From positions 104,100 through 168,099 of the IMG/VR virus record IMGVR_UViG_3300035212_002004: a stretch of 64,000 bases of DNA; one strand, given 5' to 3'. Within the stretch, counting starts at the first letter, position 1, and the number at the start of each line of letters is the position of its first letter. This document shows, piece by piece, positions 1 through 64,000 of this stretch. Source of the DNA: a virus (Duplodnaviria > Heunggongvirae > Uroviricota > Caudoviricetes). Both the position numbers and the translations under genes were made by a program. Under the pieces are notes generated by a model. The model ran no database searches, was not told the origin of the DNA, and was given only the letters and a program-made list of their open reading frames with translations.

Positions 1-1346
1 TGTTTCCAAACAAAAGTTCTTAATTCATCTAATAACCTTTTAGATTGTATTGTAACTGATTTTTCTTGTATATATGAAACTAATTTTGAAATACATAGTG
101 GGCGTGTTTTTTGAGAAGTTGTAAAACCCGGTATCATACCTTGCCCATTTTCCATTCTAGCTAATTGATTTTCATTAGCACCCATTGTTGTATCAGCTTT
201 AGAAGAGTAGTATAAATTTCTATATCCTCTTTCTATTAAATGTTCTAGAACACTCCATCCTATATTAGCATTTTCTACTACTAATAAAGCATCATTATAC
301 TCTGTTGCTATAGCAAATAAAATATTAGCGTAATCTTTTGTTTGAACTTGTGCTTTATATTCGGCTACTTGTTTAGCGGCTTCAATATCAAATATATGAA
401 AAGCTGAATAATCACTTCCATCACCTCTAGCGACGTCAGCTACAACCATATAAGTTTTTGTATAATCAGGTATTTCCCATATCCATAAAGCCCCTTCTAT
501 TCCTCTTCTTTCTATGGGATCAGATGTGAAAGCAGATTCTAAGAAATTAAGCATATCAGGCTCAATTACAGTGTCTCCAGATGTACTAAAATCACAATCA
601 CACTCTTGTGCGGCGTGACGTAATCCTAAAATTTCATTTTGGTCATCTCTCCATTGTTGATTTCGTTCAGGATGAACAGTCCAAGGTAAAGATAAAGGAA
701 CAAATTTATTTTCTTTATTTTGTGCTTTAGTAAAGGATTTATGAAACCAATTACCTGTACCATAAGGTGTAGATAAAGCAAGACATTGTCCTCCAGTAGC
801 TAAAGTTTGTTGTGCAGAAGCAAAAATTTCATCAATACCTTCAATAAAAGCTGCCTCATCAATAATAAGAAAAGAAACGGCTTCTGATCTACCCGCATCC
901 GCTGTTGCGCCTACTGCTTTAATCTGTGAACCGTTATTTAACTTTAATGAAAGTTTATTATTCTCTGATGGTTTATCTCCAGATTTTAACCATTTAGGTA
1001 AACTATCATAAGCAAAACGTACTTTAGTAACCATATTCTTAGCAGTTTCCTGCTTAGTAGCTATACATAAAATATTTTTGTCTTTATTAAATAACATTAA
1101 CCATAAAGCATAAGCTGATGCTAATGTTGATATACCTAATTGGCGGGATTTATTTATAATTGTATACTCATTCTTTTGTATTTGATATAGTACTTTTTCT
1201 TGGAATGGATATAAATTAAATTGGATTCTACCTCTTTGTGGATGCTGAATCCAATAATATTTCTTCATGAAGTACACCGGATCTTGAGCACATCTTACCC
1301 ATTCTTGTTTTATAATCTCTTTTAAAGGGAGTTGTTGTTCACTCAT
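1..1346 (-). CDS. terminase large subunit (T4 gp17-like), N-terminal ~448 codons; 3' end lies beyond window start
   Basis: Minus-strand ATG at 1346..1344 (MSEQQLPLKEIIKQEW...). Open frame runs to position 1. Translation contains YPFQ...KSRQLGIST Walker-A-like terminase ATPase motifs and DCDF...VIEPD nuclease-domain start. Confidence 0.8.
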   Translation of the reverse strand, partial: MSEQQLPLKEIIKQEWVRCAQDPVYFMKKYYWIQHPQRGRIQFNLYPFQEKVLYQIQKNEYTIINKSRQLGISTLASAYALWLMLFNKDKNILCIATKQETAKNMVTKVRFAYDSLPKWLKSGDKPSENNKLSLKLNNGSQIKAVGATADAGRSEAVSFLIIDEAAFIEGIDEIFASAQQTLATGGQCLALSTPYGTGNWFHKSFTKAQNKENKFVPLSLPWTVHPERNQQWRDDQNEILGLRHAAQECDCDFSTSGDTVIEPDMLNFLESAFTSDPIERRGIEGALWIWEIPDYTKTYMVVADVARGDGSDYSAFHIFDIEAAKQVAEYKAQVQTKDYANILFAIATEYNDALLVVENANIGWSVLEHLIERGYRNLYYSSKADTTMGANENQLARMENGQGMIPGFTTSQKTRPLCISKLVSYIQEKSVTIQSKRLLDELRTFVWK

Positions 1347-1977
1347 TTATTATATATTTGAATATGTAACCATGTTTTGTTTTTTTATAGTTTCCCTTTA
1401 AAACTTGACTAATAGTACTTTTATTTATATCCATTTCTTTAGAACATTCTGTTATACTATTAAAAATTTTTCCTGTATTAATACAAATTATAGGTTTAAA
1501 ATTGTTTATTATAGATTTGCCTTTCTTTAATTGAGAAATTACATTTCCAAATCCTTCAGGTTTAGGTTTACCTTGATTAGCTAAACGTTTTTTTTGTTTT
1601 GTTTCTTCACTTTGTGATTGTCCTTTAGGCCAACCATTTTTACCCATTCTACCTTGAGAAATATTTTGTTTAGTTTGTTCAGATCTAGGCCCTACTCCCT
1701 TATCAAATAAATCACTAAATAAGGCTTTACTCCATCCATACTTATTAACAAATTGTGTTTTATAAAAATTCTCTCTCTCATTAAGCAATTCTAAAGAACA
1801 TTCTTCTAATATTTCAATTATATGGTTGTTAAATCCATGTTTATTTAATGAGTTAAAAATTTGCGGTTGCTGTTTACATTCTAATCTTTTATAAGATTGA
1901 AATCTATTATTTAAATTAATAGATTGCCCTATATAAACTTTATTTGTTGGTGATGTTATTTTATATATTCCTATCAT
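1339..1977 (-). CDS. GIY-YIG homing endonuclease (free-standing; NUMOD-like repeats in C-terminal half)
   Basis: MIGIYKITSPTNKVYIGQS = GIY-(x10)-YIG motif. Basic repeat-rich C-terminus. Stop TGA overlaps terminase ATG (ATGAGTGA). Confidence 0.85.
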   Translation of the reverse strand: MIGIYKITSPTNKVYIGQSINLNNRFQSYKRLECKQQPQIFNSLNKHGFNNHIIEILEECSLELLNERENFYKTQFVNKYGWSKALFSDLFDKGVGPRSEQTKQNISQGRMGKNGWPKGQSQSEETKQKKRLANQGKPKPEGFGNVISQLKKGKSIINNFKPIICINTGKIFNSITECSKEMDINKSTISQVLKGNYKKTKHGYIFKYIINE

Positions 1978-2023
1978 TAGCCGCCCCTGTCTATTTTATA
2001 ATAAATATATAAAGGAGATAAAA

Positions 2024-2042
2024 GCCTAACGAAAGGTTAGGC
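2024..2042 (-). terminator. stem-loop (GCCTAAC-gaaag-GTTAGGC) between duplicated terminase 5' fragment and HEG
   Basis: Perfect 7-bp inverted repeat followed on minus strand by a T-rich run. Confidence 0.5.
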
Positions 2043-2050
2043 ATTTTAAA

Positions 2051-2104
2051 CTATTCTTGTTTTATGATTTCCTTTAAGGGAAGTTGTTGTTGTATTTCAG
2101 ACAT
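2051..2104 (-). pseudogene. 17-codon ORF (MSEIQQQLPLKEIIKQE*) duplicating the N-terminus of the terminase large subunit
   Basis: Near-identical at nucleotide and protein level to terminase start at 1346. It flanks the inserted GIY-YIG gene. Confidence 0.6.
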
Positions 2105-2122
2105 AACTAATTTAGAAGTTTT

Positions 2123-2812
2123 TTATACTCCTAATCTTTTATTTAATTTATTAATTTGAGCAGTTAAGTCTTTTAGTTGAGGTAAAACTGAAGTATCTCC
2201 ACCTTTATAAACTTTAGCTATTTCCATTCTTTTAGCTTCAAGATCTTTTTTAGCATTAATCATTTCATCTTTACTTCTTGAATCTTTTTCAACTCCTTTA
2301 TCAATTGAAGTGTCATCAGTTGATGGTTCAGATTTAGCTGGTGTGATTTTAATTTTTTGTTCTCCTGGAGTTTTAGCAGCTTTAGGTGCTTTTGGTTCAG
2401 CAGCTGGTTTATTAGGATCTACTGGACGTCCTGTTCTTTGAGCTAATGGAGAAGATGAAGCTGCAATATATTGAGCTAAATCTTTTTCTAATACTTCTCT
2501 TGATTTTGGGTTATTCCAGGTAGCAATATCTTTGCCAGTTTCTTTAGCTAAAGCTTTATAATCAACTTCACCTGTTTTTTCTAAAGCATCTAATGTATTA
2601 TAGATAGCTGATCCTGGTCTGAATTTTTCTTTTTTAGCTGCAATTGCTGCTTTAGCTTCTGGGGAATCATCTGTTACTTTATAGAATGAAGCCATTTCAT
2701 CTAATACTTCGTTTTCTTCTAAATCATCTTCTTGTAAGTAAGAAGCGTCAAAATTTTCAGTTAAAAGAAAATTCTTTGCTTTCTTTAAATCAAAATCATT
2801 ATTAATGTTCAT
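2123..2812 (-). CDS. hypothetical Lys/Ala/Pro-rich protein; possible terminase small subunit by position only
   Basis: 229-aa ORF immediately upstream (in transcription order) of the terminase large subunit. Low-complexity KAPKAAK region. No recognisable motif. Confidence 0.4.
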   Translation of the reverse strand: MNINNDFDLKKAKNFLLTENFDASYLQEDDLEENEVLDEMASFYKVTDDSPEAKAAIAAKKEKFRPGSAIYNTLDALEKTGEVDYKALAKETGKDIATWNNPKSREVLEKDLAQYIAASSSPLAQRTGRPVDPNKPAAEPKAPKAAKTPGEQKIKITPAKSEPSTDDTSIDKGVEKDSRSKDEMINAKKDLEAKRMEIAKVYKGGDTSVLPQLKDLTAQINKLNKRLGV

Positions 2813-2850
2813 TTTTTTTTATTTTTTAAGTTATGGTTTTGATATAAATA

Positions 2851-3381
2851 TTATAAGGAAATGACTTCTAGTATTTGTTTGATTCGTTCATCTGTTGTAC
2901 CAGAAATTTGTTTATAATTTTTAATTTTACCCCCATAAATATGAATAAAACGTTTAATAGTAGAATCTATTAAGTCTCTATATTTAGCATCAATAGTACG
3001 AACACCATTATCTTCAATTTCTACTCCTTCAGGAGATATATAAAAAATATAATCATATTCTTCAATAAAATCAGCAGTATAATTTCTAAATTTATTTTTA
3101 TCTACATAATCAATAGACTCAGCATTTTGAGTAAAAGCCATTACATCAATGACTGTTCTATCTGTAATTAAATTATCATTCATTAATTCTGATAGCCTTT
3201 CAGATAAAAATACTGTTTGACCTTTCATTGTAGAATCAGTATTTAAAGGAATACCTAAATCTCTTAAATACTTACTACGTTCAGTAGCAAAAGTATAATC
3301 TTTAAATTGTGGTAATTCTTTTAAAGCATTAACTAATGTTGTTTTACCACATGACATGGTTCCTGTGAATCCTATTTTCAT
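2851..3381 (-). CDS. P-loop NTPase/kinase, AAA_28-like (NadR-type ribosylnicotinamide kinase-like)
   Basis: N-terminal Walker A IGFTGTMSCGKTTL at residues 3-16. Size and motif placement typical of the NadR RNK domain. Confidence 0.45.
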   Translation of the reverse strand: MKIGFTGTMSCGKTTLVNALKELPQFKDYTFATERSKYLRDLGIPLNTDSTMKGQTVFLSERLSELMNDNLITDRTVIDVMAFTQNAESIDYVDKNKFRNYTADFIEEYDYIFYISPEGVEIEDNGVRTIDAKYRDLIDSTIKRFIHIYGGKIKNYKQISGTTDERIKQILEVISL

Positions 3382-3382
3382 A

Positions 3383-3634
3383 TTAAAATCTTGATGTTAC
3401 TTGTGGATTTTTTTCTGGTGGTACTCCATGACGATCTCTTCTTGCTTCTAACCATTCGTCTTTAGTATATTGGAAACCATATAAGTAGTATTCATCTTTT
3501 TTCTTTAATTCTTTAGCATATCTAAGAGCAGGCTCATCCCATGAATGCAATTTTCCATCAAAGTATATAATGGTTCTACCGTCAGTTGAGGTAAGGGTTC
3601 TTGATTTATAATCAATATTCGTAACGTCTTCCAT
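3383..3634 (-). CDS. hypothetical protein
   Basis: 83-aa ORF, tight spacing in operon. Confidence 0.5.
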   Translation of the reverse strand: MEDVTNIDYKSRTLTSTDGRTIIYFDGKLHSWDEPALRYAKELKKKDEYYLYGFQYTKDEWLEARRDRHGVPPEKNPQVTSRF

Positions 3635-3642
3635 TGGAAATT

Positions 3643-3888
3643 TTATTTTGTTTGTTCTATAAAAGATATAAAATCTTTAATAATTTCTTGTTTAACCGGT
3701 GTTGCTTTCTTATAAGCTTCGCTTAATATAATATTGATATTTGTGGTATCCAAAGACTCTATAAGAAGTTGTTTAAGAGGAGTTAAAGCACTTTCAGCTA
3801 AAATATACTCTGTATCTTCTCCATAATCCTCAATATCATTTAGATACAACTCTATATACTCTTGTAATTTATTTTGAGAAGTATTCAT
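3643..3888 (-). CDS. hypothetical acidic protein
   Basis: 81-aa ORF. Confidence 0.5.
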   Translation of the reverse strand: MNTSQNKLQEYIELYLNDIEDYGEDTEYILAESALTPLKQLLIESLDTTNINIILSEAYKKATPVKQEIIKDFISFIEQTK

Positions 3889-4351
3889 ATATTATCTTTT
3901 TAACATGTTTAACAATTTCTTTAATATTTTTAATTTGGGAATTTAACCATTGCATACGTTCACCCATACGTTTTCCTGCCATAGGAGTTTCAATATTATT
4001 TTCTGGGATGTATTTAAGTAAAGGTTTCATATATTCCGCTCCTGTCAAGCATATAAAATGGTCTTTTTCAGGATTAATACCGTAGGATTTCATTTGTTTT
4101 GCTACTTCAGCACCCCAAGTTTCTTTTTCATCTTTAGGCATCTCTTTAAGAGTTTTATCATAAGGTTCTAAAACCTTAGTTAAAGGTACTAGATAATGCT
4201 TAGCAGATAAAATAAACATTTTATCAGGTTTAAGCGACTTACCGTACTCTAAAGTTTTTTTGAATGTAGGCGACGCAGAATATAAGTCTTGTGCTTGAGA
4301 CGGCTTATCTAATTTAGATTTGGTGCAACTTAATAGTACTATAGTAGACAT
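3869..4351 (-). CDS. hypothetical protein
   Basis: 160-aa ORF. Confidence 0.5.
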   Translation of the reverse strand: MSTIVLLSCTKSKLDKPSQAQDLYSASPTFKKTLEYGKSLKPDKMFILSAKHYLVPLTKVLEPYDKTLKEMPKDEKETWGAEVAKQMKSYGINPEKDHFICLTGAEYMKPLLKYIPENNIETPMAGKRMGERMQWLNSQIKNIKEIVKHVKKIIYEYFSK

Positions 4352-4383
4352 TTATAATGATTTTAATATAAATATGTAAAATA

Positions 4384-5070
4384 TTAAGAAAATTCATTAT
4401 ACCATGCATCATCAATCCATTGAGATTTAATCTTTTTAACAATAGTAAAATATTTTTTCCAATCTATAGCACCAATATCTTGAAAATGTTTGTACTGTTT
4501 ACCTACTCTATTATCATAAGCATATCTTGATTTATGACTTAAGGTAATTGATGGATGATTTACTTTAAGTTTTACTCCATTATAATCAACATGAACTATA
4601 TCTCTAGATTTGACATATTGACTATTAAAAAAATCTATTGTATATTCTATATGACCATTATCACCTGATGGTGTAACCCATTCTGTAGTATGTTTATACA
4701 ATTGAATTAATTCTTTTTGGGTAAAATGTTTATCGGTTTTATTTTCACCTTTCATTTTACCTCCACCTGGCATTTCTGTAGTCTCATAATCACCTCTACC
4801 TATTACATAATTTAAATTAAAGAAATCTTTAAAAACTAGTAATTCATCTTCAGTTAATGGTTCAGTTAGACTAAAATCTATATCAGGTTTACGATTTTTA
4901 AAATCATACTCTACAATACCCATTACATATAGACCTAAACTGCCACCTAAAATTAATTTATCACTTAAATTAGTTAATGGAAGAATAATATCATCATATT
5001 TTTGAGGTAAAATATTAACAGTGTTTGGTTTATAACCGTTATGTATTCTACTTAATAGATCTTTAAACAT
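4384..5070 (-). CDS. hypothetical protein; possible minimal nucleotidyltransferase fold (GS...DxD)
   Basis: ILGGSLGLYVMGIVEYDFKNRKPDIDF resembles the hG[GS]...DhD Pol-beta NTase signature. Weak. Confidence 0.3.
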   Translation of the reverse strand: MFKDLLSRIHNGYKPNTVNILPQKYDDIILPLTNLSDKLILGGSLGLYVMGIVEYDFKNRKPDIDFSLTEPLTEDELLVFKDFFNLNYVIGRGDYETTEMPGGGKMKGENKTDKHFTQKELIQLYKHTTEWVTPSGDNGHIEYTIDFFNSQYVKSRDIVHVDYNGVKLKVNHPSITLSHKSRYAYDNRVGKQYKHFQDIGAIDWKKYFTIVKKIKSQWIDDAWYNEFS

Positions 5071-5072
5071 AA

Positions 5073-6251
5073 TTAATTGATTTTAATTTTAGTACCAGGT
5101 AATTCGTTGTTTATTTTTGATTTTGAACTATGAACCCATAATATAGGTTTTAAAGGTTTAGTATCAGGTGAAGAACATTCTCCATCTGTTAAATAAATTA
5201 AATTATCAAATTCATTTCTATGTTCAACTAAATACTGCATTACAGGTTCAAAACTAGTACCACCTCTACCTTGAACTGATAAGTCTTCTAAATTACCTTT
5301 ATATTCATAAACTCTTTGAATATCAGCGTCACATTCTACTACTGTTACTTTAGTACCTGTTTTATAAATGTGGTATATTTCATTAAAAAATTCTGCTAAT
5401 TCACTATTAGAAACTGAACCTGAAGTGTCAATTGCAACTAATGTTGATTTTTTAAGTTTAATTTTTAGAGCAGGATTACCATAAAAACGTTTATTAGGTT
5501 TACGTCTTGTTTTCTTAGTAAATATCTTATTTGATGTATTACTAAATCTACGTAAATAAGCTTTCCAATCTAATACAGGTTCTTGTACTTCAAATAAAGA
5601 ACTAATATAATCCTTCATTTCTGATGGTATTAAGCCTCTATCTTTAGCACGTTTTTCTAATTGATTTGCTATTTCTTTTAATTGGTGATCAACTTGTTTA
5701 CCTATTAATTTACGTTCTGCCTCACTCATCCCTTCCATTGCTTCCCACAACTCATGAATATCAATTTCCATACCATTCATGAAATCAGCAAAGTCTCCGT
5801 CCGGATTATTATCTAACTCGTCTTGAAGTTTATCATAATAATATTTAGTACCTTGTTTAGGGAGTAAATTTAAAGGTTTATAAATACCTTCCTCAAATTC
5901 TAATCCATCCCATTTTTCACCTTTATATTCGGCTTGAATATATTGATTAATTTCTAAATCAGCAGCAACATTATATAATTTCTTATTAGGAAATCTATCA
6001 AAATGTTGTAAATGAAAAAATGCAATATGAAGTAATTCATGTTTTAGGACACCTAATTTAGTGTTCTCATCTAATGAACTCCAAAAATCAGGATTGATAC
6101 AAAGTTTAATGTTTATGTTATCTGGTGTAACACAAGCAGTAGGAATAGATGTAGTTAATTCCTTGTTGAGTGAAATTAAAAATAAACCATAAAATGGTTC
6201 TTTTAACATTAAACTTTTAGAAAATTTAGTAACTTCGTGATAGATAGACAT
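5073..6251 (-). CDS. putative metallopeptidase domain + von Willebrand A (VWA) domain protein (DUF2201-like)
   Basis: HELLH (HExxH) in N-terminal half. C-terminal VAIDTSGSVS MIDAS-type DxSGS motif. Confidence 0.65.
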   Translation of the reverse strand: MSIYHEVTKFSKSLMLKEPFYGLFLISLNKELTTSIPTACVTPDNINIKLCINPDFWSSLDENTKLGVLKHELLHIAFFHLQHFDRFPNKKLYNVAADLEINQYIQAEYKGEKWDGLEFEEGIYKPLNLLPKQGTKYYYDKLQDELDNNPDGDFADFMNGMEIDIHELWEAMEGMSEAERKLIGKQVDHQLKEIANQLEKRAKDRGLIPSEMKDYISSLFEVQEPVLDWKAYLRRFSNTSNKIFTKKTRRKPNKRFYGNPALKIKLKKSTLVAIDTSGSVSNSELAEFFNEIYHIYKTGTKVTVVECDADIQRVYEYKGNLEDLSVQGRGGTSFEPVMQYLVEHRNEFDNLIYLTDGECSSPDTKPLKPILWVHSSKSKINNELPGTKIKIN

Positions 6252-6290
6252 AACCTTTTTTTTTAATTAATAATATTTAAATATAAGTTT

Positions 6291-7394
6291 TTAAGATTTA
6301 AGAGCCAAACTAATTTCTGATAATATTAATGAATTAGGATCTATAGATAACATTATGTTGATTTTATCTTTAACATAATCCGTAATAATTTCTTTAGATT
6401 CTTCATTATTTTGATGAACTTTGTATAAACTTAAACTAAATTTTACCCAGTCTTCTTTAAAATTAATATTTTTAGTATTATAATATTTTATGATACTTTT
6501 AAAACTTCTATGGTTATTTATACTTTTACCACTACCCCAATTAAATTTATCTACATGTTTATTTAAAAGAAGTGCAATTTTAAGTGAATCTTTTTCAATG
6601 TTAACATTACTTAACATTTCTAATGCCATATTGATATTATCCTGATCTAAACTGTTAAACATGCTGTCTAATGTCTTTAGATAATCTTTATCTAATTCAA
6701 TTCCATCACTATTAAGTGTTTCTAGAATATCATCATCAAATGCTATTTTAACATTAGGATTTTTAAAAACATATTCTAATAAACTATAGGTATCAATTAA
6801 ACTTCCTCCCCAAGTTTCTTTACATTTGTAAAATTCTAATGAAGTTTGTTTAGATATAAATTCTTTAAGAGTAAAAGATATAGGATTATTTAAATAAAAA
6901 TCATTATGTATAAAAAGATGATCTTCATTTGTGAATTTCATACGATCTTTAGGGAGAAGACTATCCTTACGATTATTATAACCAGTTTTATCACTATCCG
7001 GAGTTATCTCTTTTAATAATTGATAATTTTCAGTAGTTTGATCAATTTTAAAATAACTTTCTAACGATAATTTTTTAATTTGTTTATATAATTCAGTTAT
7101 ATAACTTTTATTAACAATTATATTATCACATTGTTCAACTCTTGATGTTTTTTTACCATTAGTTGTTTCAAAATATTCTTTTAACTTATGTCTAGGGACA
7201 TTAGATAATTTTCCTGTATAAGTTTTTCCAGGTAAATTAACATTTTTAGGCTGATTAATTATATTGTCTAAGAAAGTTAAATAATTAGTTCTTTCTTGTT
7301 CTGTAAACATAATAATATCAGATGCCCCGTCCCAATAAGTGTAATGCAATTTATTATTTTGAGTTGTTAAAATAATAGAATTTGGATATAACAT
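6291..7394 (-). CDS. hypothetical Asn/Lys-rich protein embedded in MoxR/VWA module
   Basis: 367-aa ORF between VWA protein and AAA ATPase. Confidence 0.5.
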   Translation of the reverse strand: MLYPNSIILTTQNNKLHYTYWDGASDIIMFTEQERTNYLTFLDNIINQPKNVNLPGKTYTGKLSNVPRHKLKEYFETTNGKKTSRVEQCDNIIVNKSYITELYKQIKKLSLESYFKIDQTTENYQLLKEITPDSDKTGYNNRKDSLLPKDRMKFTNEDHLFIHNDFYLNNPISFTLKEFISKQTSLEFYKCKETWGGSLIDTYSLLEYVFKNPNVKIAFDDDILETLNSDGIELDKDYLKTLDSMFNSLDQDNINMALEMLSNVNIEKDSLKIALLLNKHVDKFNWGSGKSINNHRSFKSIIKYYNTKNINFKEDWVKFSLSLYKVHQNNEESKEIITDYVKDKINIMLSIDPNSLILSEISLALKS

Positions 7395-7465
7395 AACCTT
7401 TGTTTTTAATTAATAATACTTAAATATAAGAATAATAAAAGGGGAGGCCAAGCCTCCCCATATTT

Positions 7466-8641
7466 CTATTTCATTATAAACTCAACTAACGATTTGTCCA
7501 TCATCATAACTTTAAATTTAGATGGATTATTATTATAAACTGACTTTACCATGTTGTAACAAATGTCAGTTGTAAATACTTTTTCATTAACAATTTTAGA
7601 TAACCTTTCAGTTACTGTTTTTTCTATTGGATTTTCTTTAGAAAATAAATCTAAGAAATTGATTATTCTAGTTGATAAAGTTGATGCAATATCTGCTCTA
7701 TATTTATCTTCTTTACCTGTTAATGATTTTAAAGTATTTAATACATACTGTTCATCCTGACTCATTATATTTTCAGGCGAAATCATTTTATCTAATTTAT
7801 TATTAATAAACATAGTAAATAAACTACTAAATTCTGGTCCTACTGAACCTTCACCTACCATTTGTATAAGTGGTAATGAATCATTAAAATTAGAAATAGA
7901 AGATATTGAGTTAAAAAACATAGATATACTTCTACTGTTTATATCTTGTGTAACTAATTCTGGGTGCATTAATAAGAAGTTAATACATCTACCATCAATT
8001 TTATTTTCTTCAGCCCATTTAGCCCAACAATCAATATCAAATTTTAATTGTACTGAAATAAAACGTGTTTTTTGTGCGTTATCTATACTATTAACTAAAT
8101 AATCTCCGTTATCCGGGTTAGCAGTTAATATAATATGCCAATCTTTTGGTAAAGACCAACTAATATATTGTTGTCTATCAATAAGTTCCATCACGGCTTG
8201 TATAAACCTAATATCAGCTCTATTCCAGTCATCTAATAATAGAATCCCACCATTTGTTTTGTTAGCTATCCATTCAGGTGGACAATAACTCATTCTATTT
8301 TGACCAGTCGAACTATAACCTAGTTTAAGATACTCATCAAATGCATGTTCATCTACCCAAACTGTTTCTTTATCATCTTTTACTTCAAACTGACGAATTG
8401 GAAAACCTACTAAATCACCAATTTCTTCAATTTGAGCTAAATTTAACTTAACAAAATTTAAGTTTTGTTCTTTAGCTAATTGAATAATAGCAGATGTTTT
8501 ACCAATACCTGATTCACCTATTACTTCAGTTGATACAGGTGTTTTACCTTGACTTTGTAAAAATCGATTGTTCTCAATAATGTGAGATAAGAAAGTTTTT
8601 AATTCGGTTACATTAACCGATACTAGATTTTGTTTTGACAT
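7466..8641 (-). CDS. MoxR-like AAA+ ATPase (AAA_5)
   Basis: Walker A GESGIGKTS. Walker B LLLDDWNRAD. Size and arrangement typical of MoxR partners of VWA proteins. Confidence 0.75.
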   Translation of the reverse strand: MSKQNLVSVNVTELKTFLSHIIENNRFLQSQGKTPVSTEVIGESGIGKTSAIIQLAKEQNLNFVKLNLAQIEEIGDLVGFPIRQFEVKDDKETVWVDEHAFDEYLKLGYSSTGQNRMSYCPPEWIANKTNGGILLLDDWNRADIRFIQAVMELIDRQQYISWSLPKDWHIILTANPDNGDYLVNSIDNAQKTRFISVQLKFDIDCWAKWAEENKIDGRCINFLLMHPELVTQDINSRSISMFFNSISSISNFNDSLPLIQMVGEGSVGPEFSSLFTMFINNKLDKMISPENIMSQDEQYVLNTLKSLTGKEDKYRADIASTLSTRIINFLDLFSKENPIEKTVTERLSKIVNEKVFTTDICYNMVKSVYNNNPSKFKVMMMDKSLVEFIMK

Positions 8642-8676
8642 AACTTTTATTTATAAATTAATAATACTTAAATATA

Positions 8677-8988
8677 CTAAGGATAAGAGAAGAGGCCAAA
8701 CAAATCGTCTTGAAAGGCTAAATAAGCTTCTTGAACTTTTTTCCAAGCAGGCTGTTGTTTTAAATTAATATAAAAACTGCTTATATCTTTATGACTTTGA
8801 GTTGCTTTATTATTTATTATTAAAGTTAAAGACAATTCTTCTATATAATGACAAGTATATAAATCATCAGTATCTGAGTTTAATATAATTTCACAAGCTA
8901 AGCCTATATCATTTCCTTCTGTTGAATGTACCATATCAAGTAATTGTTGATACATTTCTTCATCTATTTTGTGAATTTTAGAATACAT
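8677..8988 (-). CDS. hypothetical protein
   Basis: 103-aa ORF. GGGAGGCcaaGCCTCCC hairpin downstream of previous gene. Confidence 0.5.
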   Translation of the reverse strand: MYSKIHKIDEEMYQQLLDMVHSTEGNDIGLACEIILNSDTDDLYTCHYIEELSLTLIINNKATQSHKDISSFYINLKQQPAWKKVQEAYLAFQDDLFGLFSYP

Positions 8989-9044
8989 AACCTTTTTGTT
9001 TAAAAATATAAAATAAAAAATGGGAGGCCAAGCCTCCCTTTTAT

Positions 9045-10364
9045 TTAATTAAATTTTAATATGTCCTCTGCGACATAAATTCCTTGTGCACCACTTACTG
9101 TTATACCTCTAGCGGAAAGTGCATCACCAACGAAATGTACGTTTGGATACTTGGTCAGGGCTAGGTTGGTATAATCAACAAGTGGCTCAGGAGATAGATA
9201 TTTTACTTCAGGTATGTACATACCCCAATCGTCTTTTAATGTAGGGAATATTTTTTTCATTCCATCAATGAAATCATCAATGTATCCAAAATACCCTTCA
9301 AATACTTCTCTTACTTCATCCATTCCTAATCTATCTATTTGATAGGCTTCTACAAAATCACCTTCTGAAGTGTATGAAGGTACTCTAGATGGTGAGTAAT
9401 ATAATCCTTTATTATCAACTTGTAATATTTTAACTAAATTTCTGCTCCAAGTAAATGGATCTTCGATTCCGTTTACTTCCATTATGATACCGAAATTAGT
9501 CATATCGTTTCTATACTTTTCATCTTTCTTAGCATGACCATTGTATGAGTAGTTTCCGTATGTTTCTTCTACCGCAACATAAGCAGCATTGTTATTAGTG
9601 CAGAATGAACGTAATGATACTCCTTTATCATCGAATTTTCTATATAACTTAAAGTCATATGATACATCAATTAGTTTTTGGAAATGTTTTTGTGGTGCTT
9701 CAAAACGAACACCAATTTGTACTGATTTAGGTTCAGTTGGTAAGTCGTATTGTTCGGCTAAAGATTTACCAAAGTCAATACCTGATTTTCCAACACCAAA
9801 TATGAGTTCATCATAGGACAATCTTACTTCTTGTTGATATTTATCTTTAGCTCTAATAAACTTAGTATCAAAATCAATAGAATATACTTTAGTTTCCCAT
9901 TCAAAATGAACTCCATTATCAACTAAATATTGATACCAGTTTTTATTAATTTTATGCAAGTAATCAGTTCCTATATGATAAACACCAAATAAACGTAAAC
10001 CAAAGTAGGGTTTAATAAAGTCAGGTTCTTCTGTAGGATTTGAATACATTATTTTAGAAGGATCAGGGTGAAATCTTCTCCACATATCGATAGATTGATC
10101 CATTAATTCATATGCTTTATCTTTACCACAATATTTTGAAAGCTGACCACCAATCATATGATGGTATGTAAGTTTCCCATCTGAAAATCCTCCAGCTCCT
10201 GCGAACCCTTCCATAACTTCATTAGGCTTTCTATTATAAGGGTCTTTACCCATATCAATAATAGTAATCAAATTGCCAGGATATCCATTGTCAATTAGTT
10301 TAGTAGCAGCACTAATTCCTGATACTCCACTACCTACAATAACAATTTTTTTAGTTTGTTTCAT
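9045..10364 (-). CDS. FAD-dependent oxidoreductase (COG2509-like FAD-dependent dehydrogenase)
   Basis: N-terminal Rossmann GxGxxG (IVIVGSGVSGISAA). GFAGAGGFSDGKL motif. C-terminal GDA..RG typical of FAD enzymes. Confidence 0.7.
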   Translation of the reverse strand: MKQTKKIVIVGSGVSGISAATKLIDNGYPGNLITIIDMGKDPYNRKPNEVMEGFAGAGGFSDGKLTYHHMIGGQLSKYCGKDKAYELMDQSIDMWRRFHPDPSKIMYSNPTEEPDFIKPYFGLRLFGVYHIGTDYLHKINKNWYQYLVDNGVHFEWETKVYSIDFDTKFIRAKDKYQQEVRLSYDELIFGVGKSGIDFGKSLAEQYDLPTEPKSVQIGVRFEAPQKHFQKLIDVSYDFKLYRKFDDKGVSLRSFCTNNNAAYVAVEETYGNYSYNGHAKKDEKYRNDMTNFGIIMEVNGIEDPFTWSRNLVKILQVDNKGLYYSPSRVPSYTSEGDFVEAYQIDRLGMDEVREVFEGYFGYIDDFIDGMKKIFPTLKDDWGMYIPEVKYLSPEPLVDYTNLALTKYPNVHFVGDALSARGITVSGAQGIYVAEDILKFN

Positions 10365-10399
10365 TTTTATATTCCCATTTAAATTTATATTTTAAATAT

Positions 10400-10425
10400 A
10401 AGAAGGCTCCTTTACGGAGCCAAAC
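10400..10425 (-). terminator. GGCTCC-tttac-GGAGCC stem-loop (member of recurring intergenic hairpin family)
   Basis: Same GGCTCC/GGAGCC stem recurs near 11955, 21262, 55707 and 61975. Confidence 0.5.
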
Positions 10426-10444
10426 TTATTAATTAGTTTATTTT

Positions 10445-10888
10445 TTATATAACATTATATTCTACTCCTCCTGTTTTTAAATTAACAATACCCGGAATAT
10501 TAATCATTTTGTAATCTTTTGCTTGAATATCATAGACAGGTATTAGTCCCTTAGTATTAGGATCATATGGTAATACTCCTCCTCTTAGATAAGCTTTAAC
10601 ACCTAAACGAGCATTCATTACTCTTTTCTCACCATTAGATTTTTTAATAAAAGTAACAGTAAAAATTTGCCCTTTAGTATCTCTTATCTTTTGGGCAGCT
10701 TCTAATTTAGAAATATTTTGAAGTGGTTGTTCTTCAGGAATTTCAGATTCAGGTGTTTCTGGTTCAGGTGCTAGTTCAGCTTCTGGTTCAGGTTCTACTC
10801 TATCCCCAATATTAAGTTCAGGTTCCTGTTCTTTAAAGATTTGTTTTAATTCCTCTCTAATAATCTCTTTTAATTCTGATTTTTTCAT
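10445..10888 (-). CDS. hypothetical protein (acidic PE-repeat N-terminus, beta-rich C-terminus)
   Basis: 147-aa ORF. Confidence 0.5.
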   Translation of the reverse strand: MKKSELKEIIREELKQIFKEQEPELNIGDRVEPEPEAELAPEPETPESEIPEEQPLQNISKLEAAQKIRDTKGQIFTVTFIKKSNGEKRVMNARLGVKAYLRGGVLPYDPNTKGLIPVYDIQAKDYKMINIPGIVNLKTGGVEYNVI

Positions 10889-11112
10889 TAGCCTAGTTCT
10901 TCAAAGTCATCGTTTTTATCTAAATAGAATTTGTCTTCTTTACCTTTACCATTTGATAATGTTAACTCAATATCACTACCATAAGGTTTTTTATCGATAA
11001 CTGTGACCATTTCTCCCTTTTTAAATATACCAATGTCTCCTCTTAAGGCCAAATCATCTCCAATTTTGATTTGAACTTCTTTTATTTCCTTTAAATATTC
11101 GTTTAATTTCAT
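10888..11112 (-). CDS. hypothetical protein
   Basis: 74-aa ORF, ATGA overlap with downstream gene. Confidence 0.45.
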   Translation of the reverse strand: MKLNEYLKEIKEVQIKIGDDLALRGDIGIFKKGEMVTVIDKKPYGSDIELTLSNGKGKEDKFYLDKNDDFEELG

Positions 11113-11133
11113 GGTAGTATTTACGAATAAATA

Positions 11134-11919
11134 TTATTTTTTAATTTCTCTTTCTAATTGTTTAGTAACTATACCTTCATAAGTTCTATTAGCAACAGTA
11201 TGATACTTATGGCAATCATTACATTGTACTTGAATACGTGGTGTTCCAGCAGCAGAATAACGAGTTTTAGAATATCTTAGATCTTCTGAACCGCATTCAG
11301 GGCAAGATGATTTTTCTCCTGTTGATAATACACCAAAGTGAGATTTATGAGGAACATAATTTTTAAGATGATGAAATACCTTTTCTAATATAATAACATC
11401 ATTTTTACAGTATTCAACCATGGTTTTCATAGCAGTTTGACTGTTATTTAGTACTATATCTTTCCATAAATCAAATCCTCCAGTTTCAGATTTTTCACCT
11501 ACACCTAAATATTGGGAAATGTAATTTAAAGTATTACTATTAAATCTAAATTTAGAACGTGATTGTTTTAAAGTATCAAGTGTAGTATAATTAGGAAAAC
11601 ATGGGATTCTATGGAATAAACAACGTGTTCTAATCCAAGGTAAATCAAATCTATCCCCATTATGACCTACTAATTCATTAGCTTCATTAGCCACAGTGAT
11701 AAATTTTTCTAACATAGATTTATCATCTTGGTCTTTATCCCAATTTAAAGAGTATACTTTATCTTCATCCTCCCATTTGTAACAAATACAAATAATAGCT
11801 CTTTCTTTAATAATATTGCTGTATGGTACATTTAATTTATACCCAGACTGCCAGAAAAATCCGATATTGGGACTAGTTTCGATGTCAAAAAATAATCTTT
11901 TTTTATTTAATTTGTTCAT
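11134..11919 (-). CDS. DnaQ/DEDD-family 3'-5' exonuclease (T4 DexA-like) with C-terminal zinc ribbon
   Basis: Exo I FDIETS. Exo II GHNGDRFDLP. Exo III YCKNDV. CPECG...CNDCH C4 ribbon. Confidence 0.7.
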   Translation of the reverse strand: MNKLNKKRLFFDIETSPNIGFFWQSGYKLNVPYSNIIKERAIICICYKWEDEDKVYSLNWDKDQDDKSMLEKFITVANEANELVGHNGDRFDLPWIRTRCLFHRIPCFPNYTTLDTLKQSRSKFRFNSNTLNYISQYLGVGEKSETGGFDLWKDIVLNNSQTAMKTMVEYCKNDVIILEKVFHHLKNYVPHKSHFGVLSTGEKSSCPECGSEDLRYSKTRYSAAGTPRIQVQCNDCHKYHTVANRTYEGIVTKQLEREIKK

Positions 11920-11976
11920 AACATGTTCGTTAAATTAGTGAAATATAATAAGGCTCCTTTAGGGAGCCAAATTTAT

Positions 11977-12708
11977 TTACATTTTTATTCTAAATTTTTT
12001 AAATGATTCTTTTAATGTTGGAGGTGTTTCCTCTTCAGGTGGCGTTTCTACTGGTGCTTCTTCTTGAGTATTATTTTGTAAATCAGCTTGATTATTAACT
12101 TCTTCAGTTGGGCCTTCACTTCCTGGAGGCATACCTAATTCTAATAGTTGGGCTATTGAAGTAATGGCAAATTCCTCTTCTGATAAATTCATTAGATTAT
12201 ATTTTTTGCCTGCTATTTTAGCTACATAAGCTTGAGGACTGTATATTAAATGAAATTCTTGGTTATTGTGAAGTAATATTCTGAATGTAGTTGGTTTAGG
12301 TGCTATAATGAATATTCCTGTTACATAATCTCTAAAAGAAGGAGTTAATAAATCTATCATAGTAGTATCTAATGATGGATATTTTTGTAATATAAATTCT
12401 AATGGATTACCTTCAAATGTAAGAGGTTCAGAAGATTTAAAATCTTCAATTTCCTCTTTAATAATTCTTTTAACCAATTCTAGTTTTTCACTAATTATTT
12501 GAATATCATCATTACCAATTTTAACTATATCTCTAATAGGAAAAGTTTTAGTTTCACCTGTTTTTTCATTTTTTACTCTAATAGACTTATTACTAGAAGT
12601 TACAAATATGCTAGAATAAACTTTCACATCTCCTTTAAATTTAACACTAGTATGAGGGTTTCTTACTTTATCAGGTAAATCTTTTAATTTATATTGTTTG
12701 GTTTTCAT
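11977..12708 (-). CDS. hypothetical protein with acidic C-terminal tail
   Basis: 243-aa ORF. Confidence 0.5.
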   Translation of the reverse strand: MKTKQYKLKDLPDKVRNPHTSVKFKGDVKVYSSIFVTSSNKSIRVKNEKTGETKTFPIRDIVKIGNDDIQIISEKLELVKRIIKEEIEDFKSSEPLTFEGNPLEFILQKYPSLDTTMIDLLTPSFRDYVTGIFIIAPKPTTFRILLHNNQEFHLIYSPQAYVAKIAGKKYNLMNLSEEEFAITSIAQLLELGMPPGSEGPTEEVNNQADLQNNTQEEAPVETPPEEETPPTLKESFKKFRIKM

Positions 12709-12975
12709 TTAATTTTCTATTATGCTAATTAGTAAGTTAGAAGAACCCTTTATTATTCTATGATAGGTTTCTTTAGGTATAAATATTATATCTCCTATTT
12801 GAAGAGTTAAAGGTAATTCATTATCTTTTTGGAATTGCCATCCTTCACCTTCTAATATAGTAACATAACGATCTTTTTCATCTTTATGCCAGACTAATTC
12901 ATGGTTGTCTATATCAATTTTAAATTCACGTAAACGTGAATTAGGGGTATTTATAACTTCTTGATAAGGCTTCAT
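12709..12975 (-). CDS. hypothetical small beta-rich protein (possibly cupin-like)
   Basis: 88-aa ORF. Confidence 0.4.
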   Translation of the reverse strand: MKPYQEVINTPNSRLREFKIDIDNHELVWHKDEKDRYVTILEGEGWQFQKDNELPLTLQIGDIIFIPKETYHRIIKGSSNLLISIIEN

Positions 12976-13320
12976 TTATACTTCAGAAGTATAAGTAGTA
13001 CCCTCTTGTTTAAATCCTATTACACCCGGTACTTTTTTAATATTACCTGCTATAATTTGAATTGTTTCTTCTCCGTTAAATTTATTTTGTTTAACATATG
13101 GGTAAGGGTCTATTTTCATTTCTAGTCTACTTCTAAAATATCTTGAAGTAGCATCTTGTTCCATTTCTATATTTCGTACTACTGTAATACCAGGTAAAGC
13201 ACGAATATCAGATAACATATCTTTTTGATTTCTAGTAGTATCATCTACAATAAGGGTTCCATTAAGATGGAATATTTTATCAAGTGCTGCTTCGTTAAGT
13301 AAATTATTTAATTTTATCAT
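12976..13320 (-). CDS. hypothetical protein
   Basis: 114-aa ORF. Confidence 0.5.
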   Translation of the reverse strand: MIKLNNLLNEAALDKIFHLNGTLIVDDTTRNQKDMLSDIRALPGITVVRNIEMEQDATSRYFRSRLEMKIDPYPYVKQNKFNGEETIQIIAGNIKKVPGVIGFKQEGTTYTSEV

Positions 13321-13322
13321 AA

Positions 13323-13658
13323 TTATTTTGTTTTATCTACCCACCAAATACAAACATATTCTGTTGGTTCAGTAGGAATTTTACCATTACCATTCCAATC
13401 AATATAATATTGACCTTCACATAACTGTTTTTCTTTATCCCATTTAGCACAGTTAGCACACATTGCACCTCCTTGAGGAACAGATTTTGCTGGTTGGAAT
13501 TCTTTAGGGAAATTAAGTTGAGAGGTTTCTTCTTCTTTAATAGGTACACAATTATTTACTCGTTTACCTGTTTTATCAGATATTTTAGTTTTAGGATTAC
13601 CTTTTTTATATCCATCCCAACATTCGTTTTCTTGTAATATATCTTTTAATTTTATCAT
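13323..13658 (-). CDS. Cys-rich small protein (CANCAKW...C...C), start reassigned to ATG 13658
   Basis: ATG at 13658 sits 1 nt after the TAA of the upstream gene (TAAGATGA). The ORF-track start 13691 would overlap by 32 nt. Confidence 0.45.
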   Translation of the reverse strand: MIKLKDILQENECWDGYKKGNPKTKISDKTGKRVNNCVPIKEEETSQLNFPKEFQPAKSVPQGGAMCANCAKWDKEKQLCEGQYYIDWNGNGKIPTEPTEYVCIWWVDKTK

Positions 13659-13659
13659 C

Positions 13660-14892
13660 TTACCAATATCCGCTAAAATTTGATCCCCCACCTAATGATT
13701 TCCAATACTTTCCAATATTACAAGACCAATATCCAGGAGTTGTTCTATCTTTTTTTCTATCACAATTTTGACGTGCAGCAAAAGCTCTTCTAGCTTTAGG
13801 ATCTCTAATTTTAACTGCTAAGTTTTGACCACCACCAGCTGCTCCAAATTGTACTTTTTTTACTTTATCTCCATCTTTAACATAAACAAAGAATTTTTTA
13901 GAACCACCACGTTTTGGTTTCCCAAGAGATACTTCTTTACCTTGATATTCAGCTTCATTTAAAGAGGGATTTAAAGCTTTTAATACATCTTTATATAATC
14001 TTTCATTTTCAGAAGCCCAGTTAGGAAATACTTCTTTATACTTTTCATAAAAAGCTTTAAATTTTTGAAGTTTAATAGGATCTAAATTAGTTTCATCTTG
14101 ATATTTTAAAATTTCATTTTGATCTATTGCAAATTCTATTTTTTTCTTGTTAGAATTAGCTAATTTATTAAAAATATTTTTATATATAGGTTCATTACTC
14201 ATCATAGAACCTGCGAATTTAATATAATCTACAAGACCCATTCTTTCCTTTCTTAAATCCTTCATCATAACCTCATGCTCTTCTTTATTTAAAGCATTGG
14301 TATCAGGTGAAAAAGAATGAGGAATGTAATTATATAAAGTAAAACCATGATATTCAGCTTCATCTAACGATTTACCCGCAATACTTTCATAGTTCGCCAT
14401 AGTCAATGTATCACCAGAGGTACTTAAAGCAAGCGCTTTTTCTGTTACATCATGTAAATCCATATCAGTTTTAGCATCTTCTCTAGCATATTCTAACATA
14501 CGGATAAATAAGGGAACATCCATAGTGATTTTATCAGTTGGATTAGTACCCTCTTCAACCATTGGTACATCTAAAGCCACAAATTGACCTTCAAATAGAC
14601 CATAATTTCCAATATCTGTATTCTCAATTAACCATCTATCCTCAGGATTTAAGTATAATTTTTCTTCATTATAAAGTTTTCTTACTTCTTTAAATAAAGA
14701 TAATTGAGCTTCAGTACCATATCTAAAAGCATTCTCATGTAATGGGATTTCTTTATCTAAATGGTATTGAAGATTTTTAGAGACTTTATCTTCGGTTAAT
14801 AAAATATTCTCTTGAAGAGATGATACATTACTTTCTTGAAAGATATGTTCTATAGTTTCTCTAATTATATTTCTTAAATCTGATTTATCCAT
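13660..14892 (-). CDS. hypothetical protein with basic Gly-rich C-terminus
   Basis: 410-aa ORF. Confidence 0.55.
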   Translation of the reverse strand: MDKSDLRNIIRETIEHIFQESNVSSLQENILLTEDKVSKNLQYHLDKEIPLHENAFRYGTEAQLSLFKEVRKLYNEEKLYLNPEDRWLIENTDIGNYGLFEGQFVALDVPMVEEGTNPTDKITMDVPLFIRMLEYAREDAKTDMDLHDVTEKALALSTSGDTLTMANYESIAGKSLDEAEYHGFTLYNYIPHSFSPDTNALNKEEHEVMMKDLRKERMGLVDYIKFAGSMMSNEPIYKNIFNKLANSNKKKIEFAIDQNEILKYQDETNLDPIKLQKFKAFYEKYKEVFPNWASENERLYKDVLKALNPSLNEAEYQGKEVSLGKPKRGGSKKFFVYVKDGDKVKKVQFGAAGGGQNLAVKIRDPKARRAFAARQNCDRKKDRTTPGYWSCNIGKYWKSLGGGSNFSGYW

Positions 14893-14893
14893 T

Positions 14894-15001
14894 TTATTTA
14901 TATTTGGCTAAGATTTGTTCGTTTTTCTTGATAACGTTTTGTCTTTTAACTTGGTTACCATGGTTAGGTTTTTGTTTACCTGGTTTTCTTGATTTAGACA
15001 T
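14894..15001 (-). CDS. possible 35-aa highly basic peptide (MSKSRKPGKQKPNHGNQVKRQNVIKKNEQILAKYK)
   Basis: Fills the gap exactly between two genes. Below ORF-track length cut-off. No independent support. Confidence 0.3.
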   Translation of the reverse strand: MSKSRKPGKQKPNHGNQVKRQNVIKKNEQILAKYK

Positions 15002-15006
15002 GTTTG

Positions 15007-16515
15007 TTAATTAAACATATTCATAAAATTCTTAGCAGCTTGTTCAGATTTGAATCCTTTCTTAGTAAGATTTTCTCTTTTTTTAGTATCATGGTTAATT
15101 GCAGAATACTTTAAAGTCCAAGTGCCATCTTTTTCTTGAGAAACACCTTCTTCTTTAGTATCTTCTTGAGATTCTCTGCTTTTAACTTCTTCTAAATTAT
15201 CAGCATATTTATTTAATTTGTCTTTAGCATAATCAGCTGCTTGACCTAATTTTCCTTTTACTTTATCTTTTAAAGCCATATAAACAGCTTTTAAAGCTTG
15301 ATCTTGTTCAATATCATCTTCTTTATCTAAAGCAGCTTGGAAAGCATCTAGAATATCATCCATTGAAGTTTCTCCTTCACCTTCTTTTAAATGTTTAGTA
15401 GCAATTGCAAAAGCCTCTCCTTTATCCATTTTAGGATTTTTCTTTTTAATAACTTCTGCTTCTTTATTTCTTTTTTTAAGTTGAGCAGGAGTTAATTTTT
15501 TTTCTAAAAGAACTTCCTTAATCATAGAAGTTAATTGGGATTTTAATTGGTCTTTCATTGTATTTTTATTTTCGTAGAGGTTGTTGTATTTTTCTTGAAA
15601 TTTAATTGAAGCGTTAATTAAAGCTTTTTTATCAGATGTTGATATATCACTTACTGTGACTTTACCGTTTTCAACTTTAGTTTTAAATTTAAATTCATCT
15701 GGTATTAATTTTCTGAATTTAGCTGCTAGTTTTTCATCAGGTTCACCTTCATCATCTATAAATGTTTTAACAAAATTTATTTGATCAGGTCTATCAGGTG
15801 AAGTAACACTAGTTGCTTTTTCTTTAGGTTGTTCTGTTGATTCTTGTTCAGAAAAAACATATTCAAGTCCTGCATTATCCATTATAAGTTTTAATACTTT
15901 TTTAAGATAATCTTTGGATTTGAATGGATTCCAATTTTGAGGAAATGTTAATTCATCTTCATCAGCAGTATAATGAATACCTTTAGACATCACACCACTG
16001 TATTTTTTAAGATTTTCAGGTGTTTTAGTTAAAAAGAAATTAGCACCATACTTACCGTAAAAATTCATAGGCAATTTATCTCCAGGAAGTGATACTAAAA
16101 AATCAATAAAGTCGCCTTTATTTTCTTCAGACCAAGTTTGGAATTGAGGTTGTAGTTGAGTTTCAACTGAAGTGAAATCTTGCGATGCTCTAGATTTAAT
16201 ATCTAATACTTTGGCACGTTTTTCAGCTTCTGAAAATTTATTCCAAGTTTCTTTGGCTATTCTACCTTTAGTGGCTGGAGTGTTAGGCCCGAATACTTTT
16301 TCAATAGTTTTAGGATCTCTTAAATTTTGAGCATACACTCCATAATTTTTAACATTAGATAAGGCTGCGATAGCCTTATTAACATCTTCAGGGATCAATA
16401 CTACATCATACTCAGCGTATTTTTTAGTTTGATCATCTTCACCATCTTCAAGTTCCTCTTTAATAAAGGTATAAAGATGTTTAGATAAGATTTCAGTATA
16501 TTTACTATTCGTCAT
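15007..16515 (-). CDS. hypothetical charged protein (Lys/Glu-rich, coiled-coil-like C-terminus)
   Basis: 502-aa ORF. Confidence 0.55.
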   Translation of the reverse strand: MTNSKYTEILSKHLYTFIKEELEDGEDDQTKKYAEYDVVLIPEDVNKAIAALSNVKNYGVYAQNLRDPKTIEKVFGPNTPATKGRIAKETWNKFSEAEKRAKVLDIKSRASQDFTSVETQLQPQFQTWSEENKGDFIDFLVSLPGDKLPMNFYGKYGANFFLTKTPENLKKYSGVMSKGIHYTADEDELTFPQNWNPFKSKDYLKKVLKLIMDNAGLEYVFSEQESTEQPKEKATSVTSPDRPDQINFVKTFIDDEGEPDEKLAAKFRKLIPDEFKFKTKVENGKVTVSDISTSDKKALINASIKFQEKYNNLYENKNTMKDQLKSQLTSMIKEVLLEKKLTPAQLKKRNKEAEVIKKKNPKMDKGEAFAIATKHLKEGEGETSMDDILDAFQAALDKEDDIEQDQALKAVYMALKDKVKGKLGQAADYAKDKLNKYADNLEEVKSRESQEDTKEEGVSQEKDGTWTLKYSAINHDTKKRENLTKKGFKSEQAAKNFMNMFN

Positions 16516-17074
16516 CTTTAGTTTCTTTCTTTTCTTTTTTAGGAGAATTAGATTCTAATGCTGTTTTTAATTTATCTAATAAAGCTTCAAATTTTTCTAA
16601 TCTAGCGGTATAAGAACTTAATTCACTTCTTGTATCAGGATTATCAATTAGTTTTTGCATATCAGTTTTTAAAGTAGCAATTTGAGTTTCTAAATCACTT
16701 ACTTTAGTTTGACCTTTTTTAACATTTTCTTTTAAATCAGCATCTCTTTGTTTAAGAGCTTTTTTACCAGCAGCTAAAGCTTGATTAGAATTTAAATAAG
16801 CACCTGTATATTCAGTACCACCAATCATATTGCCCCCTAAAAGTTCTTCTAGAGTTACTGTTTCAACAATGCCTCCTTCACTCATATCTTTAGTAGCTTT
16901 TTTAACTAAATAAATGTTGCCATCTTTAGTTACTTTATCTTCAAATGGAATTTTTTCTTCAGTAATTGGAGTCTCATCAATTAATTCTTCTTCTAAATAA
17001 TCAGTTGTATTTAATTCTGATAAATAATCAGTTATGCTTTCTTTAATTATATTCTTTAAGAATGATTTTTTCAT
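16505..17074 (-). CDS. hypothetical coiled-coil protein
   Basis: 189-aa ORF. Confidence 0.5.
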   Translation of the reverse strand: MKKSFLKNIIKESITDYLSELNTTDYLEEELIDETPITEEKIPFEDKVTKDGNIYLVKKATKDMSEGGIVETVTLEELLGGNMIGGTEYTGAYLNSNQALAAGKKALKQRDADLKENVKKGQTKVSDLETQIATLKTDMQKLIDNPDTRSELSSYTARLEKFEALLDKLKTALESNSPKKEKKETKDDE

Positions 17075-17097
17075 GGGTTAGGTTTTGGTATAAATAT

Positions 17098-17670
17098 TTA
17101 TATCTCTGTTTCTCTTAGTCGTTTTATATTTGCTTTAACTGTTTTTATATATTCAGGATCAATGCTACCACCATCCCATTTTTCTATGTCACCCGCCTCA
17201 GTAACATATGTTTCTTTTTTACTATTGAAATATTCATTAAATATCTGTTCAGTATCATCTAAAGAAGTGTTTTTATTACTATTTAACATTTCTTTAACAT
17301 AGGCGTCATATTTACCCTCTATTCTAAGTTTTGTTTCCATTTCAATAACACAATCAAAACATTTAGAATGTATAGAATACATTTTTCTATTTAATGGTTG
17401 GTCTTTCATTGGTTTAGAACAACATGGGCAAGTAAGTGGAAATTCAACCATTGCCTTTAGGGCATCATGTTTGGTGACAGTTTGTTTGATATTATTGTAA
17501 ATAGTCCAAGTTTTACCGTTTTCTTCCCATATATCACCTTCAATATGAGTAATTTGATTTTTACTATAGCCTGCTTGAATTCTTGTTCCTTCACCAGTTT
17601 TTTTACTAATGATATTACGCATACGTTGTATGTCACGCTCTGAGAATTCTTTATTTAATTGTGTTGACAT
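17098..17670 (-). CDS. hypothetical zinc-ribbon protein (CPCC...CFDC)
   Basis: 190-aa ORF with two Cys pairs. Confidence 0.5.
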   Translation of the reverse strand: MSTQLNKEFSERDIQRMRNIISKKTGEGTRIQAGYSKNQITHIEGDIWEENGKTWTIYNNIKQTVTKHDALKAMVEFPLTCPCCSKPMKDQPLNRKMYSIHSKCFDCVIEMETKLRIEGKYDAYVKEMLNSNKNTSLDDTEQIFNEYFNSKKETYVTEAGDIEKWDGGSIDPEYIKTVKANIKRLRETEI

Positions 17671-17673
17671 AAC

Positions 17674-18210
17674 TTATAATCCTAGTTGTTTTAATTCGTT
17701 TATTGCTTGTTCTGTATTTTTGTATAGGATTCCTATACCATTTTTGGCTTTCCAACTCATAATAGTATCTTCTCGATCATCTATAAGAATCTCATTCGGG
17801 CCAGCTAAATCAGCTTTCTGTTTGGCTTGTTTAAAAATAATTGGAGTTCCTGGTATATGATCTTCAACCCAAGCTGTTTTACCTTCAGTGCTTGAATTAT
17901 GATATGAAGGTGCTGTAAGTAGAGTAGGTTTATATTGTTTTATATAATCCCATAAGACCCTACCTTCAGGCATCCAAGACATCCCTCTCCAAAATCTCAT
18001 TCCTACTTGATGGTCAATTACATCCCAAAACATATTAAGTGATTTTTTTTCACCATACTTTTTAGTCATTTCTACTCTATATTGATCTGGGGATAGACCA
18101 GTGAAATGTTCAAATCGAGATTCAAAATCACAAAGTACACCATCCATATCACAATAGATAGTGTAAGTTTTAGATAATTCTTCTTTAAATAACTCTTTCA
18201 TTGATATCAT
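17674..18210 (-). CDS. HAD-superfamily 5'(3')-deoxyribonucleotidase-like (NT5C family)
   Basis: Motif I IYCDMDGVLCDF (DxDGxL) at N-terminus. Size ~180 aa. Confidence 0.6.
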   Translation of the reverse strand: MISMKELFKEELSKTYTIYCDMDGVLCDFESRFEHFTGLSPDQYRVEMTKKYGEKKSLNMFWDVIDHQVGMRFWRGMSWMPEGRVLWDYIKQYKPTLLTAPSYHNSSTEGKTAWVEDHIPGTPIIFKQAKQKADLAGPNEILIDDREDTIMSWKAKNGIGILYKNTEQAINELKQLGL

Positions 18211-18348
18211 TTTCCTTCTCTTGTATTAATTTTATTAAATCTTCAAAAGTATTTATAAATTCTACTTCAGTATCTTTAATTTCTATATTAAATTCTTTTT
18301 CTACTGCTATTAATATTCTTAAAAAATAAACTGCGTCTATATGCATCG

Positions 18349-19344
18349 TTATTCAAATATTTCAGGATTTTCTCTCCCAAATTCTCTCATTATTACTCCT
18401 GCCATCGCATTAGCTTCATTTTCAATATTTGAACCGTCTTCCCCATTTAATTCTTTTCCATTTAGATTTTGCATATGATGTACTAATTCATGAGCTAATG
18501 TTCTTAAAATATCAGCCATATTTCTATTATGTACTACTACTTTTATTGATTGTTCTGAAGGGATGTAACCTCCAAAACTATGGTATTCTTGTGAGTATGA
18601 AGGTGAATTTATAATAGAAATTTTAGGTTTATTTATATTTAATCTATCACAGGTGTAATTAACAAATTTACCCATTAATGGAGCTTTTTGAGGAGTAAAT
18701 CCTTCATGCAGTATTGGTCCACCTCTATATTCAAATGAACCCTCTTCATCCATTTCTTCTCTATAAGGTTCTATAGTAGGTAATATATTAGTTTTGTAAT
18801 CTTCTAAAGTAGTTTCTTTTTCTTTATAATAAAACTTAATTAATGAAGGATTATAATTAGATAACTTTTCAGCTTCTTTTAAATATTCTTCATTATCCTC
18901 TATCATATCTAATATTATATGAATTTCCTTAATATAATTTTTAGCATTAGGAATTTCTTTTTTAAGGCCTAATATAATTCTTTCTTCAGATTCATCTGAA
19001 CCTTGATCTTTAGGCTCATCTTCATAATATTTAAAGGGAACAAATCTATATTTATCAGATAATTTATCACCATCTAAAACAATACGAGCTGTCATTCCTC
19101 CTATACCAAAAGAAGGTTGTTTATAGAGAAATTTATTACGAGTAGTAGAAAGAAAGTATAAATGTGTTATACCTTTTTCTTTAAAGAATTTTTCATCTTT
19201 TTTAAAAAATTGAAAATCTCTTTCATAATTCCATGTTCCTATCTCTGAACCTTTAAAAGCGTTCTCTCCAAGTATAGATTTTATAGAAGTTATTTTAGTA
19301 AAATGGTATATTACACCTAATTGTTTTCTTTCAGAAATAAACAT
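18349..19344 (-). CDS. putative Zn-metallopeptidase (HExxH near C-terminus)
   Basis: LAHELVHHMQ followed by downstream Glu. No other recognisable domain. Confidence 0.4.
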   Translation of the reverse strand: MFISERKQLGVIYHFTKITSIKSILGENAFKGSEIGTWNYERDFQFFKKDEKFFKEKGITHLYFLSTTRNKFLYKQPSFGIGGMTARIVLDGDKLSDKYRFVPFKYYEDEPKDQGSDESEERIILGLKKEIPNAKNYIKEIHIILDMIEDNEEYLKEAEKLSNYNPSLIKFYYKEKETTLEDYKTNILPTIEPYREEMDEEGSFEYRGGPILHEGFTPQKAPLMGKFVNYTCDRLNINKPKISIINSPSYSQEYHSFGGYIPSEQSIKVVVHNRNMADILRTLAHELVHHMQNLNGKELNGEDGSNIENEANAMAGVIMREFGRENPEIFE

Positions 19345-19374
19345 ATTATATAGTTATATGATTAATATAAATAT

Positions 19375-20133
19375 TTACACTTCTCTTTTAATTACAGTTT
19401 TTAACTCTTCAATACTAGGTTTAGGATTAGGATTTTCTAAATCAAATAATTTTTTAACACATCTAAAGATTTCTAAATCTTCATCTTGTGTTCTATCAGA
19501 TTCAACTATTTCCCAACCTTTACCCTGCATCTTTTTACCTGATTTATCTATACCACGTTTAGATGATTTTAACCATAATACTCCTCTTCTATTTACTTTT
19601 TTCTCAAAACATTCTTCATAACATTTACTATAAATAGCAGTTTGTAAGTCATAAGTAGTTTGTAAATGATTTGATGTTTTTAAATCTATAACCCATAATT
19701 TATCTTCTATTTCAACTATTAAATCACAAGTTCCAGCTACTCTAAGTTCATCTGAAAATAAATGTACTTCAGTTTCAATTAATTTAGGTTTATAGGTTTC
19801 CCAAAATTCAACAAATTTAGTAAACATTTTCCATACTTCAGGTATATATTTGGGTCTGTTATATTGATCTAAAAAAGTACATTCTTTACCATTTAAATAA
19901 TCTTCACATAATTGGTGAGTTTGAGTACCTTCTTCAGCTGCCTTTTTAACAATATATTCTGATGAGTATCCTACCTTTTTTAACCAGTCTTCAAAATGTT
20001 TACCCTTTGGATATGAGGATAAAACATGTGTAATTGAAGGGTAGTACTCACCATTTCTTTGATAAAATCTAGAATCTGGTAAAGTAATTTGTTGGTGGTC
20101 ATCTGATATTTTTAATATTCTTTCGTAACTCAT
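19375..20133 (-). CDS. PD-(D/E)xK family nuclease (RecB/Cas4/YqaJ-like exonuclease)
   Basis: GTCDLIVEIEDKLWVIDLKTS carries the D...E.K arrangement. Length ~250 aa. Confidence 0.55.
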   Translation of the reverse strand: MSYERILKISDDHQQITLPDSRFYQRNGEYYPSITHVLSSYPKGKHFEDWLKKVGYSSEYIVKKAAEEGTQTHQLCEDYLNGKECTFLDQYNRPKYIPEVWKMFTKFVEFWETYKPKLIETEVHLFSDELRVAGTCDLIVEIEDKLWVIDLKTSNHLQTTYDLQTAIYSKCYEECFEKKVNRRGVLWLKSSKRGIDKSGKKMQGKGWEIVESDRTQDEDLEIFRCVKKLFDLENPNPKPSIEELKTVIKREV

Positions 20134-20136
20134 AGT

Positions 20137-21069
20137 TTAAATAGATAATTTAAGTGAAAATAAATCAGAGAAAGTAAATTCTTGTGATTGCTGTATTAGA
20201 TGAGTAAAATGTTCAAAACCCATATCACTTGGATCTTTACTATCTAATTTAATTACATGTAATGTTTTTCCTGATTGGAGAATATCTCCGGCAATTTTAA
20301 GTGTGCTTTTTAAAGCATCACTATCTAAGGCTAAATAAATATTTTTAATATCATTATTTAATAACCTTTTTGTTAATTTTTTAGATAAAGTTTTCCCATA
20401 TAAAGGAATAGCATTACGTTTAATAGCTATAGCATCAAACGCCCCTTCACATAGAATCACAGGCAAATTCCAATTAATAAGATTTTCAAACCCAATTATG
20501 TTATTTTTATCAGCTGATGGAGCATCATATTTTTTAAATGGGTCCTCTTCAAATGAACGTGCTATAAAATAATCTAATTTATTTTCTGAATTATAGTTAG
20601 GGATGATTATTTTATTTGAGTATGGGCCATATTCACAATATCCTATTTGATATTTTAATATATCTATTGATTTTATATTACGTTTTTTAAGATAAGCTAT
20701 AGCTTGCCTTGCTGTTAAATTAGATTTAGATATATTATATAGGGGTAAGTATTCCTTAGGCAGCTCAATATTATTGTTAAGCTCAATTCTATCTGTTTTA
20801 TAGGTTGTACCTAATATAGAGTTTAATTCAGTATATCTACTTCCTTCTACTTTTAGACCTTTAAATAAAGTTGAGATTGTTTTCCCTTTAGCATCACAAG
20901 CCCAACAATGCCAAGGATTTTCATTCTTAGTTGTTGGAACCAAATTAATTTCTAATTTTGGTTTTCTGTGTTTACAAAATGGACAGTGGAAAGCATAGTT
21001 ACCTCTTGAGGTTACATTACCTTTCCCTATTACTGATTGTAATAGACCTAATAATATTCCGTTTACCAT
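20137..21069 (-). CDS. DNA primase, DnaG-type (Zn ribbon + TOPRIM; T4 gp61/T7 gp4 primase-like)
   Basis: CPFCKH...HCWACDAKG zinc finger. TOPRIM ILCEGAFDAIA and LALDSD motifs. Confidence 0.75.
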   Translation of the reverse strand: MVNGILLGLLQSVIGKGNVTSRGNYAFHCPFCKHRKPKLEINLVPTTKNENPWHCWACDAKGKTISTLFKGLKVEGSRYTELNSILGTTYKTDRIELNNNIELPKEYLPLYNISKSNLTARQAIAYLKKRNIKSIDILKYQIGYCEYGPYSNKIIIPNYNSENKLDYFIARSFEEDPFKKYDAPSADKNNIIGFENLINWNLPVILCEGAFDAIAIKRNAIPLYGKTLSKKLTKRLLNNDIKNIYLALDSDALKSTLKIAGDILQSGKTLHVIKLDSKDPSDMGFEHFTHLIQQSQEFTFSDLFSLKLSI

Positions 21070-21084
21070 AACCTTTGTGTTGTT

Positions 21085-21237
21085 TTATACTTCTCTTACG
21101 TCAAATATAGGTTCGAATTTTTCTAAAATCAAACGTTTTTGTTGGGAGAAAAACAATTTTGCTTCCTCTAGGGATCTAAACCTCATTTGGTTGATAGGCT
21201 CAGTAGAGTTTTTGTGATATAGACCGTATAATTTCAT
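21085..21237 (-). CDS. possible 50-aa ORF (start moved to internal ATG)
   Basis: The 85-aa ORF-track version would run through the GGCTCCctacaGGAGCC terminator hairpin (21262-21278) and overlap the upstream gene by 59 nt. Confidence 0.3.
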   Translation of the reverse strand: MKLYGLYHKNSTEPINQMRFRSLEEAKLFFSQQKRLILEKFEPIFDVREV

Positions 21238-21283
21238 ATGTTTTTGGTTTAATGTAATGAGGCTCCCTACAGGAGCCAAATAT

Positions 21284-21721
21284 TTATGTAAAGTCTTTTT
21301 TAAAGAAACGTCCAGAGATATTATCATTAAAGTAGGTATCACCTTTTTCTAGTACTTCATTAATATAAAGGTATTTGTCTTCATAATAAGTTAGTAGTTT
21401 TTTTGAAGGTACAAACATAAGAATTTCTCTTGTAAATTCATCTTGTTTACCTTCTTTTAACATTTGTTTAATTGTTGGATTTGACCCGTAATAGGTTTTC
21501 CAATCAGATTCTTTAGTAACTGTTTTTTTCTTAGAAGCTCTTTTATCAGTAATTAAAGCTAGTTCTTTTTTACCTAAAGCTTTCTTTTGAACAGATATTA
21601 ACTGCTTTTTACCTAAGTATTTTCTACCTGTTGGAAGATGTGTTACTTCATAGATAAAGCCAAACGTAGGGTTTGGCATATCTGTTAACTCTTTCATTTC
21701 TTCATTTTTATATAACCACAT
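21284..21721 (-). CDS. GIY-YIG domain protein (putative homing endonuclease-like, short form)
   Basis: FGFIYEVTHLPTGRKYLGKK matches the GIY-x10-YIG spacing. No extended DNA-binding domain. Confidence 0.5.
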   Translation of the reverse strand: MWLYKNEEMKELTDMPNPTFGFIYEVTHLPTGRKYLGKKQLISVQKKALGKKELALITDKRASKKKTVTKESDWKTYYGSNPTIKQMLKEGKQDEFTREILMFVPSKKLLTYYEDKYLYINEVLEKGDTYFNDNISGRFFKKDFT

Positions 21722-21732
21722 ATTTTTTTATT

Positions 21733-22038
21733 TTATAAATCGTATTTTACTACAAAAGTAGTATCTGTTACTGAGGATAAGGGGACGGGTTGTGCTAATT
21801 TGGCTACGGCTAATAATTCACTATTATTATTATAAAGCCCTATTGTTGTTACATATGGAGCAAAATTTGAAGATGTAGCAAATGGCCTTAATGAACCTGA
21901 ATTATCAGTTGTCAATGTAGGGTTATGAGAAAGATTAAATTCATTCTCATTTATTTTGCAACGTATTTCGTTTTCATAAATGATATGTTCATTTTTGAAT
22001 CCTAAAACTGCATTTATGTCTTGTGTTATAGTACTCAT
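21733..22038 (-). CDS. small virion-associated protein sharing a C-terminal domain with 26003..27040
   Basis: YVTTIGLYNNNSELLAVAKLAQP vs YVTTVGLYNDNNELLGVAKLSKP. Confidence 0.5.
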   Translation of the reverse strand: MSTITQDINAVLGFKNEHIIYENEIRCKINENEFNLSHNPTLTTDNSGSLRPFATSSNFAPYVTTIGLYNNNSELLAVAKLAQPVPLSSVTDTTFVVKYDL

Positions 22039-22988
22039 AATTGATTATTTCCTCCAGCTGCACATTTATATAAAATTACGTTTCCATCAGGTTCTAATTG
22101 ACCTTCTAATATGTTTAGAAAAGTTATAGTTATAGTTACACAGTTAGAAGCAGCATTTATAGGAGGGTTAGCGGTAATATCTATTTGTAATATTATTTCA
22201 CCTGATGAAGGAATTATTAATTCCCCAGATTTAGGTATAGTAAAAGATAAATATATATATTCTTCTGGTTTGGAAAGGTCTACCATAGATATAGTTCCCC
22301 CATGTGTTCCATTATCTAAATTGGAGGTTGAATAAGTTATTTTGGTTCCAGGTGCTCCTTTTATAGTATAAACTCTCCATCCTTCCTCTAATTCTGGAGG
22401 AGAAAGGCTATCTAAAGTCATAGTTGTTGGTATTGGTGCAGGTGCATCGCATATAGGTGGAGAAATTACATTACTATAAGATGAGGTAGCACCATTGCTA
22501 CAATAATTACGTGCTCTAAAATATAAAGTTGTATAAGCTGTAGGTAAATATAGTAAATCACTTACATCAATAGGTAATAATGAAGGAGATGAATTATTAT
22601 ATATTACTGAACTAGTATTTGAGGTAAAAGTGTTAGAAGTACTATATTCCATAACAGTATAATTAGCTGTTGAAGAACCTGAATTATATAATATCCTATA
22701 TTGGTAATCGTAAGGATCACATATTAGGGTAAAAGCATCAGTTAAAGTAGGAGGAGTACATCCATTAGGGGGACAAGCAACTAAATCTTGGTAATGTCTT
22801 TGAAATATTGTAGTACAAGGAGATAAAATATCTACTGAACCTGATATAAAATTTTGATTGAAATTTATAGAAGGTCCAAAAGCTATTCCTCCACTTATAT
22901 AACTAGAAGATACTACTGAGCCTAAAAAGGGCCCTGAGGTGAATACTTGTTGTATTCCTGAACTTGTTATGAATCCTGTATTAGCCAT
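22035..22988 (-). CDS. tail fibre / receptor-binding-like protein (Ser/Thr/Asn/Gly-rich)
   Basis: 317-aa low-complexity ORF adjacent to the 702-aa fibre-like protein. ATGA overlap. Confidence 0.5.
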   Translation of the reverse strand: MANTGFITSSGIQQVFTSGPFLGSVVSSSYISGGIAFGPSINFNQNFISGSVDILSPCTTIFQRHYQDLVACPPNGCTPPTLTDAFTLICDPYDYQYRILYNSGSSTANYTVMEYSTSNTFTSNTSSVIYNNSSPSLLPIDVSDLLYLPTAYTTLYFRARNYCSNGATSSYSNVISPPICDAPAPIPTTMTLDSLSPPELEEGWRVYTIKGAPGTKITYSTSNLDNGTHGGTISMVDLSKPEEYIYLSFTIPKSGELIIPSSGEIILQIDITANPPINAASNCVTITITFLNILEGQLEPDGNVILYKCAAGGNNQL

Positions 22989-22991
22989 AAA

Positions 22992-25100
22992 TTAAATTGG
23001 TTCTTGTTCACATTGTGAACCACTGTAAATATAAGTTCTACTATAAATATCAATACTTTGAGAAGGAGAAGTACAAGAACCACTATCAATTATAAATAAT
23101 GAGTATGAACCTGAATTTAATCCATCTAAAGTTACAGTTGTTGTATCAGATGAGTATACAGCTAATGTATTTAAATTTCTAGCAAAATAAGTATAAGGTG
23201 GAAGTCCTCCTGCAGCATTAAGTATTACAGCATTAGAACAAGAATTTATGTAAGAAGCTGTTGATGTAAATGTTATTTGTGTTGGACTTGTTAAAGTAAT
23301 AACATTTGAGTAAGATTGACATTCATATGGGTCAATATTTACTAAACTTAAATTATAACTACCTGTATGTAAATTAGAGGCAGTAATAGTATTATTTGTA
23401 AATGAACTTAATGGAACATTAGAATAAATAGCACTTGATGTTGGGTCTAATAAAGTAACATATAAATTATCTACCACATTTGTAAAGGTTACAGATATAG
23501 TTCCATTTGAACCTCCATAACAACCTATATTGGATTGTACCACACTTGCAGTTAATTGAGTATATGGAGTTAAAATAACAGTTGAACTTGTAATACAATT
23601 ATTAATATCTCTTACTAAGATGTTATATGAACCTGTACCTAAAGATGTATAAGTATTTGGAATGCTATTCCATCCAGTATTATTAATATTTACTGATGTT
23701 CCTGTTTGGTTGGATGGTGCTTCTATTATTATTATACCATCAGTACTAGTAGTAGAACATGGGTTTTTCCCAATAGTAGTAGTATAAGTTACAGGAGGAG
23801 AAAAAGATGAGAATGATTGAGTTACAACATTTCCTAGATAATCTTTAACATATATAATATTATTACTAGATGGTAATACACTACCACTAATTGTTACATT
23901 AAATAAGCTATTTGAACCTGTATAACTAACCCCATTATCTAAAGAGTAACTATAGTAAGGTACTCCATAATTAATAGAAAAAGTCACAGGTAAATTAGAA
24001 GTAGTTCCCCCACAGTTTGAAGAACTTATAATATTAGTAATTTGTAAGGGTTCAGAAGTAATTGTTAAATTAATTGAACTAGTATTACTAATCAAACCAG
24101 ATGAATTAGAAATTGTATATCCTATTTTATATGTTCCTGGTATTACACTAGATTGATTTGGGGTTATATTTATAAATCCATTATTATAGGTAAAATCCGG
24201 AAAAGAGTACCCTGATGTAGAGGATGAATTAAAAGTATTAAAAACTATATTTCCACAATCCGCATAATCATTAGCTATAATATCAAATGTTTGGGGTGTA
24301 TCTAAATTAAAATATGAAAAATAATCATTAGTAGTTGTTGGAGGTGCACCAAAAACACATAAATACTTCCCATTAGTTATTACTATTAATCCATGTGAAT
24401 AAAATACATTTCCTACATACTCTAATTGGGGAGGATTAGAATTTATTAATTCTAAATAAGCATCAGGGTTATAAATAGTTGAACTATATATTACATAATT
24501 TGCTTCAGTTTGATAATTATATAAATTACCTTCACCATCATCTCTTAGATAATATCCTGAGCCTGAAATATGAACAGTGTTTGGGGTTAAACCTGATCCC
24601 ATTATTTTTCTATCAACAGATATTACTGCAATTTTTCCTATTTTACTAGGATCAAAGGTAGTTTCATCATATAAACTTGAAGATACATCATATAATACTT
24701 CATCATAGGCTGAGAAATTATTGGGATTTGAAATACTACCTGTAATTGTAGATAAATTTCTAAATGTTGATATTCCAGAGCCTGAAGCTAGTGTAGATTG
24801 TTCGTAGTTAAAATATGAAGATGAATTAAAAAATTTACCTGTAAGCGAACCAGAGGTATAATTTTCATAATATAAATGCTTAATGGATTCAAAGATTAAC
24901 CTTCTTGATTCTTGATTAGATGTTTTTATATCATTTATAGGATCATAAAGAGAGGTTCTATTTACAGGTATATTTTCACCTATAAAGATATTTATACCAT
25001 TTTGAGATAATGTAGCATTGGTAACCTCCCATGGCTTATTAGCAATATAGGAGGTTAATGTTATATCATTTGAATTTAATGTTTTGTATGAAAAACTCAT
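22992..25100 (-). CDS. tail fibre-like protein (Ser/Thr/Asn-rich, 702 aa)
   Basis: Compositional bias typical of phage fibres. Sits in the structural cluster. Confidence 0.55.
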   Translation of the reverse strand: MSFSYKTLNSNDITLTSYIANKPWEVTNATLSQNGINIFIGENIPVNRTSLYDPINDIKTSNQESRRLIFESIKHLYYENYTSGSLTGKFFNSSSYFNYEQSTLASGSGISTFRNLSTITGSISNPNNFSAYDEVLYDVSSSLYDETTFDPSKIGKIAVISVDRKIMGSGLTPNTVHISGSGYYLRDDGEGNLYNYQTEANYVIYSSTIYNPDAYLELINSNPPQLEYVGNVFYSHGLIVITNGKYLCVFGAPPTTTNDYFSYFNLDTPQTFDIIANDYADCGNIVFNTFNSSSTSGYSFPDFTYNNGFINITPNQSSVIPGTYKIGYTISNSSGLISNTSSINLTITSEPLQITNIISSSNCGGTTSNLPVTFSINYGVPYYSYSLDNGVSYTGSNSLFNVTISGSVLPSSNNIIYVKDYLGNVVTQSFSSFSPPVTYTTTIGKNPCSTTSTDGIIIIEAPSNQTGTSVNINNTGWNSIPNTYTSLGTGSYNILVRDINNCITSSTVILTPYTQLTASVVQSNIGCYGGSNGTISVTFTNVVDNLYVTLLDPTSSAIYSNVPLSSFTNNTITASNLHTGSYNLSLVNIDPYECQSYSNVITLTSPTQITFTSTASYINSCSNAVILNAAGGLPPYTYFARNLNTLAVYSSDTTTVTLDGLNSGSYSLFIIDSGSCTSPSQSIDIYSRTYIYSGSQCEQEPI

Positions 25101-25951
25101 ATTATAGTTCTCAATTTATCAATGATTACCATTGGATTTTCTTTAATATCTTTTTCCCAAAATCTTAATAGAGTAAACCCTTTATCTTGAGCTAATTGAC
25201 CCTTATAAATATCATTAATTTTAGTTTCTTCTACTAATTTGAAGTGATTTTTAGTACCAGGATTACCATGCCAATAATCACCATCAATTTCTAATAATAT
25301 AGGTTTATGTTTTATTTTAAAATCATAAGATTTACAATTACCCTTATCATCTTTTAAATAAAATTGAAAAGTAAAATCAATATTATTTTCTACTAAGGTA
25401 TTCCAAACTAATTGTTCTAAATTATTTATCTTTTTATGTTTTAAAATTTTTTGAATAGTTTTAATACTATGAGGATGAGATTCAGTCCATGGTCTATTAC
25501 CTTCAGAATAAAATTTTAAAAATCTTTTACTAACTACTTCTTTTTGATGTAAACTTTGTTTTTTACCTAACATAGGTTGTTTTCCTTTATTTCTACTAAC
25601 CCCTTTAGAACTAATACTTATTTTATTTCCTGTCTCTTTAGAGATTATTTTACCTAAATGAGATTGACTTATCTTTTTAATATGCTCTTTAGTCATAAAA
25701 CCTTCAGGTTTTTTAACTCCCTTAAGTCCATGTTCTAATTGCTTTCTACATTCTTTAGAACAAGTTTTATATTTATAAACTATTTTTTCTTTACAATATT
25801 CACAAGGTTTATGTAAAGGTAAAGTATTCCAATATAATTTTAAATAATCTTCTAATAGGATATCTTTGTGGTTAGAAGAAATATGTCTTTTGATTCTACC
25901 AAAAGACATTTCTTGTTTACATATTTGACATATTACATTTTCTATATTCAT
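25097..25951 (-). CDS. homing endonuclease-like protein: N-terminal Zn finger, NUMOD3 repeats, C-terminal Vsr/DUF559-like PD-(D/E)xK domain
   Basis: CQICK...H and CEYCK...CSKEC. TKEHIKKISQSHLGK and ETGNKISISSKG NUMOD3-like. EIDGDYWHG...LLRFWE Vsr-like motif. Inserted between fibre genes with ATGA overlap. Confidence 0.65.
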   Translation of the reverse strand: MNIENVICQICKQEMSFGRIKRHISSNHKDILLEDYLKLYWNTLPLHKPCEYCKEKIVYKYKTCSKECRKQLEHGLKGVKKPEGFMTKEHIKKISQSHLGKIISKETGNKISISSKGVSRNKGKQPMLGKKQSLHQKEVVSKRFLKFYSEGNRPWTESHPHSIKTIQKILKHKKINNLEQLVWNTLVENNIDFTFQFYLKDDKGNCKSYDFKIKHKPILLEIDGDYWHGNPGTKNHFKLVEETKINDIYKGQLAQDKGFTLLRFWEKDIKENPMVIIDKLRTII

Positions 25952-26002
25952 AGTTTAATTTTACTAAGTATTCGTTAATAAATATTAAACTAGAGAAGAA
26001 AA

Positions 26003-27040
26003 TCAAAAATCGAGCTTAACCCTTATCAAGGCTTCTTTAGTAAAATCCTTTACTAGAGGTTTTGATAATTTAGCTACACCTAATAATTCATTATTATCGT
26101 TATATAAACCAACGGTTGTAACATATGTTTGGGGATTATTAATTAATGATGGGTAATAAAACTCTCCACTACCACTTATCATAGAAGGATTTGTAGTATA
26201 ATTAAAATCACTATTTTTAATTCTTACAAAGATATAATCAGATGTTATTGTTTCTTCACTATTTAATGAGAAATTTTTACCTCTATTAATAGCATTAAAT
26301 AAAGCATTATTAGTATCATATAAAGCATTATTGTTATTAGAAGTAAATGGGGCTAAATTAATTCCTCCTAAACTAGCAGATAAACTTAAGGCCTTAGAGT
26401 TTAGGATTATTAAACCTACATCAGGTAAAAATTTACCATATGAACCTGATACTGTATATCCCGCAGCACTACTACTTACAGGAATAGATGTGGTAGCTGA
26501 ACCGTTTGAACCACTTACTATATCAAATACTCTACCAGCATCACAATAGGTTAATGTAGTTGTATTAACACTATTATCAGTTAATTGAATTTTACCTTCT
26601 ACTGAACCTGATAAAGTTAAATTAAATGTTCCTGGGAATAGTTTTTCTTTATAATTAGCTCTATTAATATTAATTACATAAAAATCAGGAGCATTAGTAT
26701 TACCTGTACCAAAACTGATATTAGTATTTTCGTCCCCATTAATCAAGGTTCTAAATTGACCATAAGTAATTCTTGTAGGAGATAAACCAGGTACTAAAGC
26801 ATTTATAGGAGCAGAACCTGAACCATATAATTGACCATAAGATATAGAAAATTGAGGAAGGGCTGAAGCATTAATTAATGGAGATTCACTATATACTGGT
26901 AAATAAGCATTATTAGTAATATCAGATGGGGTTTTTTGAAAAAATGAAGATAGTGAGGTGTAATTATTACTCCATAAAGTTGAAGTAATAGAATCAGAAC
27001 TCACTACAAAATCTTCAGCATTTAATGTTATAAAGCTCAT
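26003..27040 (-). CDS. structural (fibre/baseplate-associated) protein with shared C-terminal module
   Basis: Ser/Thr/Asn-rich. C-terminal domain paralogous to 21733..22038. Confidence 0.5.
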   Translation of the reverse strand: MSFITLNAEDFVVSSDSITSTLWSNNYTSLSSFFQKTPSDITNNAYLPVYSESPLINASALPQFSISYGQLYGSGSAPINALVPGLSPTRITYGQFRTLINGDENTNISFGTGNTNAPDFYVININRANYKEKLFPGTFNLTLSGSVEGKIQLTDNSVNTTTLTYCDAGRVFDIVSGSNGSATTSIPVSSSAAGYTVSGSYGKFLPDVGLIILNSKALSLSASLGGINLAPFTSNNNNALYDTNNALFNAINRGKNFSLNSEETITSDYIFVRIKNSDFNYTTNPSMISGSGEFYYPSLINNPQTYVTTVGLYNDNNELLGVAKLSKPLVKDFTKEALIRVKLDF

Positions 27041-27052
27041 ATTATGTTTTTA

Positions 27053-27712
27053 TTAGCTAGTTACTTTTGTTATTGTTACTGGAATTGTTATTCTAGCTCC
27101 TGAATCTCTACCTGTAATAGTTAAAATAGTAGATAAAGAATTTCTAGTTCCAAATAAAGTATTAACAGTTGTAGCTGTTAAGTTTATTGTTGTTCCAACT
27201 ACAGTTTTAGAAACATTAGTTCCAATTGTAGTAGATGAATTTAAAGCTTGAGCTTCTGTTGTATTAACACCCACAGCATTAAAAGTAGATAAAACTCTAG
27301 AATCACCAATAGTAGCTGTATATCCTGAAGATTCGAATGCTGTTGATGCTCCTAGATAATTTAGGGTTTGAGGAGTAATAGCGAGTGAAGCTCCTTGACG
27401 TAAGGTAATTTGAGTATAACCAACATCCAACACAGGTAATTTAGCAGTACCTCTTGGTAAAGTTAAAAGTTTATACTTCATTATTTGAGTTTCATCAGGA
27501 AATGCCTCTAATATAGGCATAGCTTCAATGGCTTCACCATAATAAGCTGACCCAGATGGGTGGTAAGGGTTATATAAAGTATAATCAATCTCATCATCAG
27601 ACAATGAAAATTGAGTAATACGGAATGAACCGTCATTTTTTGCTAACAATTCTCTTCCTTTTTTAGTAAGAATTGCGTCTACTGTAACTGAAGTGTTATT
27701 TAAATAGCCCAT
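27053..27712 (-). CDS. structural protein (Thr/Ser/Asn-rich)
   Basis: 219-aa ORF preceded by ACATAATATG start context shared with 27040. Confidence 0.5.
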   Translation of the reverse strand: MGYLNNTSVTVDAILTKKGRELLAKNDGSFRITQFSLSDDEIDYTLYNPYHPSGSAYYGEAIEAMPILEAFPDETQIMKYKLLTLPRGTAKLPVLDVGYTQITLRQGASLAITPQTLNYLGASTAFESSGYTATIGDSRVLSTFNAVGVNTTEAQALNSSTTIGTNVSKTVVGTTINLTATTVNTLFGTRNSLSTILTITGRDSGARITIPVTITKVTS

Positions 27713-27760
27713 ATTATGTTTTGTGATTACTAGTTATAAATATGTATGTTTTTTATTTTT

Positions 27761-30700
27761 TTAAATTAAATTTTGAGATTTTAAATTTTTAATTATATTA
27801 CCTGCTTCGTCTTTTAAAGTTTTAGATATATCTTCTGTAAACAATATTCCGGCTGATGTTTGACCTTCTCTTTTATTTGCTATTATAACAACATTAGTTT
27901 CATCTGGTATTTTAGATAATATGATAAAATTCATAATATGAGCATTTGATCCTGAAGTGTTGCATGCTTGGTTAGGGATACTACCATCAATGCTAGATTT
28001 ATCTTCAAGTACTTCAAATACTAATCTATTTTCATATGAACCCGTTCCATTAGATCCGGAACCTATAATTTGACCTTGTGGAGGAATGATATTAATAATT
28101 TCTCTCTCAAAAGTAGTGGAAAATGGAAATTTTAAACTATCATGATTATAAAATCTAATTAAATCTCCTTTTTTGGGATTAAAATATTCTGTTATTGGTT
28201 GATAACCTTCAGCTACAATCGAAGAAGTAAGTACTTGTATTAAATTATTTCCATAATAATTCCCCCCAGGAACATAATGATCAAAATATAATTTTGATAA
28301 ATTGTAAGAAGCAGTCATTAATGTGGATACACTACCACTTTCAACTTTATTCCCTCTTTCAAAATACCAGTTAAGGTTAGTTCCTGAACCTGAATTATAT
28401 CCATTATCAGATGAACCTGTAAGATATATTAAAGCTGGTGCTTGGTTATTATAATAAGGATTACCAATAGTAAGTGGGTCTATTTCATAAATTGGGGTGG
28501 TTGTAAGTTGAATTTGTGGACTACTTGGAGTTTTATTAAAATTAAAAATAGTTTTTAAATTACCTACAATATTATCTAAGGTTTTTAATTGAACAGGAGT
28601 AACTTGACCTTGTGACCCTGGTTCTAATACTATTAACCCTTCAAATGGGTAAATAGCTTCTATTGTTAATCCATTTACTTCTAATATAGGGTAAGTACCA
28701 GAACCTGTATCAAAAGAAACTAAATTACCTGATGATTGGAATGAGTTTTGGATGTAGGTAGGAGAAAATGAAGCCGTAGTATTATTTACAACATATCTAA
28801 CATAATCTATTCCATTATAGGGTGAATAAGCATTTGGTACATTTTGTATAGTTTCATTTCCTACTAATGTAGAAGTAAGTTCATATGGGTATCTATTGTA
28901 AAAATACCCTGTAGTTCCTATGGGTGATTTAGCTTTTTTAATATTATCCCATGCTATAGGTTGAGGTTGAAAATCTCTAGTATCAGTAACTCCAAATGGT
29001 ATATTTTGACTTCCAAGTAAAGTATTAGTATTAGTATAAAAATTAACAATAAGATTTGTTGGAGGAGAAATTTTTACAGTTACTGTTATACTTCCTGTTA
29101 CTCTTTGAGTTATTTTCCCGGTATAAGGTGTATTTCTGGTTACAGGAAATGTAATTCCTGAGTCTAAGTTAATTTGAATATAATCGTTAAGTGTATTTAT
29201 ACTAGTATTAAACCCTATAGTGTTAGTTAAAGTTGGTGAGCCTAATATTATACCACCAGATATTGGTAAATTTACCATACTTCCAGTATTAGGGTTTGGA
29301 ATAGAAATATCATCAGTATAAAGAAAATCTATTGTTTTATGACCAGAGGTATTAGTTGAAAAATTCTGTAGTATAGGTTCATATCTAAATCCCCCAGCAT
29401 AAATTGGTTTTAACCCATTTAATGCTTTTTGTTTTGATGGTTGGTTAATATTTTCTAAAGCTATATTGGCATTAGTTCTATTAAATATATCTTGAACATC
29501 AAATAAATTTTTATTAGCTTCTGTTAACTCAATTACATTAGAGGCACTATTTATTAAGTATTTTATATTAATATTACTTCTTCCATTTAATGTTAAGGAT
29601 TGTGAAGTTATCTCATTAAAATAAGCAAATTGGACGGGATTAATGTTTATAACAGGATCCTTACCATAGGATTTATCTCCTACAGTGTAAGTATTATAAG
29701 CAGCTCCTGTTAATTTACTACCATTATATCTTGGAGTTATATGTCTTGCTAAGGTATAATTACTATCTTGAACTGTAGCATTTAAAAAAGGATAATTTGA
29801 ACTACTTAAATTAGAAAATAAACTTGCAGTTAAAAAATTAAAATTAACTGGGGTTATAGGGTTATAGGCATAATCTATATCTATATGTTTAGGTGAAGTT
29901 CTTGCTAAATATACATTATTTAATGTTGGGTTTAAAGGTAATCTAGAAAAGTTTTTATTTATACCTTGCGAACCAGAAACCAACATATGATTTAATTCAT
30001 ATACAATATTTTCAGTTGTTGGAGTATAAGCTGTTATTATAGTTCCACCTAATTCTCCAGTAATTAATTCTCTTCTATCAGTATTTAATTTTGATATGCT
30101 TCCAGAAATGTATTGTGTAGTTGTTGTATTATCAGTATTAATATCCAGGTTTAAACCGTTAGAACCAGATATAAAAGCAGTATCAATAGACCCACTATAA
30201 TTTACAAAAGTTAATGTTGGTTCGTGGCGAGGTATTTTGTTTCTCTCCAACATATGAGATTTGATAACTAAACCAGTAGAAAGATTTGCTTTGGCAGGTA
30301 CAAAATCTTTAATCATTTTGAATAATGAGTTATCAAAATAAGATAAAAGTTTTATAATATCAAATATATTTTGTGAGTCAGAATACTTTTTAAAGTAAAA
30401 ATTTCTTAAATCATCTAAAGCCGGATATGAACTTGAAGTTACTAATCTTGGATCACCAATATAGTCATCAATATTAAATGTTCCTAATTGTGCAATTATA
30501 TCTTCATTAATTGAATCTTGAGGAGATATTGCTACTTCAACTATATTTAAGTCTGGTGTATAAGGAAATATTTCTGGTTTTTGTATTGAAATATAAGGTG
30601 TTAATACATCTCCAGGAACTAGATTTGGGGTTGCAATTCTTACTTTTTCATCTATTTCTGTGATAGTACCTATATTAGGAGTATTAACTAAAAAGGTTTC

Positions 30701-33373
30701 ATTATTAGTTTCATATGATGATGAAAGATAATTATTTAAAACTGCTTGGGATGAAGTTATAGAAGCACTTGTAAATGAAGAAGTATATGAAGGATGAACT
30801 GATGATAATGAAGAAGTTTTAGTATTATCTAATTCAGAACCCAAAGGTAATCTGAATATTAGATTATTATAAGAACTTGTTACTCCATTATAAACAATAG
30901 ATTGTGGATTTAAAATATGATCTTTAAAATCAACTGTTGGAATAGATCCTATCCAATATCTAAATTCTTGTATAGAACCTGAAAATGGATAATTAGTTGT
31001 TCCTCCTAAATAAAAAGTATTAAGAGAATTAAATACAGCATTACTTGATGTTAAGGTTCCAGTTATAAAAAGTGAACTAGAAGTTAAATATTGAATGCCA
31101 TTTGAGTCTTTATTCCCAACAGTTATAGTATAATATTGGTTTTGGGTTAAATCTGGGGTTACTAATGAATTTAAGGTACTTAATAAACTTGCAGTAGATT
31201 CAAAAGTTCCACCATCTGCTATTACTCGTGCTTGAAAATCGCTAATAAGTTGATTTATACTAGAAGAAGGAAATAAACTTAAACTACTTGATTGTTTAGT
31301 AATATTTAAATTCCACCAATCCTTATTATAGAAAGGTAAAGTAATTTGAGAAGAAGTTATAAAATTAGTTCCACTTCCTGATACTTTAAAGAATAAAGAA
31401 GCATATGAACTAGTACTTGGAGTTATACCTACACTTAATCTGTTATCTTGGGATTGTAAAAGAGATTGAGTTAATGAAGATGTATTATCAAATTTAAATC
31501 TAAATTCAAAAGTATCAGGATAAACATCGTCAAAACCTGTATCTAAATATTGTTTATAAGATGGTTGAAATGGTATAGCTAAACTAGCAGTATTATTTAG
31601 ATTTAAACTATAATTAAACTTTTCATTAAATTGTTCAATTATATCTTGATCTTTTTTATTACCACCATATTCTTTTACTTTTAAAATAGTTTCAGGAATA
31701 CCAAAACAGTTTATTAAAGCACGTAGACCTCTTCTTGTACCTTTAGTTTTAAGTAAATAAGGTAAGTTGTGGTAAATTCTTTTATAAGTTTCTTTTACTA
31801 TATCATTACTTGGTATAGTATATTGAGAAGCTGTTACATAATTATTAATTACATAAGAACCTGTTGAAGGTAAAGTTGAATTATCTGAGTTTATTCCTAA
31901 TAGGGAAAGATATAAGTCATCTTGATTTCTTGAATTAGTATAGAGCTTCATACCAAAATTTCTTAAGGTATCAGCTACTAAATCTTTTGAAATACCATGA
32001 TCAATACGGTTATCAGCTACTTGTAAATCTGTGATATCTTTAGTATAAGTCCAAATATAATCATAATGTTGACCAAGCATAGCAATAAATAATTCTAAAT
32101 TAGAATTTTGCGTGTCTTCTTTAATATATTCAGGTAAATTATTCCAAATATAATCTCTATTATCATTATCATAATTAAATGCATTAGATGATTGAGTAGT
32201 GAACCAATTTAAAGATGTAGATGAAGTTACATTATAATTAATGTAGGGTTTAGTAGTATTAGATTTAGGCCAACAATTAGAACCAGATTCATAATATAAA
32301 AAATATTCATACCCATCAAATTTTTGTATAAGATTATCTACTTGAGATTGTAAATTAAATATGCTAGATGTAATAAAATTAGTATTAACTGATGAAGTTA
32401 AATTATTAATATTATTAATATCAGTTTGTAAATTTTGTATTTGGGTTAATTTATATTTAAAATTTTCTAATCTTTCATTTGCAGAAGAGAAATGAACAAA
32501 ATTAGTAAAATCATTATAATCAACAGTTATTTCAATACTTTTTTCTTCTAACCAAGATTGTAATTGTTGATATGAAGAAGAAATATCTGAACTTAATAAA
32601 TTAGATAAATTTAAGTAAGGTGTTGTTAAGTTAGTTTTTTCTAATAATCCAATATTAATATTTGGTCCTCTTAATTGAGTACTATCTGCTATTTCTTCTG
32701 CTATAAATTCAGTATTTACTTGAAAAGAAAAAGATTCAGAGATACTTTCTACTATCCAAAAGGTGTCTTTTAGTTTAAAATTAGAAGGTAGGGGTTCATA
32801 TAATTTAATATATAAACTAGGTAGTGAAGTATTAATATTATCTAAAGCAACATTAACACCTATATAAGTTTTATTATCCCCAAAATTTAAAACAAAATCA
32901 GAATAAAAAGCTCTTGAATTTCTTTCAGCTATAAAATTTAAATATGATTGACCTAAATCAGTATATGACGTATTATTAGTAGATATTTTTATTTCAGTAC
33001 GATCTGAAGATATATCTGTGATGTAAAATTGGTTAGCTAATGAACTTGAAAATAACTCTCTATAAAAATTATAATTTATATCATATTGACCTTGGTTTAA
33101 ACCAAATGATTCTAAATCAGATTTAGGATCTAATTCGATTTGATTATATAAAGAACTATCTTGATATGTTTGCCTTGTAGTGTAATTTCTAAAATCATAA
33201 ACAGAATCTATTATATCCCCATTAGGTGATATAACATGTACTTCTACTTTATCTTGAGGTAAACCAAATTCTTTACTTATATTTAATGAATTTAATAAAG
33301 ATTCATCTTTAATAGTATAGTCTTGATTTATAAATTGAGTTGAGTCAATATTTGATATGTTGGTAATTTCCAT
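27761..33373 (-). CDS. giant 1870-aa virion protein (tail fibre / distal baseplate component)
   Basis: Uninterrupted 5.6-kb ORF in the baseplate/fibre cluster. Asn/Ser/Thr-rich. Confidence 0.6.
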   Translation of the reverse strand: MEITNISNIDSTQFINQDYTIKDESLLNSLNISKEFGLPQDKVEVHVISPNGDIIDSVYDFRNYTTRQTYQDSSLYNQIELDPKSDLESFGLNQGQYDINYNFYRELFSSSLANQFYITDISSDRTEIKISTNNTSYTDLGQSYLNFIAERNSRAFYSDFVLNFGDNKTYIGVNVALDNINTSLPSLYIKLYEPLPSNFKLKDTFWIVESISESFSFQVNTEFIAEEIADSTQLRGPNINIGLLEKTNLTTPYLNLSNLLSSDISSSYQQLQSWLEEKSIEITVDYNDFTNFVHFSSANERLENFKYKLTQIQNLQTDINNINNLTSSVNTNFITSSIFNLQSQVDNLIQKFDGYEYFLYYESGSNCWPKSNTTKPYINYNVTSSTSLNWFTTQSSNAFNYDNDNRDYIWNNLPEYIKEDTQNSNLELFIAMLGQHYDYIWTYTKDITDLQVADNRIDHGISKDLVADTLRNFGMKLYTNSRNQDDLYLSLLGINSDNSTLPSTGSYVINNYVTASQYTIPSNDIVKETYKRIYHNLPYLLKTKGTRRGLRALINCFGIPETILKVKEYGGNKKDQDIIEQFNEKFNYSLNLNNTASLAIPFQPSYKQYLDTGFDDVYPDTFEFRFKFDNTSSLTQSLLQSQDNRLSVGITPSTSSYASLFFKVSGSGTNFITSSQITLPFYNKDWWNLNITKQSSSLSLFPSSSINQLISDFQARVIADGGTFESTASLLSTLNSLVTPDLTQNQYYTITVGNKDSNGIQYLTSSSLFITGTLTSSNAVFNSLNTFYLGGTTNYPFSGSIQEFRYWIGSIPTVDFKDHILNPQSIVYNGVTSSYNNLIFRLPLGSELDNTKTSSLSSVHPSYTSSFTSASITSSQAVLNNYLSSSYETNNETFLVNTPNIGTITEIDEKVRIATPNLVPGDVLTPYISIQKPEIFPYTPDLNIVEVAISPQDSINEDIIAQLGTFNIDDYIGDPRLVTSSSYPALDDLRNFYFKKYSDSQNIFDIIKLLSYFDNSLFKMIKDFVPAKANLSTGLVIKSHMLERNKIPRHEPTLTFVNYSGSIDTAFISGSNGLNLDINTDNTTTTQYISGSISKLNTDRRELITGELGGTIITAYTPTTENIVYELNHMLVSGSQGINKNFSRLPLNPTLNNVYLARTSPKHIDIDYAYNPITPVNFNFLTASLFSNLSSSNYPFLNATVQDSNYTLARHITPRYNGSKLTGAAYNTYTVGDKSYGKDPVININPVQFAYFNEITSQSLTLNGRSNINIKYLINSASNVIELTEANKNLFDVQDIFNRTNANIALENINQPSKQKALNGLKPIYAGGFRYEPILQNFSTNTSGHKTIDFLYTDDISIPNPNTGSMVNLPISGGIILGSPTLTNTIGFNTSINTLNDYIQINLDSGITFPVTRNTPYTGKITQRVTGSITVTVKISPPTNLIVNFYTNTNTLLGSQNIPFGVTDTRDFQPQPIAWDNIKKAKSPIGTTGYFYNRYPYELTSTLVGNETIQNVPNAYSPYNGIDYVRYVVNNTTASFSPTYIQNSFQSSGNLVSFDTGSGTYPILEVNGLTIEAIYPFEGLIVLEPGSQGQVTPVQLKTLDNIVGNLKTIFNFNKTPSSPQIQLTTTPIYEIDPLTIGNPYYNNQAPALIYLTGSSDNGYNSGSGTNLNWYFERGNKVESGSVSTLMTASYNLSKLYFDHYVPGGNYYGNNLIQVLTSSIVAEGYQPITEYFNPKKGDLIRFYNHDSLKFPFSTTFEREIINIIPPQGQIIGSGSNGTGSYENRLVFEVLEDKSSIDGSIPNQACNTSGSNAHIMNFIILSKIPDETNVVIIANKREGQTSAGILFTEDISKTLKDEAGNIIKNLKSQNLI

Positions 33374-33714
33374 TATTTGGATACTGTTAATTCATCTATA
33401 GTTTGTTGTTGGGTCAAATTTTCAAGTCGTAATTGATTTATTTCATCTAATAAAGCATCTATTTCTCCTGAATTTTGGTTAACTCCAACATATTCTGTAC
33501 TTCGTTTTATTAATTCTAAATGTGAATGAAAATTTCCTTCTATAGGTATATCATAAAATAAATCATTATATCCTTGAAAAAATTGATCTATAGTCATAAG
33601 GGATGAAGTAACTTCAGTTTGGGTTTTTAATAATTGAGTAAACTCAGTATTAATTACATTAGGGTATGTAATTTTACCATAAACTGTTTTATTTAATTGA
33701 ATTGTTTCTGCCAT
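33373..33714 (-). CDS. hypothetical protein (possible fibre assembly/chaperone by position)
   Basis: 113-aa ORF, start/stop overlaps with both neighbours. Confidence 0.45.
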   Translation of the reverse strand: MAETIQLNKTVYGKITYPNVINTEFTQLLKTQTEVTSSLMTIDQFFQGYNDLFYDIPIEGNFHSHLELIKRSTEYVGVNQNSGEIDALLDEINQLRLENLTQQQTIDELTVSK

Positions 33715-34745
33715 TATCTAACTATTTTAAAATAATTTGATTTATCATCTATGATTATTATTTCACCATTTGGTAATATAGTTTTGTATAGAATTTGATA
33801 GTATCTTTCAGGTTCTAAACCATTCATATAAATTTTAAAATAATTACTAATATTATCACAACTTATTTTTGTATATATAGTATCAAAATCTACTACTATT
33901 TCTTCTGTTTTAACATCTTTTAATGCCCAATATGAAGATGAAGGTAAAGCTTTTACATTTAAATATACAGAAGAGGTAGTGAATTGCCTAGCAGGGAATC
34001 TATCTCTTACTTTTATTCTAAAATTATAAGTTGTATTTTCTTCAAACTCAGATTTGTTATTAGAAATCACAGGGGTAAAATCAGATGTTGTTATTTGAGT
34101 TAATGAAGATGAATATATACTATCATCCCATTTAAATTCTAGTTGGGGAGGGTATATAGTATGAGTGTCCATTGAGAAAAATGAAGTTATTAATGGAGTA
34201 GTACTATTCTCTATACTAGAAGAAAGTTTTAATAAAATACCATAATTAGGAATTGAACTTGAATACCATAAATTAGTAATAGAAGTTAAATTCATATTAA
34301 TATCTTTATTATCAGTATAAATAAATGATTGAGAAGTAAATGAACTTGAAGTAAATGAACTACCAGAGGAAGCCCAATTTATACTACCATTACTAATCCA
34401 TGTACAACCATCAGTTGTTATAGGAGTATCAGCAGATTTACCTAATCCCATATCCCAACTTTGAGAAATAGGATAACCTAAAATACTATAATCTATAGGT
34501 AAAGTAGCATTAGCTAAAAATAATTTAAGATAAGAGGTAAAATTACTCCCACTTATTTTATTATTAATTACATCAATTATTTGAGAAGTAGGAAATTGTA
34601 TTAAAGTTCTTGTTATATCAGGATTTAAAGAAGTAACTTCAATTTTATTTGAAATTTCTAAAATTTCATCTCTACCGAAGTTTTGAGTACTACGATATGA
34701 AGAAATAAAAGTATCTTTTTCAGGAAATATTTTATAAACAGCCAT
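33714..34745 (-). CDS. baseplate-associated protein (gpI/gp7-like position)
   Basis: 343-aa ORF directly after the Baseplate-J-like gene. Confidence 0.4.
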   Translation of the reverse strand: MAVYKIFPEKDTFISSYRSTQNFGRDEILEISNKIEVTSLNPDITRTLIQFPTSQIIDVINNKISGSNFTSYLKLFLANATLPIDYSILGYPISQSWDMGLGKSADTPITTDGCTWISNGSINWASSGSSFTSSSFTSQSFIYTDNKDINMNLTSITNLWYSSSIPNYGILLKLSSSIENSTTPLITSFFSMDTHTIYPPQLEFKWDDSIYSSSLTQITTSDFTPVISNNKSEFEENTTYNFRIKVRDRFPARQFTTSSVYLNVKALPSSSYWALKDVKTEEIVVDFDTIYTKISCDNISNYFKIYMNGLEPERYYQILYKTILPNGEIIIIDDKSNYFKIVR

Positions 34746-34786
34746 AAATTTAATATATAATATAAATATACATTAAAAATATTTTT

Positions 34787-36664
34787 TTATAAAGTAACTA
34801 CTCTACCTTGAAGGTCAGATGTAAGGTTTTTAACTTCAAAAATACTTGGATCTAAAGAAGGATAAATAATATTATTAATAGTTGCCCCTTTAATATCATA
34901 AGAAAATTGTGAATACCCAGAAGTTGTTCCAGCCTTATTAATTATATTTACTTTTTGTACTGTTTGTACTCCTTCTACTTGATCCAGGGTACTATAAATA
35001 TCTGATAATATGATAGGTTGGTTAATTTGCCATTTATCTATATTAAAATATGATTGTAAGGTTGTTAAACAATTATTTAAAACTAATTTATTATTATAAT
35101 TAGGTCTAACAATTATATCAAAATCTACTCCTATATTAATAATAAAAGCGTCTTTTATATTAACTCCATCAGTTAACATTCTATACTCAGAAAGAAAGGT
35201 TTTTAAATTTTGTTTTAAAGCGGGGTTAGATACAGTTAGATTATTATTTACATTTCTAGATAGTATATAAAGTGAAATAGCATTAGGATTTTGAGTAGCT
35301 AATAAATCTGTTGAATAATTAACACTTATACCCATATCTTGAGTTACATAAGCTTTAGAAATTAAACCAAATTTAGAAGGTAATGATAAAGTTCTAATTA
35401 CATAATCATCAGGAGTTACTGTTCTTAATTGAGTAGGATACATTGCTAATGAGTTTTGTCTTATCTCTTCATTAGTATCTCCATCTCCTCCTCCTACAGC
35501 TGCTTCATCATTATTGAAAGCAAGAGAATTAAGTACAGTTGTCTGCATAGTGGGATTTAAACCACTACCAGCAAAAGTATTAGTTCCTCCAATACGGTTG
35601 GTTAAAGTATTTGAAGGAATATTTGAAGTAGCTCCTCCTCCTTTTAAATAAGTCACTGTTAAAGTAGTATTTGAAGGGGCTAAACCATAAGTTTGAGTAT
35701 ATAAAAAGTTTGAAGGGTCCCAAGCAGTGGTCATTTTATCCACTCCATAAGGTAAACCTAAACCTATATTATCAGGGTTAGGGACTATTTCTTCATCTGC
35801 TCCTGATGAAATACCAGACCCAAATTGTAATTCTAATGAGTTATTAGATTTAAAACGAGAAATAAATCTTCTAGGTACTTTTTTTAATTTAAGTAAATAT
35901 GGGGTGGTATCACTATATTGAGCTAAAGTTTGATTATTAGAAGCAATGTTAGCAATAGGTTCAAAAATAGTATCTTGAGCTAAGTAAGGAACTTCATGCC
36001 ATTTATTATTATCACTATCAACTACATTAATTATATCTATTATATTATTATCAGTAAGAGTTACAGTAGGAAAACGTTCAGGATTATTAAATGTAAATGT
36101 TGTTGTAGTAAGAGTTCCAGCTGTAGCTTTCACTGTTTTTTGTAATAAATAAAATAAAGGAATACCAGTATTAGAATCATAATTAAGAACAGAAATATCT
36201 ATAGGAGATGAACCTGAATTAGAAAAATCTATTTTTTCATTAATATAAAAAGAAGTATTATTAATAGAGGATTGAAGTTGAGTTCCTTCTTCTAAAATTA
36301 AAGCATACCCAAAATCAGGTATATATTCATTATTTACTATAGTAGCAGGTACAGCTTGATATACATTTACATTAACAGAAGAGGCACTTGTAACTTTAGG
36401 ACGATACCCAAAATTGTAAGCTATAGCTAATAAATTTTTTCTTTGTTTAGCAAATTGTAAAAAGTTTTCTTGAATTTGATTATCAATATAAAATGATAAA
36501 ACATCTCCTACATAAGAAGCCATTTCTATAAGCATCATACCAGGTGAGGCATCTGTAAAATCATTATAAGTATTAGGATAATAAATTTTAGCAAAGTTAA
36601 CTAACTGAGCTTTTAAACTATCAAAATCTCGATTTAAATATTGTACTGTCTTTGTATTAGCCAT
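34787..36664 (-). CDS. baseplate wedge protein, Baseplate_J/gp6-like
   Basis: 625-aa ORF overlapping the gp25-like gene by 8 nt (conserved gp25-gp6 gene pair). Size is appropriate. Confidence 0.5.
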   Translation of the reverse strand: MANTKTVQYLNRDFDSLKAQLVNFAKIYYPNTYNDFTDASPGMMLIEMASYVGDVLSFYIDNQIQENFLQFAKQRKNLLAIAYNFGYRPKVTSASSVNVNVYQAVPATIVNNEYIPDFGYALILEEGTQLQSSINNTSFYINEKIDFSNSGSSPIDISVLNYDSNTGIPLFYLLQKTVKATAGTLTTTTFTFNNPERFPTVTLTDNNIIDIINVVDSDNNKWHEVPYLAQDTIFEPIANIASNNQTLAQYSDTTPYLLKLKKVPRRFISRFKSNNSLELQFGSGISSGADEEIVPNPDNIGLGLPYGVDKMTTAWDPSNFLYTQTYGLAPSNTTLTVTYLKGGGATSNIPSNTLTNRIGGTNTFAGSGLNPTMQTTVLNSLAFNNDEAAVGGGDGDTNEEIRQNSLAMYPTQLRTVTPDDYVIRTLSLPSKFGLISKAYVTQDMGISVNYSTDLLATQNPNAISLYILSRNVNNNLTVSNPALKQNLKTFLSEYRMLTDGVNIKDAFIINIGVDFDIIVRPNYNNKLVLNNCLTTLQSYFNIDKWQINQPIILSDIYSTLDQVEGVQTVQKVNIINKAGTTSGYSQFSYDIKGATINNIIYPSLDPSIFEVKNLTSDLQGRVVTL

Positions 36665-37070
36665 TATTGAAATTTATTAAAATTTCGTCTTGTATGTTAG
36701 TATTGTTTATAGAATAACTAAAATAAACTTGAATTAAATTTTGATCAGGCGACGTTTTAACTGATAAATTATTTATATTTATTTGAGGAAAATAATCATT
36801 TATCCCAAATTTTATTATATCTTCTATATTTTGGATTGTACCTTGAGTAATTTGTTCAAATATTTGTTCTCTAATACCTGAACCAAATAGAGGATTCATT
36901 ATTCTTTCTTTTCTACCTGTAAGAAAGAAATTAAATATGTTGGATTTTATAGCATCTTTTGTTGTATAAGTAATATTTAACCCAGTTGGGCCATTAAATG
37001 GTAATTGAATTCCTACTCCTTTACTAGGAGATAAATCTAAAGGATTAATATTTACTATATTATAAGCCAT
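36657..37070 (-). CDS. baseplate wedge protein gp25-like (GPW/gp25 lysozyme-like family)
   Basis: 137-aa ORF with IMNPLFGSGIREQIFE motif characteristic of gp25/GPW proteins. Confidence 0.6.
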   Translation of the reverse strand: MAYNIVNINPLDLSPSKGVGIQLPFNGPTGLNITYTTKDAIKSNIFNFFLTGRKERIMNPLFGSGIREQIFEQITQGTIQNIEDIIKFGINDYFPQININNLSVKTSPDQNLIQVYFSYSINNTNIQDEILINFNNG

Positions 37071-37555
37071 TATAAACTACCTTTTTCTTTTAAAGCTCCC
37101 ATAAATTTTGAAAAATCAGGTACAACATCAATTCGTACATCATTTATATCACGTATTGGCCCTTGCGATTTAATCATTTCATCTACAGATGATACTACAG
37201 GAGTATTTGAACCACCCATCATGCCAGGCATTCCACCAGCCCAACTTACAGCATCCGAAGCATTATATCCATCTCCATTTAAAGATCTCCATTCTCCTGC
37301 TTGAGCAGTTTCATTTAAAATATCTAAAAGGGGATTTCCTGTTGAAGGTAAAGGTTTTGATGCTTGATATTGTTGTTTAGCAATTATTTCTGAAAATCTT
37401 GGTTTTAGTTGAGATTTGGTTTCAACGTAAGGTTGAGTTGAGAGTTTAGGAGTACTAGCAGATTTAACTGCTTCAAGTAGAACTTCTCTCATTTCTTCTT
37501 GAATAGCTTTTTTTACTTCTTCTCTAATTACTTTTCTAAAAGCGTCTAAATTCAT
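37070..37555 (-). CDS. hypothetical baseplate-cluster protein
   Basis: 161-aa ORF. Confidence 0.45.
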   Translation of the reverse strand: MNLDAFRKVIREEVKKAIQEEMREVLLEAVKSASTPKLSTQPYVETKSQLKPRFSEIIAKQQYQASKPLPSTGNPLLDILNETAQAGEWRSLNGDGYNASDAVSWAGGMPGMMGGSNTPVVSSVDEMIKSQGPIRDINDVRIDVVPDFSKFMGALKEKGSL

Positions 37556-37585
37556 GTTTATAAATATTTAATATTAAAACTTATT

Positions 37586-39034
37586 TTAATCAGGTGTTAC
37601 AGTACCTACAAGAGTATTATTAGAATTTAATCCTGATATATTTACTATACTTATTATTTCTTGATCTGTAGGGGAATCATTTCCTGTATCACTAGTACTA
37701 GTTTGATTTTGCTTATCAATATAATATTGTCCTTCTTTTAATAAAATCTGATCGTTAGGAGCGTATGTAGGAGTACCTTCATACTCTATAATTCCTCTTT
37801 GATCTGCTACTACTACTCTTCTTCTTAGTAAAGTAATACCTCCATCTACTACTTCTTCTTTTAAAATATCAATAGTATAACCATTATATAAAGAAGGTAA
37901 GGTAGTATTACCTTTTGCTGTAGGGAATAATTCATCTAAAATAATTAAATTATTATTTAAAGAGTCAATACTACTTTGTATAGTATTTAAAAGAACAATA
38001 TCATCACTAGTATATTGACAAGCACGAAGATTTTTATATAAAATATTAAGGCCTGTTAATAATCTTAATATTTCTTTTCTTATTCTTTTTATATTTAATA
38101 GGATAGTACCACTTAAAAATTTAGTTACTTGACCTATTATTTTTTCTAAATCATTAATAATTTGATTACTTTTAGAAATTCTATCAGATTGAGTATTCAT
38201 TGCCCCTATAGGTATAGATATAACAGGAGATGGGCCCCCTATAGCAGTAGGAGTAGGATTAAATTTTAATATTTTAATTACAAATTTATAAACTTTAATT
38301 AATATATTAATAACTCTTAAAATAGTATTAATAAGTTTAACTGTGGCTTGTATTTGAACTATTGCTTTATCTATAGCTTTAACTTGATTAACTAAAAAAC
38401 TAACACTCTCTCTAAATCGTTCAGGTTTAATTATACCTGCTAATTTTTTATTAATTTCAGCTTCTTGCCCTCCTAAAGCTAAAGTAGCTATATTAATTGG
38501 AGATAAAAATGGAGTTAATTTTCTAGCAAAAGATTTTAAAATAGAAATTTTATTTATAATATCTGTAGTAGGATCTATAGTATCACTAGTTGCAACTAAA
38601 GCTAAATTTATAGATTGAATAGTTTTTGCTAAGCCCTCTCCACCAGGAATAATTGTTATTAAGTCATCTGGAGGGATGATGTCTTCTAATGATAGTCTTA
38701 TTTCTTCAATAGATGCTTGATATGATTGGATTCGAGTTTTATATTGTTCATCTGTTTCATTATCTAATCTTAGAGGATTTAATTTATTTTCTAAACTATT
38801 TACAAAATCTAAAGCATCTTTACCATATTTTAAAAGTTTACCTTCCAAAAATCCTCCAGGAGGTAAAGCTTTAGTTAAAATATATCCTAAAGGGTTACAA
38901 AAATCAATAGAATTAATCTCATTTAAAACAGTATTAATTTTAAATAAAATTTTTATAATTTGTTGTGATACCTTATTAATTCTTTTAGGTGCTACATCAT
39001 TTAATATCCTAGATAATCCTGCTGGTATTGTCAT
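37586..39034 (-). CDS. hypothetical baseplate/tail protein
   Basis: 482-aa ORF in tail module. Confidence 0.45.
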   Translation of the reverse strand: MTIPAGLSRILNDVAPKRINKVSQQIIKILFKINTVLNEINSIDFCNPLGYILTKALPPGGFLEGKLLKYGKDALDFVNSLENKLNPLRLDNETDEQYKTRIQSYQASIEEIRLSLEDIIPPDDLITIIPGGEGLAKTIQSINLALVATSDTIDPTTDIINKISILKSFARKLTPFLSPINIATLALGGQEAEINKKLAGIIKPERFRESVSFLVNQVKAIDKAIVQIQATVKLINTILRVINILIKVYKFVIKILKFNPTPTAIGGPSPVISIPIGAMNTQSDRISKSNQIINDLEKIIGQVTKFLSGTILLNIKRIRKEILRLLTGLNILYKNLRACQYTSDDIVLLNTIQSSIDSLNNNLIILDELFPTAKGNTTLPSLYNGYTIDILKEEVVDGGITLLRRRVVVADQRGIIEYEGTPTYAPNDQILLKEGQYYIDKQNQTSTSDTGNDSPTDQEIISIVNISGLNSNNTLVGTVTPD

Positions 39035-39465
39035 TATATTAAAAAGGTTTTATCAGATTTAATTTTATCCAATATAGTTAATAAAGAGGTAGCATCAAAA
39101 GCTATATTTTCCCCAGGAATTGTTACTGAAGGAATTGGTATTCCATTACTATCAGTAGCATAAGCTAAACCTGCCCCTAAATCTTGTAATGAAGCTAATA
39201 ATTGCTCTAATAAAGATACTAAATCATTTCCTTTTACTGCAGGTTGTAATTTTTGTATATCAGTTTCTAATCCTAAATGAATTAAAGGAGCATTAATTGT
39301 TAAAATATCATCACAATCAAAATTAATTACCCCTGCAGAAGAAAAACCAATAGCTTTTTTAGCAAATAGAAATATAGAATCATCTTTAGAGTTAAGAGTA
39401 ACTCTACCTGAATTAATTATTATATGATCTCCTAAATAAGGGAATTCTGGTTTATATAATGCCAT
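39034..39465 (-). CDS. possible baseplate spike/gpV-like protein
   Basis: 143 aa. GDHIIINSGRVTLNS beta-rich. Confidence 0.35.
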   Translation of the reverse strand: MALYKPEFPYLGDHIIINSGRVTLNSKDDSIFLFAKKAIGFSSAGVINFDCDDILTINAPLIHLGLETDIQKLQPAVKGNDLVSLLEQLLASLQDLGAGLAYATDSNGIPIPSVTIPGENIAFDATSLLTILDKIKSDKTFLI

Positions 39466-40319
39466 TATATTTTAAGGTTATCTGCTTGTTTTGGTGATTG
39501 ATTAAGTGTAGGAAATTTAGGGTCTGGAATTTGAAGTGAACTATTAAAAGCTGATCCTACTGTTACCCCAAATGATTGTAAATTTTTAGAAGCTAATTCT
39601 AGAGGTATATCTTGCCCAGCACATAAATAAATAGATGAACCATCATTATTAGGATCTTCATAAACTGGAACCCATGGATCAGAATTTATATCTATATTAG
39701 ATTGATTATTTCTTATAATAGTAATAGGCATTCCAATATCTCCTTGTGAACTCCAAGGATTATTAGGTTGTTTTTGTTTAGTAGTAGAAGAAAATCTAAT
39801 TGAATTACCCCATCTTCCCTCTAATAATACATCTCCTTCTTCAGGTAATAAACTGCGTATATCTTCTTTTTCAGTAAACGTATGGCCAAAATTTAGTTCA
39901 CCGCCTTTATACGCTGCTATATCAGGAAAAGCGTTATGATGAACACTATTCCAAATACCTACTGTAGTAAGATAATAAAAAGTTTTAGCTTGTGGATCTT
40001 CATTTAACCCATAAGAAGGAGCACTTAATATAAGTACTAATTCATTTAAAACTGGATATTTAGAAATATTATTAAATAAAGGCTTAGCTATTAATTTAGT
40101 AGGTTTACCTGTATCAGGTGTAGTACCTGTAGGAGTAAATTTAATCGAACCTAGTCCAGCCCAACCACCTCCATCTTTAAAAAAATCTTTAGTATTGGTA
40201 TTAGTAGATAATAAAATATCATTAACTCGAGCAAAGAAAAATAAGCTTTGACCCTTATTTCCTTTACCATTAGATATATTAGATATACTCTGTTGTAAAC
40301 TAGGATATAAATTACTCAT
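39465..40319 (-). CDS. possible baseplate hub protein
   Basis: 284-aa ORF. EGDVLLEGRWGNSIRF. Confidence 0.35.
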   Translation of the reverse strand: MSNLYPSLQQSISNISNGKGNKGQSLFFFARVNDILLSTNTNTKDFFKDGGGWAGLGSIKFTPTGTTPDTGKPTKLIAKPLFNNISKYPVLNELVLILSAPSYGLNEDPQAKTFYYLTTVGIWNSVHHNAFPDIAAYKGGELNFGHTFTEKEDIRSLLPEEGDVLLEGRWGNSIRFSSTTKQKQPNNPWSSQGDIGMPITIIRNNQSNIDINSDPWVPVYEDPNNDGSSIYLCAGQDIPLELASKNLQSFGVTVGSAFNSSLQIPDPKFPTLNQSPKQADNLKI

Positions 40320-40677
40320 TCTGTTTCTTTACAGGCAATTCAATTACTTGTTCATTTAATTGTTGTATAGACATAAATAATTGTTCTTTATCCCCATCAG
40401 ATAAAAATCCTTCATCCTCTCCATTTTTAGTATTCATAGATCTTTGAACTATACCTGCCATTTTGATTAATAGATCATCATTTTTAACTGATACGTCTAA
40501 ATAATCTTTAATAAGTGGGACAATAATAACCGCATCACCTGCGGAGGTGATAAACGGTTTTAATTGTTCAATCATTTCTTTTATTTGTTTTTCTTTATTA
40601 GAAGAATTTGTATGTATTTCTTTTAATAAATCGGCAAATGTTTTTTTACCGAATAATGTTATTGAATTAAAATCCAT
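40312..40677 (-). CDS. hypothetical protein
   Basis: 121-aa ORF. Confidence 0.45.
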   Translation of the reverse strand: MDFNSITLFGKKTFADLLKEIHTNSSNKEKQIKEMIEQLKPFITSAGDAVIIVPLIKDYLDVSVKNDDLLIKMAGIVQRSMNTKNGEDEGFLSDGDKEQLFMSIQQLNEQVIELPVKKQNE

Positions 40678-40715
40678 AATGTATTTTATTATAAATATAG
40701 GATTTATAAATCTCT

Positions 40716-41516
40716 TTAATAATTTAGGTTAACATACCCATAATCTAAATATTGTTGTAGCAATCTATAATGAACCTTTTTAAGTGATTTTATTACTTTA
40801 GTAATTTGAGGAGTATCTTGATCAGTTTGTTCTCTAATATAAATGTATATTCCTTTTTTATTAAAAATATCTAAACTTTCTCTATGTCTAAATAATTGAA
40901 TTATAGCATCTGCAGTTTTAGCATCTTCTTGATCAGGAAATATTCTAAATAGGTGTAGATCTACATATGCTATAAATTTATTTAGAAAATAATTTTCACC
41001 CATTAAAACATCATCTACTCCTTTTGAATTATTAACTATATTTAAAACAATAGTTTGATCTTCATCTATAGCTTCTACTTCAGCTTTATTTTTTAATTTT
41101 TCATAATTTTTATTATTATAAAGAATTAAATAACGTTTAGCAATAGTACCAAAATAAGAATAAGCTTTACCTTTTGATTGATTATATAAATGAAGTTTTT
41201 CAAGTAAAAATGAAATTACTTCATGCTGAAGTTCTGCTATTGTTTCTACCTCAGTATAATAGAATTTAAAGGTATGGATTATATTTTCTGTTAATTTAAA
41301 AAAACCATAATCAATACGTTCATTATAAATTCTATTTCTTTTATTAGGGTCAGTTTCAGCTAAATATTCTATAATAGCATCCTCTGTATCTTGAGTAAAA
41401 TATTGTTTTTTCTCTTTAGGTTTTCTCTTTCGAATTGTTCCTTTCTTTGTGAATTGTACCCCAGTTTCTTCTTGAGGTACAATTAATATATTTTTTACTG
41501 ATATTTCTACTTCCAT
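40716..41516 (-). CDS. candidate phage-encoded sigma factor (sigma-70 region 2-like; T4 gp55-like late sigma candidate)
   Basis: LHLYNQSKGKAYSYFGTIAKRYLI aligns with sigma region 2.2-2.3 (KFDP.RG.KFSTYATWWIRQAI). Sits immediately upstream of the structural module. Confidence 0.5.
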   Translation of the reverse strand: MEVEISVKNILIVPQEETGVQFTKKGTIRKRKPKEKKQYFTQDTEDAIIEYLAETDPNKRNRIYNERIDYGFFKLTENIIHTFKFYYTEVETIAELQHEVISFLLEKLHLYNQSKGKAYSYFGTIAKRYLILYNNKNYEKLKNKAEVEAIDEDQTIVLNIVNNSKGVDDVLMGENYFLNKFIAYVDLHLFRIFPDQEDAKTADAIIQLFRHRESLDIFNKKGIYIYIREQTDQDTPQITKVIKSLKKVHYRLLQQYLDYGYVNLNY

Positions 41517-41517
41517 A

Positions 41518-41796
41518 TTATTTTATAAATTTTATATAATCTGAAAGAGCTTCTTGTATTACTTTTAGATTTGTAAAGAAAAAACCTACTTCATCATCTG
41601 ATTGGAATAATTGTTTATTATCTATTTCTTTAATTTTTAATTCAGATTGTTTAACTAAATCATAAAATTCTAAAATATATTTTTCTTGAACTGCAATTTG
41701 AGTTTCAAGTTTTTCTGTTTTTTTAAGCAAATTCCAAATTATATATCCTATAATTCCGAATATAATTACTCCTATATTAATTAAAATTAATGTCAT
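41518..41796 (-). CDS. small membrane protein (N-terminal TM helix)
   Basis: MTLILINIGVIIFGIIGYIIW hydrophobic span. Confidence 0.5.
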   Translation of the reverse strand: MTLILINIGVIIFGIIGYIIWNLLKKTEKLETQIAVQEKYILEFYDLVKQSELKIKEIDNKQLFQSDDEVGFFFTNLKVIQEALSDYIKFIK

Positions 41797-41797
41797 T

Positions 41798-42559
41798 TTA
41801 TATATTATTTAAAAGATTAGCAAAAGGTGCATTAGCATTAGATAAAGTAGGTGCCTTAGTAGCATATTTAATAGGTGCTTTTATTTCTACTTTTTTATCT
41901 TTACCTAATTTAGGTAACCATTCTTTTTCAAACTCAATACGAGACGCCATTAAATCGGCTTGATGTAAGATAAAAGGTAAAGATGTTCTTGGTTTTTGAC
42001 CAGGTGTAAATGACATTAAATATTTTTTATTACCTTCATCATAAATACCATCATGTGTTTGGATTGCAACCATTTCATTAAAAGTATATTTAATACCAAA
42101 ATCTTGAAGTAAAAATAAAGATCTATCTGGGACTGATGCAAATGCTAATTTTTCATTAAACATATAATCTTCTCCTAATTTTTCTTGTCTCCATTTATCA
42201 GTCTGAGGAATATAAGATTCGTTTTGTTCATCTCCTATTTTACCTAAGTCATGATTTAAAGCTGAGAATACTAATTCTTCAACAGTATAAGTAGAGTCAT
42301 CTACTCCCATTTCCTTCCAAACTTCATTTAATTTAAGAGCACTATCTATAACTCTTATAACATGATCAACATATCCACCTGGGAAGGCATTATGGTATTC
42401 TTTCTTATACGAAGCAGGCATCATAATAATACGTTCTTGAAATCTAGAATAAAAATCTTTAAGTTGTGAACGTCTAGGTTCTTCAATATAAGCATCTATT
42501 CTAGACATTAAAACATACCAATTTTGAGATATTTGTTCTGCTGTAAGTTTTAATTCCAT
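41798..42559 (-). CDS. HD-domain phosphohydrolase
   Basis: H...HD...H...D metal-binding pattern (DHVIRV, ALNHDLGK, THDGIY, HQADLM). Confidence 0.7.
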   Translation of the reverse strand: MELKLTAEQISQNWYVLMSRIDAYIEEPRRSQLKDFYSRFQERIIMMPASYKKEYHNAFPGGYVDHVIRVIDSALKLNEVWKEMGVDDSTYTVEELVFSALNHDLGKIGDEQNESYIPQTDKWRQEKLGEDYMFNEKLAFASVPDRSLFLLQDFGIKYTFNEMVAIQTHDGIYDEGNKKYLMSFTPGQKPRTSLPFILHQADLMASRIEFEKEWLPKLGKDKKVEIKAPIKYATKAPTLSNANAPFANLLNNI

Positions 42560-42732
42560 TAATTTTCAGTATTAGTATTAATAAGTGTTTGAATATCAGC
42601 TATTTTTTCTCTCATCCCTTCCATAAATTCTTTAGCTTGATATATATCTTGCATGTTAATTAAATAAGTTAGTTGGTGAAAACTATTATCTAATTGTTCT
42701 AATTTGTCCGAAACTAATTGTTTATATCTCAT
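42559..42732 (-). CDS. small hypothetical protein (57 aa), not in ORF track
   Basis: ATG 42732. Stop TAA overlaps HD-gene ATG (TAATG). Confidence 0.4.
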   Translation of the reverse strand: MRYKQLVSDKLEQLDNSFHQLTYLINMQDIYQAKEFMEGMREKIADIQTLINTNTEN

Positions 42733-42738
42733 TTTATT

Positions 42739-43023
42739 TTATTGATTAAATATTTGTATTAATTCAGTGATTGAATTATATATTTTAATTCTAGGGTTAA
42801 TAGGTAAAGATGTATAAGGTAAAAACATAATAGGTTCAATTTTATTAACTAAAACCATAGGATAAGAAGTACATTTATATACATTTTCTAATTTATCTCC
42901 TAATTCATTATTTTTACTAATATTAATATATTGATATTGAATATTATTTTCATCTAATCCATTCCTTAATGCATTACATTTATCACACGTTTCTAACGCA
43001 TATACCATTATACCATTTCCCAT
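42739..43023 (-). CDS. glutaredoxin-like protein (NrdH/Grx fold, CxxC)
   Basis: VYALETCDKCNAL CxxC motif at N-terminus, 94 aa. Confidence 0.6.
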   Translation of the reverse strand: MGNGIMVYALETCDKCNALRNGLDENNIQYQYINISKNNELGDKLENVYKCTSYPMVLVNKIEPIMFLPYTSLPINPRIKIYNSITELIQIFNQ

Positions 43024-43137
43024 CTTTCTTTATCTCTCATTTTGCATTTTTTGTTCATTTATTTTTCTCTTACTTTTAACATACGATTAGTATCTCTATA
43101 AGCCAAGCTTTTTGTCATAAGCTTTTAAAAATATTCA

Positions 43138-43428
43138 TTATTTTATGAATTCTTCAAAAGGTTGGGTATTAAGTGGGGAATCCTGTAGGTCATATATTTC
43201 ATCGAACCCTACAAGTTGGTAATTAACCTCCAAGATTCTACCCTGAGTCTCAGGAGACATCATATGAATATACTCTCCAAAATCTTCTTGTAACTCATTA
43301 AGTAATTTACTTATTTCATTTTTATCAAAGTCTTCTCCTTTAGAAATAATTTCAACCATCTCTAAAGTTTGATTGATTATAGGTTCTAAATAAGGAATAA
43401 GTTGTTTTTCTAAATTATCTTCTATCAT
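43138..43428 (-). CDS. hypothetical acidic protein
   Basis: 96-aa ORF. Confidence 0.45.
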   Translation of the reverse strand: MIEDNLEKQLIPYLEPIINQTLEMVEIISKGEDFDKNEISKLLNELQEDFGEYIHMMSPETQGRILEVNYQLVGFDEIYDLQDSPLNTQPFEEFIK

Positions 43429-43603
43429 TATGATGTTTAATTATTTCTTTTATAAATTGATAAGAAATTAAAGGCCAAAATATTATAGTTCCTAAAGCAT
43501 CTCTAGCTGTAAATTTTTCTCCTATAGGTGAAAAATACATTAATAAATAAAACCCTAATGAAATAAAATAACCTATAATAAGGTAATTAATAATGTAATC
43601 CAT
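43415..43603 (-). CDS. small membrane protein
   Basis: Two hydrophobic segments in 62 aa. Confidence 0.45.
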   Translation of the reverse strand: MDYIINYLIIGYFISLGFYLLMYFSPIGEKFTARDALGTIIFWPLISYQFIKEIIKHHNDRR

Positions 43604-43609
43604 ATTTTT

Positions 43610-44245
43610 TTAATATTTAATTAATTCTCCATTATAAAAATCTTTACCTATTAATATAAGTACTTCAAGAGCATCTTCTAAACTAATTTCAAAAAATTCC
43701 CTAGAAGAGCCTTGATGACTATTTCTCCTTAAAAATTCCAATTTATTATGTATTAAATTTTCAACTTTATAATCATCAGTAACTGGTAAAGCATATTTTA
43801 AATCCCATTCAGAAACAGTTCCTGCTCCATTTATCTGTTTAACTCTTTTAGAGGGGGTTATAGCTTTACCTATTTTACAATAACCAGGATATGCATCATT
43901 AATTAAAATGTAAACATATTGGCCTCTAGAATGCAACTCATCCAATTGCACCTTACCCGCTACCCCTTTTGCGTACATATATACCCAATTTACTGTAAAA
44001 GGTTCATCTTCTTTTTCAAATTTATATTCAATTCTATAATTAAAATCAATAAAATTAAAAAATTTATTTAAAGATATTTTCCTATATTTAGAAATTAAAT
44101 CTTGCCAATTTTGCCTCCAAAGAGAATATTGGGGTAAATCGTTTAAAGGGGATAAAACACGTCCTGAGTGGTAAATATTAATATCACCGTTATTTTCCAT
44201 TTTTATAGCCTGAATAACTGATAATACATTATCGGGGTATGACAT
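43610..44245 (-). CDS. T5orf172 (GIY-YIG-like) domain protein
   Basis: YVYILINDAYPGYCKIGKAITPSKRVKQ ... EFFEISLEDALEVL matches the T5orf172 signature. Confidence 0.6.
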   Translation of the reverse strand: MSYPDNVLSVIQAIKMENNGDINIYHSGRVLSPLNDLPQYSLWRQNWQDLISKYRKISLNKFFNFIDFNYRIEYKFEKEDEPFTVNWVYMYAKGVAGKVQLDELHSRGQYVYILINDAYPGYCKIGKAITPSKRVKQINGAGTVSEWDLKYALPVTDDYKVENLIHNKLEFLRRNSHQGSSREFFEISLEDALEVLILIGKDFYNGELIKY

Positions 44246-44266
44246 AACTTTTTGGAGTAAAGGGGT

Positions 44267-44497
44267 TTATCTTATTATTATTGCTTTCACTATAGTCTTA
44301 TCTGTGTATGTATGATGTTCACTCACAACCTCATGTGAACCATAATACCATTTATCATTCACTTCTAAGGCTACATCTACAATAGTTGAGAATGATGTTC
44401 CTACATCATCCACTCCTCCTTCATATCCTCTAGTCATTACTAATACTTCTTGATCTTCGATTTGAGATAGTTCCTCAATTAATTGTTTTACTGTCAT
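44267..44497 (-). CDS. hypothetical protein
   Basis: 76-aa ORF. Confidence 0.45.
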   Translation of the reverse strand: MTVKQLIEELSQIEDQEVLVMTRGYEGGVDDVGTSFSTIVDVALEVNDKWYYGSHEVVSEHHTYTDKTIVKAIIIR

Positions 44498-44500
44498 GGT

Positions 44501-44689
44501 TTATTTTATTGCTGTTACAAGTATATGTTTAAATTGTTTCTCATCATCAAAGAGGTATTGTATGAATCGTACTTCATAGTGATTACCTCCTATGGAGATT
44601 AATTCTCCTATCCTGGGTTTTGCTATCTCTGTTTCGAAATCATACTCTGTATGACCTCCTTTCATTAGAACCATTCTAGACTTTATCAT
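44501..44689 (-). CDS. hypothetical protein
   Basis: 62-aa ORF. Confidence 0.4.
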   Translation of the reverse strand: MIKSRMVLMKGGHTEYDFETEIAKPRIGELISIGGNHYEVRFIQYLFDDEKQFKHILVTAIK

Positions 44690-44899
44690 AATTTCTCTAT
44701 TTCTTGTTTAACTTGTTGCCAATAATCAACTGGGTGTATACCAAATGCATTTTTTTCACTTAATAAATGTGTCTTTATTATTTCATCAACTGCTATTAAT
44801 GCACATTATTTGGCCACATAAATATTTATTTTAGTATGTGCACCTGTACTTAACTTAAACTTATCAACTAATTCTACTGCTTTTTCCTTTGGTGTCATA

Positions 44900-45088
44900 C
44901 TATTCATCAATTGTTAAAAAGAATGCAATTATTGCAGACAGTATCACATACATTCTAACTATTGCCCATTGAATGTCTACCTCAAGAATACTCCATGATA
45001 TAAAACATCCTACTAAATACACTACTGCACAAAGTGCTAGAGGCATTAGTATAAACATTCCTAAGTAAATCTGTAAAAACTTTTTCAT
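44900..45088 (-). CDS. small membrane protein
   Basis: 62 aa, two TM-like segments. Confidence 0.45.
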   Translation of the reverse strand: MKKFLQIYLGMFILMPLALCAVVYLVGCFISWSILEVDIQWAIVRMYVILSAIIAFFLTIDE

Positions 45089-45291
45089 AACTTTTTAATT
45101 CTAATTGTGAATACTTTTTCTATCTTTCTCGATCCGGCCTTATCTCTTTTACTTACATATTTCATTAATGACATATGACTATTCTTTTTCTTCAATGTGA
45201 ATGTTTCTGCATCCCAATAATCACTAAAAATAATTATATATCCTATCCAATTGCAAAATTTCCAATAGAATTTACTTATAAATTTTCTCAA
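45085..45291 (-). CDS. hypothetical protein
   Basis: 68-aa ORF, ATGA overlap. Confidence 0.4.
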   Translation of the reverse strand: MRKFISKFYWKFCNWIGYIIIFSDYWDAETFTLKKKNSHMSLMKYVSKRDKAGSRKIEKVFTIRIKKL

Positions 45292-45425
45292 AGCTTTTAA
45301 TTTAAATTTTCAATAGGTAATATACGAAACGTATCTTAGAAAACCAAGCCCTCCGCCACAAGTATATATGTGGGGAGGGCAAAAAATTTTTTAAAATCTC
45401 TTTTTACGAATTTATGAAAAAATAT

Positions 45426-45656
45426 TTAATTCCACTCTTCGAAATCCCTATCTGGTTCATTTTCATACGCACCATCATCTATATCATCAACTATCATATC
45501 AAGTTGAGATTGTGCGTTCTCTAAATGGGAAATAACGTTATCTTCAATTTCCATTATTAAGTCATTATTATCCATGCCCTCTAATAGTGTGGCTAAATCT
45601 TCCATCATTAAAGATAAAGTTTTGCTTGCCATCAATAATACTTTCATCTGTTTCAT
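45426..45656 (-). CDS. hypothetical acidic protein
   Basis: 76-aa ORF. Confidence 0.45.
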   Translation of the reverse strand: MKQMKVLLMASKTLSLMMEDLATLLEGMDNNDLIMEIEDNVISHLENAQSQLDMIVDDIDDGAYENEPDRDFEEWN

Positions 45657-45783
45657 TTTGTTTTATTTTAAGTTTAGTATAAGTATATGTCTAATTGGGA
45701 AACCTGCACTTATTGTTGGTATATTTGTATATATGGGGATTTGGTGTAAAGATCGTTTTCGATCTGTAAGGTGTGGAAATTTT

Positions 45784-45868
45784 GCCATGTTCATACACGT
45801 GCCCGTCACGGACAGCAACGACGCGTGGGCATCCGGTAGTGTATCGGCATCGTTCGGTGCCGCATCGT
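45784..45868. other. GC-rich (~60% GC) structured segment in an AT-rich genome; possible small structured RNA or foreign remnant
   Basis: Palindromes CCGTcACGG and CGGCA-tcgttcgg-TGCCG. Lies in the 5' region of 45426..45656 and lacks the usual promoter box. Confidence 0.3.
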
Positions 45869-45913
45869 GAAGAAGAAAAAGGACAGAGAAAGGAGATCTA
45901 TTTCTAGATCCCC
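45869..45913 (-). terminator. rho-independent terminator (GGaGATCTA-tttc-TAGATCcCC stem + T-tract on minus strand)
   Basis: 9-bp stem with one mismatch. Minus-strand TTTCTCTGTCCTTTTTCTTCTTC follows. Confidence 0.55.
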
Positions 45914-45940
45914 ATACTCAGGTGTGTATATGGTGGGTTT

Positions 45941-46174
45941 TTAATTTAAACCCATACCTTCGTATTGAAGTAATGAATTACACACGTAGCGTTGAATGGC
46001 GTTTATATTAGTGCATTTGTTGACGTTGTTAACAATAACGTTTTTATCTATGCCATTTATACCTTTACTGGTGATAAATTCAACAATAAACGATTTAGCT
46101 TTGTTTACATCACGCATGGTGAATACTTCAACTGCAATTTGTTCAAACACCGATTTAATTTTTAAATTTTTCAT
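45941..46174 (-). CDS. hypothetical protein
   Basis: 77-aa ORF. Confidence 0.45.
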   Translation of the reverse strand: MKNLKIKSVFEQIAVEVFTMRDVNKAKSFIVEFITSKGINGIDKNVIVNNVNKCTNINAIQRYVCNSLLQYEGMGLN

Positions 46175-46230
46175 AACGTTTAATTTTAAAATTCCATTAA
46201 ATATACGAAATTAATTTTAAACCTCCAATA

Positions 46231-46467
46231 CTATATTTGAATGCTTTTTAAGGTATTACTGAGTACGGTATAAGAGGCTCCACGTTTATCTTTAATGGTA
46301 GACTTGGCCTCGCCATATTCCATTAACATACCTATTATGTTTATATTACCCGCTGTTTTAGCCTGATAAATACATCCGATTAATGGTTTAGAAGGGGGAG
46401 CAATATAGTCTTTATACTTCTTATATTCCTTAATATATTTTTTACTGGCTATAGTAGGTAATTTCAA
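46231..46467 (-). CDS. hypothetical protein
   Basis: 78-aa ORF. Confidence 0.45.
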   Translation of the reverse strand: MKLPTIASKKYIKEYKKYKDYIAPPSKPLIGCIYQAKTAGNINIIGMLMEYGEAKSTIKDKRGASYTVLSNTLKSIQI

Positions 46468-46488
46468 TACAATGATTTTATTAATTAG

Positions 46489-46520
46489 GAGGGGAGTTAA
46501 CTCTTAACCCCCCTCACCCA
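46489..46520 (-). terminator. GC-rich stem-loop (GGGGaGTTAA-ctc-TTAACcCCCC)
   Basis: Immediately downstream of 46529..46921 stop. Confidence 0.4.
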
Positions 46521-46528
46521 CTATATTA

Positions 46529-46921
46529 TTACTCTGCTTTCGGTGCGGCTGGTCTACCTCTTTTAAGTGTACCCGCGGCGCGTCTTGCTTCCAATTCCAC
46601 TTTGCGTTTGTATGCGGCGCTTTCAGGATTTGGTTTTCTACCTAATGGCAGTGTACCCATTAGTGATAATCTAATTTGTCTGTTACTATCTTCAACAATT
46701 GGGCGACCACGTCTCAATTCACCTGATGCCCTTCTAGCCTCTAATTCTTGTAGGCGTAACTGACGATTACTTGAAGCATTCACCGGGCGACCTTTTCTAA
46801 CTGTTACACCATGTGTTGCGGCTAGTAGTGATTCCAAATAATCTGTCTTGCATTGGTGGGCTGGTTTCTCAGTTGCTAACCCTAATTCTTTTACTTTTGC
46901 AATAATTTCAATTCTGTTCAT
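46529..46921 (-). CDS. DNA-binding protein: Rho_N/HeH-like N-terminal motif + two AT-hook (R/KGRP) repeats; GC-elevated gene
   Basis: RIEIIAKVKELGL... HeH-like. Internal repeat LQELEARRASGELRRGRPI / KVELEARRAAGTLKRGRPA. Gene GC visibly higher than flanks. Confidence 0.55.
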   Translation of the reverse strand: MNRIEIIAKVKELGLATEKPAHQCKTDYLESLLAATHGVTVRKGRPVNASSNRQLRLQELEARRASGELRRGRPIVEDSNRQIRLSLMGTLPLGRKPNPESAAYKRKVELEARRAAGTLKRGRPAAPKAE

Positions 46922-47199
46922 AACATTTTACTTTTTTAATTAAACTTAATTTTTTAACTTAATAACACTTAAATATACGAAATAATTTTTAATGAGCCAA
47001 GCCGTGTTTAAAAATCGTTTTTAATCATTTCATTTATTTTATGTCTTAACTCCCTTAACATTACACTTGTTAAAGTGGTTCTGTCAAATTGTGCTTCGTG
47101 TAGGTGGTTTATTAATTCCCTTATCACAATAAATTTTTCATTTACTAATTGATTTTCTTTAGCCATTTCTAACTCTGTCATAACATAATATTTTTAAAA

Positions 47200-47415
47200 T
47201 TATACTGAAATATACGAAATTATAATTGGATTGCCAAGCAATGTATATACTTTTTTATTAGTGAAAGGAACGGACTCATGACTGAACAAAAGTGCCCATA
47301 CCTGCCTTGGTAGTTCACCCGACCCATCTAGTGTTTCCACATGCGTCACCCCATTTTTCACCCCCATTACCCCTAATACACCTTCGGAATCCATATTAGA
47401 GGTGGGGATGTACAT
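47200..47415 (-). CDS. hypothetical protein (GC-elevated)
   Basis: 71-aa ORF. Confidence 0.4.
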   Translation of the reverse strand: MYIPTSNMDSEGVLGVMGVKNGVTHVETLDGSGELPRQVWALLFSHESVPFTNKKVYTLLGNPIIISYISV

Positions 47416-47576
47416 TATACAACCTTAGGTAATTTCACCTTATTCACCACTTTATCAATAGCATTTTTGATATCTAATACCTCGTCCACCATCATTTTAG
47501 TAGTGTCATACCCTAGTTTTTGTAACATTTCATCAATAATCATTACTTTATCTATCAACCCTAATTCTGTTTTCAT
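47415..47576 (-). CDS. small hypothetical protein (53 aa), not in ORF track
   Basis: ATG 47576 preceded by promoter box. Stop overlaps next ATG (TAATG). Confidence 0.45.
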   Translation of the reverse strand: MKTELGLIDKVMIIDEMLQKLGYDTTKMMVDEVLDIKNAIDKVVNKVKLPKVV

Positions 47577-47715
47577 AACACATATTATTTAACTTATTAA
47601 TACTTAAATATACGAATTATTATTTTACTCTCCTAACACACTCGTCGGGGAGTTATTTGTGTTTTGTCCCCGACGTCACTTGTGTTATCGCTGATATTAA
47701 TTTTCTTGTTTTGTA

Positions 47716-48015
47716 TTATGCAACTAACACTTTTGGTTCATTGAACCATATTATATCAACACTTCCTTCTCTCCAATTATCACTAATCATTACCCCATCT
47801 AATAGGTTATGTTCTTCATGGTTCATGTTATACCACTTCGAGATATAATTATATTTTTCTCCACATGCAAATCCTATTGGTTCACCCCCACACATACTCC
47901 CTATTCTATAACCCATTTCTCTCAATTGTTTCTCAGCTTCATAATGTGAACTAAATGTACCTTCTACTTTCACATTCACACTTTTAACTACTTCTCTACC
48001 TAAATACTTTTCCAT
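47716..48015 (-). CDS. hypothetical protein
   Basis: 99-aa ORF preceded by promoter box. Confidence 0.5.
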   Translation of the reverse strand: MEKYLGREVVKSVNVKVEGTFSSHYEAEKQLREMGYRIGSMCGGEPIGFACGEKYNYISKWYNMNHEEHNLLDGVMISDNWREGSVDIIWFNEPKVLVA

Positions 48016-48033
48016 AACATAATATTTTTTAAA

Positions 48034-48053
48034 TTTATACTTAAATATACGAA
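48034..48053 (-). promoter_or_regulatory. representative copy of the recurrent promoter-like box (minus strand TTCGTATATTTAAGTATAAA; -10-like TATAAT/TATAAA ~17 nt before ATG)
   Basis: One of ~30 copies between 45.3 and 62 kb, e.g. near 46969, 47603, 48339, 48722, 49057, 49481, 50005, 50183, 50722, 51382, 52195, 52723, 53026, 53703, 53940, 54777, 55505, 56567, 57221, 58565, 58950, 59915, 61418, 61960. Each sits 35-45 nt upstream of a minus-strand ATG. Confidence 0.6.
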
Positions 48054-48158
48054 TTAATTTTTAACAGTCCTAATATTAATCCATCAAAGCTATACAAGCT
48101 CCTAAACCTACTACAATTACTATACCTGCTATAAATCCTATTATCATAATATATGTTT

Positions 48159-48314
48159 TTAAAGTACGTTAAGGAATTTAGATAAAATCACTACCCAAAC
48201 AAAACAAATAATTGCAACTGCATAGGGGCCAAATTCAGTTGATAATCTAAGAGATGTGATTGAATTGATCAACCAGATGAAGAAGAACTTGATGTTTCTT
48301 AATGACTTTTTCAT
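48159..48314 (-). CDS. small membrane protein (51 aa), not in ORF track
   Basis: ATG 48314 preceded by promoter box. Hydrophobic. Confidence 0.4.
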   Translation of the reverse strand: MKKSLRNIKFFFIWLINSITSLRLSTEFGPYAVAIICFVWVVILSKFLNVL

Positions 48315-48482
48315 AACATTTTATTTTTAAATTTATACTTAAATATACGAAATAAATTTAATACATCCTAATACCCTATTTAACTGGATTTAGTAAGGTC
48401 ATACATGAATACAGCCCAAGCAGTTATTATTACTACCTTTAGAATATTAGCCCATTGTTGTTGTGATATCTTTCTCATATTT

Positions 48483-48698
48483 CTATTCTTGTACATCACA
48501 TATACCTTGTGATAGGATATAATCATATAAACAATCCATTTTTCTTTCAAACGATAGATTAATTATATAACTTTGTATTATATGACTTTGTTTCAAGAAC
48601 TCAGTAATAACATTATCATCTAATAGAGACAAGTCAACATGACCATAATTCTCTCTAAAATACATTCTAACATCTTCAACTGTTTGATCTAATTTCAT
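48483..48698 (-). CDS. hypothetical protein
   Basis: 71-aa ORF with promoter box. Confidence 0.5.
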   Translation of the reverse strand: MKLDQTVEDVRMYFRENYGHVDLSLLDDNVITEFLKQSHIIQSYIINLSFERKMDCLYDYILSQGICDVQE

Positions 48699-48770
48699 AA
48701 CACTTTATTTTTTAAAATTATACTTAAATATACGAATAAAAAATTAAGGGGCCTAATACATGGCCCCTTT
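48696..48770 (-). repeat. promoter + stem-loop intergenic cassette, copy A (near-identical to 49029..49102)
   Basis: ~75-nt near-identical repeat including the AAGGGGCC-n8-GGCCCCTT hairpin and promoter box. Confidence 0.7.
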
Positions 48771-48773
48771 AAA

Positions 48774-49031
48774 TTAATCTTCAAATACTATTAAATCTTC
48801 AAATTTGTATTTAACAGTCACTTTCTTGTTCATTACAAATGTGAATCCGGTAAAACCTACTCTACCTATTTTTGATACATTTGCATGATGTCTTGAATAT
48901 ATTACTATGTCATCAATAGACGATCTACTTTCTTTCATGATACATTCATCATATTTAAAAGTTTCAGCTCCTTTATAATCTATTCCTTTCACTTTAAACG
49001 ATACTCCTGATTCAAATTGCTCTTTTGTCAT
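48774..49031 (-). CDS. hypothetical protein
   Basis: 85-aa ORF. Confidence 0.5.
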   Translation of the reverse strand: MTKEQFESGVSFKVKGIDYKGAETFKYDECIMKESRSSIDDIVIYSRHHANVSKIGRVGFTGFTFVMNKKVTVKYKFEDLIVFED

Positions 49032-49102
49032 AACACTTTATTTTTTAAAATTATACTTAAATATACGAATAAAAAATTAAGGGGCCTAATACAAGGCCCC
49101 TT
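49029..49102 (-). repeat. promoter + stem-loop intergenic cassette, copy B
   Basis: Differs from copy A by one loop base. Confidence 0.7.
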
Positions 49103-49108
49103 ATTTAA

Positions 49109-49456
49109 TTACTCATTATCTTCATCTTCCTCTAATGGTTCAAAAGCTTCTGTTAAACTATTCTCAATACAATCTCTAATTACATCAAAATTGATTGGAA
49201 CATCTGTCACTTCAATTCTTTTATCATAATTTAATTCAAACTCAACATCATCAAAACAAATAATATTGTTTCTACACGTTGATTCTTCTTCAATTGCCTC
49301 TACAATACTTTGAGCAATCTCTCTCAATTGAGTGACTGATAATTTAGGCTTCACTTGTTCTTCTTCAATCTTCTCTATAAGATTGACTACTTGTTCTGCT
49401 GAATAGAATCCAGGCATTTGATCTCTTAATAAATCAATCGTTTGCGATTTTGTCAT
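49109..49456 (-). CDS. hypothetical acidic protein
   Basis: 115-aa ORF. Confidence 0.5.
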   Translation of the reverse strand: MTKSQTIDLLRDQMPGFYSAEQVVNLIEKIEEEQVKPKLSVTQLREIAQSIVEAIEEESTCRNNIICFDDVEFELNYDKRIEVTDVPINFDVIRDCIENSLTEAFEPLEEDEDNE

Positions 49457-49522
49457 AACATTTTATTTTTTAAAATTATACTTAAATATACGAATTTTAT
49501 TTTAATAAACCTAATACACTAT

Positions 49523-49819
49523 TTATCTACTTTTTACAGACTCAATTGCTTCATGACCTGAATTAATCATTGCAATTACTCCTCCCCACATATTCTCATC
49601 AGCTTCCCATTCAATATCATGAGGCTTATGTTTCATTCCCCAATTACTTAATGCGAATCCGTTACCACTCATTTTGAAGTCACCTTCTTCATTTTTCTTA
49701 AAAGTAATGTAATGGATATTATCACACATACTCGCTACTGTTTTGAAAATTACTTCTCTTGCACCTTCTTTAATAACTAATTTAGGTGGATTTACTCTTA
49801 ATTCAACATACTTGCTCAT
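49523..49819 (-). CDS. hypothetical protein
   Basis: 98-aa ORF. Confidence 0.5.
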   Translation of the reverse strand: MSKYVELRVNPPKLVIKEGAREVIFKTVASMCDNIHYITFKKNEEGDFKMSGNGFALSNWGMKHKPHDIEWEADENMWGGVIAMINSGHEAIESVKSR

Positions 49820-49840
49820 AACATTTATTTTTTAATAAGC

Positions 49841-49975
49841 TTAATACTGGTAACATTTTAATAATCTTTTCATTACTTGATATTCAGTCATGTTTGGATA
49901 TAATACCCTCCAACTATTTCTTATACGTTGTATATGTACTCTAGTTTCGAAATGTGCTCTTGACTCTACTTTCAT
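49841..49975 (-). CDS. small hypothetical protein (44 aa), not in ORF track
   Basis: ATG 49975 with promoter box upstream. Confidence 0.35.
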   Translation of the reverse strand: MKVESRAHFETRVHIQRIRNSWRVLYPNMTEYQVMKRLLKCYQY

Positions 49976-50033
49976 AATATATTTTTTTAATTACCCTTAA
50001 ATATACGAAATAAAATTTAATAAACCTAATATA

Positions 50034-50153
50034 AATTTAATTTCTCCCCCAACGTTTCATAGAATGTTTAGTTGAAGATGGTTTATGATTACAATGGTTA
50101 GAGGCACAATTAACTAATATTAAACTTACCAAAATTATAATTAATACTTTCAT
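50034..50153 (-). CDS. small secreted/lipoprotein-like peptide (39 aa: MKVLIIILVSLILVNC...), not in ORF track
   Basis: Signal-peptide-like N-terminus ending in Cys. Promoter box upstream. Confidence 0.35.
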
Positions 50154-50289
50154 AATATTTTATTTTTTAAAATTATACTTAAATATACGAATTTTATTTT
50201 AATGAACCTAATCAATGTAAATAGCCCCTTTACGGGGCCATTCACGAGTATAATTAAAAAATATAATTGGTTATGAAACAATTATGTTG

Positions 50290-50478
50290 TTAATACTTGG
50301 CGCAATTCTTTCCATCTGCACTTCTGTATAAGGTGTATACTAACGCCTCTTTTAATTCTGTTACCTTACAATCCTTCATATTCCAGCCTCTTTCCTTAAC
50401 ATCTTTAAATAATGTTTCAGTTGTAGTTCTGATTTGATTGAATTTATCTATGGTTGTATTTATTACTTGTAATGTCAT
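50290..50478 (-). CDS. hypothetical protein
   Basis: 62-aa ORF. Confidence 0.4.
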   Translation of the reverse strand: MTLQVINTTIDKFNQIRTTTETLFKDVKERGWNMKDCKVTELKEALVYTLYRSADGKNCAKY

Positions 50479-50492
50479 AATTATGTTTAGTT

Positions 50493-50696
50493 TTAGTTGA
50501 ATAATTTATTTCCCATCTCCATGAATTTTGTGAATTCCTCTACACCCATCTCTTTAATAAGACTTGTGTTTAATATATGATACTGCTTATTTAATTCATT
50601 TCTCTCTTCTTGAGATTCATATTCCTTATTGTTAATTTTCCAATTAACATCTAATAAATCACTAAATAATTCTCTTGCTTTATCTGTTTTAAACAT
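50493..50696 (-). CDS. hypothetical protein
   Basis: 67-aa ORF with promoter box. Confidence 0.45.
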   Translation of the reverse strand: MFKTDKARELFSDLLDVNWKINNKEYESQEERNELNKQYHILNTSLIKEMGVEEFTKFMEMGNKLFN

Positions 50697-50866
50697 AACA
50701 ATATATTTTAAATTAATAATACTTAAATATACGAATTTTATTTTTATAATCCTAATACTCTATTTAAAAATAAAAATTACCCTTCTGGAGCTTCACCAGC
50801 CTTCTAGTATACTTATACCTCTCAGCTAAGAGTCAGTACGAGCTTTTTACTTTGGATAATTTTTAG

Positions 50867-50925
50867 TGGAGTGAGAGGAATCGAACCTCTTGCCTAAACA
50901 GTCTTGCCGTAATCGAACCACTCCA
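50867..50925 (-). ncRNA. 59-nt tRNA-like element: perfect 7-bp acceptor stem + canonical T-arm (AGAGG-TTCGATT-CCTCT), no recognisable D or anticodon arm
   Basis: Hand-folded. 28 nt between acceptor and T-arm contain a GGCAAGA direct repeat, not an anticodon hairpin. Confidence 0.35.
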
Positions 50926-50971
50926 GGACCTGCAGATCCAAATAATAATGACTACCAAAATTATTATTTTG

Positions 50972-51056
50972 ATGTTGTGACAGGATTCGAACCTGCATCT
51001 TTATGTCGCCCAGTATTTGTACTTACAACTTGCGTCTACCATTCCGCCACACAACA
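50972..51056 (-). tRNA. 85-nt type-II-length tRNA-like gene (acceptor, D-arm GCG-GAATGGTAGA-CGC and T-arm GCAGG-TTCGAAT-CCTGT canonical; anticodon arm not resolved by eye)
   Basis: D-arm resembles bacterial tRNA-Leu/Tyr/Ser class. Variable-arm hairpin CAT-aaag-ATG. Anticodon stem could not be paired. Confidence 0.5.
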
Positions 51057-51097
51057 AACTACATTCTAGGAATGCAAGAGAATATATAACAATTATT

Positions 51098-51358
51098 TTA
51101 AAAACATGATTGTATGATATCATCATGCCAATACCCAATATCATCATTTATAATTTCTAATTGAGCTTCAGTCATTTCCACTCCATCATAATCAGCACTT
51201 TCAATATAAGCGTCACAAAAATCTGGGTAATCATCAAAATCAATTCCACCAAATATTATATTATCAATTAAACTGTAATCCAAATCCAATTCTTCAGATT
51301 CAGGAAAGTTATCAGGATTATTTGAATTGAAATTATTATCATTATAAGTGTCTAACAT
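51098..51358 (-). CDS. hypothetical very acidic protein
   Basis: 86-aa ORF. Confidence 0.5.
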   Translation of the reverse strand: MLDTYNDNNFNSNNPDNFPESEELDLDYSLIDNIIFGGIDFDDYPDFCDAYIESADYDGVEMTEAQLEIINDDIGYWHDDIIQSCF

Positions 51359-51403
51359 AATACTATTTTTAAATTAATAATACTTAAATATACGAAATAA
51401 AAT

Positions 51404-52171
51404 TTAATAATTATAACCTTTTTTAATTTTAGAATAATCTCTTGAATCAAAAAGATTAGTTACATCTTTTATTTTACCATTTGATAATAAATCTATTAAC
51501 TGATACTTGATAAATTCTGCATCTTGGGCTAAACTACATTCAATATAATTTGAAATCCTTCCATCCCATGAATTCTGTATTAGGAACTCATCTGTGAATT
51601 CAAAACTATGTTGACCTGTTTCATTATTATAGGAAGCTGAACTATAGTTTAATTCATCTATTTTAGAAAGTAAGAACATGTAAGACATAAAAGAAGGACT
51701 TCCTATTACGTACCAACTATCTCCATCATTAAATGCTCTATACTGTATTCTTTGGATAGCTCTAAACATCTCACCTATCTCTGTTTTGCAAGGTCCTGAT
51801 TTAGGTATGTTATCTTCTTCAAATTTTTTAGTTAATGCTTTCAATTCATCTGAAACTTTGAACTTAGGTTCATATATATTATGACCACCCCTTAGACCTA
51901 TACTACCTCCTGATAATCTTTTATACTCTCTATGAATATATTCATCCATAGTTAGTGATATATATTCAGAAATATCAACTAAACCTGCTTGCTGTCCATT
52001 CCATTCAATACGTACTCCTGCTCTTTTAGCAATCATTAATTCTAACGAATCCTTACCCTTACCACCCCAGTTACCATCTTGAAAATAGAAATTTTGTAGA
52101 TCTAAATCTTTTAAATCTTGAACAACTCTTAGAGCAAATCTTAGTTTTGTAATATTTGATACTTGTGTCAT
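51404..52171 (-). CDS. hypothetical protein
   Basis: 255-aa ORF with promoter box. Confidence 0.55.
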   Translation of the reverse strand: MTQVSNITKLRFALRVVQDLKDLDLQNFYFQDGNWGGKGKDSLELMIAKRAGVRIEWNGQQAGLVDISEYISLTMDEYIHREYKRLSGGSIGLRGGHNIYEPKFKVSDELKALTKKFEEDNIPKSGPCKTEIGEMFRAIQRIQYRAFNDGDSWYVIGSPSFMSYMFLLSKIDELNYSSASYNNETGQHSFEFTDEFLIQNSWDGRISNYIECSLAQDAEFIKYQLIDLLSNGKIKDVTNLFDSRDYSKIKKGYNY

Positions 52172-52393
52172 AACCTTTATTTTTTAAATTATACTTAAAT
52201 ATACGAATTAAAAATTATAAAGCCAAATTAATATTCATCATCGTAACCTAATTCATAATCGAACTCATCCTCAATTACATCAAAATCTTTAATTAAAGCA
52301 TCTATATCTTCATCTTTAATAATTTTATAAACATCAGGTTCTTGTTCTGTGTCTAATTTGTCCCAAACCGATTTTACTTGTTTAGCCATTGTT

Positions 52394-52603
52394 TTATTTT
52401 TTAAAAATTACTCTTTTTACTCTCATCCCATCCTTATCAACATATAATTGAGGGCATACAACTGCGTTCTCAAATGATTTGTTAATAAATTGTTGTACCA
52501 TCTCAGAATCGTTAGAAGTGAATTCAGCATAGTTTTCCCAAATGACTAATACTCCATTTTGATCTAATGTAAAATCATCACAAATATAAGCTGTAAATAT
52601 CAT
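52394..52603 (-). CDS. hypothetical protein
   Basis: 69-aa ORF. Confidence 0.45.
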   Translation of the reverse strand: MIFTAYICDDFTLDQNGVLVIWENYAEFTSNDSEMVQQFINKSFENAVVCPQLYVDKDGMRVKRVIFKK

Positions 52604-52760
52604 ATCTATTTATTTTTGTTTAAATATTCAATTAATTCTTGTGATAAAACACCTCCAGCATACATTAACCATAATTCTGCTAATCTTTCTTTTGACATAA
52701 CATTTTATTTAAAATTATACTTAAATATACGAAATTAATCTATAAAATCAAATACCTTTA

Positions 52761-53006
52761 TTAGTAATAAAATTGAAAATTATAATTATCTCCTACACTT
52801 CCTAAAGTTACAGTTTCATTTTGCAAATCATCATTCCAAATACAAGTATTATAAATTTTAATAAGAGTTACCTCTGACTCACTTTTATAAGTCACTTCGT
52901 AATTATTCCAACTAATAGTATTAGTAGTTAGTTTTCCTTTAAAACCTGTTTCATTTTCAATTGCTTGATTGAAAAAATTTACAACCTGTTCATCTGATAA
53001 TTTCAT
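52761..53006 (-). CDS. hypothetical protein
   Basis: 81-aa ORF. Confidence 0.45.
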   Translation of the reverse strand: MKLSDEQVVNFFNQAIENETGFKGKLTTNTISWNNYEVTYKSESEVTLIKIYNTCIWNDDLQNETVTLGSVGDNYNFQFYY

Positions 53007-53057
53007 AACATTTTATTTAAAATTACACTTAAATATACGAAATCTTATTTAATAAGC

Positions 53058-53378
53058 CTATTCATTTATTTCTTTTATTATTTGGTCTATATAGGCTTGT
53101 GCTTCTTTATAATCCTGCTGCATTTGTTTTAATACTTTAACAGGTATTTTAGAGGTAGTAAATGGTTTATCTTTCAGGAATGTATCATTTATGCTCCAGT
53201 TTTTATTCTCCTCTAAATAAGTGTGGAGTTCAGTTTGGAATGATATAAAATCCTCTACATACTCCTCTTCACTCAACCTCTCCTTATAAAAAGTTGAGTG
53301 AAAGAATTGTACTAATTCAGCTTTAGATAAGTTTGCTTTTGAGGCAATTAATTTAGCTATCTCTAATTTAGTCAACAT
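53058..53378 (-). CDS. hypothetical protein
   Basis: 106-aa ORF. Confidence 0.5.
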   Translation of the reverse strand: MLTKLEIAKLIASKANLSKAELVQFFHSTFYKERLSEEEYVEDFISFQTELHTYLEENKNWSINDTFLKDKPFTTSKIPVKVLKQMQQDYKEAQAYIDQIIKEINE

Positions 53379-53679
53379 AATTACCTAATTCTCTTAATAC
53401 TTCATATTGAGCATCACTTGAAATACTTCTTGAATTAGACCCAATATGCCATTCAATTGTCTCATCCAAATTTAATTCTCTATATTCCTTCCAATCATAA
53501 ATTGCGAATACGTTACCTTCATCAGTTTCTAAAACCCATTCAAAATTTACTTTATCTTCTCCTGTATTATAACCATAATCAGGTTCACCAAATACATTTG
53601 TTAATTGGTTAACACTTGCTTTAAATGTCACATCTTGGAATGAGGTTCCATTTGTACTTTGATTTGTTTTAGTTGCCAT
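53368..53679 (-). CDS. hypothetical protein
   Basis: 103-aa ORF. Confidence 0.5.
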   Translation of the reverse strand: MATKTNQSTNGTSFQDVTFKASVNQLTNVFGEPDYGYNTGEDKVNFEWVLETDEGNVFAIYDWKEYRELNLDETIEWHIGSNSRSISSDAQYEVLRELGNYVD

Positions 53680-53732
53680 AACCTTTTACTTTTTTAATTA
53701 ATAATACTTAAATATACGAAATTTATTTAATA

Positions 53733-53915
53733 TTACCTAATACTATAATTAAGATATTTCCCATCTTTCCAATTCAAGGTGAGATGTTTCATATTCTCAG
53801 TTATTAGATTAGTTGATTCATCATCTCGATAGATAATAACATCCATCCAATCATCATTAAATTCCTGCTGTGTACTTGCTTCAGCTTGGTCAATAAAATA
53901 AGCTACATTCATCAT
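53733..53915 (-). CDS. hypothetical protein
   Basis: 60-aa ORF. Confidence 0.4.
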   Translation of the reverse strand: MMNVAYFIDQAEASTQQEFNDDWMDVIIYRDDESTNLITENMKHLTLNWKDGKYLNYSIR

Positions 53916-54005
53916 AACATTATATTTTTAATTAATAATACTTAAATATACGAATTATTATTTAATAAACCAAATAAGGGGTCTATTAAATAGACCCCAA
54001 CTTAA

Positions 54006-54752
54006 TTACAATACATTATAATGTTTAACTTGACCAACTAAACTCGCAATACTCACTCTTGTCTCAGTTGTTTTATAACCACTACCTATCTCAATCTCAA
54101 CTGTACATGTTCTACCTTTAACTTCAATTATTCTGATTCGATTTAATTTTGGGCAGTAAGTACGTTTTAATTCTATATGTTGTGGTATGTCAAATACAAC
54201 TCCCTCTTCAGATGATAATTTAATTAATGTTGCTTCTGATTTGAGTGTGCTTATTTTATCATCTAATTCTCTAATACCTTTATTTATTAGATTCATTTGA
54301 TCATAACTTCTTTTAAATTCATCTTTAAAAAGATTTGAAGTGTTATTGGCAGTGTCAACTAAGTCATGTTGACGTTTTAATACAACATCAGCTGCATCAC
54401 CTAATATTTTTAATCTCTTTAATTCCCATTCATCATCCCCTTTTGTTGAAGTTGTATAATAAGATAAATCAACTCCATCATAACGTTGTCCTTCCTCAAA
54501 ATATCTTTCTCTTAAATAAAGAGTAAATAATTCCTTTCTACGATTTAACTCGGAGTGGTCCATTTTAAAATAAATAGATCCTCTTGTTACTTCAATGTAG
54601 ACATCTGGATGGAACCCTTCAAAATAAGGAATTAAAGCATTACTCATTGCTTGTTCCTTTCTTGTGTAGATTTCAGATCTAGCTTCTTCTAACTCATTCT
54701 TTTGAGTTATGAAGATAGCTTTTTGCTCTTCTAATGCTTTAATTACTATCAT
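54006..54752 (-). CDS. hypothetical coiled-coil protein
   Basis: 248-aa ORF. Confidence 0.5.
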   Translation of the reverse strand: MIVIKALEEQKAIFITQKNELEEARSEIYTRKEQAMSNALIPYFEGFHPDVYIEVTRGSIYFKMDHSELNRRKELFTLYLRERYFEEGQRYDGVDLSYYTTSTKGDDEWELKRLKILGDAADVVLKRQHDLVDTANNTSNLFKDEFKRSYDQMNLINKGIRELDDKISTLKSEATLIKLSSEEGVVFDIPQHIELKRTYCPKLNRIRIIEVKGRTCTVEIEIGSGYKTTETRVSIASLVGQVKHYNVL

Positions 54753-54796
54753 AACCTTTATTTTTTAAATTATACTTAAATATACGAATTTAAAAT

Positions 54797-55195
54797 TTAT
54801 AAGCCAAATATGTTATATAACCTTTTAGCACCTGTGAACCCGTATTGACCATTTAATTTTTCGTTTAAGTCAAAATCTAAATAGGTATTCCATCGATCAA
54901 TAGTGTCTTTAGTACATCCCTTTAATGAAGTGGCTACTTGAATTACCTCCTTAGCGATTGCTTTAGGTAATTTATTATTTTCCTTTTCATATTTGGACTC
55001 ATAATTTTTACCTCCACCTTCACTATTACCTGTTCGAGGTTTAGTTTCAATCATCTCATATGACTCAATGTTTGGATTTTTAAGAAATTCCCTTACATTA
55101 TCTATTAAGATTTCATTTTTACCATTTTTGAAACAAACAATTTTATAAATGGTAATATCAGGCCTATCTTTATATTGAACTGCTACTCTACTCAT
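54797..55195 (-). CDS. hypothetical protein
   Basis: 132-aa ORF. Confidence 0.5.
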   Translation of the reverse strand: MSRVAVQYKDRPDITIYKIVCFKNGKNEILIDNVREFLKNPNIESYEMIETKPRTGNSEGGGKNYESKYEKENNKLPKAIAKEVIQVATSLKGCTKDTIDRWNTYLDFDLNEKLNGQYGFTGAKRLYNIFGL

Positions 55196-55213
55196 AACTT
55201 ATTTACTTTTAAA

Positions 55214-55480
55214 TTAACATCCATCACAATTAGAAGCATCATCTCCACATGCCCCACAATAAGTGACCTTACTATCTTCTAATTCTTCTCTTTCTTCAAA
55301 CATATACCTAACCTCATCTATTGGTTGAGACATTACTAATTGTCTTAACATTTGATCATGCATTCCTACCTGTTCAAGTATATATTGCATTGTCTCCCCA
55401 TCTACCCCTATATGAGATAGATCTGAAATTATTCTTTCTACTTTATCTCTTACTCTTAAATCTTGCATTTGTGATGTCAT
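55214..55480 (-). CDS. hypothetical protein with C-terminal Cys cluster (CGACGDDASNCDGC)
   Basis: 88-aa ORF. Confidence 0.45.
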   Translation of the reverse strand: MTSQMQDLRVRDKVERIISDLSHIGVDGETMQYILEQVGMHDQMLRQLVMSQPIDEVRYMFEEREELEDSKVTYCGACGDDASNCDGC

Positions 55481-55744
55481 AACACTTATTATTTAAAATT
55501 ATACTGAAATATACGAAATTTTATTTTACAAGCCTAACAAACTAAATAAGGACCCTTATTAGAGTCCTTTTTATTGTGTTTTTCTTTACGTTCATACTTT
55601 TTCTTATTCTTTTGAACAGTATGTCGTGACGCGGCCCAAATTTCTTGCATTGTGAATTGCACTACTTTCATTTTCATATATTAATTATTTTAACATAAAT
55701 ATACGAAGGCTCCCTATGGGAGCCTAGTACCTTATTAAAACCTA

Positions 55745-56542
55745 TTATGCTGCTATATACTCTTCAGCAATTGCCCATAACTTTTGATTCATATCAACGT
55801 CCTGTGTGAAGTTTTTAACGGCTCTTGACTTTCTTAACTTACCCTTAGCATTTAAGTAACCGAACCCACCACTTGTTAATTTCTCTTGAACTCTATTTAA
55901 TACAACCCAAACTGAATTACCTTCATCAGCTTTTCGTTCTGCTATTAATAGATTCTTAATTTCCTCATCAGGTATTTGTTTTTCCTCCCCGAATCTAGCT
56001 TCAACAGCTTTGAGAGCAAAATCATGTTGTTGTTCAGGTGTCATTTCGACTTGTGAGAATTTGTTAAGATTTGCCACCATTGTTGGCAGTGTGTTCACTA
56101 ACTCGCCAATATAATTGCGTAAATCCTCAAATGAGTAACCCATATGTCTCATTTTAAATCCTCCAAAGTCTTCAGATTTAATAACTAACCCATTTGAACA
56201 TACTAATCTAAATACTCCCATTTCAAACCTAACCGCTGTTGAGCCATCATGTGAGTTGATTAATAATAAACTTGGATACATATCAGCTTTACCTTCCTCA
56301 TTGTTAATTACAATTTCAGGATTAAAAAACTGAATTAAATGTTTTGCAGTTGCAGACGTTTTCTTTCGGGTCTTAACTGTCTTAACATCATATGGTAACC
56401 ATCCTAATGCTTCCATATCATCAACTATAGTGTCAGTTGGGATATGTACATACTTGTTAGTTAAATTCTCACTAACAACGTGATTGAATACTTGAGGTGC
56501 TAACGTGGTTAATTCCTCTCTTGATAACGCTTTTAAACTCAT
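55745..56542 (-). CDS. DUF932-like phage/plasmid-related protein
   Basis: SLLLINSHDGSTAVRFEMGVFRLVCSNG resembles the DUF932 core. 265 aa. Confidence 0.4.
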   Translation of the reverse strand: MSLKALSREELTTLAPQVFNHVVSENLTNKYVHIPTDTIVDDMEALGWLPYDVKTVKTRKKTSATAKHLIQFFNPEIVINNEEGKADMYPSLLLINSHDGSTAVRFEMGVFRLVCSNGLVIKSEDFGGFKMRHMGYSFEDLRNYIGELVNTLPTMVANLNKFSQVEMTPEQQHDFALKAVEARFGEEKQIPDEEIKNLLIAERKADEGNSVWVVLNRVQEKLTSGGFGYLNAKGKLRKSRAVKNFTQDVDMNQKLWAIAEEYIAA

Positions 56543-56916
56543 AACATTTACTTTTTTTAATTAATAATACTTAAATATACGAATTAAAAATTATAAAGCC
56601 TATTTTCTATTAAAAAGTCTTTTAAAGAAACTGGCTTTTGCCTCTACAGATTCTACAGGTGTACTTACTACTGATTCTAGATACTCTGTTGTACACATGT
56701 GTGCGGGTCTAACTGTTTTGATGTTTAATCCCTTTACCTCTTTAATAAGTTGTTGTCTTCTAGTCATAATTATTTTACTCCGTTTTGTTTATAATGATCC
56801 GCTTTGGAAAATTTCGTTGTTGATAATTCTTTCTTAACTTTAGGTTGATTTAAAGTTGGTAACCACTCAATTAATGATTGGTAATTCTTTTTAGCACTGT
56901 TTTTACTCATCTTTAT

Positions 56917-57237
56917 TTATTTATTAATTATATATTCTATTATTTCATAATTTAACCAATTTAAAGGAATCAAAACAGGGCCTTCAGTACAACTATGTGT
57001 TCCATAAAATCCCATAGTCATTGAATCGGGATCTTCATCTAATTGTTTAGTTCGAACAAGGGTTTTTGAGGATTTTCCTATTATTTGCCCTACATAAAAT
57101 TTCCATTCACCCCCAAATTCAATTTTATTTTGTTCAAATAATTTAGTCATCATTTGTACACCCAATTCATTTAATCCTTTATTTACAACCTTTTTCATAA
57201 CATTTTGTTTAAAATAATACTTAAATATACGAATCAT
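56917..57237 (-). CDS. hypothetical protein
   Basis: 106-aa ORF. Confidence 0.5.
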   Translation of the reverse strand: MIRIFKYYFKQNVMKKVVNKGLNELGVQMMTKLFEQNKIEFGGEWKFYVGQIIGKSSKTLVRTKQLDEDPDSMTMGFYGTHSCTEGPVLIPLNWLNYEIIEYIINK

Positions 57238-57240
57238 ATT

Positions 57241-58368
57241 TTACATATCCAAACGATCTATTTGAATGACTTTAGGAAATCGTAATGAACCGTCAGTTGT
57301 TTTCTCAAAATATTTAACAGTTGCTAACTTACCTATTAATTGGTCTTTAATAGCCCATATCTCTTCTAAATACTCCATTGTTCCATTAATAGTTGAGTCA
57401 AATTTAACTCCCTCTAGTGTTTGAAATGACATAGTAGCGGCTTTGTTAGCAAACTTACCTACTCCTTCATTAACTGATAGTATTTTGAACTCATCATCAT
57501 GGAACGTTTTATGTTTTAATAAACCATTGGAACGTTTATTTTCATATAACGAATTTGGGTCTCTTAATATTTGACCTTCAAATCCTTGTCCAATATAATG
57601 ACTTAATTGTTCATCTACATGTTTTGCATCAGGTAATTCATAAGTTGCAATTACTTTATAAATAAATGGATCTAAATTAAATTCTCGTTTTAAATCAAAT
57701 AAATTTTCACATCTCCCTTCATAACCATAATCAACTTCATTAGGATCTAACATATCATACATCCAATATTCAATATATTGAGCAGATAAATCTAAATCAG
57801 CTTGTGTTGGTTTAGTTTTTCTAACACATGAAATAATAGTGTTAAAATCAACGTCCCTATTTGAAGTATACAATTCACCGTCTAATACTAGGTCCGGTTG
57901 AGTATCGAAGATATGCTTTAAATTTTCATACACATGCGGTGCAGATATAATCTCTTTACCATTTCTAGTCCACATCCCATCAGATTTGACTACACATCTA
58001 ATACCATCTAGTTTAGGTTGTGATAGGATTGGAAATTTAACCTTATCTTTACGTTTATCATAATCCTGTGCCAACATTGGTGCAAAAAATACTTTCTTAT
58101 CACAATCATTAATATCCTCCCAATAACCTAAATCTTTACGTTTTTGCCATAAAGCAACCGCTTCTGATGATACTTGCTCTTCAGCTGTAGTAGCATTCTT
58201 TTTACCTATATTTTTAGGTTCACATCTTGTCCAGTCACCTGTAAATTGTTTCATATTAACAAATCCTGTTGTAGTTCTAAAACTGTCACCATCAACTTCA
58301 ATTTGCCATTGATTGATATGTTCTTTACTATTAGAACGTTTATATAATGTTGGGAATAATTTTACCAT
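57241..58368 (-). CDS. ATP-dependent DNA ligase
   Basis: Motif I KLDGIRC (KxDG). Motif III VLDGELY. Motif IV EGQILRD. Motif V LLKHK. 375 aa, T7/T4-type size. Confidence 0.8.
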   Translation of the reverse strand: MVKLFPTLYKRSNSKEHINQWQIEVDGDSFRTTTGFVNMKQFTGDWTRCEPKNIGKKNATTAEEQVSSEAVALWQKRKDLGYWEDINDCDKKVFFAPMLAQDYDKRKDKVKFPILSQPKLDGIRCVVKSDGMWTRNGKEIISAPHVYENLKHIFDTQPDLVLDGELYTSNRDVDFNTIISCVRKTKPTQADLDLSAQYIEYWMYDMLDPNEVDYGYEGRCENLFDLKREFNLDPFIYKVIATYELPDAKHVDEQLSHYIGQGFEGQILRDPNSLYENKRSNGLLKHKTFHDDEFKILSVNEGVGKFANKAATMSFQTLEGVKFDSTINGTMEYLEEIWAIKDQLIGKLATVKYFEKTTDGSLRFPKVIQIDRLDM

Positions 58369-58758
58369 AACCTTTCTTCTATTAATTCGTCTATTTGTTG
58401 TTTACAATCTTCAATACTACTGCCAGTACCTCCGGGTTCATCACAATCATTTGTATTATAAAATACATATTTTACACTTTCAAGGTGTAAATAATTATAA
58501 TCATTTATTAATATATCATAACCTTTATAATTTAACATAATACTATTTTTTAAATTAATAATACTTAAATATACGAATTAAAAATTATAAAACCAAATCA
58601 TTTTCAACTATCTCAAATCTTCTTCCATCTATGTTATTTGTACCATATATGTAAGCCAAGTTATAATCTACAAAACTTTGAATATCATTCTGAAAGATTT
58701 CATAACTATCAAAGTAAAAAGGAATAACGGTGTAAATTTTCATATTATATATTTTAAA

Positions 58759-58941
58759 TTAATCTATATTCATCACCCCTACAATCTCAGTATATTTAGT
58801 ATCCACTAATTCTTTTCTAATTTCCTTAATCTGTTTTATGTTTTCTGCTCCTACCTTTTTAATGGCTGTTTGAACGTTAACATAAAGTGATGGATGAGTT
58901 TTTCCTGTCTTTAACACTACTTGGTAATAATTTCCTATCAT
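58759..58941 (-). CDS. hypothetical protein
   Basis: 60-aa ORF. Confidence 0.4.
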   Translation of the reverse strand: MIGNYYQVVLKTGKTHPSLYVNVQTAIKKVGAENIKQIKEIRKELVDTKYTEIVGVMNID

Positions 58942-59012
58942 ATTTTTCTTTTATACTTAAATATACGAAAAAAGGCTTGAGTTACCAAGCCTTTAATCAA
59001 ATATTTTAATTA

Positions 59013-59870
59013 TTAATTTCTATTTAAAAGTATTCCTGCTGTTGAACCAAATACATTGTGAGATCCATAAGGTGAAACACCTTGCTCAGCCCACTTTCTT
59101 TCAGTTTCGGCTTTATATAATTCAAGTAACTTAGGCTGTGATAAGATTTCTTTTGTCTTAGCATCATACTGTGCGGCTTCATAGTTACCTTTAGCTAATG
59201 CTACTTTCTTCAATGCTGTTTGCTCAGCTTGCTTTGTTTGAGATATAATAGTTGCTGTCTCTTGTAGTACTGCAATCTTTCTTTCTATAGCTGCTTTATA
59301 AGATGCTGGTAATGCCATTTTAAGAATTGCAATATTGTTTAATGTGAATCCTTCCTTCTCTAATGCTACATTTAAGGTCTTAGTTACATTAGCTTCGTAC
59401 ACATTCCTATGCTGTAGTAGACTATCTGATGCAAAACTTACAGCATTATCTAATAACTCTTTTCTAACTATAGTTCTTACTCTTGAATTTATTAAATCTT
59501 CCATATCAACTCTATACTTTATAAATAAATCAGCTGCTCTTGCCCTCTGCAATTGTAAGTTAATGGAAACATCTAATCCAAATGTAGCTCCATCTGCTGA
59601 TGTTACGTCAATATGTTCATCTGTTGGAGAGTCTTCGTTTGAATCTGCTGTCCATACCTTATGTTGAACTGATGTTGGATACATGAATACATCCTGTGTT
59701 GGTGGGAAATAGAAAATAAATCCACTTGCCATTTCAATGTTGGGAACTCCTTTATTGGTTCCAATTTGATCTACTACTAATGCTACTTCTGCTGAGTCGG
59801 CAATTTTACATGACCCTGCTAATCCTAACACTACTAAGATTCCTGCTACTGCTACTAAAATTCTGTTCAT
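59013..59870 (-). CDS. SPFH/band-7 (prohibitin/HflK-C-like) domain lipoprotein
   Basis: Signal peptide with lipobox-like LAGSC. EVALVVDQIGTNKGVPNIEMASGFIFYFP SPFH-like core, followed by Ala/Lys/Glu-rich coiled coil. Confidence 0.55.
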   Translation of the reverse strand: MNRILVAVAGILVVLGLAGSCKIADSAEVALVVDQIGTNKGVPNIEMASGFIFYFPPTQDVFMYPTSVQHKVWTADSNEDSPTDEHIDVTSADGATFGLDVSINLQLQRARAADLFIKYRVDMEDLINSRVRTIVRKELLDNAVSFASDSLLQHRNVYEANVTKTLNVALEKEGFTLNNIAILKMALPASYKAAIERKIAVLQETATIISQTKQAEQTALKKVALAKGNYEAAQYDAKTKEILSQPKLLELYKAETERKWAEQGVSPYGSHNVFGSTAGILLNRN

Positions 59871-59948
59871 AACTACTTTTGTTTAAATTGATTTAATTGT
59901 TTATTTTTATTAATAATACTTAAATATACGAAATTTATTTTGGAAAGC

Positions 59949-60314
59949 CTAATCTAAGCCTAACTTTTTTCTCCTCCAATCAGTCTTTACTCCTGTTGCA
60001 AACATTGCATCAATTCTAGGTTTTGATTTACTCCAGGCCGGAATTGCTCCTACATACTCTATAGTATATGGGAAAACTAATCGAATTATTTGAGGAGACC
60101 TTTCAATACTCTTCTTTACATTTGCTGAGTAGTTAGGATCTATTCTATGGGAGTACTCTGAGTGATATACTGAAAATTGATTTCCTAATTTATCTAAATA
60201 CTCTGCTGTGAGTTGGTCATTTAATATACCATCATTCTCTGATAAAAATATTCTTATTACTATTAAAAATATAAGTAATAATACTGCTAAAATTATTGTT
60301 AAAAATATAATCAT
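59949..60314 (-). CDS. membrane protein (N-terminal TM), possible NfeD-like partner of SPFH protein
   Basis: Strongly hydrophobic first 25 residues. Operonic with the SPFH gene. NfeD assignment is speculative. Confidence 0.4.
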   Translation of the reverse strand: MIIFLTIILAVLLLIFLIVIRIFLSENDGILNDQLTAEYLDKLGNQFSVYHSEYSHRIDPNYSANVKKSIERSPQIIRLVFPYTIEYVGAIPAWSKSKPRIDAMFATGVKTDWRRKKLGLD

Positions 60315-60598
60315 AATTCTTCTTGTTTATCTTGTTTAATTTTTTTCTCTCTGTTCTCTTGAACCAGCTTTGATACATTTTGTGCAAAGTTGTGTGCACA
60401 TAGAAAAATTGTTCCTATTATAAAAATTGTTAGCAATACTCCAGTTGTGAATGAAACACTACTTGGTTGATTCATTAAATGTGTTCCCACATCTATTAAT
60501 TGGAAAGATACAATCCATCCTATAAAATACCCAATTGCCTTTAAAATTGTTCTTGTCTTCATCTTATTTACTATTTGATGTTTTAAATAATATTCCAA
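60311..60598 (-). CDS. small integral membrane protein (two TM segments)
   Basis: 95-aa ORF, ATGA overlap with 59949..60314. Confidence 0.45.
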   Translation of the reverse strand: MEYYLKHQIVNKMKTRTILKAIGYFIGWIVSFQLIDVGTHLMNQPSSVSFTTGVLLTIFIIGTIFLCAHNFAQNVSKLVQENREKKIKQDKQEEL

Positions 60599-60778
60599 AT
60601 AAGAGATTGATTCCTAATGCTTGCCAAAACCCTATTAGGTGTACTCCATCCACGGCTTTAACTAAAGCGTTGTTCCAAAGTAATTATGTTGGTAAAGCTA
60701 ATATAATAGCTCCTACCGTAATTAATACCATTGCTGCTAATACTGCTCCTAATTTTTCCATTTTACTTGTTTTAATTA

Positions 60779-61393
60779 TTAATAAATTGTTCCTGATGAA
60801 TTTATATTTAAACTAATATCACTATCCATTGTATTGGATAATATTTTTCTAACATGCAAATCTGGATTAGTTATAACTGAATTACATCTATCAATTGCTG
60901 ATTGGGCCTTGTCTAATAATTCTTGTTTCATTTTTTGAAAACCTAATTCAAGCAATTCTGGTAACTCCAAAGCACAATCACCCCATCTAGCTATTAAGAA
61001 TCTATTTAGATTCCATGTATAGCCTTTTTCTTTATCTTGTTCTGATTTCCAATTCCAACCTATTAACATAGGATCAGGATCAACATCATTATACCAGATA
61101 TGAAAACCATCAAACATTTTATTGTCCTTAGCGAATTTGTACACTTTAAGTACCTCTAATGGTATAGTTGATTTAACATACTTGTCAGCATCTACTTTCA
61201 TAGGACAAACAGCTTTTAGTTGCTTTTCCATAGCATTGTTTAAACTAATATAAACATTTGGTACATTTTGTTCCTCAACGTTTTGAGTTGTTGCGAACCC
61301 TAATTCAAGTGCTAAGTCATTATACTCAGCTAATTGATCTTCATCTAAAATCAGAGCTTCATTTTCAGGCTCACGATAAATTTTTACTTCCAT
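60779..61393 (-). CDS. hypothetical protein
   Basis: 204-aa ORF with promoter box. Confidence 0.5.
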   Translation of the reverse strand: MEVKIYREPENEALILDEDQLAEYNDLALELGFATTQNVEEQNVPNVYISLNNAMEKQLKAVCPMKVDADKYVKSTIPLEVLKVYKFAKDNKMFDGFHIWYNDVDPDPMLIGWNWKSEQDKEKGYTWNLNRFLIARWGDCALELPELLELGFQKMKQELLDKAQSAIDRCNSVITNPDLHVRKILSNTMDSDISLNINSSGTIY

Positions 61394-61434
61394 AACATTT
61401 ACTATTTTTAATTAATAATACTTAAATATACGAA

Positions 61435-61704
61435 TTAATCTCCAGGTCTCCTAATACTTTTAAAATTAAAACTCGCAATTTTATCTAATTCAACTAATGA
61501 GATATCTGCTTTTTTATTAGTTCCATAATGATAAACATTACCCTCATATAGATCCCCATTTAATCGTCTTTTACCATTAAATGAACGAAACTCACGTGAC
61601 GTTACACGGTACCAATTATTCAAATTAGGCATATAAATTTCCAAATTAGAGGCAGTATTAAAATCATATTTGATTTTCTCGGTATTACCTGTTTTCTCTG
61701 CCAT
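61435..61704 (-). CDS. hypothetical protein
   Basis: 89-aa ORF. Confidence 0.45.
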   Translation of the reverse strand: MAEKTGNTEKIKYDFNTASNLEIYMPNLNNWYRVTSREFRSFNGKRRLNGDLYEGNVYHYGTNKKADISLVELDKIASFNFKSIRRPGD

Positions 61705-62002
61705 TTTTACGTTTTTCGAATGCTAATTCTTCCTTAAGTAACCTAATTTCCTCCAATAATTTAGCTATTACTAAATCCTTTTGCCCTAATAATTTATATA
61801 TCAGTTCCATCTTTATCTTCTATTACTAAATACCTCATTGTTTCAGTTTGTTTTAGAGTACCAATTTTTTCAAGTTCTAATACTTCTCTATGATGGCCAT
61901 TCATCATTAATGCTAAGGTACATTCCATATATATTACTTTCATAACCTTTAATTTTATACTTAAATATACGAAAGGCTCCTTACGGAACCTAACTTATTT
62001 AA

Positions 62003-62254
62003 TTATCCTATAAATGCCCTTAATTGTTCGACACTCATAACTCCAGTTTGTTTTCGAACGGAACCGTTTTCATCTATCACTACTGTGGTTGGAACGTTTC
62101 TAATCCCATGTTCCAATACTCTTGGATCACCTGAATCAACATCTATTGATTGAAAATTAACTCCTCCAATTTCACTTTGCGCTTGAGCGAATTTAGGTGC
62201 ATACACCTTACATGGTTGACACCAGCTTGCAGAATACTTAATTACTGTCTTCAT
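62003..62254 (-). CDS. thioredoxin
   Basis: WCQPCK active-site motif (WCxPC). 83 aa. Confidence 0.75.
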   Translation of the reverse strand: MKTVIKYSASWCQPCKVYAPKFAQAQSEIGGVNFQSIDVDSGDPRVLEHGIRNVPTTVVIDENGSVRKQTGVMSVEQLRAFIG

Positions 62255-62260
62255 ATTTAT

Positions 62261-62827
62261 TTAATTTTTAAATTTCCATTTATAACCGTAAGCGGTTTTT
62301 TGTTCTCCTCGACAACATGCCCCTACTCCATCACTATTAGGTTTATTAAAATAAAGTTGGGCTTGTGTTTGTGACTCCCATTCTTTAATAAAATTACCTT
62401 CTAAATCTAATTGAATTACTCGAATTAAAGTCCAAGTATTTTTTCTTTCTTTAAGATGACCCCGTTTGGCTTTAATTTTAGCTTTATGCTCATCACTAAA
62501 TGGTTTACCCTTATGAGATTTAGATAACCCTTTACTTGATAGAGAGATTTTCTCCCCACGTTCTGGTCCAAAATTACATTTAGTAGAACCACCACCACCA
62601 TCATTCTTATTTACTAAGTTAAATCCCCAGGTTCTGATTTGTGATATCCAATACCTTTCCCAAAATTCCCATTTGGTTGTATCAACTATATCTAATATTT
62701 CTATTTTAGTATTACAACCAAACTTTTTTCTATGTGCTCCTATTCTACCTTTAATTTGAACTGTTTTACCTATATAAAATGGAATGTCATTTCCATTATG
62801 TAAATAATATATTATTGTTTGTTCCAT
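62261..62827 (-). CDS. GIY-YIG homing endonuclease (Seg-like) with NUMOD3 repeats
   Basis: IIYYLHNGNDIPFYIGKT (GIY-x10-YIG). KGKPFSDEHKAKIKAKRG NUMOD3-like. C-terminal AYGYKWKF. Confidence 0.75.
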   Translation of the reverse strand: MEQTIIYYLHNGNDIPFYIGKTVQIKGRIGAHRKKFGCNTKIEILDIVDTTKWEFWERYWISQIRTWGFNLVNKNDGGGGSTKCNFGPERGEKISLSSKGLSKSHKGKPFSDEHKAKIKAKRGHLKERKNTWTLIRVIQLDLEGNFIKEWESQTQAQLYFNKPNSDGVGACCRGEQKTAYGYKWKFKN

Positions 62828-62860
62828 AAATATAAATATACAAGGAACACACCAAGCCCA

Positions 62861-63061
62861 TTAAGGGGTTTCTTTTAATTTGACTACAAATGAGTTAAAC
62901 TCAATTGCAATGAATGTTTTCTCACTTAACGATAAATGGAACACTTTGAACGTGTCGTTCTGCATCATATCTATATATTCCTTTGAAATATTAGTGTCTG
63001 TACCACTTCCATCTCTATTGATTCGGCTTATGAATATTAATTCTTTACCTTTCTTTTCCAT
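62861..63061 (-). CDS. hypothetical protein
   Basis: 66-aa ORF. Confidence 0.4.
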   Translation of the reverse strand: MEKKGKELIFISRINRDGSGTDTNISKEYIDMMQNDTFKVFHLSLSEKTFIAIEFNSFVVKLKETP

Positions 63062-63360
63062 TATTGTTCTTCATTTGATGGAATTTGACCCATTTCTAAA
63101 CCATCGATTTGTTGTTCCTCATATTGAGCCATCGGTACTTCCATTATTTCTTCTTCTATTTCTTCAAATTCATGTTCGGGTAAGGTTTCAACAAACAAAT
63201 ACATCTCGTTGTGTTTTAACACATGATCACATCCTAACCACTCTTTCCATGCCTTCATTTTATCATTGTTAAATACACCTTTTTTATCGTGAAATTGATG
63301 TAATGGCATTACCCTATTAACTAAATATAATAAATCACCATGTTTAAATAGCTGTTTCAT
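63061..63360 (-). CDS. hypothetical acidic protein
   Basis: 99-aa ORF. Confidence 0.45.
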   Translation of the reverse strand: MKQLFKHGDLLYLVNRVMPLHQFHDKKGVFNNDKMKAWKEWLGCDHVLKHNEMYLFVETLPEHEFEEIEEEIMEVPMAQYEEQQIDGLEMGQIPSNEEQ

Positions 63361-63406
63361 AAATTATTGTATATACGGATAGAAGTATGAAGGATAGGGT
63401 GAGAAT

Positions 63407-63613
63407 TTATTCTATTACTTGTAATATTTTAGTGTCTTTAACACTTTTTACTTGAAAGTCTGTTGACATGCCTTCATCTTCAAACATTTTAGTAACTTTT
63501 ACTTCAGCATCTGTAACACTCACTGCGTCTACTAGATACTGTTCTCTCATTTTGGTTTGTTTACCTTTATCGTTCATATCAACGATTTCTACATTTGCTA
63601 AAAAATAACTCAT
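63407..63613 (-). CDS. hypothetical protein
   Basis: 68-aa ORF. Confidence 0.45.
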   Translation of the reverse strand: MSYFLANVEIVDMNDKGKQTKMREQYLVDAVSVTDAEVKVTKMFEDEGMSTDFQVKSVKDTKILQVIE

Positions 63614-63615
63614 TT

Positions 63616-63930
63616 TTATTTGGTTTTAATTGTTTCTAATAATGTATGCACTTTAGTGCACATTTCATAATCCTCTATTATTTCAAAATAAACTAACCCT
63701 AACTGTAATGCTTGTTCCCATTCATTGGGTTGAACAGTTAATATCACTTCATCTAATTCGGGGTCATTTGTTAATTCAATGATAAATAAATCTACTAATG
63801 AAAATGTTTTACTTTTTTTCCATTCTTGATTTAACATTTTATAAGTCTGGATATGGATTATTCCTGGGTTACGCTCTGTGAACCTGATTAAATCATCTAA
63901 ATCTTTTAAGGACATTGTTTTGGCTTTCAT
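63616..63930 (-). CDS. hypothetical protein
   Basis: 104-aa ORF. Alternative start at 63915. Confidence 0.45.
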   Translation of the reverse strand: MKAKTMSLKDLDDLIRFTERNPGIIHIQTYKMLNQEWKKSKTFSLVDLFIIELTNDPELDEVILTVQPNEWEQALQLGLVYFEIIEDYEMCTKVHTLLETIKTK

Positions 63931-64000
63931 TATTTGATTTTAAGGGTTCGTTTTTTTCTTACTTTAGGTCTATCTTCAGGAAAGTTATTATACCATATCT
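63929..64000 (-). CDS. 3' end of a further minus-strand gene (partial; 5' part beyond window end)
   Basis: Open frame on the minus strand ending in TAA that overlaps the ATG at 63930 (TAATG). Confidence 0.3.

Follow-up and report, generated by a model that had tools for sequence, protein, structure and literature searches.

The endonuclease gene lying directly upstream of the large terminase gene (TerL) in this phage DNA was probably brought there by recombination. The best explanation of the locus is that a Seg-like block carrying the homing endonuclease gene (HEG) recombined from one kind of terminase context, here called type B, into a backbone of another kind, type A, and stranded the first codons of the resident terminase as a small open reading frame, the stub. 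This reading comes from the comparison of the window—the whole stretch of 64,000 nucleotides that was analysed, from a virus of the Caudoviricetes—with related loci on metagenomic contigs, many of which are short.

On the minus strand the order is stub (2104..2051), HEG (the intact GIY-YIG ORF, 1977..1339) and TerL (from 1346), so that the HEG is flanked by the stub and TerL. The functional TerL copy (1..1346, truncated by the window start) is of the gp17/Terminase_6N type (Pfam, E = 9e-11). It starts at 1346 with ATG AGT GAA ..., MSEQQLPLKEIIKQEW, and shares 61% amino-acid identity with TerL of Flavobacterium phage immuto, the two N-termini aligning from residue 1. The left flank of the type A backbone is a gene of 229 aa upstream of TerL (2123..2812, minus strand), without match in Pfam or PHROG, so that nothing supports its identification as a small terminase. 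Its last 140 nt are 92% identical to L022, which lacks the HEG, and 75% to L165, which carries the same HEG cassette. Next to the stub lies the spacer aaaaacttctaaattagtt (2105..2122, minus strand), found immediately 5' of the TerL ATG in HEG-less type A relatives. A GIY-YIG ORF between two copies of the terminase start, with its stop overlapping the TerL ATG, had been described by a first-pass annotation of this DNA, and this layout is confirmed.

The HEG (1339..1977, minus strand) is free-standing and codes for 212 aa. Pfam recognizes in it a GIY-YIG domain (PF01541, 29.6 bits against a cutoff of 22.6), NUMOD3 (residues 99-129) and an I-HmuI-NUMOD-like domain (170-207); it also matches phrog_314 and, over residues 2-201 (model positions 2-208 of 215), TIGR01453, with 98.4 bits against a cutoff of 56.05. 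G3, I4, Y5, Y15, G17, R25 and E69 are invariant in the family alignment of 17 sequences. A PDB search with the single sequence gave no match; the family profile, used instead, matches the catalytic domain of I-TevI (E = 1.7e-7), R25 pairing with R27 and E69 with E75. The AF2 model shows confident N- and C-terminal domains separated by a low-pLDDT linker, compares with 1LN0/1MK0 at a TM of 0.69-0.71, and has a weak fold match to the DNA-binding region of I-HmuI (E = 0.011). Judged by these profile and fold matches, the HEG is a GIY-YIG homing endonuclease of I-TevI/Seg type belonging to the TIGR01453 family, which bears out the GIY-YIG assignment made earlier, and it is predicted to be active as a nuclease. 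The gene is under purifying selection (dN/dS 0.09-0.32), and no paralogue was found elsewhere in the window by phmmer at E <= 10.

In databases this protein family goes under the name “group I intron endonuclease”. The Rfam searches nevertheless gave nothing relevant for group I or II introns, at E <= 1 on 4 kb or at E <= 10 on the 900-nt insert, with no match of the RF00028 type; the non-coding part of the insert amounts to only 74 nt, and the downstream TerL has a complete start of its own. As far as the sequence can tell, there is no intron here. The HEG is intergenic: relative to HEG-less type B loci, it is an insert between a conserved AT-rich box and the TerL ATG. The earlier view that it had inserted inside the terminase gene is thus not upheld, since it has a native promoter-like box on one side and the TerL start on the other.

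Two types of TerL 5' junction are found among the relatives, and the window combines both. At the type A junction, a spacer of ~20 nt precedes ATGTCTGAA, with no hairpin/box module; the form “...aaattagtt ATGTCTGAA” is present in L004-6, L022, L007, L011, L013, L016 and L018-21. At the type B junction, a conserved terminator hairpin and the AT-rich box come before ATGAGTGA. The closest TerL relatives of the window (87-97% amino-acid identity) carry no HEG, and its backbone is of type A, nearest to the HEG-less L022 and L003.

The stub (17 codons and a stop, coding for MSEIQQQLPLKEIIKQE*) repeats the start of TerL, the downstream copy being the first 46 nt of the functional gene (1301..1346, minus strand). 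This duplication, already noticed by the first-pass annotation, proves real: between 2104-2053 and 1346-1301, 39 of the 46 aligned positions are identical, with one indel of 6 nt and a longest exact run of 13 nt; five differences fall within the LPLKEIIKQE codons and all are synonymous, at third positions. The local alignment of TerL nt 1-75 with the 1500 nt upstream scores 26.5, against 10.6 +/- 1.3 for dinucleotide shuffles—none of 1000 reached the observed value—so that the repeat is far beyond chance. The same alignment in 80 HEG-less relatives scored at most 13.5. Positions 2104-2053 of the stub come from a TerL allele of type A (MSEIQ-type), of which they form nt 1-52; foreign sequence follows T2053, and the TAG stop arises from the junction itself. 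The BLAST arms of the window against L006 overlap by 39 nt. As the stub is nearer to the type A TerL starts of the HEG-less L022 and L007 (48-49/52 nt, 90-92%) than to its own downstream copy, the two copies are two different alleles, and the terminase start of HEG-less type A relatives corresponds to the upstream one, a correspondence that had been envisaged beforehand.

An equivalent stub is present in L164/L165 and in L169-171; that of L164 has a Pro-to-His change at a Pro that is conserved elsewhere. An assembly artefact is an unlikely source of the duplication, because the same stub-HEG arrangement was assembled independently in L164 and L165 (two ENA samples) and in L169-171 (three JGI samples). 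The stub accompanies the HEG in two of its five lineages and is missing in the three others (L163/L172, L166/167 and L168), where the HEG sits at the identical place. The two-copy arrangement without the HEG, which the first-pass annotation had named as the observation that would count against it, occurs in 0 of the 80 HEG-less loci, 6 HEG-less type B contigs included, and a motif scan gave the same answer; a scan of IMG/VR for the stub-hairpin junction pattern returned only 6 matches, all unrelated and due to chance. The proposal of a target-site duplication left by homing therefore stands for one part, the duplication being found, in this sample, only with the HEG, and falls for the other: the copies come from two alleles, and the stub is missing from three of the five HEG lineages. 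For these same two reasons a transposon-style target-site duplication is ruled out.

Between the stub junction and the hairpin, the junction alignments delimit a 10-nt spacer, AGTTTAAAAT (2043..2052, minus strand), similar to what precedes the hairpin in type B relatives (aaatttaaatta before GCCTAAC in L010/L015). The hairpin, GCCTAAC-ctttc-GTTAGGC followed by TTTT (2020..2042, minus strand), was detected by a terminator scan and occurs once only in the window. Its stem is kept under 7 different loops, a C-G pair being replaced by T-A, in compensatory fashion, in L168 and L169-171, and it is also found 5' of TerL in the distant HEG-less L078 (TerL ~70% identical in amino acids). The AT-rich box TTTATATATTTATTATAAAATA (1992..2013, minus strand) is identical at 22/22 nt across all HEG lineages, the cassettes as a whole being 77-86% identical, and its 5' half is common to HEG-less type B contigs and L078. 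The hairpin had been regarded as the HEG's own; this does not hold, given that HEG-less relatives, L078 among them, have this stem and box 5' of TerL too. The hairpin is a putative terminator, and the box a putative promoter for both HEG and TerL. At the box a sigma-70 scan had no match, with fewer matches overall than in shuffles, and the box does not match the promoter-like 15-mer present in 29 copies in the window. Taken as a whole, the leader shows nothing unusual in its folding (z = -0.8). A repeated mobile regulatory cassette of the PeSL-like kind is ruled out: the hairpin is unique, box copies are at chance level in the window (3 matches for 1.4 expected) and the 8-mer TTATATTT is not enriched (37 vs 34).

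Directly 5' of the HEG ATG, a G-rich leader, GACAGGGGCGGCTA (1978..1991, minus strand), is found in HEG-bearing contigs only, and its GGGG is kept in all HEG-bearing lineages; a G-rich context before the ATG had already been remarked upon in the first-pass annotation. This leader looked similar to TerL codons 14-21, but the likeness is not significant and an I-TevI-like operator mimicking the homing site is rejected, the best alignments lying elsewhere; the comparison of the leader with the TerL junction gave shuffle p values of 0.02-0.11, and 13.5% of random genomic 46-mers score equally. At the other end of the gene, the HEG TGA overlaps the TerL ATG within ATGAGTGA (1339..1346, minus strand). 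An overlapping stop and start is kept in every HEG lineage under varied sequences (ATGGATGA, ATGGATAA, ATGAATAA and ATGA), and from this arrangement a translational coupling of TerL to the HEG is plausible.

The 5' end of the functional TerL is itself a mosaic. In a donor-type tract (1269..1301, minus strand; type B, HEG-associated), the residues W-V-R-C-A-Q-D-P are recoded synonymously as gtaAGAtgtgctcaAgaT, type A having gtcCGCtgtgcgcaGgaC. In a sliding comparison over 1322-1233, type B is matched at 88-92% and type A at 70-83%; from ~1200 onward the window TerL is 92-100% identical to the type A L003/L022. At the informative sites, the window agrees with type B at 7/8, then with type A at 44/45 (Fisher p = 4e-7), which places the right-hand breakpoint between 1269 and 1210. 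The markers beside the HEG thus show a co-conversion pattern, donor-type over 1296-1269 and backbone-type by 1210. The first ~45 nt of the functional TerL (LPLKEIIKQEW) do not lie nearer to type B, as sampled, than to type A, and the actual donor is outside the sampled contigs. Target-site immunity may reside in the recoded tract.

All close HEG homologues (72-97%) occupy the same position, each preceded by the hairpin and box and ending in a stop that overlaps the TerL ATG; a metagenome scan with the HEG protein added a single close relative, L172. Presence or absence of the HEG varies in two clades, one with the window and L164/5 against L003 and L022, the other with L163, L166 and L172 against the HEG-less L019 and L021 (TerL 92.7-94% identical). 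Between the window and L165 the hairpin/box is 100% and the HEG 97.5% identical, with left flanks at only 75%, each of these flanks being 92-93% identical to a different HEG-less contig. Near-identical cassettes in different backbones with HEG-less siblings, together with the dN/dS values, suggest that the element is mobile and functional. On the other hand, the divergence of the HEG between lineages roughly parallels that of TerL, so that much of its distribution could be due to vertical descent and loss, transfers accounting for a part only. HEG loss could likewise have given rise to the HEG-less type B contigs, which would then not represent the ancestral state; their alignment shows no diagnostic scar of such a loss.

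In the history that we propose, type B would be the older form of the TerL junction, and the HEG would be at home there, between the native terminator-plus-promoter module and the TerL start codon. A type A backbone would have gained ~0.8 kb, running from the 10-nt spacer through hairpin, box and HEG into the donor TerL, of which it includes the first 80-135 nt. The right junction would be homologous, within TerL 1269-1210, and leave the co-conversion tract; the left junction would be non-homologous, after nt 52 of the resident type A TerL, stranding the first 17 codons of the resident allele as the stub and creating the stop codon there. The cassette with its stub would later have been passed among type A backbones, the upstream flank plus the stub serving as left homology arm and TerL as right arm. 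The imported box would now drive TerL as part of a bicistronic HEG-TerL message, translation of TerL probably proceeding by termination-reinitiation at ATGAGTGA. These recombination events would have started with double-strand breaks, at a target site whose location is inferred.

A puzzle remains. The stubs are identical to one another at 47-49/52 nt, and to the TerL start of their own backbone's sibling at 43-46/52. For the window and the L169 lineage 47/52 are shared, where 28/52 would be expected under neutrality at the HEG dS of ~0.7 (P = 2e-8): the stub is conserved well above the neutral expectation, and the simple model of a neutral pseudogene formed once fails to account for it. We tentatively raise the possibility, which we consider rather doubtful, that the stub is maintained as a “portable homology arm” on the upstream side of the cassette and that its 3' end marks the cleavage position of the HEG, at TerL codons 17-25. 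If so, the stub would let an HEG evolved in type B home into type A genomes devoid of that architecture, and selection on the selfish element would keep the stub similar to its target alleles.

The stub might otherwise be formed anew each time, the HEG cutting within type A TerL, at codon 17/18 or just 3' of it, immediately before the GC-rich GGGTCCGCTGTGCGCAGGA; with no homology in the recipient to the donor intergenic module, the left end would be joined by microhomology or end-joining, and the same stub would arise independently in separate MSEIQ-type recipients. Two HEG lineages only 72% identical in amino acids (77% in nucleotides) indeed share the exact junction nucleotide (...CAAGA(A/G)T) and retain different lengths of donor spacer (10 nt vs 6 nt); identity is 90% in the stub and falls sharply past the junction, to 74%; each stub is as near to a HEG-less type A allele (48-49/52) as to other stubs; the junction adjoins the synonymously recoded segment that separates all HEG-bearing alleles from most type A; and a GIY-YIG nuclease-driven duplication with microhomology is a precedent (PMC13096335). 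We nonetheless find this unlikely: the L165 and L169 stubs are MSEIQ-type, their HEG-less siblings being MPENQNPI and MSENQNPI (43-46/52), which better fits a travelling stub; free-standing HEGs frequently cut hundreds of bp from their insertion site (PMC2988022); and the lineages to judge by number two or three only. It is more improbable still that an illegitimate crossover joining phages of the two types made the stub independently of the HEG, a mere passenger of the type B parent. The TerL 5' end is mosaic even in HEG-less contigs—L009/L034 share the intergenic region and differ in the recoded segment—and the region seems to recombine often, since further HEG-like ORFs lie near the locus in relatives. 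But such a crossover sits poorly with a stub in 2/5 HEG-bearing lineages against none of the 80 HEG-less loci (the 6 of type B included), with an IMG/VR junction scan that yielded nothing relevant, and with the near-identical cassette in different backbones.

The conservation of the stub could also be that of a functional upstream ORF, whose translation up to or into the hairpin would modulate termination and read-through to the HEG and TerL. The stub retains the type A translation start context and is intact in all the contigs that bear it, besides being conserved well above neutrality; in the window it ends 8 nt short of the hairpin, and that of L169-171 extends into the 3' arm of the hairpin. 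We give this very little credit, as three HEG lineages and all HEG-less type B contigs do without the stub, its stop and C-terminal extension vary (TAG, TGA or 7 more codons), L164 has the Pro-to-His change, and synonymous sites are conserved as well, pointing to a constraint on DNA rather than on a peptide. That the nuclease is domesticated and assists the terminase, as HNH proteins do in HK97-type phages, instead of being a mobile element, is hardly credible. Its position immediately 5' of TerL, its predicted co-expression and the purifying selection agree with a cooperation of the HNH-terminase kind (discussed in PMC10055350); its architecture is nonetheless that of an I-TevI/Seg HEG, and it cannot be a required, conserved component of the packaging module, because the closest relatives in two clades (TerL 92-97% identical) lack it. 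As for an intron-encoded HEG in a split terminase, the stub being exon 1 spliced to TerL codon 18 as in ICP1 terL, we regard it as next to impossible, even though the stub end joined to TGG (1301) would yield a perfect type A-like TerL, the family bears its intron label, and a small N-terminal terL exon beside an HEG was overlooked in ICP1 (PMC10055350). Besides the missing intron match and the short non-coding part, the downstream copy starts at an ATG of its own and is complete at the N-terminus, where it is homologous to immuto TerL, the three stub-less HEG lineages must start TerL at that ATG, and the hairpin and box are plain intergenic sequence in HEG-less type B contigs. Recombination of the HEG block from type B into type A thus stays our preferred reading.

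The locus offers a natural series—HEG-less and HEG-bearing siblings, two backbone clades, three left junctions and a mapped co-conversion breakpoint—showing how an HEG cassette moves beside an essential packaging gene in uncultured aquatic phages. It offers predictions: cleavage near TerL codons 17-25, immunity by synonymous recoding, and the stub as homology arm. It also calls for caution in annotation: a tiny ORF adjoining an HEG can be a piece of the gene next to it, and proteins named “group I intron endonuclease” are often outside introns.

Free-standing seg and mob genes, intronless homing and co-conversion have been described (PMC2988022), HEGs are known to cluster at terminases and to be adjoined by fragments of essential genes (PMC10448857), and a local duplication with microhomology depends on the SegB nuclease (PMC13096335). 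Like SegF, SegG and SegB of T4, the window HEG combines a GIY-YIG catalytic domain with a C-terminal DNA-binding module, lies between conserved genes, is transcribed with its neighbours (a prediction for the window), and shows presence/absence polymorphism with a co-converted tract in the adjacent essential gene (PMC2988022). Unlike them, it belongs to uncultured immuto-like (Flavobacterium-phage-like) myoviruses known from sequence alone, its stop overlaps the start of the downstream essential gene, and in one subset a fragment of the target gene is stranded beside it. I-TevI, encoded in the td intron of T4, is the best structural and profile match to the catalytic domain (1LN0/1MK0), with GIY, YIG, Arg and Glu conserved and TIGR01453 matched over the full length; however, the window HEG is not intron-encoded, has a linker with a NUMOD3 motif and no Cys4 zinc finger, and an operator mimic of the homing site upstream of its ORF is not supported.

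The HEG-islands (Barth, Dunham & Seed 2023, PMC10448857 / PMC10055350) share with the window an HEG that adjoins the terminase and marks a boundary of genetic exchange between related phages, and a small ORF derived from part of the essential gene next door, to whose full-length form it is homologous in nucleotides (PMC10055350). They differ by the phage group and by the nucleases, T5orf172 and IPA-HNH in Barth et al., I-TevI-type GIY-YIG here; moreover the HEG-less siblings of the window map the allelic origin, both junctions and the co-conversion breakpoint within a few nucleotides, and the excess conservation of the fragment is quantified. Should the stub be a portable homology arm, what Barth et al. 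put forward as speculation could here be quantified. The amplification of SegB in phage T6 (PMC13096335) likewise associates a free-standing GIY-YIG HEG with a local duplication of adjacent sequence joined by microhomology; there the whole tRNA-segB unit is amplified in tandem under selection by a defence system (PMC13096335), whereas the window duplicates a single 52-nt fragment of the flanking gene, from a different allele. A terminase-adjacent HEG accompanied by a gene fragment is therefore a clear example of a known phenomenon, and not a new kind of system.

All genes in the TerL part of the window lie on the minus strand. TerL, the large terminase gene (Pfam Terminase_6N, gp17 type), starts at 1346 with the N-terminus MSEQQLPLKEIIKQEW and runs off the window edge. 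Directly in front of it, a 212-aa ORF (1977..1339) displays GIY-YIG, NUMOD3 and I-HmuI-NUMOD-like domains in Pfam; the TGA stop of this homing endonuclease gene (HEG) overlaps the TerL ATG within ATGAGTGA. Upstream of HEG a 17-codon ORF (2104..2051), here called the stub, encodes MSEIQQQLPLKEIIKQE* and repeats the TerL start: 39 of 46 aligned nucleotides are identical, with one 6-nt indel, and the five differences within the LPLKEIIKQE codons are all synonymous. The repeat is far beyond chance (score 26.5 versus 10.6 +/- 1.3 in shuffles, 0/1000 being as high). The duplicated start noticed in the first-pass annotation, with HEG in between and overlapping stop and ATG, is confirmed.

The proposed GIY-YIG identity also holds: the protein matches TIGR01453 over its full length (98 bits, cutoff 56) as well as PHROG "homing endonuclease" families. 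Across 17 sequences of the HEG family GIY, YIG, Arg25 and Glu69 never vary, and the profile built from these sequences detects the catalytic domain of I-TevI (1MK0/1LN0, E about 2e-7). The AlphaFold model (pLDDT >90 at residues 1-90, about 87 at 161-210, floppy linker) resembles the I-TevI catalytic domain with a TM of 0.69-0.71 and weakly matches the I-HmuI DNA-binding region. As dN/dS is 0.09-0.32 in 21/21 pairs of seven HEG sequences, the protein is maintained. Intron models gave no match to the insert even with E <= 10 allowed and its non-coding part is only 74 nt, which rules out an intron passenger; together with the family matches, this makes HEG a free-standing, Seg-like gene.

Among cultured phages, Flavobacterium phage immuto is nearest; its TerL (61% amino-acid identity) aligns from residue 1 with the downstream copy. 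Many closer contigs are found in IMG/VR, with TerL 87-97% identical, none of them carrying HEG, and the TerL 5' junctions of close relatives fall into two classes. In type A (15 close contigs) the upstream gene stop is followed by about 20 nt ending in aaattagtt, then by ATGTCTGAA; among these, L004-6 and L022 encode MSEIQ(Q/P)QLPLKEIIK. In type B (6 contigs) a hairpin GCCTAAC-loop-GTTAGGC with a T-run precedes an AT-rich box, cTTTATATAtTTATAT, then ATGAGTGA. The type B junction is old and native: stem, box and the start ATGAGTGA are shared by the distant L078 (TerL only about 70% identical in amino acids); the stem is kept under seven different loops, with a compensatory C-G to T-A change, and in immuto, likewise, a terminator and an AT-rich stretch precede TerL. 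The HEG-less type B contig L017 bears a two-copy tandem direct repeat (aataattttaagtaaaataaatatg) immediately upstream of the hairpin (~2540-2600).

The window locus joins parts of both types. On the gene strand, the upstream gene is followed by a spacer of type A and then by the stub, 52 nt from the start of a type A TerL, up to a junction that creates a TAG; next come a 10-nt spacer, the hairpin (2042-2024) and box (2013-1992) of type B, a G-rich leader, HEG, and finally ATGAGTGA and TerL. BLAST against the HEG-less L006 gives two arms whose 39-nt overlap in the subject is the duplication; against the type B L015, hairpin tail and box align at 30/30 nt and the alignment restarts just before the TerL ATG. 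An insertion of HEG "into" the terminase gene, as first proposed, is unsupported. The same is true of a target-site duplication: since the stub agrees with TerL starts of HEG-less type A contigs (L004, L022, L007, L020) at 47-49/52 but with its own downstream copy at only 39/46 plus an indel, the two copies descend from different alleles, unlike the product of such a duplication.

HEG relatives in metagenomes form five lineages (97, 84, 84, 75 and 72% amino-acid identity), all at the same position, with a hairpin and an identical 22-nt box in front. The overlap of HEG stop and TerL ATG is conserved throughout, with different sequences (ATGAGTGA, ATGGATGA, ATGA, ATGGATAA, ATGAATAA). Only two lineages have the stub (the window with L164/165, and L169-171); in L163/L172, L166/167 and L168 the upstream gene leads straight into the hairpin. 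A general local-alignment test found a duplicated TerL start in 0/80 HEG-less loci, a motif scan found none without HEG, and scanning IMG/VR for the stub-hairpin junction returned unrelated matches only. The duplication is therefore linked to HEG, as had been supposed, yet HEG can be present without it.

The cassettes (hairpin, box and HEG) of the window and L165 are 100% identical from hairpin to ATG and 97.5% in HEG; the left flanks agree with each other at only 75%, and each has its own HEG-less counterpart contig at 92-93% identity (L022 for the window, L003 for L165). A second clade, of the stub-less HEG carriers L163, L166 and L172, is nearest to the HEG-less type A L019 and L021 (TerL 92.7-94% identical). 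The left junction varies by lineage: in L163 it sits within the upstream gene, in L166 right behind that gene's stop, whereas the window, L165 and L169 have it in TerL codon 18. These patterns bear the mark of spread through recombination, with variable co-conversion.

At the TerL 5' end, sliding windows over 1322-1233 show 88-92% identity with type B contigs against 70-83% with type A; from about 1200 on, identity with the type A L003/L022 is 92-100%. Class-separating sites in the window are of type B at 7/8 (1296-1269) and of type A at 44/45 (from 1210), a switch with Fisher p = 4e-7 at the best split. The donor-type tract holds a run of synonymous recoding of W-V-R-C-A-Q-D-P, common to all HEG-bearing alleles and missing from most type A alleles, as might be expected for target-site immunity. 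The HEG-less type B contigs L009 and L034 have identical intergenic modules and differ in this recoding (TerL nt ~50-80; type A-like CGC/CAG in L009, AGA/CAA in L034), thus a recombination breakpoint lies at the TerL 5' end even without HEG.

All three stubs are MSEIQ-type and match each other at 47-49/52; with the TerL start of the HEG-less sibling of its backbone, a stub agrees at 43/52 (L165 with L003) or 44-46/52 (L169 with L011/13/16). Being closer to each other than to the sibling starts, they favour a stub moving along with the cassette as part of its left homology arm. Alternatively each stub could have formed independently, its position set by the break site: the junction falls after the same nucleotide although the HEGs of the lineages are only 77% identical at the nucleotide level, and identity drops abruptly there, from 90% to 74%. 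The window and L169 stubs share 47/52 nucleotides where about 28/52 are expected from a HEG dS of about 0.7 (P = 2e-8), and over the same codons the functional TerL copies share only 34/46. The stub is thus much too conserved for a neutral remnant formed once; it may be kept similar by selection for its function as a homology arm or by repeated gene conversion, or it may have formed repeatedly. That such fragments are recombination substrates was proposed by Barth et al. (PMC10055350). In L169 (~520-680; also L170 and L171) the upstream gene ends in ...AATGCCTAAC, and a second copy of the hairpin's left-arm 7-mer lies 13 nt upstream of the stub ATG (GCCTAAC-13 nt-stub-TAAATA-GCCTAAT...ATTAGGC), which may be a microhomology footprint of the joining of the stub segment.

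The TerL-upstream gene (2123-2812, minus strand) lies where a small terminase might be expected; neither it nor its homologues in L009, L010 and L163 match Pfam or PHROG. Its N-terminal motif MN(I/F)N..FDLKKAK is kept, also in immuto gp076, while length (229-342 aa) and C-terminus differ greatly between close relatives. Between this gene and an AAA_28 kinase-like gene some relatives have extra ORFs (L012:2502-3095, L017:1126-1719, L022:1947-2687), which suggests a hotspot for several HEG families; a 197-aa ORF has weak HNH, NUMOD1 and I-HmuI-NUMOD matches and a 246-aa one weak DUF723/DUF4379 zinc-finger matches, all below curated cutoffs. Elsewhere, a very large ORF (1870 aa) occupies 27761-33373 on the minus strand, and other large ORFs (13660-14892, 15007-16515, 22992-25100, 34787-36664) gave no Pfam match. 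The 15-mer CGTATATTTAAGTAT, allowing up to 2 mismatches, has 29 copies in the window versus 0.83 expected, at 46965-61971 (26) and 6273-8678 (3), all on the minus strand, always on the gene strand and upstream of small ORFs. With its longer consensus tTTCGTATATTTAAGTATwATTwwTTAAAAAA...GTT-ATG, it is probably an early-promoter box of the phage; a GC-rich hairpin often precedes it (e.g. 49108-49032, 48773-48699, 7465-7395), reminiscent of the stem-loop-plus-promoter cassettes of T4-type phages.

The TerL-adjacent HEG with its stub is real and nicely resolved, and the kind of arrangement is already known. HEGs clustered beside terminases have been described, with adjoining small ORFs, each a fragment of the essential gene next to it (PMC10448857), and nuclease-dependent local duplication is documented for SegB (PMC13096335). 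Textbook T4 biology includes free-standing GIY-YIG HEGs as well as intronless homing and co-conversion, and the same recombination-mediated spread with variable co-conversion has been described for the T4 seg and mob genes (PMC2988022).

Follow-up and report, generated by a model that had tools for sequence, protein, structure and literature searches.

Does the gene lying between the MoxR-type ATPase gene and the peptidase-VWA gene of this large, uncultured low-GC myovirus belong with its two neighbours and, if so, what might the three proteins do together? We examined the locus within a window of 64,000 nucleotides, the whole stretch of DNA analysed; the source, a myovirus, carries a T4-like baseplate wedge gene. 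The three open reading frames of the initial annotation stood up to re-examination, all of them being on the minus strand with ATG starts. They are listed here with a possible accessory gene that adjoins them; the middle protein is hereafter called mid.

7466-8641, minus strand: predicted MoxR/midasin-type (AAA_5) AAA+ ATPase, 391 aa, ATG start, assigned by family profiles and motifs
6291-7394, minus strand: mid, the putative third component, 367 aa, ATG start, unannotated family
5073-6251, minus strand: predicted fusion of a DUF2201_N zincin-like metallopeptidase domain to a DUF2201 VWA-like domain, 392 aa, ATG start, assigned by Pfam and motifs
4384-5070, minus strand: possible accessory gene, 228 aa, no family match

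The pairing of the ATPase with the peptidase-VWA protein is not a new observation. It was noted in phages by Iyer et al. 2021 (PMC7824862), is already known to be widespread in N4-like and jumbo phages, and ranks among the most widespread of the conserved phage gene pairs for which functions have been proposed only; N4-like phages have it as a core component, and many jumbo phages have it too. Examples of this pair (COG0714 with COG3864; phrog_1297 with phrog_1314) occur in N4-like Schitoviridae, the S-TIM5 cyanophage, Bacillus phages G and AR9/PBS1 and RaK2-like jumbo phages, and our tblastn searches of GenBank phages gave 503 records for the VWA protein and 27 for the ATPase. In the known pairs, as in the window, a zincin HExxH N-domain precedes a MIDAS-bearing VWA C-domain and the two genes are adjacent and co-oriented.

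The initial annotation had proposed an HExxH peptidase joined to a MIDAS-containing VWA domain, and a MoxR-type ATPase with the motif GESGIGKT, and suggested profile searches with AAA_5, VWA and DUF2201_N; family profiles and motifs supported both assignments. In the VWA protein, DUF2201_N (residues 8-256, 63.8 bits against a cutoff of 23.2, 2.5e-17) is followed by DUF2201 (residues 272-380, 71.8 bits against a cutoff of 26.4, 7.4e-20), both above the gathering threshold, and ∼12 residues remain past the second match. The predicted zincin motif, HELLH, occupies residues 71-75, and HExxH is present in 51/58 unique relatives, a set that includes partial ORFs (the shortest of 55 aa) which may account for those without it. 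The MIDAS is complete (DTSGS at 275-279, GGTSF at 330-334 and LTDGE at 354-358), with D[TA]SGS in 57/58 and [LF]TDG in 58/58 of the relatives. A search of PDB with the single sequence gave no matches. By these profiles and motifs, the protein is a zincin HExxH peptidase domain fused to a MIDAS-bearing VWA domain, and the label ‘HNH endonuclease’ carried by its family in phrog_1314 and RefSeq is a propagated mis-annotation, corrected here.

Family profiles likewise place the ATPase in the MoxR/midasin AAA_5 clade. It matched phrog_1297 (‘ATPase’) at 1.7e-37, and its family profile matched the AAA_5 modules of midasin at E=3e-16 and CobS weakly; Pfam AAA_5 itself was marginal (21.5 bits, just below the cutoff of 22 bits), and a single-sequence search of PDB returned no matches. 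Walker A (GESGIGKT, residues 42-49) is kept as G[DE]SGIGKT in 64/64 unique relatives, sensor-1 N175 and the arginine finger R193 are invariant in an 11-sequence alignment that includes distant phage homologs, and the arginine-finger motif AQKTRF occurs in 63/64 relatives. Walker B (LLLDDWNR, residues 134-141) retains the Mg-binding Asp and the NR signature, with Asp-Asp replacing the usual Asp-Glu; this exchange of the catalytic Glu is found in 64/64 relatives as well as in the loci L090, L092, L093 and L094. The ATPase homologs of phages lacking mid have DE at this position, and they also lack an insertion of ∼45 residues that follows helix 2 in the window's protein (residues ∼70-120). The Asp-Asp motif may make hydrolysis slow or switch-like; alternatively, the enzyme might be weak or inactive.

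Gene order in related phages bears directly on whether mid belongs with the pair. In 66/66 related loci holding all three genes these lie on one strand, and they do so in three cyclic permutations: mid>VWA>ATPase in 25, ATPase>mid>VWA in 29 and VWA>(228-aa gene)>ATPase>mid in 12. Of the related loci, 31 have the 228-aa gene after the VWA gene and 8 have it between the VWA and ATPase genes; it is absent from mid>VWA>ATPase loci. Distant members of the mid family for which the upstream flank is available show the order DUF2201 > ATPase > mid in 5/5 cases. In most relatives mid begins a few nucleotides past the ATPase stop codon and has no promoter of its own. Every mid-linked ATPase has the Walker B DD and the ∼45-aa insertion, whereas in the mid-less pairs of S-TIM5, Moorella and N4-like phages Walker B is DE, the insertion is missing, and one gene overlaps or directly adjoins the other. 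Judged from these loci, mid occurs only with ATPases having Asp-Asp in Walker B and the 45-residue insertion, and in the lineage studied it is genetically inseparable from the ATPase/VWA pair. To describe it as an embedded unknown protein, as had been done initially, undersold what is a conserved third component, one that stays with the pair when gene order is permuted and in distant phages too.

The mid family comprises at least 618 cluster representatives, all unannotated. Absence or decay of the middle ORF in relatives had been named as grounds for doubting the module, and we found it present, intact and coding. The initial view of mid as a low-complexity protein proved wrong: its AlphaFold model is confident (pLDDT 84.3, pTM 0.72), and dN/dS against its closest relative is 0.16, indicating purifying selection at that distance, dS saturating and the ratio becoming unreliable at larger ones. 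The parts of mid read from the model and the alignment are as follows.

N-terminal part of mid: predicted beta unit
Residues ∼55-120 (7035-7232, minus strand): predicted BRCT-like alpha/beta domain with invariant Y59, G61, P67, R68, K72 and T83
Residues ∼159-219: predicted second alpha/beta unit
Residues 219-225: acidic motif FDDDILE
Residues 220-349 (6348-6737, minus strand): predicted HEAT/ARM-like helical domain (solenoid)

BRCT domains are known from TopBP1/Rad4, BARD1, PARP1, XRCC1, NAD-ligase and the ligase subunit B of phage PR1. For residues ∼55-120 of mid the model suggests a comparable beta-alpha-beta-beta-alpha-beta topology, and a basic cluster, G-K...S...P-R-H-K, falls in the model at the BRCT phosphate-binding position; the canonical Ser/Thr-Gly...Lys triad, however, is not clearly kept, as the Ser/Thr preceding the conserved Gly is not conserved across the family, and other three-layer alpha/beta folds score close to BRCT. 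No BRCT Pfam match was obtained from the window's protein or from 55 family members, even at E<=5. We regard mid as BRCT-like by predicted fold, and not as a member of the BRCT family. The C-terminal part matches HEAT/ARM repeats. Scans of Pfam, PHROG and NCBIfam matched mid to no family, and its profile gave no matches to PDB sequences at E<=10. Relaxed domain scans (55 family members, later 10, up to E<=5) revealed no recognisable effector or enzymatic domain and no nuclease or transposase motifs; sub-threshold hits to iREC, GIY-YIG, ThiI_fer and Alp7A_C were scattered over differing regions and were rejected as noise. Among 50,697 GenBank phages there was no DNA match to the region and no tblastn match to mid, which by these searches is carried by no cultured relative. 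A 353-aa gene downstream of DUF2201 in a Moorella phage, considered as a distant relative of mid, was rejected (hhalign probability 0.2%).

Median identity among relatives is 31% for mid, as against 77% for the ATPase and 58% for the VWA protein. DNA identity to one related locus (L009) falls from 81-98% to 35-74% exactly across mid and recovers within the VWA gene, and the identities of mid homologs show a discrete gap, from 81% to 45%. Sequence comparison indicates that mid evolves far faster than its two partners, with sharply bounded allele replacement; its fast evolution may come from weak constraint instead of an arms race.

The spacers had been described as short and A/T-rich. Their lengths, 71 and 39 nt, were exactly right; they are not merely A/T-rich, and contain a GC-rich hairpin and a repeated promoter-like cassette.

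8642-8699, minus strand: promoter-like cassette upstream of the ATPase gene, with TTGGCC (-35-like), a 17-nt spacer, TATATT and the conserved extension TAAGTATTATTAAT
7395-7465, minus strand: ATPase-mid spacer, 71 nt, a PeSL-like composite of a hairpin and an overlapping promoter-like cassette
6252-6308, minus strand: mid-VWA cassette, comprising the 39-nt spacer (6252-6290) and the 3' end of mid, with -35-like TTGGCT and TATATT

Ahead of the ATPase gene the cassette core (8657-8676) ends 15 nt from the ATG. In the 71-nt spacer a GC-rich terminator-like hairpin, GGGGAGGCTTGGCCTCCCC, with a T-run occupies 7441-7459 and is overlapped by a sigma-70-like promoter, whose -35 TTGGCC lies in the loop/arm and is followed after 17 nt by TATATT; the core here is at 7409-7428 and precedes the RBS AAAGG. 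The TTGGCT of the third cassette is inside the coding end of mid, and its core (6266-6285) is 14 nt from the VWA ATG. Among the trio, the full composite of hairpin and promoter is confined to the ATPase-to-mid spacer. Across the window TTnGG-17-TATATT-TAAGTATTATTAAT stands ahead of 25 genes, namely the trio and 22 short ORFs at 46.5-61.4 kb; 16 copies are full (<=3 mismatches) and 25 are found by core motif, with 0 expected by chance, and all are on the coding strand, 12-38 nt ahead of ORF starts. Close relatives alone have the exact cassette ahead of the trio genes, more distant ones having their own variants. The T4-type late motif TATAAATA was uninformative in so AT-rich a genome.

The promoter early stem-loops (PeSLs) of T4-type phages, for which there is precedent of mini-circle shuffling (Arbiol et al. 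2010 PMC2839356; Comeau et al. 2014 PMC4122927), resemble this arrangement in three ways: in the composite of a GC-rich, terminator-like stem-loop with a sigma-70-like promoter, in its repetition ahead of many short ORFs and, here, of each trio gene, and in a tie to gene shuffling, as excision and reintegration of a mini-circle would give a cyclic permutation. They differ in that the present consensus is specific to the window's phage group, in which promoter and terminator activity and mini-circles are putative. We predict that a separate copy of a sigma-70-like early-promoter cassette of PeSL type stands ahead of each gene of the trio, whose early expression is suggested by the consensus match. 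In T4 some morphogenesis chaperones are also expressed before the late genes. The repeated cassettes, with their promoter and hairpin elements, may account for the cyclic permutation of the genes as well as for the swapping of mid alleles, and would extend PeSL-type modular shuffling to an uncultured group of low-GC myoviruses.

Characterised remodellers that combine an AAA_5-type ATPase with a MIDAS-bearing VWA protein include CbbQ/CbbO (Rubisco activase), NorQ/NorD, RavA/ViaA, BchI/BchD, CobS/CobT and midasin (Rea1). Their clients are metabolic enzymes or pre-ribosomes, and in none is a zincin joined to the VWA domain, nor does any have a BRCT-like partner. Closer in organisation are the bacterial MoxR-vWA-centric ternary conflict systems of the VMAP, iSTAND, FtsH and beta-propeller types, in which the pair is proposed to restructure a complex formed with the third component (Kaur, Burroughs, Iyer, Aravind 2020, PMC7159879). 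Shared with the trio (66/66 and 5/5 loci) are a MoxR-vWA chaperone/co-chaperone core with a dedicated third protein, and one rapidly diversifying, largely helical component. Mid, however, matches no Pfam family and falls outside the four types; an N-terminal peptidase precedes the VWA domain where the bacterial systems have C-terminal effector arrays; the phage module has no EAD/Death-like adaptor domains; and it is found in lytic-type phages, not in multicellular bacteria. The phage module resembles these systems in its proposed working and is a member of no described subtype.

The reading we favour, tentatively and at somewhat short of even confidence, is that the trio is an early-expressed three-component remodelling/proteolysis machine, directed at a target associated with DNA or belonging to the host, in which mid serves as adaptor or client. 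On the model of CbbQ/CbbO, NorQ/NorD, RavA/ViaA, midasin and the bacterial ternary systems, the ATPase ring would dock the VWA protein, whose MIDAS would clamp an acidic residue of a partner, candidates in mid being the invariant FD[DE]D (residues 219-222) or E259. ATP binding or hydrolysis would then remodel the bound complex and the zincin domain would cleave the captured protein, with mid as the specificity subunit. Its conserved cores (the BRCT-like pocket and the first helical repeats) might hold conserved partners or a phosphate/DNA ligand and its variable surfaces might contact a fast-evolving target that would be encountered early in infection; a protein of host or phage that associates with DNA is the likeliest candidate, and it may be a defence factor. 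A bolder proposal, which we consider improbable, treats the trio as what a phage has in place of the MoxR-vWA ternary conflict systems of bacteria, used to attack and not to defend: mid would be a swappable BRCT-like targeting subunit, its alleles exchanged between phages via PeSL mini-circles, that directs an ATP-driven unfoldase/zincin protease early in infection to DNA-bound or phosphorylated host immunity or nucleoid proteins. If true, this would be a modular, programmable anti-host protease.

A role in virion assembly has been proposed for the jumbo-phage pair by analogy with the MoxR/VWA proteins needed in tail development of the Acidianus two-tailed virus (Iyer et al. 2021, PMC7824862). 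On this account the pair would fold or assemble tail, fibre or head proteins and the zincin would process them, with mid as a scaffold or assembly factor, a part that a helical-repeat protein could play in a myovirus with a T4-like baseplate wedge. The trio, however, lies outside the structural block (about 14-46 kb) and has its cassette in common only with the short-ORF cluster. Distant trios have as neighbours genes for a PD-(D/E)XK nuclease, Toprim primase, AAA_24, ThyA and RNase H, and also a recombinase, and the pair of one N4-like phage is in a region with dUTPase, replication-initiation and exonuclease V genes. Early-type cassettes and DNA-metabolism neighbourhoods argue against assembly and for host- or DNA-directed roles, and structural clients are usually conserved, whereas mid is hypervariable; we judge the assembly account unlikely. 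That mid is the client or cargo of the pair and not its adaptor, an inhibitor or effector (for example an anti-defence protein) unfolded, cleaved or loaded for activation, with an allelic diversity that tracks host defence targets, overlaps the three-component machine and differs only in the part given to mid. The client of a characterised MoxR-VWA system is often encoded by the adjoining gene, as with Rubisco for CbbQO, NorB for NorQD and BchH for BchID, and the sharp allele replacement and discrete identity gap would fit. A phage MoxR ATPase, Bas54_0063, is moreover required against the predicted defence system DS-28 (bioRxiv 10.1101/2025.11.20.689424), a result that may not transfer, as the window's ATPase matches no Vequintavirinae phage such as Bas54 among the GenBank phages. 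With no recognisable effector or enzymatic domain and no cleavage site or propeptide evident in mid, we rate the client role as rather doubtful, if a little less so than assembly.

The remaining explanation takes mid for a selfish or moron gene with no functional tie to the pair, beside which it landed by chance as a mobile cassette. Allele replacement, the PeSL-like cassettes that flank mid in the window, the GC content, which drops around it to 23.6% at 6-8 kb from about 28-30% on either side, and its absence from the S-TIM5, Moorella and N4-like pairs would agree with this. Yet no informative locus of the clade lacks mid, which there and in distant phages always adjoins the pair, in most relatives just after the ATPase stop and promoterless; its presence correlates with the derived ATPase features, and the scans showed no nuclease or transposase motifs, the weak GIY-YIG hits being scattered noise. 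We hold a chance association to be very improbable, and the linkage data led us to reject a homing or mobile insertion, which they largely refute.

What is new here is a lineage whose pair is joined by an obligate third partner; this partner evolves fast, is predicted to have a BRCT-like fold and is set among early-type promoters and DNA-metabolism genes. Mid is a candidate specificity subunit whose natural allele swaps can be compared with host range, and the derived ATPase, with its Walker B DD and insertion, offers a handle for the interface. The product of the adjoining 228-aa gene contains a GGS...DID motif reminiscent of minimal nucleotidyltransferases.

The three genes are adjacent on the minus strand, which holds almost all genes of the window (GC about 24-33%), and the gaps between them are 71 nt and 39 nt:

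7466-8641, minus strand: ATPase gene, 391 aa, ATG start
6291-7394, minus strand: middle gene, 367 aa, ATG start
5073-6251, minus strand: VWA-protein gene, 392 aa, ATG start

Since the window encodes a T4-like baseplate wedge protein, a 168-kb contig on record carries the same middle protein, and relatives are plentiful among IMG/VR viral contigs, the source is a large phage.

The initial annotation had read the two outer products as a MoxR-type ATPase and a VWA-peptidase, and this assignment is right. The VWA protein exceeds the thresholds of two Pfam families, DUF2201_N (putative metallopeptidase; 2.5e-17) and DUF2201 (VWA-like; 7.4e-20), and has HELLH at residues 71-75 as well as a full MIDAS (DTSGS 275-279, GGTSF 330-334, LTDGE 354-358), motifs which are kept in relatives. 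With Pfam AAA_5 the ATPase reaches 21.5 bits, slightly below the 22-bit cutoff. It matches phrog_1297 ('ATPase', 1.7e-37), its family profile matches midasin AAA modules (3e-16) and, weakly, CobS, and it contains Walker A, sensor-1 Asn175, Arg finger R193 and the MoxR-like 'NR' and 'A..xRF' signatures.

The pair of outer genes is already known and belongs to the phage MoxR/COG3864 family. Exactly such a combination of MoxR and metallopeptidase-vWA genes was described in jumbo phages by Iyer et al. (2021), who suggested that it acts in virion assembly (PMC7824862); our literature search found no experiment on the function of the phage pair. In a TBLASTN search the VWA protein matched 503 phage records of GenBank, among them Schitoviridae (N4-like), cyanophages related to S-TIM5, RaK2-like jumbo phages, Bacillus phage G, and phages of Thermus and Moorella. 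Nothing separates the ATPase gene from the VWA gene in S-TIM5, in an N4-like phage of Salmonella or in a Moorella phage, where the two overlap or lie end to end, whereas the window has the 367-aa gene between them. We noted that DUF2201 metallopeptidase-VWA proteins are widely named 'HNH endonuclease' (phrog_1314; RefSeq e.g. NC_021782.1, NC_019516.2, NC_023719.1), which is a propagated mis-annotation, since neither the Pfam matches nor the HExxH/MIDAS motifs support it.

The third component represents a new family. The middle protein had no match in Pfam, PHROG, NCBIfam or PDB sequences, nor by TBLASTN over GenBank phages. Its family comprises 222 proteins in a 90%-clustered database, without Pfam domains; all are named 'hypothetical' save one, whose source label (queuine synthetase) is evidently spurious. 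At 50% clustering (E<=1e-3) the family has 618 representatives, nearly all of 330-430 aa. The gene is coding, with a dN/dS of 0.16 against the closest relative (ATPase 0.04, VWA gene 0.10). The description of its product as low-complexity was mistaken, as an AlphaFold model built from a 55-sequence alignment has pLDDT 84.3 and pTM 0.72. Residues invariant in the family (Y59, G61, P67, R68, K72, T83) form a basic patch in a predicted domain at residues ~55-120, and this patch would sit at the phosphate-binding position of BRCT domains. We call this domain BRCT-like with moderate confidence, because no BRCT profile matches the window protein or the family members scanned and in a BFVD search with the model BRCT proteins scored no better than E about 1. 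Structurally related but uncharacterised proteins of 363-396 aa occur in the same database (Foldseek E 8.5e-9 to 2.3e-5, identity 9-14%) and come from assemblies of crAss-like viruses and podoviruses, namely A0A8S5QMV2 (crAss-like virus), A0A8S5TL70 and A0A8S5TKB2 (both Podoviridae sp.).

The three genes probably constitute one functional module. We sampled 80 IMG/VR loci with ATPases 74-99% identical to that of the window, and all three genes were on one strand in every locus with enough flank (66/66), in three orders that are cyclic permutations of one circle:

ATPase > middle > VWA: 29 loci
middle > VWA > ATPase: 25 loci
VWA > (228-aa gene) > ATPase > middle: 12 loci

Sequence upstream is available for five distant members of the middle-protein family (profile E 1e-12 to 1e-18), and all five show DUF2201 > ATPase-sized gene (391-408 aa) > middle gene, with ATPase identity of 51-57% in the two aligned. 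Genes near these distant trios encode a PD-(D/E)XK nuclease, Toprim primase, AAA_24, ThyA and RNase H.

The ATPase also co-varies with the middle gene. Its Walker B is LLLDDWNR (residues 134-141; window 8219-8242), with Asp-Asp replacing Asp-Glu; this form occurs, together with an insertion of ~45 residues that follows helix 2, in every ATPase examined that is linked to a middle gene, and three homologs from pairs without one have Asp-Glu and no such insertion. Of the indirect evidence that the proteins are physical partners, we regard this co-variation as the strongest. The Asp-Asp form may make ATP turnover slow or switch-like.

The components evolve at very different rates: over the loci, the ATPase has a median identity of 77% to its counterpart in the window, the VWA protein one of 58% and the middle protein one of 31%. 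At one related locus, L009, the respective values are 93%, 91% and 40%; at the DNA level a drop in identity from 81-98% to 35-74% coincides exactly with the middle-gene boundaries, with recovery in the VWA gene, and two conserved islands within the middle gene cover the BRCT-like core and the first helical repeats. This bounded divergence, together with a gap in database identities of the middle protein between 81% and 45% with none intermediate, shows that the middle gene exists as discrete alleles swapped among otherwise similar genomes.

A common promoter-like cassette (-35-like TTGGC[CT], 17 nt, TATATT, TAAGTATTATTAAT, A-run, RBS, ATG) precedes each of the three genes, with cores at:

8657-8676, minus strand: before the ATPase gene
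7409-7428, minus strand: before the middle gene
6266-6285, minus strand: before the VWA-protein gene

At <=3 mismatches there are 16 copies (chance 0); each lies on the coding strand, with an ORF starting 12-38 nt downstream. Counted by its core motif, the cassette (TTnGG-17-TATATT-TAAGTATTATTAAT-TAAAAA) precedes 25 genes, the trio and 22 at 46.5-61.4 kb, and none of the structural-region genes of the window. The 22 form a dense minus-strand cluster of short ORFs (46500-61450) resembling an early or hyperplastic region. At 7441-7459 the 71-nt spacer contains a GC-rich hairpin, GGGGAGGCTTGGCCTCCCC, with a T-run after it. Its twin lies at 9022-9038, giving 2 matches where 0.01 would be expected; this near-identical, terminator-like pair (GGGAGGCTTGGCCTCCC) flanks a 103-aa ORF and the ATPase gene. 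A second such pair lies at 10405-10421 and about 11952-11968 (GGCTCC-GTAAA/CTAAA-GGAGCC, minus strand). Both pairs are intergenic in a 28% GC genome. Promoter-early stem-loops (PeSLs) of T4-type phages likewise combine sigma-70-like early promoters with stem-loop terminators; they border adaptive genes and form mini-circles by recombination (PMC2839356, PMC4122927). The cassette architecture of the window matches theirs, and its activity here is inferred from sequence: the promoter consensus suggests early expression of the trio, and excision of a circle with re-entry at another cassette would generate precisely the cyclic permutations and allele swaps observed. In most relatives the middle gene starts a few nucleotides past the ATPase stop and cassettes precede only the ATPase and VWA genes, so that ATPase and middle gene are normally co-transcribed.

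We tentatively propose an adaptor/remodelling-protease model, to which we give somewhat less than an even chance. Domain families, linkage, co-variation, the common cassette and rapid evolution of the middle protein are its established part; the mechanistic steps are modelled on MoxR-VWA systems that have been characterised and on the MoxR-vWA ternary systems of bacteria (PMC7159879), which the trio may resemble in operation, yet it fits no described subtype. The AAA+ ring would dock the VWA protein, whose MIDAS would grip an acidic residue (candidates are the invariant FD[DE]D 219-222 and E259 of the middle protein); nucleotide-driven remodelling would follow, and the fused zincin would then cut the captured protein. 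The middle protein would serve as adaptor or client, turning its conserved cores toward the machine or toward a phosphate/DNA ligand and its variable surfaces toward a fast-evolving target. Given the early-type promoters and the replication and recombination genes nearby, we consider virion assembly less likely than a target that is DNA-associated or belongs to the host, and this target may be a defence factor. In recent work the MoxR ATPase Bas54_0063 of a phage was reported to be required for overcoming a predicted defence system (bioRxiv 10.1101/2025.11.20.689424); this result may not transfer, since Vequintavirinae, the subfamily of Bas54, are absent from the ATPase matches in GenBank phages. 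The finding makes a widespread unexplained phage gene pair a testable three-part system, with nothing overturned.

In the closest relatives the module is syntenically flanked, as in the window, by a DUF6884 protein (2.6e-39; 3869-4351, minus strand) and an FAD/NAD(P)-type oxidoreductase (Pyr_redox_2 at threshold; phrog_12409; 9045-10364, minus strand). Genes of homing-endonuclease type are close to the module: a GIY-YIG-like N-terminus is predicted for the ORF at 1339-1977 (minus strand), and distant relatives have Endonuclease VII and SegE-type GIY-YIG genes (locus L089, 802-1305 and 5002-5559; locus L090, 1738-2172), consistent with a recombination-prone region. A 228-aa ORF without family match (4384-5070, minus strand) is often found alongside the VWA gene and lies between the VWA and ATPase genes in 8 loci; it carries GGS-x19-DID, recalling minimal Pol-beta-type nucleotidyltransferases, and may be an accessory fourth component of the module.

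Follow-up and report, generated by a model that had tools for sequence, protein, structure and literature searches.

The 266-residue product of an open reading frame (ORF) in a phage genome is very probably a highly divergent and previously unannotated member of the sigma-70 superfamily. We consider it fairly probable that this protein redirects the RNA polymerase (RNAP) of the host to compact late promoters, which would consist of a -10 element only, with the core ATATTTATA. The ORF is located in a stretch of 64,000 nucleotides of phage DNA (the window, i.e. the whole stretch that was analysed), in which every gene is on the minus strand. The source is a T4-morphotype myovirus of roughly 165 kb, probably with a Flavobacteriia-type host. 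No near-identical DNA was found among deposited phages. Metagenomic contigs of up to 168 kb carry an identical copy of the protein. Coordinates are compiled in Table 1.

Table 1. Coordinates of the sigma-like gene, its parts, neighbouring ORFs and promoter-like boxes
Feature	Position	Strand	Remarks
Gene for the 266-aa sigma-like protein, stop codon included	40716..41516	minus	ORF call, ATG start
N-terminal extension, aa 1-40, predicted disordered, lysine/arginine-rich (KKGTIRKRKPKEKK)	41397..41516	minus	pLDDT 34-65; alignment-variable
Sigma domain-2-like helical domain, aa 41-145	41082..41396	minus	
Region 2.1-like conserved helix KLTENIIHTFKFYY, aa 74-87	41256..41297	minus	invariant block in 24- and 80-sequence alignments
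Region 2.2-2.4-like segment EKLHLYNQSKGKAYSYFGTIAKRYLI, aa 106-131	41124..41201	minus	aligns with a 24-residue stretch of gp55
Flexible interdomain linker, aa 146-169	41010..41081	minus	pLDDT below 50; length varies in alignments
C-terminal four-to-five-helix domain, aa 170-260, putatively sigma-region-4-like	40737..41009	minus	
Helix-turn-helix-like stretch KKGIYIYIREQTDQDTPQITKVIKSLKK, aa 220-247	40776..40859	minus	K220, K221, Y224, E229 invariant; T239 conserved
92-aa ORF with N-terminal transmembrane helix, syntenic	41518..41796	minus	abuts the sigma gene immediately upstream
121-aa acidic ORF (pI 4.9), syntenic	40312..40677	minus	first gene behind the first late box
Late-type box ATATTTATA	40690..40698	minus	38-nt spacer directly after the sigma gene, 21 nt before ATG 40677
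Late-type box ATATTTATA	37559..37567	minus	12 nt before ATG 37555; orthologous site kept in L006-L009
Late-type box ATATTTATA	34761..34769	minus	24 nt before ATG 34745; orthologous site kept in L006, L007
Late-type box ATATTTATA	27735..27743	minus	31 nt before ATG 27712
Late-type box ATATTTATT	25977..25985	minus	34 nt before ATG 25951
Late-type box ATATTTATA	19366..19374	minus	30 nt before ATG 19344
Late-type box ATATTTATA	17089..17097	minus	23 nt before ATG 17074
Late-type box ATATTTATA	4367..4375	minus	24 nt before ATG 4351
Late-type box ATATTTATA	2843..2851	minus	39 nt before ATG 2812; first base overlaps the upstream stop codon
Late-type box ATATTTATT	2000..2008	minus	31 nt before ATG 1977
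28 early boxes, TTaGG-N18-TTCGTATATTTAAGTAT	46189..61973	minus	about 24-37 nt, a few further, upstream of small ORFs
Seven replication-gene boxes, gTTTGGc-N~18-TATATTT without TTCG	6279..21109	minus	first T at 21109, 11947, 10400, 9010, 8676, 7428 and 6285

The sigma-like protein and its family

An earlier, sequence-only reading had proposed a 266-residue ORF with a segment resembling sigma region 2. The ORF call was confirmed, and the segment lies in the most conserved block of the protein family. Database profiles do not recognise the window protein itself. There are no matches to Pfam at E values up to 10 and none to PHROG at E values up to 0.01. NCBIfam returned sub-threshold matches to ECF sigma factors, covering residues 36-133 (E 0.003). 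Model NF008890, for example, matches with E 0.0032 and 16.9 bits, against a curated cut-off of 284, and no curated sigma profile scored above its gathering threshold. When PDB sequences were searched, the window protein retrieved nothing and the family profiles retrieved noise; neither search returned a sigma factor.

The distant homologues are more informative. They were surveyed in a panel of 150 family representatives with pairwise identities below 50%. The most-matched model, TIGR02937 (sigma70-ECF), was matched by 43 of them (best E 8.5e-8) and Pfam Sigma70_r2 by 40 (best E 1.3e-7). Sigma factors make up 20 of the 25 most frequent NCBIfam families in the panel. The most frequent PHROG is phrog_234 (10 of 150, best E 4.3e-5). 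This is the gp55 family, as T4 gp55 itself scores with E 2.9e-69; the homologue from the phage immuto (immuto35A_152) scores with E 0.5. Among unrelated families, no Pfam domain was matched by more than three representatives, and no NCBIfam family or PHROG by more than one. The comparison with sigma region 2 and gp55 profiles, which had been suggested from the sequence, thus holds for distant homologues, while the window protein stays below threshold. In a profile-profile alignment (hhalign), the family and gp55 run collinearly for 98 columns (E 4e-4, probability 35%). With the single sequence of Escherichia coli sigmaE, regions 2.2-2.4 are correctly placed, but the match is not significant (E 0.043).

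The structure model of the window protein has two confident domains joined by a disordered linker. The first has the sigma domain-2 fold (a helical bundle, regions 1.2-2.4), and T4 gp55 is its top structural match, so that the fold is not unrelated to sigma factors. The weak Foldseek matches are mostly sigma factors, none with an E value below 0.26. According to the model, the protein would consist of a disordered basic N-terminus, a sigma-2 domain closest to that of gp55, a linker and a helix-turn-helix (HTH) bundle which resembles sigma-4. The N-terminal extension is missing or different in other clades. In the sigma-2-like domain, the region 2.1-like helix aligns with LIAEGLSKRFNF of gp55, and five residues of the region 2.2-2.4-like segment (A118, S120, Y121, F122 and I131) are nearly invariant in the 150 distant relatives.

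The C-terminal domain matches sigma region-4 chains almost end to end, with 64 of 69 residues covered in the case of sigmaE region 4, which is compatible with a sigma-4 identity. It also resembles generic HTH and winged-helix proteins. A search of PDB sequences with the profile of this domain gave only a weak match, to the HTH of a TrpR-like protein, and Pfam Trp_repressor is matched by 3 of the 150 family members. The window protein ends in GYVNLNY. A pair of phenylalanines within the last 8 residues is found in 18 of 150 family members (12%, versus a background of 1.2%; P about 7e-13).

The family is large. Clustering at 50% identity yields at least 2,430 clusters, and clustering at 90% identity more than 7,600, which is a lower bound as well. 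Its members come from aquatic metagenomes, cultured Flavobacterium phages and a huge phage of 484 kb. Every source labels them as hypothetical, the family has no Pfam or PHROG family, and we found no description of it, or of the late motif, in the literature. The group is abundant, the transcription signals of Bacteroidota are atypical, and phage regulation in such hosts has barely been studied.

Gene neighbourhood and three classes of promoter-like boxes

The sigma ORF is followed by the 121-aa ORF, a hub-like gene, a gp25-like gene (assigned via PF04965, which was found in orthologues), a gp6-like wedge gene (phrog_219) and an ORF of 1870 aa, which has the size of a fibre protein. The sigma ORF thus heads the baseplate/fibre block, as had been noticed from the sequence. 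The order sigma, small ORF, baseplate hub, gp25 and wedge is kept in all clades examined, down to 36% identity. A small ORF at the position of the 92-aa ORF is also present in all clades, and small ORFs flank the sigma gene on both sides. Profile searches of the window ORFs revealed no anti-sigma domain. Upstream of the operon glutaredoxin-HD-TM-sigma, no promoter is conserved across relatives.

Three promoter-like classes exist in the window. They are conserved, biased to one strand and enriched at particular positions. From gene content and position we infer the labels “early” and “late”.

The sequence-only reading had also pointed to an early-region box and to a separate late class with a distinctive start context. 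The former is well founded. Allowing up to 2 mismatches, TTCGTATATTTAAGTAT is found 28 times, versus 0.07 expected, and always on the gene strand. Twenty of these sites are perfect 17-mers, and immuto has the box as well. Its layout is of the -33/-7 type of host sigma-A, with an upstream TTnGG element. The second class precedes the genes for primase, pol-exonuclease and an ATPase, and neighbouring genes. The consensus of the Flavobacterium sigma-A -7 element is TAnnTTTG (PMC9723704). Early and replication boxes fit this consensus and carry a -33-like TTnG.

With respect to the late class, the proposal held up in kind, but with a different motif. The start context ACATAATATG is present (27038-27047, 27710-27719), but 2 occurrences compare with 0.72 expected, and 15 of 100 shuffles reach 2. 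Similarly, ACTATAATATG occurs once (25098-25108), with 0.38 expected and 29 of 100 shuffles reaching this count. Both are at chance level and were rejected as a promoter signature. The late class is supported via ATATTTATA. In the 1,750 nt of non-early spacers, ATATTTATW is found nine times on the gene strand and never on the other, whereas 2,000 shuffles average 0.58 and never exceed 5; the 40.7 kb of coding sequence contain five per strand. The box directly after the sigma gene is invariant in 7 lineages while the flanking sequence diverges. The distance from late box to gene start is 10-48 nt (median 24). Some late boxes are only 10-13 nt from the ATG, so that leaderless or near-leaderless mRNAs would be required.

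In relatives, nearly all spacers of the baseplate module have a late box. In immuto, a Flavobacterium phage with a complete genome, 25 boxes are on the gene strand and 3 on the opposite one, with 19 sites in spacers versus a shuffle mean of 1.9. These boxes precede the genes for terminase, sheath, tube, baseplate hub, tail spike, fibre and structural proteins, the gene after sigma, and also some non-structural genes, e.g. those for GroES and PhoH. In the short loci examined of clades such as LR756508 and Mel-JY01, ATATTTATA was not seen. The profile of 29 pooled late sites shows no upstream (-35-like) information. An “AA” signal about 17 nt upstream of the late boxes of the window is the stop codon of the preceding gene rather than a -35 element, and it is gone in the pooled profile. 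We consider ATATTTATA a candidate 9-bp late promoter, judging from its distribution, which the sigma-like protein may read.

Proposed mechanism and alternatives

The following sequence of events is proposed. The host sigma-A holoenzyme would transcribe the early genes, and probably the replication genes too, from bipartite promoters with a -33-like TTnGG and a -7-like TATATTTA. The product of the sigma gene, which is located at the distal end of the early region, would accumulate and bind the host core RNAP. In this complex, the sigma-2 domain would contact the beta-prime clamp helices and the C-terminal domain probably the beta flap. The new holoenzyme would then start transcription of virion and other late genes at the -10-only ATATTTATA promoters, the first of which would be in the 38-nt spacer directly behind the sigma gene. 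That neither an RNAP nor another sigma factor nor a sliding clamp is annotated in the complete immuto genome speaks for this scheme. Several observations count against it. A two-domain sigma factor would normally be expected to read a bipartite promoter, yet the late class lacks a -35-like element while the early class is bipartite. The very short distance of some late boxes from the ATG and the late boxes before non-structural genes of immuto also weigh against it, as do the weak profile and Foldseek scores of the window protein.

A bolder version, which we hold only tentatively and regard as rather unlikely, makes the protein the founding member of a wholly unannotated, worldwide abundant family of single-chain late sigma factors of aquatic phages with T4 morphotype. 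Such factors would unite a sigma-2 domain of the gp55 type and a sigma-4-like domain that binds the flap, would transcribe from the -10-only ATATTTATA independently of a clamp, and would be the functional equivalent, in one polypeptide, of gp55 plus gp33. If this were true, it is tempting to speculate that such a factor represents an evolutionary step between the ECF sigma factors of cells and the split late machinery of T4. The small membrane-anchored protein encoded upstream could then serve as a timing or anti-sigma device.

According to an unlikely alternative, the protein would be a genuine sigma factor, but its targets would be the bipartite boxes, TTaGG-N18-TTCGTATATTTAAGTAT and/or TTTGG-N18-TATATTT. 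The bare ATATTTATA would then be left to the host holoenzyme together with a different phage factor, or to something whose gene lies beyond the window. The pairing of a sigma-2 with a sigma-4-like domain suits a two-element promoter better than a -10-only one, and the unusual conservation of the early box is typical of factor-specific phage promoters. However, the sigma gene is downstream of all 28 early boxes, with no good early box preceding it, so that the protein would be absent before early transcription unless it is packaged in the virion. The fit of early and replication boxes to host sigma-A, the invariant late box immediately after the sigma gene and a best structural match to a -10-only late sigma factor also argue against these targets.

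A full gp55-like mode of action is quite improbable, and it would refine rather than contradict the preferred reading of a -10-only late sigma factor. The protein would be a weak late sigma factor which needs a sliding clamp or other DNA-loaded activator and/or a co-activator, with its C-terminal domain or tail being a docking site for partners and not a sigma-4 domain. Such a mode would be in line with gp55 as top structural match and most frequent PHROG, with -10-only late promoters as in T4, and with the small ORFs on both sides of the gene in every clade. The phenylalanine tail of some relatives is reminiscent of clamp-binding peptides such as SLDFLY of gp55, but the window protein lacks it. 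The downstream 121-aa ORF was rejected as a gp33 analogue, having no similarity to T4 gp33 (hhalign E 0.29). No ORF of the window matches a clamp Pfam domain. The ORF at 4384-5070 has a gp45-like length (228 aa), but is without a Pfam or PHROG match and was not accepted as a sliding clamp. The annotation of the complete immuto genome lists neither a sliding clamp nor gp33, no RNAP and no other sigma factor, and replication in this phage is of the PolA/DnaB type. The label “RNAP subunit N” on a 100-aa immuto ORF is not credible, and a phage-encoded RNAP was therefore rejected as a partner.

It is highly improbable that the protein is not an initiation factor at all. It would then be a helical HTH regulator of transcription whose N-terminal domain only looks like sigma-2, a modulator that binds RNAP (as a mimic or decoy of sigma, or as an anti-sigma-like appropriator) or the specificity subunit of a phage-encoded RNAP. 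Its lack of significant profile matches and the generic HTH and winged-helix likeness of its C-terminal domain would suit such a role. Against it, 40-43 of 150 homologues independently match sigma profiles (to E ~1e-7), conservation within the family is highest in the region 2.1-2.4 motifs, and the complete immuto genome has no annotated RNAP genes.

Taken together with the three classes (sigma-A-type early, sigma-A-type replication and -10-only ATATTTATA late), the sigma-like protein provides a complete and testable model of a temporal programme, for which immuto on Flavobacterium sp. LMO8 is a cultured system. An annotation rule also emerges: the sigma gene is found immediately upstream of the baseplate module, and the late motif can be used in genome annotation.

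Comparison with known systems

The closest known system is gp55 of phage T4 (phrog_234; PDB 7d7d chain F). The two align collinearly at the profile level, including the LHxF/YD...aromatic motif. Each is encoded by a phage whose head, tail and baseplate genes are of the T4 type, and each is associated with an AT-rich late motif of 8-9 bp, -10-only, before virion genes, the association being in silico in our case. T4 late promoters have a -10-like element only (PMC7892883), which is paralleled by the lack of upstream information in the ATATTTATA class; the T4 motif is, however, TATAAATA. There are further differences. The similarity is marginal, and the window protein does not fall within phrog_234 by its sequence profile. 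It is about 80 aa longer, with an extra folded C-terminal domain of about 90 aa, and hence is not a sigma-2-only protein. The gp55 protein ends in the clamp-binding SLDFLYEAND, and a tail of this type is absent. Partners similar to gp33 or gp45 were not found in the adjacent ORF, the window or the immuto annotation, though divergent analogues are possible. Finally, the gp55 gene is among genes of nucleotide metabolism, whereas the sigma gene described here adjoins the baseplate module.

ECF sigma factors (group 4, such as E. coli sigmaE, Bacillus subtilis SigW and Mycobacterium tuberculosis SigK) are of similar size and have a sigma-2 domain, a linker and a sigma-4 domain without sigma-3; in the two-domain model of the window protein, sigma-2 is firm, and the C-terminal domain is only compatible with sigma-4. 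In the alignment with sigmaE, aFSYFxxIAKNYLI resembles the ECF motif of regions 2.3-2.4. All scores are, however, far below the curated cut-offs. ECF factors are usually autoregulated and have bipartite targets (AAC at -35, CGT at -10). In contrast, the candidate late motif has neither a -35 element nor the AAC/CGT signature (29 sites), and no ECF-type promoter is conserved upstream of the sigma operon. The gene described here belongs to a phage and is linked to a virion module. Neither of its neighbours encodes a recognisable anti-sigma domain protein; there is only the small transmembrane ORF upstream.

Other phage members of the sigma-70 family are gp28 and gp33/34 of Bacillus phage SPO1 and gp36 of phiEco32. 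Phage sigma factors of the SPO1 and phiEco32 types recognise bipartite promoters. Two PHROGs annotated as RNA polymerase sigma factor (phrog_1740 and phrog_351) are matched weakly by six family members (best E 7e-4). Common to these systems and to the one proposed here is that a phage protein replaces the host sigma factor on the host core RNAP and switches between temporal gene classes. The switching of host RNAP to late genes by a phage sigma factor is a textbook mechanism. This kind of mechanism is already known, and what is new is the scale of the family and the annotation gap which it represents.

The candidate gene and its neighbourhood

The window is AT-rich (G+C about 28%), and every ORF of note lies on its minus strand. 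The candidate heads the baseplate/fibre block, as the sequence-only reading had it: the ORFs listed for this block in the table all come after it. Mobile endonuclease-type genes are scattered through the replication and early regions.

Features of the window, with boxes and hairpins discussed in the text
Feature	Position	Strand	Remark
Small-ORF block and DNA ligase	64 to 43 kb	-	first part in the direction of transcription
Short operon: glutaredoxin-like ORF, HD phosphohydrolase, 92-aa transmembrane ORF, candidate		-	before the baseplate/fibre block
Baseplate/fibre block: hub-like, gp25-like and gp6-like wedge proteins, 1870-aa ORF	40.7 to 21.7 kb	-	
Replication genes: primase, polymerase exonuclease subunit, AAA ATPase, HNH/GIY-YIG endonucleases	21 to 1 kb	-	
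Late-type box in the early region	62831-62839	-	12 nt before ATG at 62827
Hairpins with early boxes (examples)	49053-49110, 48720-48777	-	
T5orf172/MUG113 domain protein	43610-44245	-	
92-aa ORF	41518-41796	-	abuts the candidate gene
Candidate	40716-41516	-	266 aa, ATG start
Candidate C-terminus	40719-40739	-	GYVNLNY
121-aa acidic ORF	40312-40677	-	pI 4.9
Late box close to an ATG	37559-37567	-	
392-aa HNH endonuclease	5073-6251	-	phrog_1314
GIY-YIG/HNH homing endonuclease	1339-1977	-	phrog_314

The order small transmembrane ORF, candidate, small acidic ORF, baseplate hub, gp25-like and gp6-like wedge is conserved at nine of nine loci, which include clades at 36-45% identity. At one of these, ClpP replaces the HD hydrolase as upstream neighbour. 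The 92-aa ORF has an N-terminal transmembrane helix and a weak PHROG match to "Rz-like spanin" (E 0.0026). A small ORF occupies its position in all clades, and the version from a 484-kb uncultured phage (107 aa) also has a transmembrane N-terminus. It could encode a membrane-tethered anti-sigma or timing factor. The 121-aa ORF is the first gene behind the first late box (see below). It is kept in all clades, with the invariant motif IVPLIK(D/E)YL..VKND..LIK, and showed no similarity to T4 gp33 or to PDB sequences.

The complete genome of the Flavobacterium phage immuto (MW353176, 160 kb) codes for T4-type portal, capsid, protease, sheath and baseplate proteins and for PolA/DnaB replication. 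Its annotation lists neither an RNA polymerase nor a second sigma factor nor a sliding clamp, which makes host core RNAP the likely partner of the candidate.

Domain assignment and family

With the window protein as query, Pfam and PHROG gave no match and PDB sequences gave nothing, while NCBIfam gave a sub-threshold match of aa 36-133 to ECF-type sigma factors (E 0.003). We also scanned 150 mutually distant family representatives, each singly, against Pfam, NCBIfam and PHROG. Pfam Sigma70_r2 was matched by 40 of them (best E 1.3e-7), any other Pfam family by at most 3. For NCBIfam TIGR02937 (sigma70-ECF) the number was 43 (best E 8.5e-8), and sigma factors make up 20 of the 25 NCBIfam families matched most often. 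The commonest PHROG, with 10 representatives, is phrog_234, the gp55 family. In hhalign, the family profile is collinear with T4 gp55 over 98 columns (E 4e-4, probability 35%); the family helix KLxENIIHTFKF falls on gp55 LIAEGLSKRFNF, and the motif LHxY..KGKAFSYF falls on a 15-residue gp55 stretch. An alignment with E. coli sigmaE covers the same region and is not significant. The segment previously likened to sigma-70 (aa 106-131) does agree with an ungapped reading against E. coli sigma-70 regions 2.2-2.4. AlphaFold2, run on an alignment of 80 sequences, models two helical domains with confidence, aa 41-145 and aa 170-260; the linker between them is disordered, as is the basic N-terminus in front of them. 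The N-terminal domain is thus very probably a sigma-2 domain. For the C-terminal domain, the proteins of note are RpoH, FliA, SigL and WhiG.

Some close relatives (P0079 and P0097, 326 aa) carry an insertion of ~60 aa exactly between LHLYxxSK and KAFSYF. The insertion point corresponds to window aa 115-116, within the sigma-2 loop of regions 2.2/2.3; primary sigma factors have their non-conserved insertions at an analogous place. Among the representatives 300-500 aa long, several align in two stretches, which hints at further insertions or fusions. In the alignment of representatives, 18 of 150 have "FF" in their last 8 residues (..GSFF, ..NKFF, ..TFFQ), against a background of 1.2% (P ~7e-13). 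Such tails recall peptides that bind a clamp or another partner, for example gp55 SLDFLY; the window protein has no FF tail.

The family is very large. Each of three word-indexed searches gave >7,000 significant clusters at 90% identity among the 8,000 candidates listed. When 1.84 billion representatives were searched exhaustively with a profile, 2,430 clusters at 50% identity had E <=1e-3, and 478 had E <=1e-30. Without exception, the sources call the protein "hypothetical protein" or give it an evident misnomer. Among deposited phage genomes, the family occurs only in the immuto myoviruses (44% identity), Microcystis phage Mel-JY01 (40%) and the 484-kb phage (36%), and the gene is unannotated in all of them.

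Three classes of promoter-like boxes

The classes are named from gene content and position. The early class, at 62 to 46 kb, has 28 copies (0.07 matches expected), with the profile TTaGG-N18-TTCG-TATATTTA-AGTAT. Its upstream TTnGG fits the -33 element of Bacteroidota, TTTG. TATATTTA conforms to TAnnTTTG, the sigma-A -7 box of Flavobacterium at -12 to -5 (PMC9723704). The same early box (TTCrTATATTTAgGTAT) occurs in immuto, where early-type boxes are mainly confined to the small-ORF block upstream of the sigma gene. Many early boxes in the window (46-62 kb) lie directly behind G+C-rich hairpins such as GGGGCCTTGTATTAGGCCCC. The -33-like element TTAGG is embedded in the hairpin, so that terminator and next promoter-like box overlap; the result is a very compact series of ~30 early cassettes of one gene each. 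The replication-gene class has 7 copies (gTTTGGc-N~18-TATATTT, without TTCG), often just 3' of a terminator-like hairpin.

The late class is nATATTTATA. The 21 non-early spacers (1,750 nt) hold 9 copies of ATATTTATW on the gene strand and 0 on the other (shuffles: mean 0.58, maximum 5 in 2,000); the coding sequence (40.7 kb) has just 5 per strand. Position 1 is a base other than T at 7 of 10 sites, so that the TA of the sigma-A -7 box is lost there. The 38-nt spacer directly 3' of the candidate gene contains the first late box; the 9-bp core of this box is invariant across seven lineages, and its flanks are divergent. Relatives have a late box in nearly every baseplate-module spacer, orthologous positions included. 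In immuto, the gene strand carries 25 late boxes and the other strand 3 genome-wide, with 19 in spacers (shuffle mean 1.9, maximum 8). They lie upstream of terminase large subunit, tail sheath, tube/completion protein, baseplate hub, tail spike, fibre and structural protein genes, the gene preceding the major capsid protein and the gene following sigma. Because the pooled profile (29 sites) has zero information 5' of the core, the architecture is -10-only, like that of T4 late promoters (PMC7892883). A separate late promoter class, as proposed earlier, is thus backed by spacer statistics and conservation of nATATTTATA, but not by the start context then put forward, which is present at the three places cited for it at chance frequency.

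The late box at 37559-37567 is merely 12 nt from the annotated ATG, a spacing kept across relatives (loci L006-L010). It follows that either the late mRNA has no leader or almost none, or the start codon is mis-called. Late boxes upstream of immuto GroES (40251), PhoH (130555) and a C-type lectin-domain gene (10527) suggest that these are expressed with the late class. The single late-type ATATTTATA in the early region overlaps a TATATTTATATTTATG repeat and may be there by chance or mark a late-expressed gene in the early block.

Proposed regulation and comparison with known sigma factors

The analysis shows the fold, the remote homology, the conserved gene order and the motif statistics; from these we infer that the candidate binds core RNAP, that the late motif is a promoter and that the candidate reads it. 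The early class would be transcribed by the host sigma-A holoenzyme, the replication class probably likewise. The phage sigma, encoded at the end of the early region, would displace sigma-A on host core RNAP, and its holoenzyme would start at ATATTTATA boxes, the first immediately downstream of its own gene. Gene order and the host-like nature of the bipartite boxes speak against the main alternative, in which the candidate reads one of those two classes instead. If the late motif is the target, its lack of a -35 element sits beside a sigma-4-like C-terminal domain, which may be a flap anchor only, the role of gp33 in T4 (PMC7892883), or may dock a partner instead. The value lies in the size and abundance of an unannotated family, and in a testable three-class regulatory model for abundant aquatic phages with a cultured representative.

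We propose that the candidate functions in the manner of T4 gp55 or an ECF sigma factor, although it is formally a member of neither. It falls outside the gp55 family in profile membership, architecture and partner. It scores below the curated thresholds for ECF sigma factors, and the late motif differs in type from ECF promoters. The best classification for it is as a new and very divergent family of the sigma-70 superfamily.
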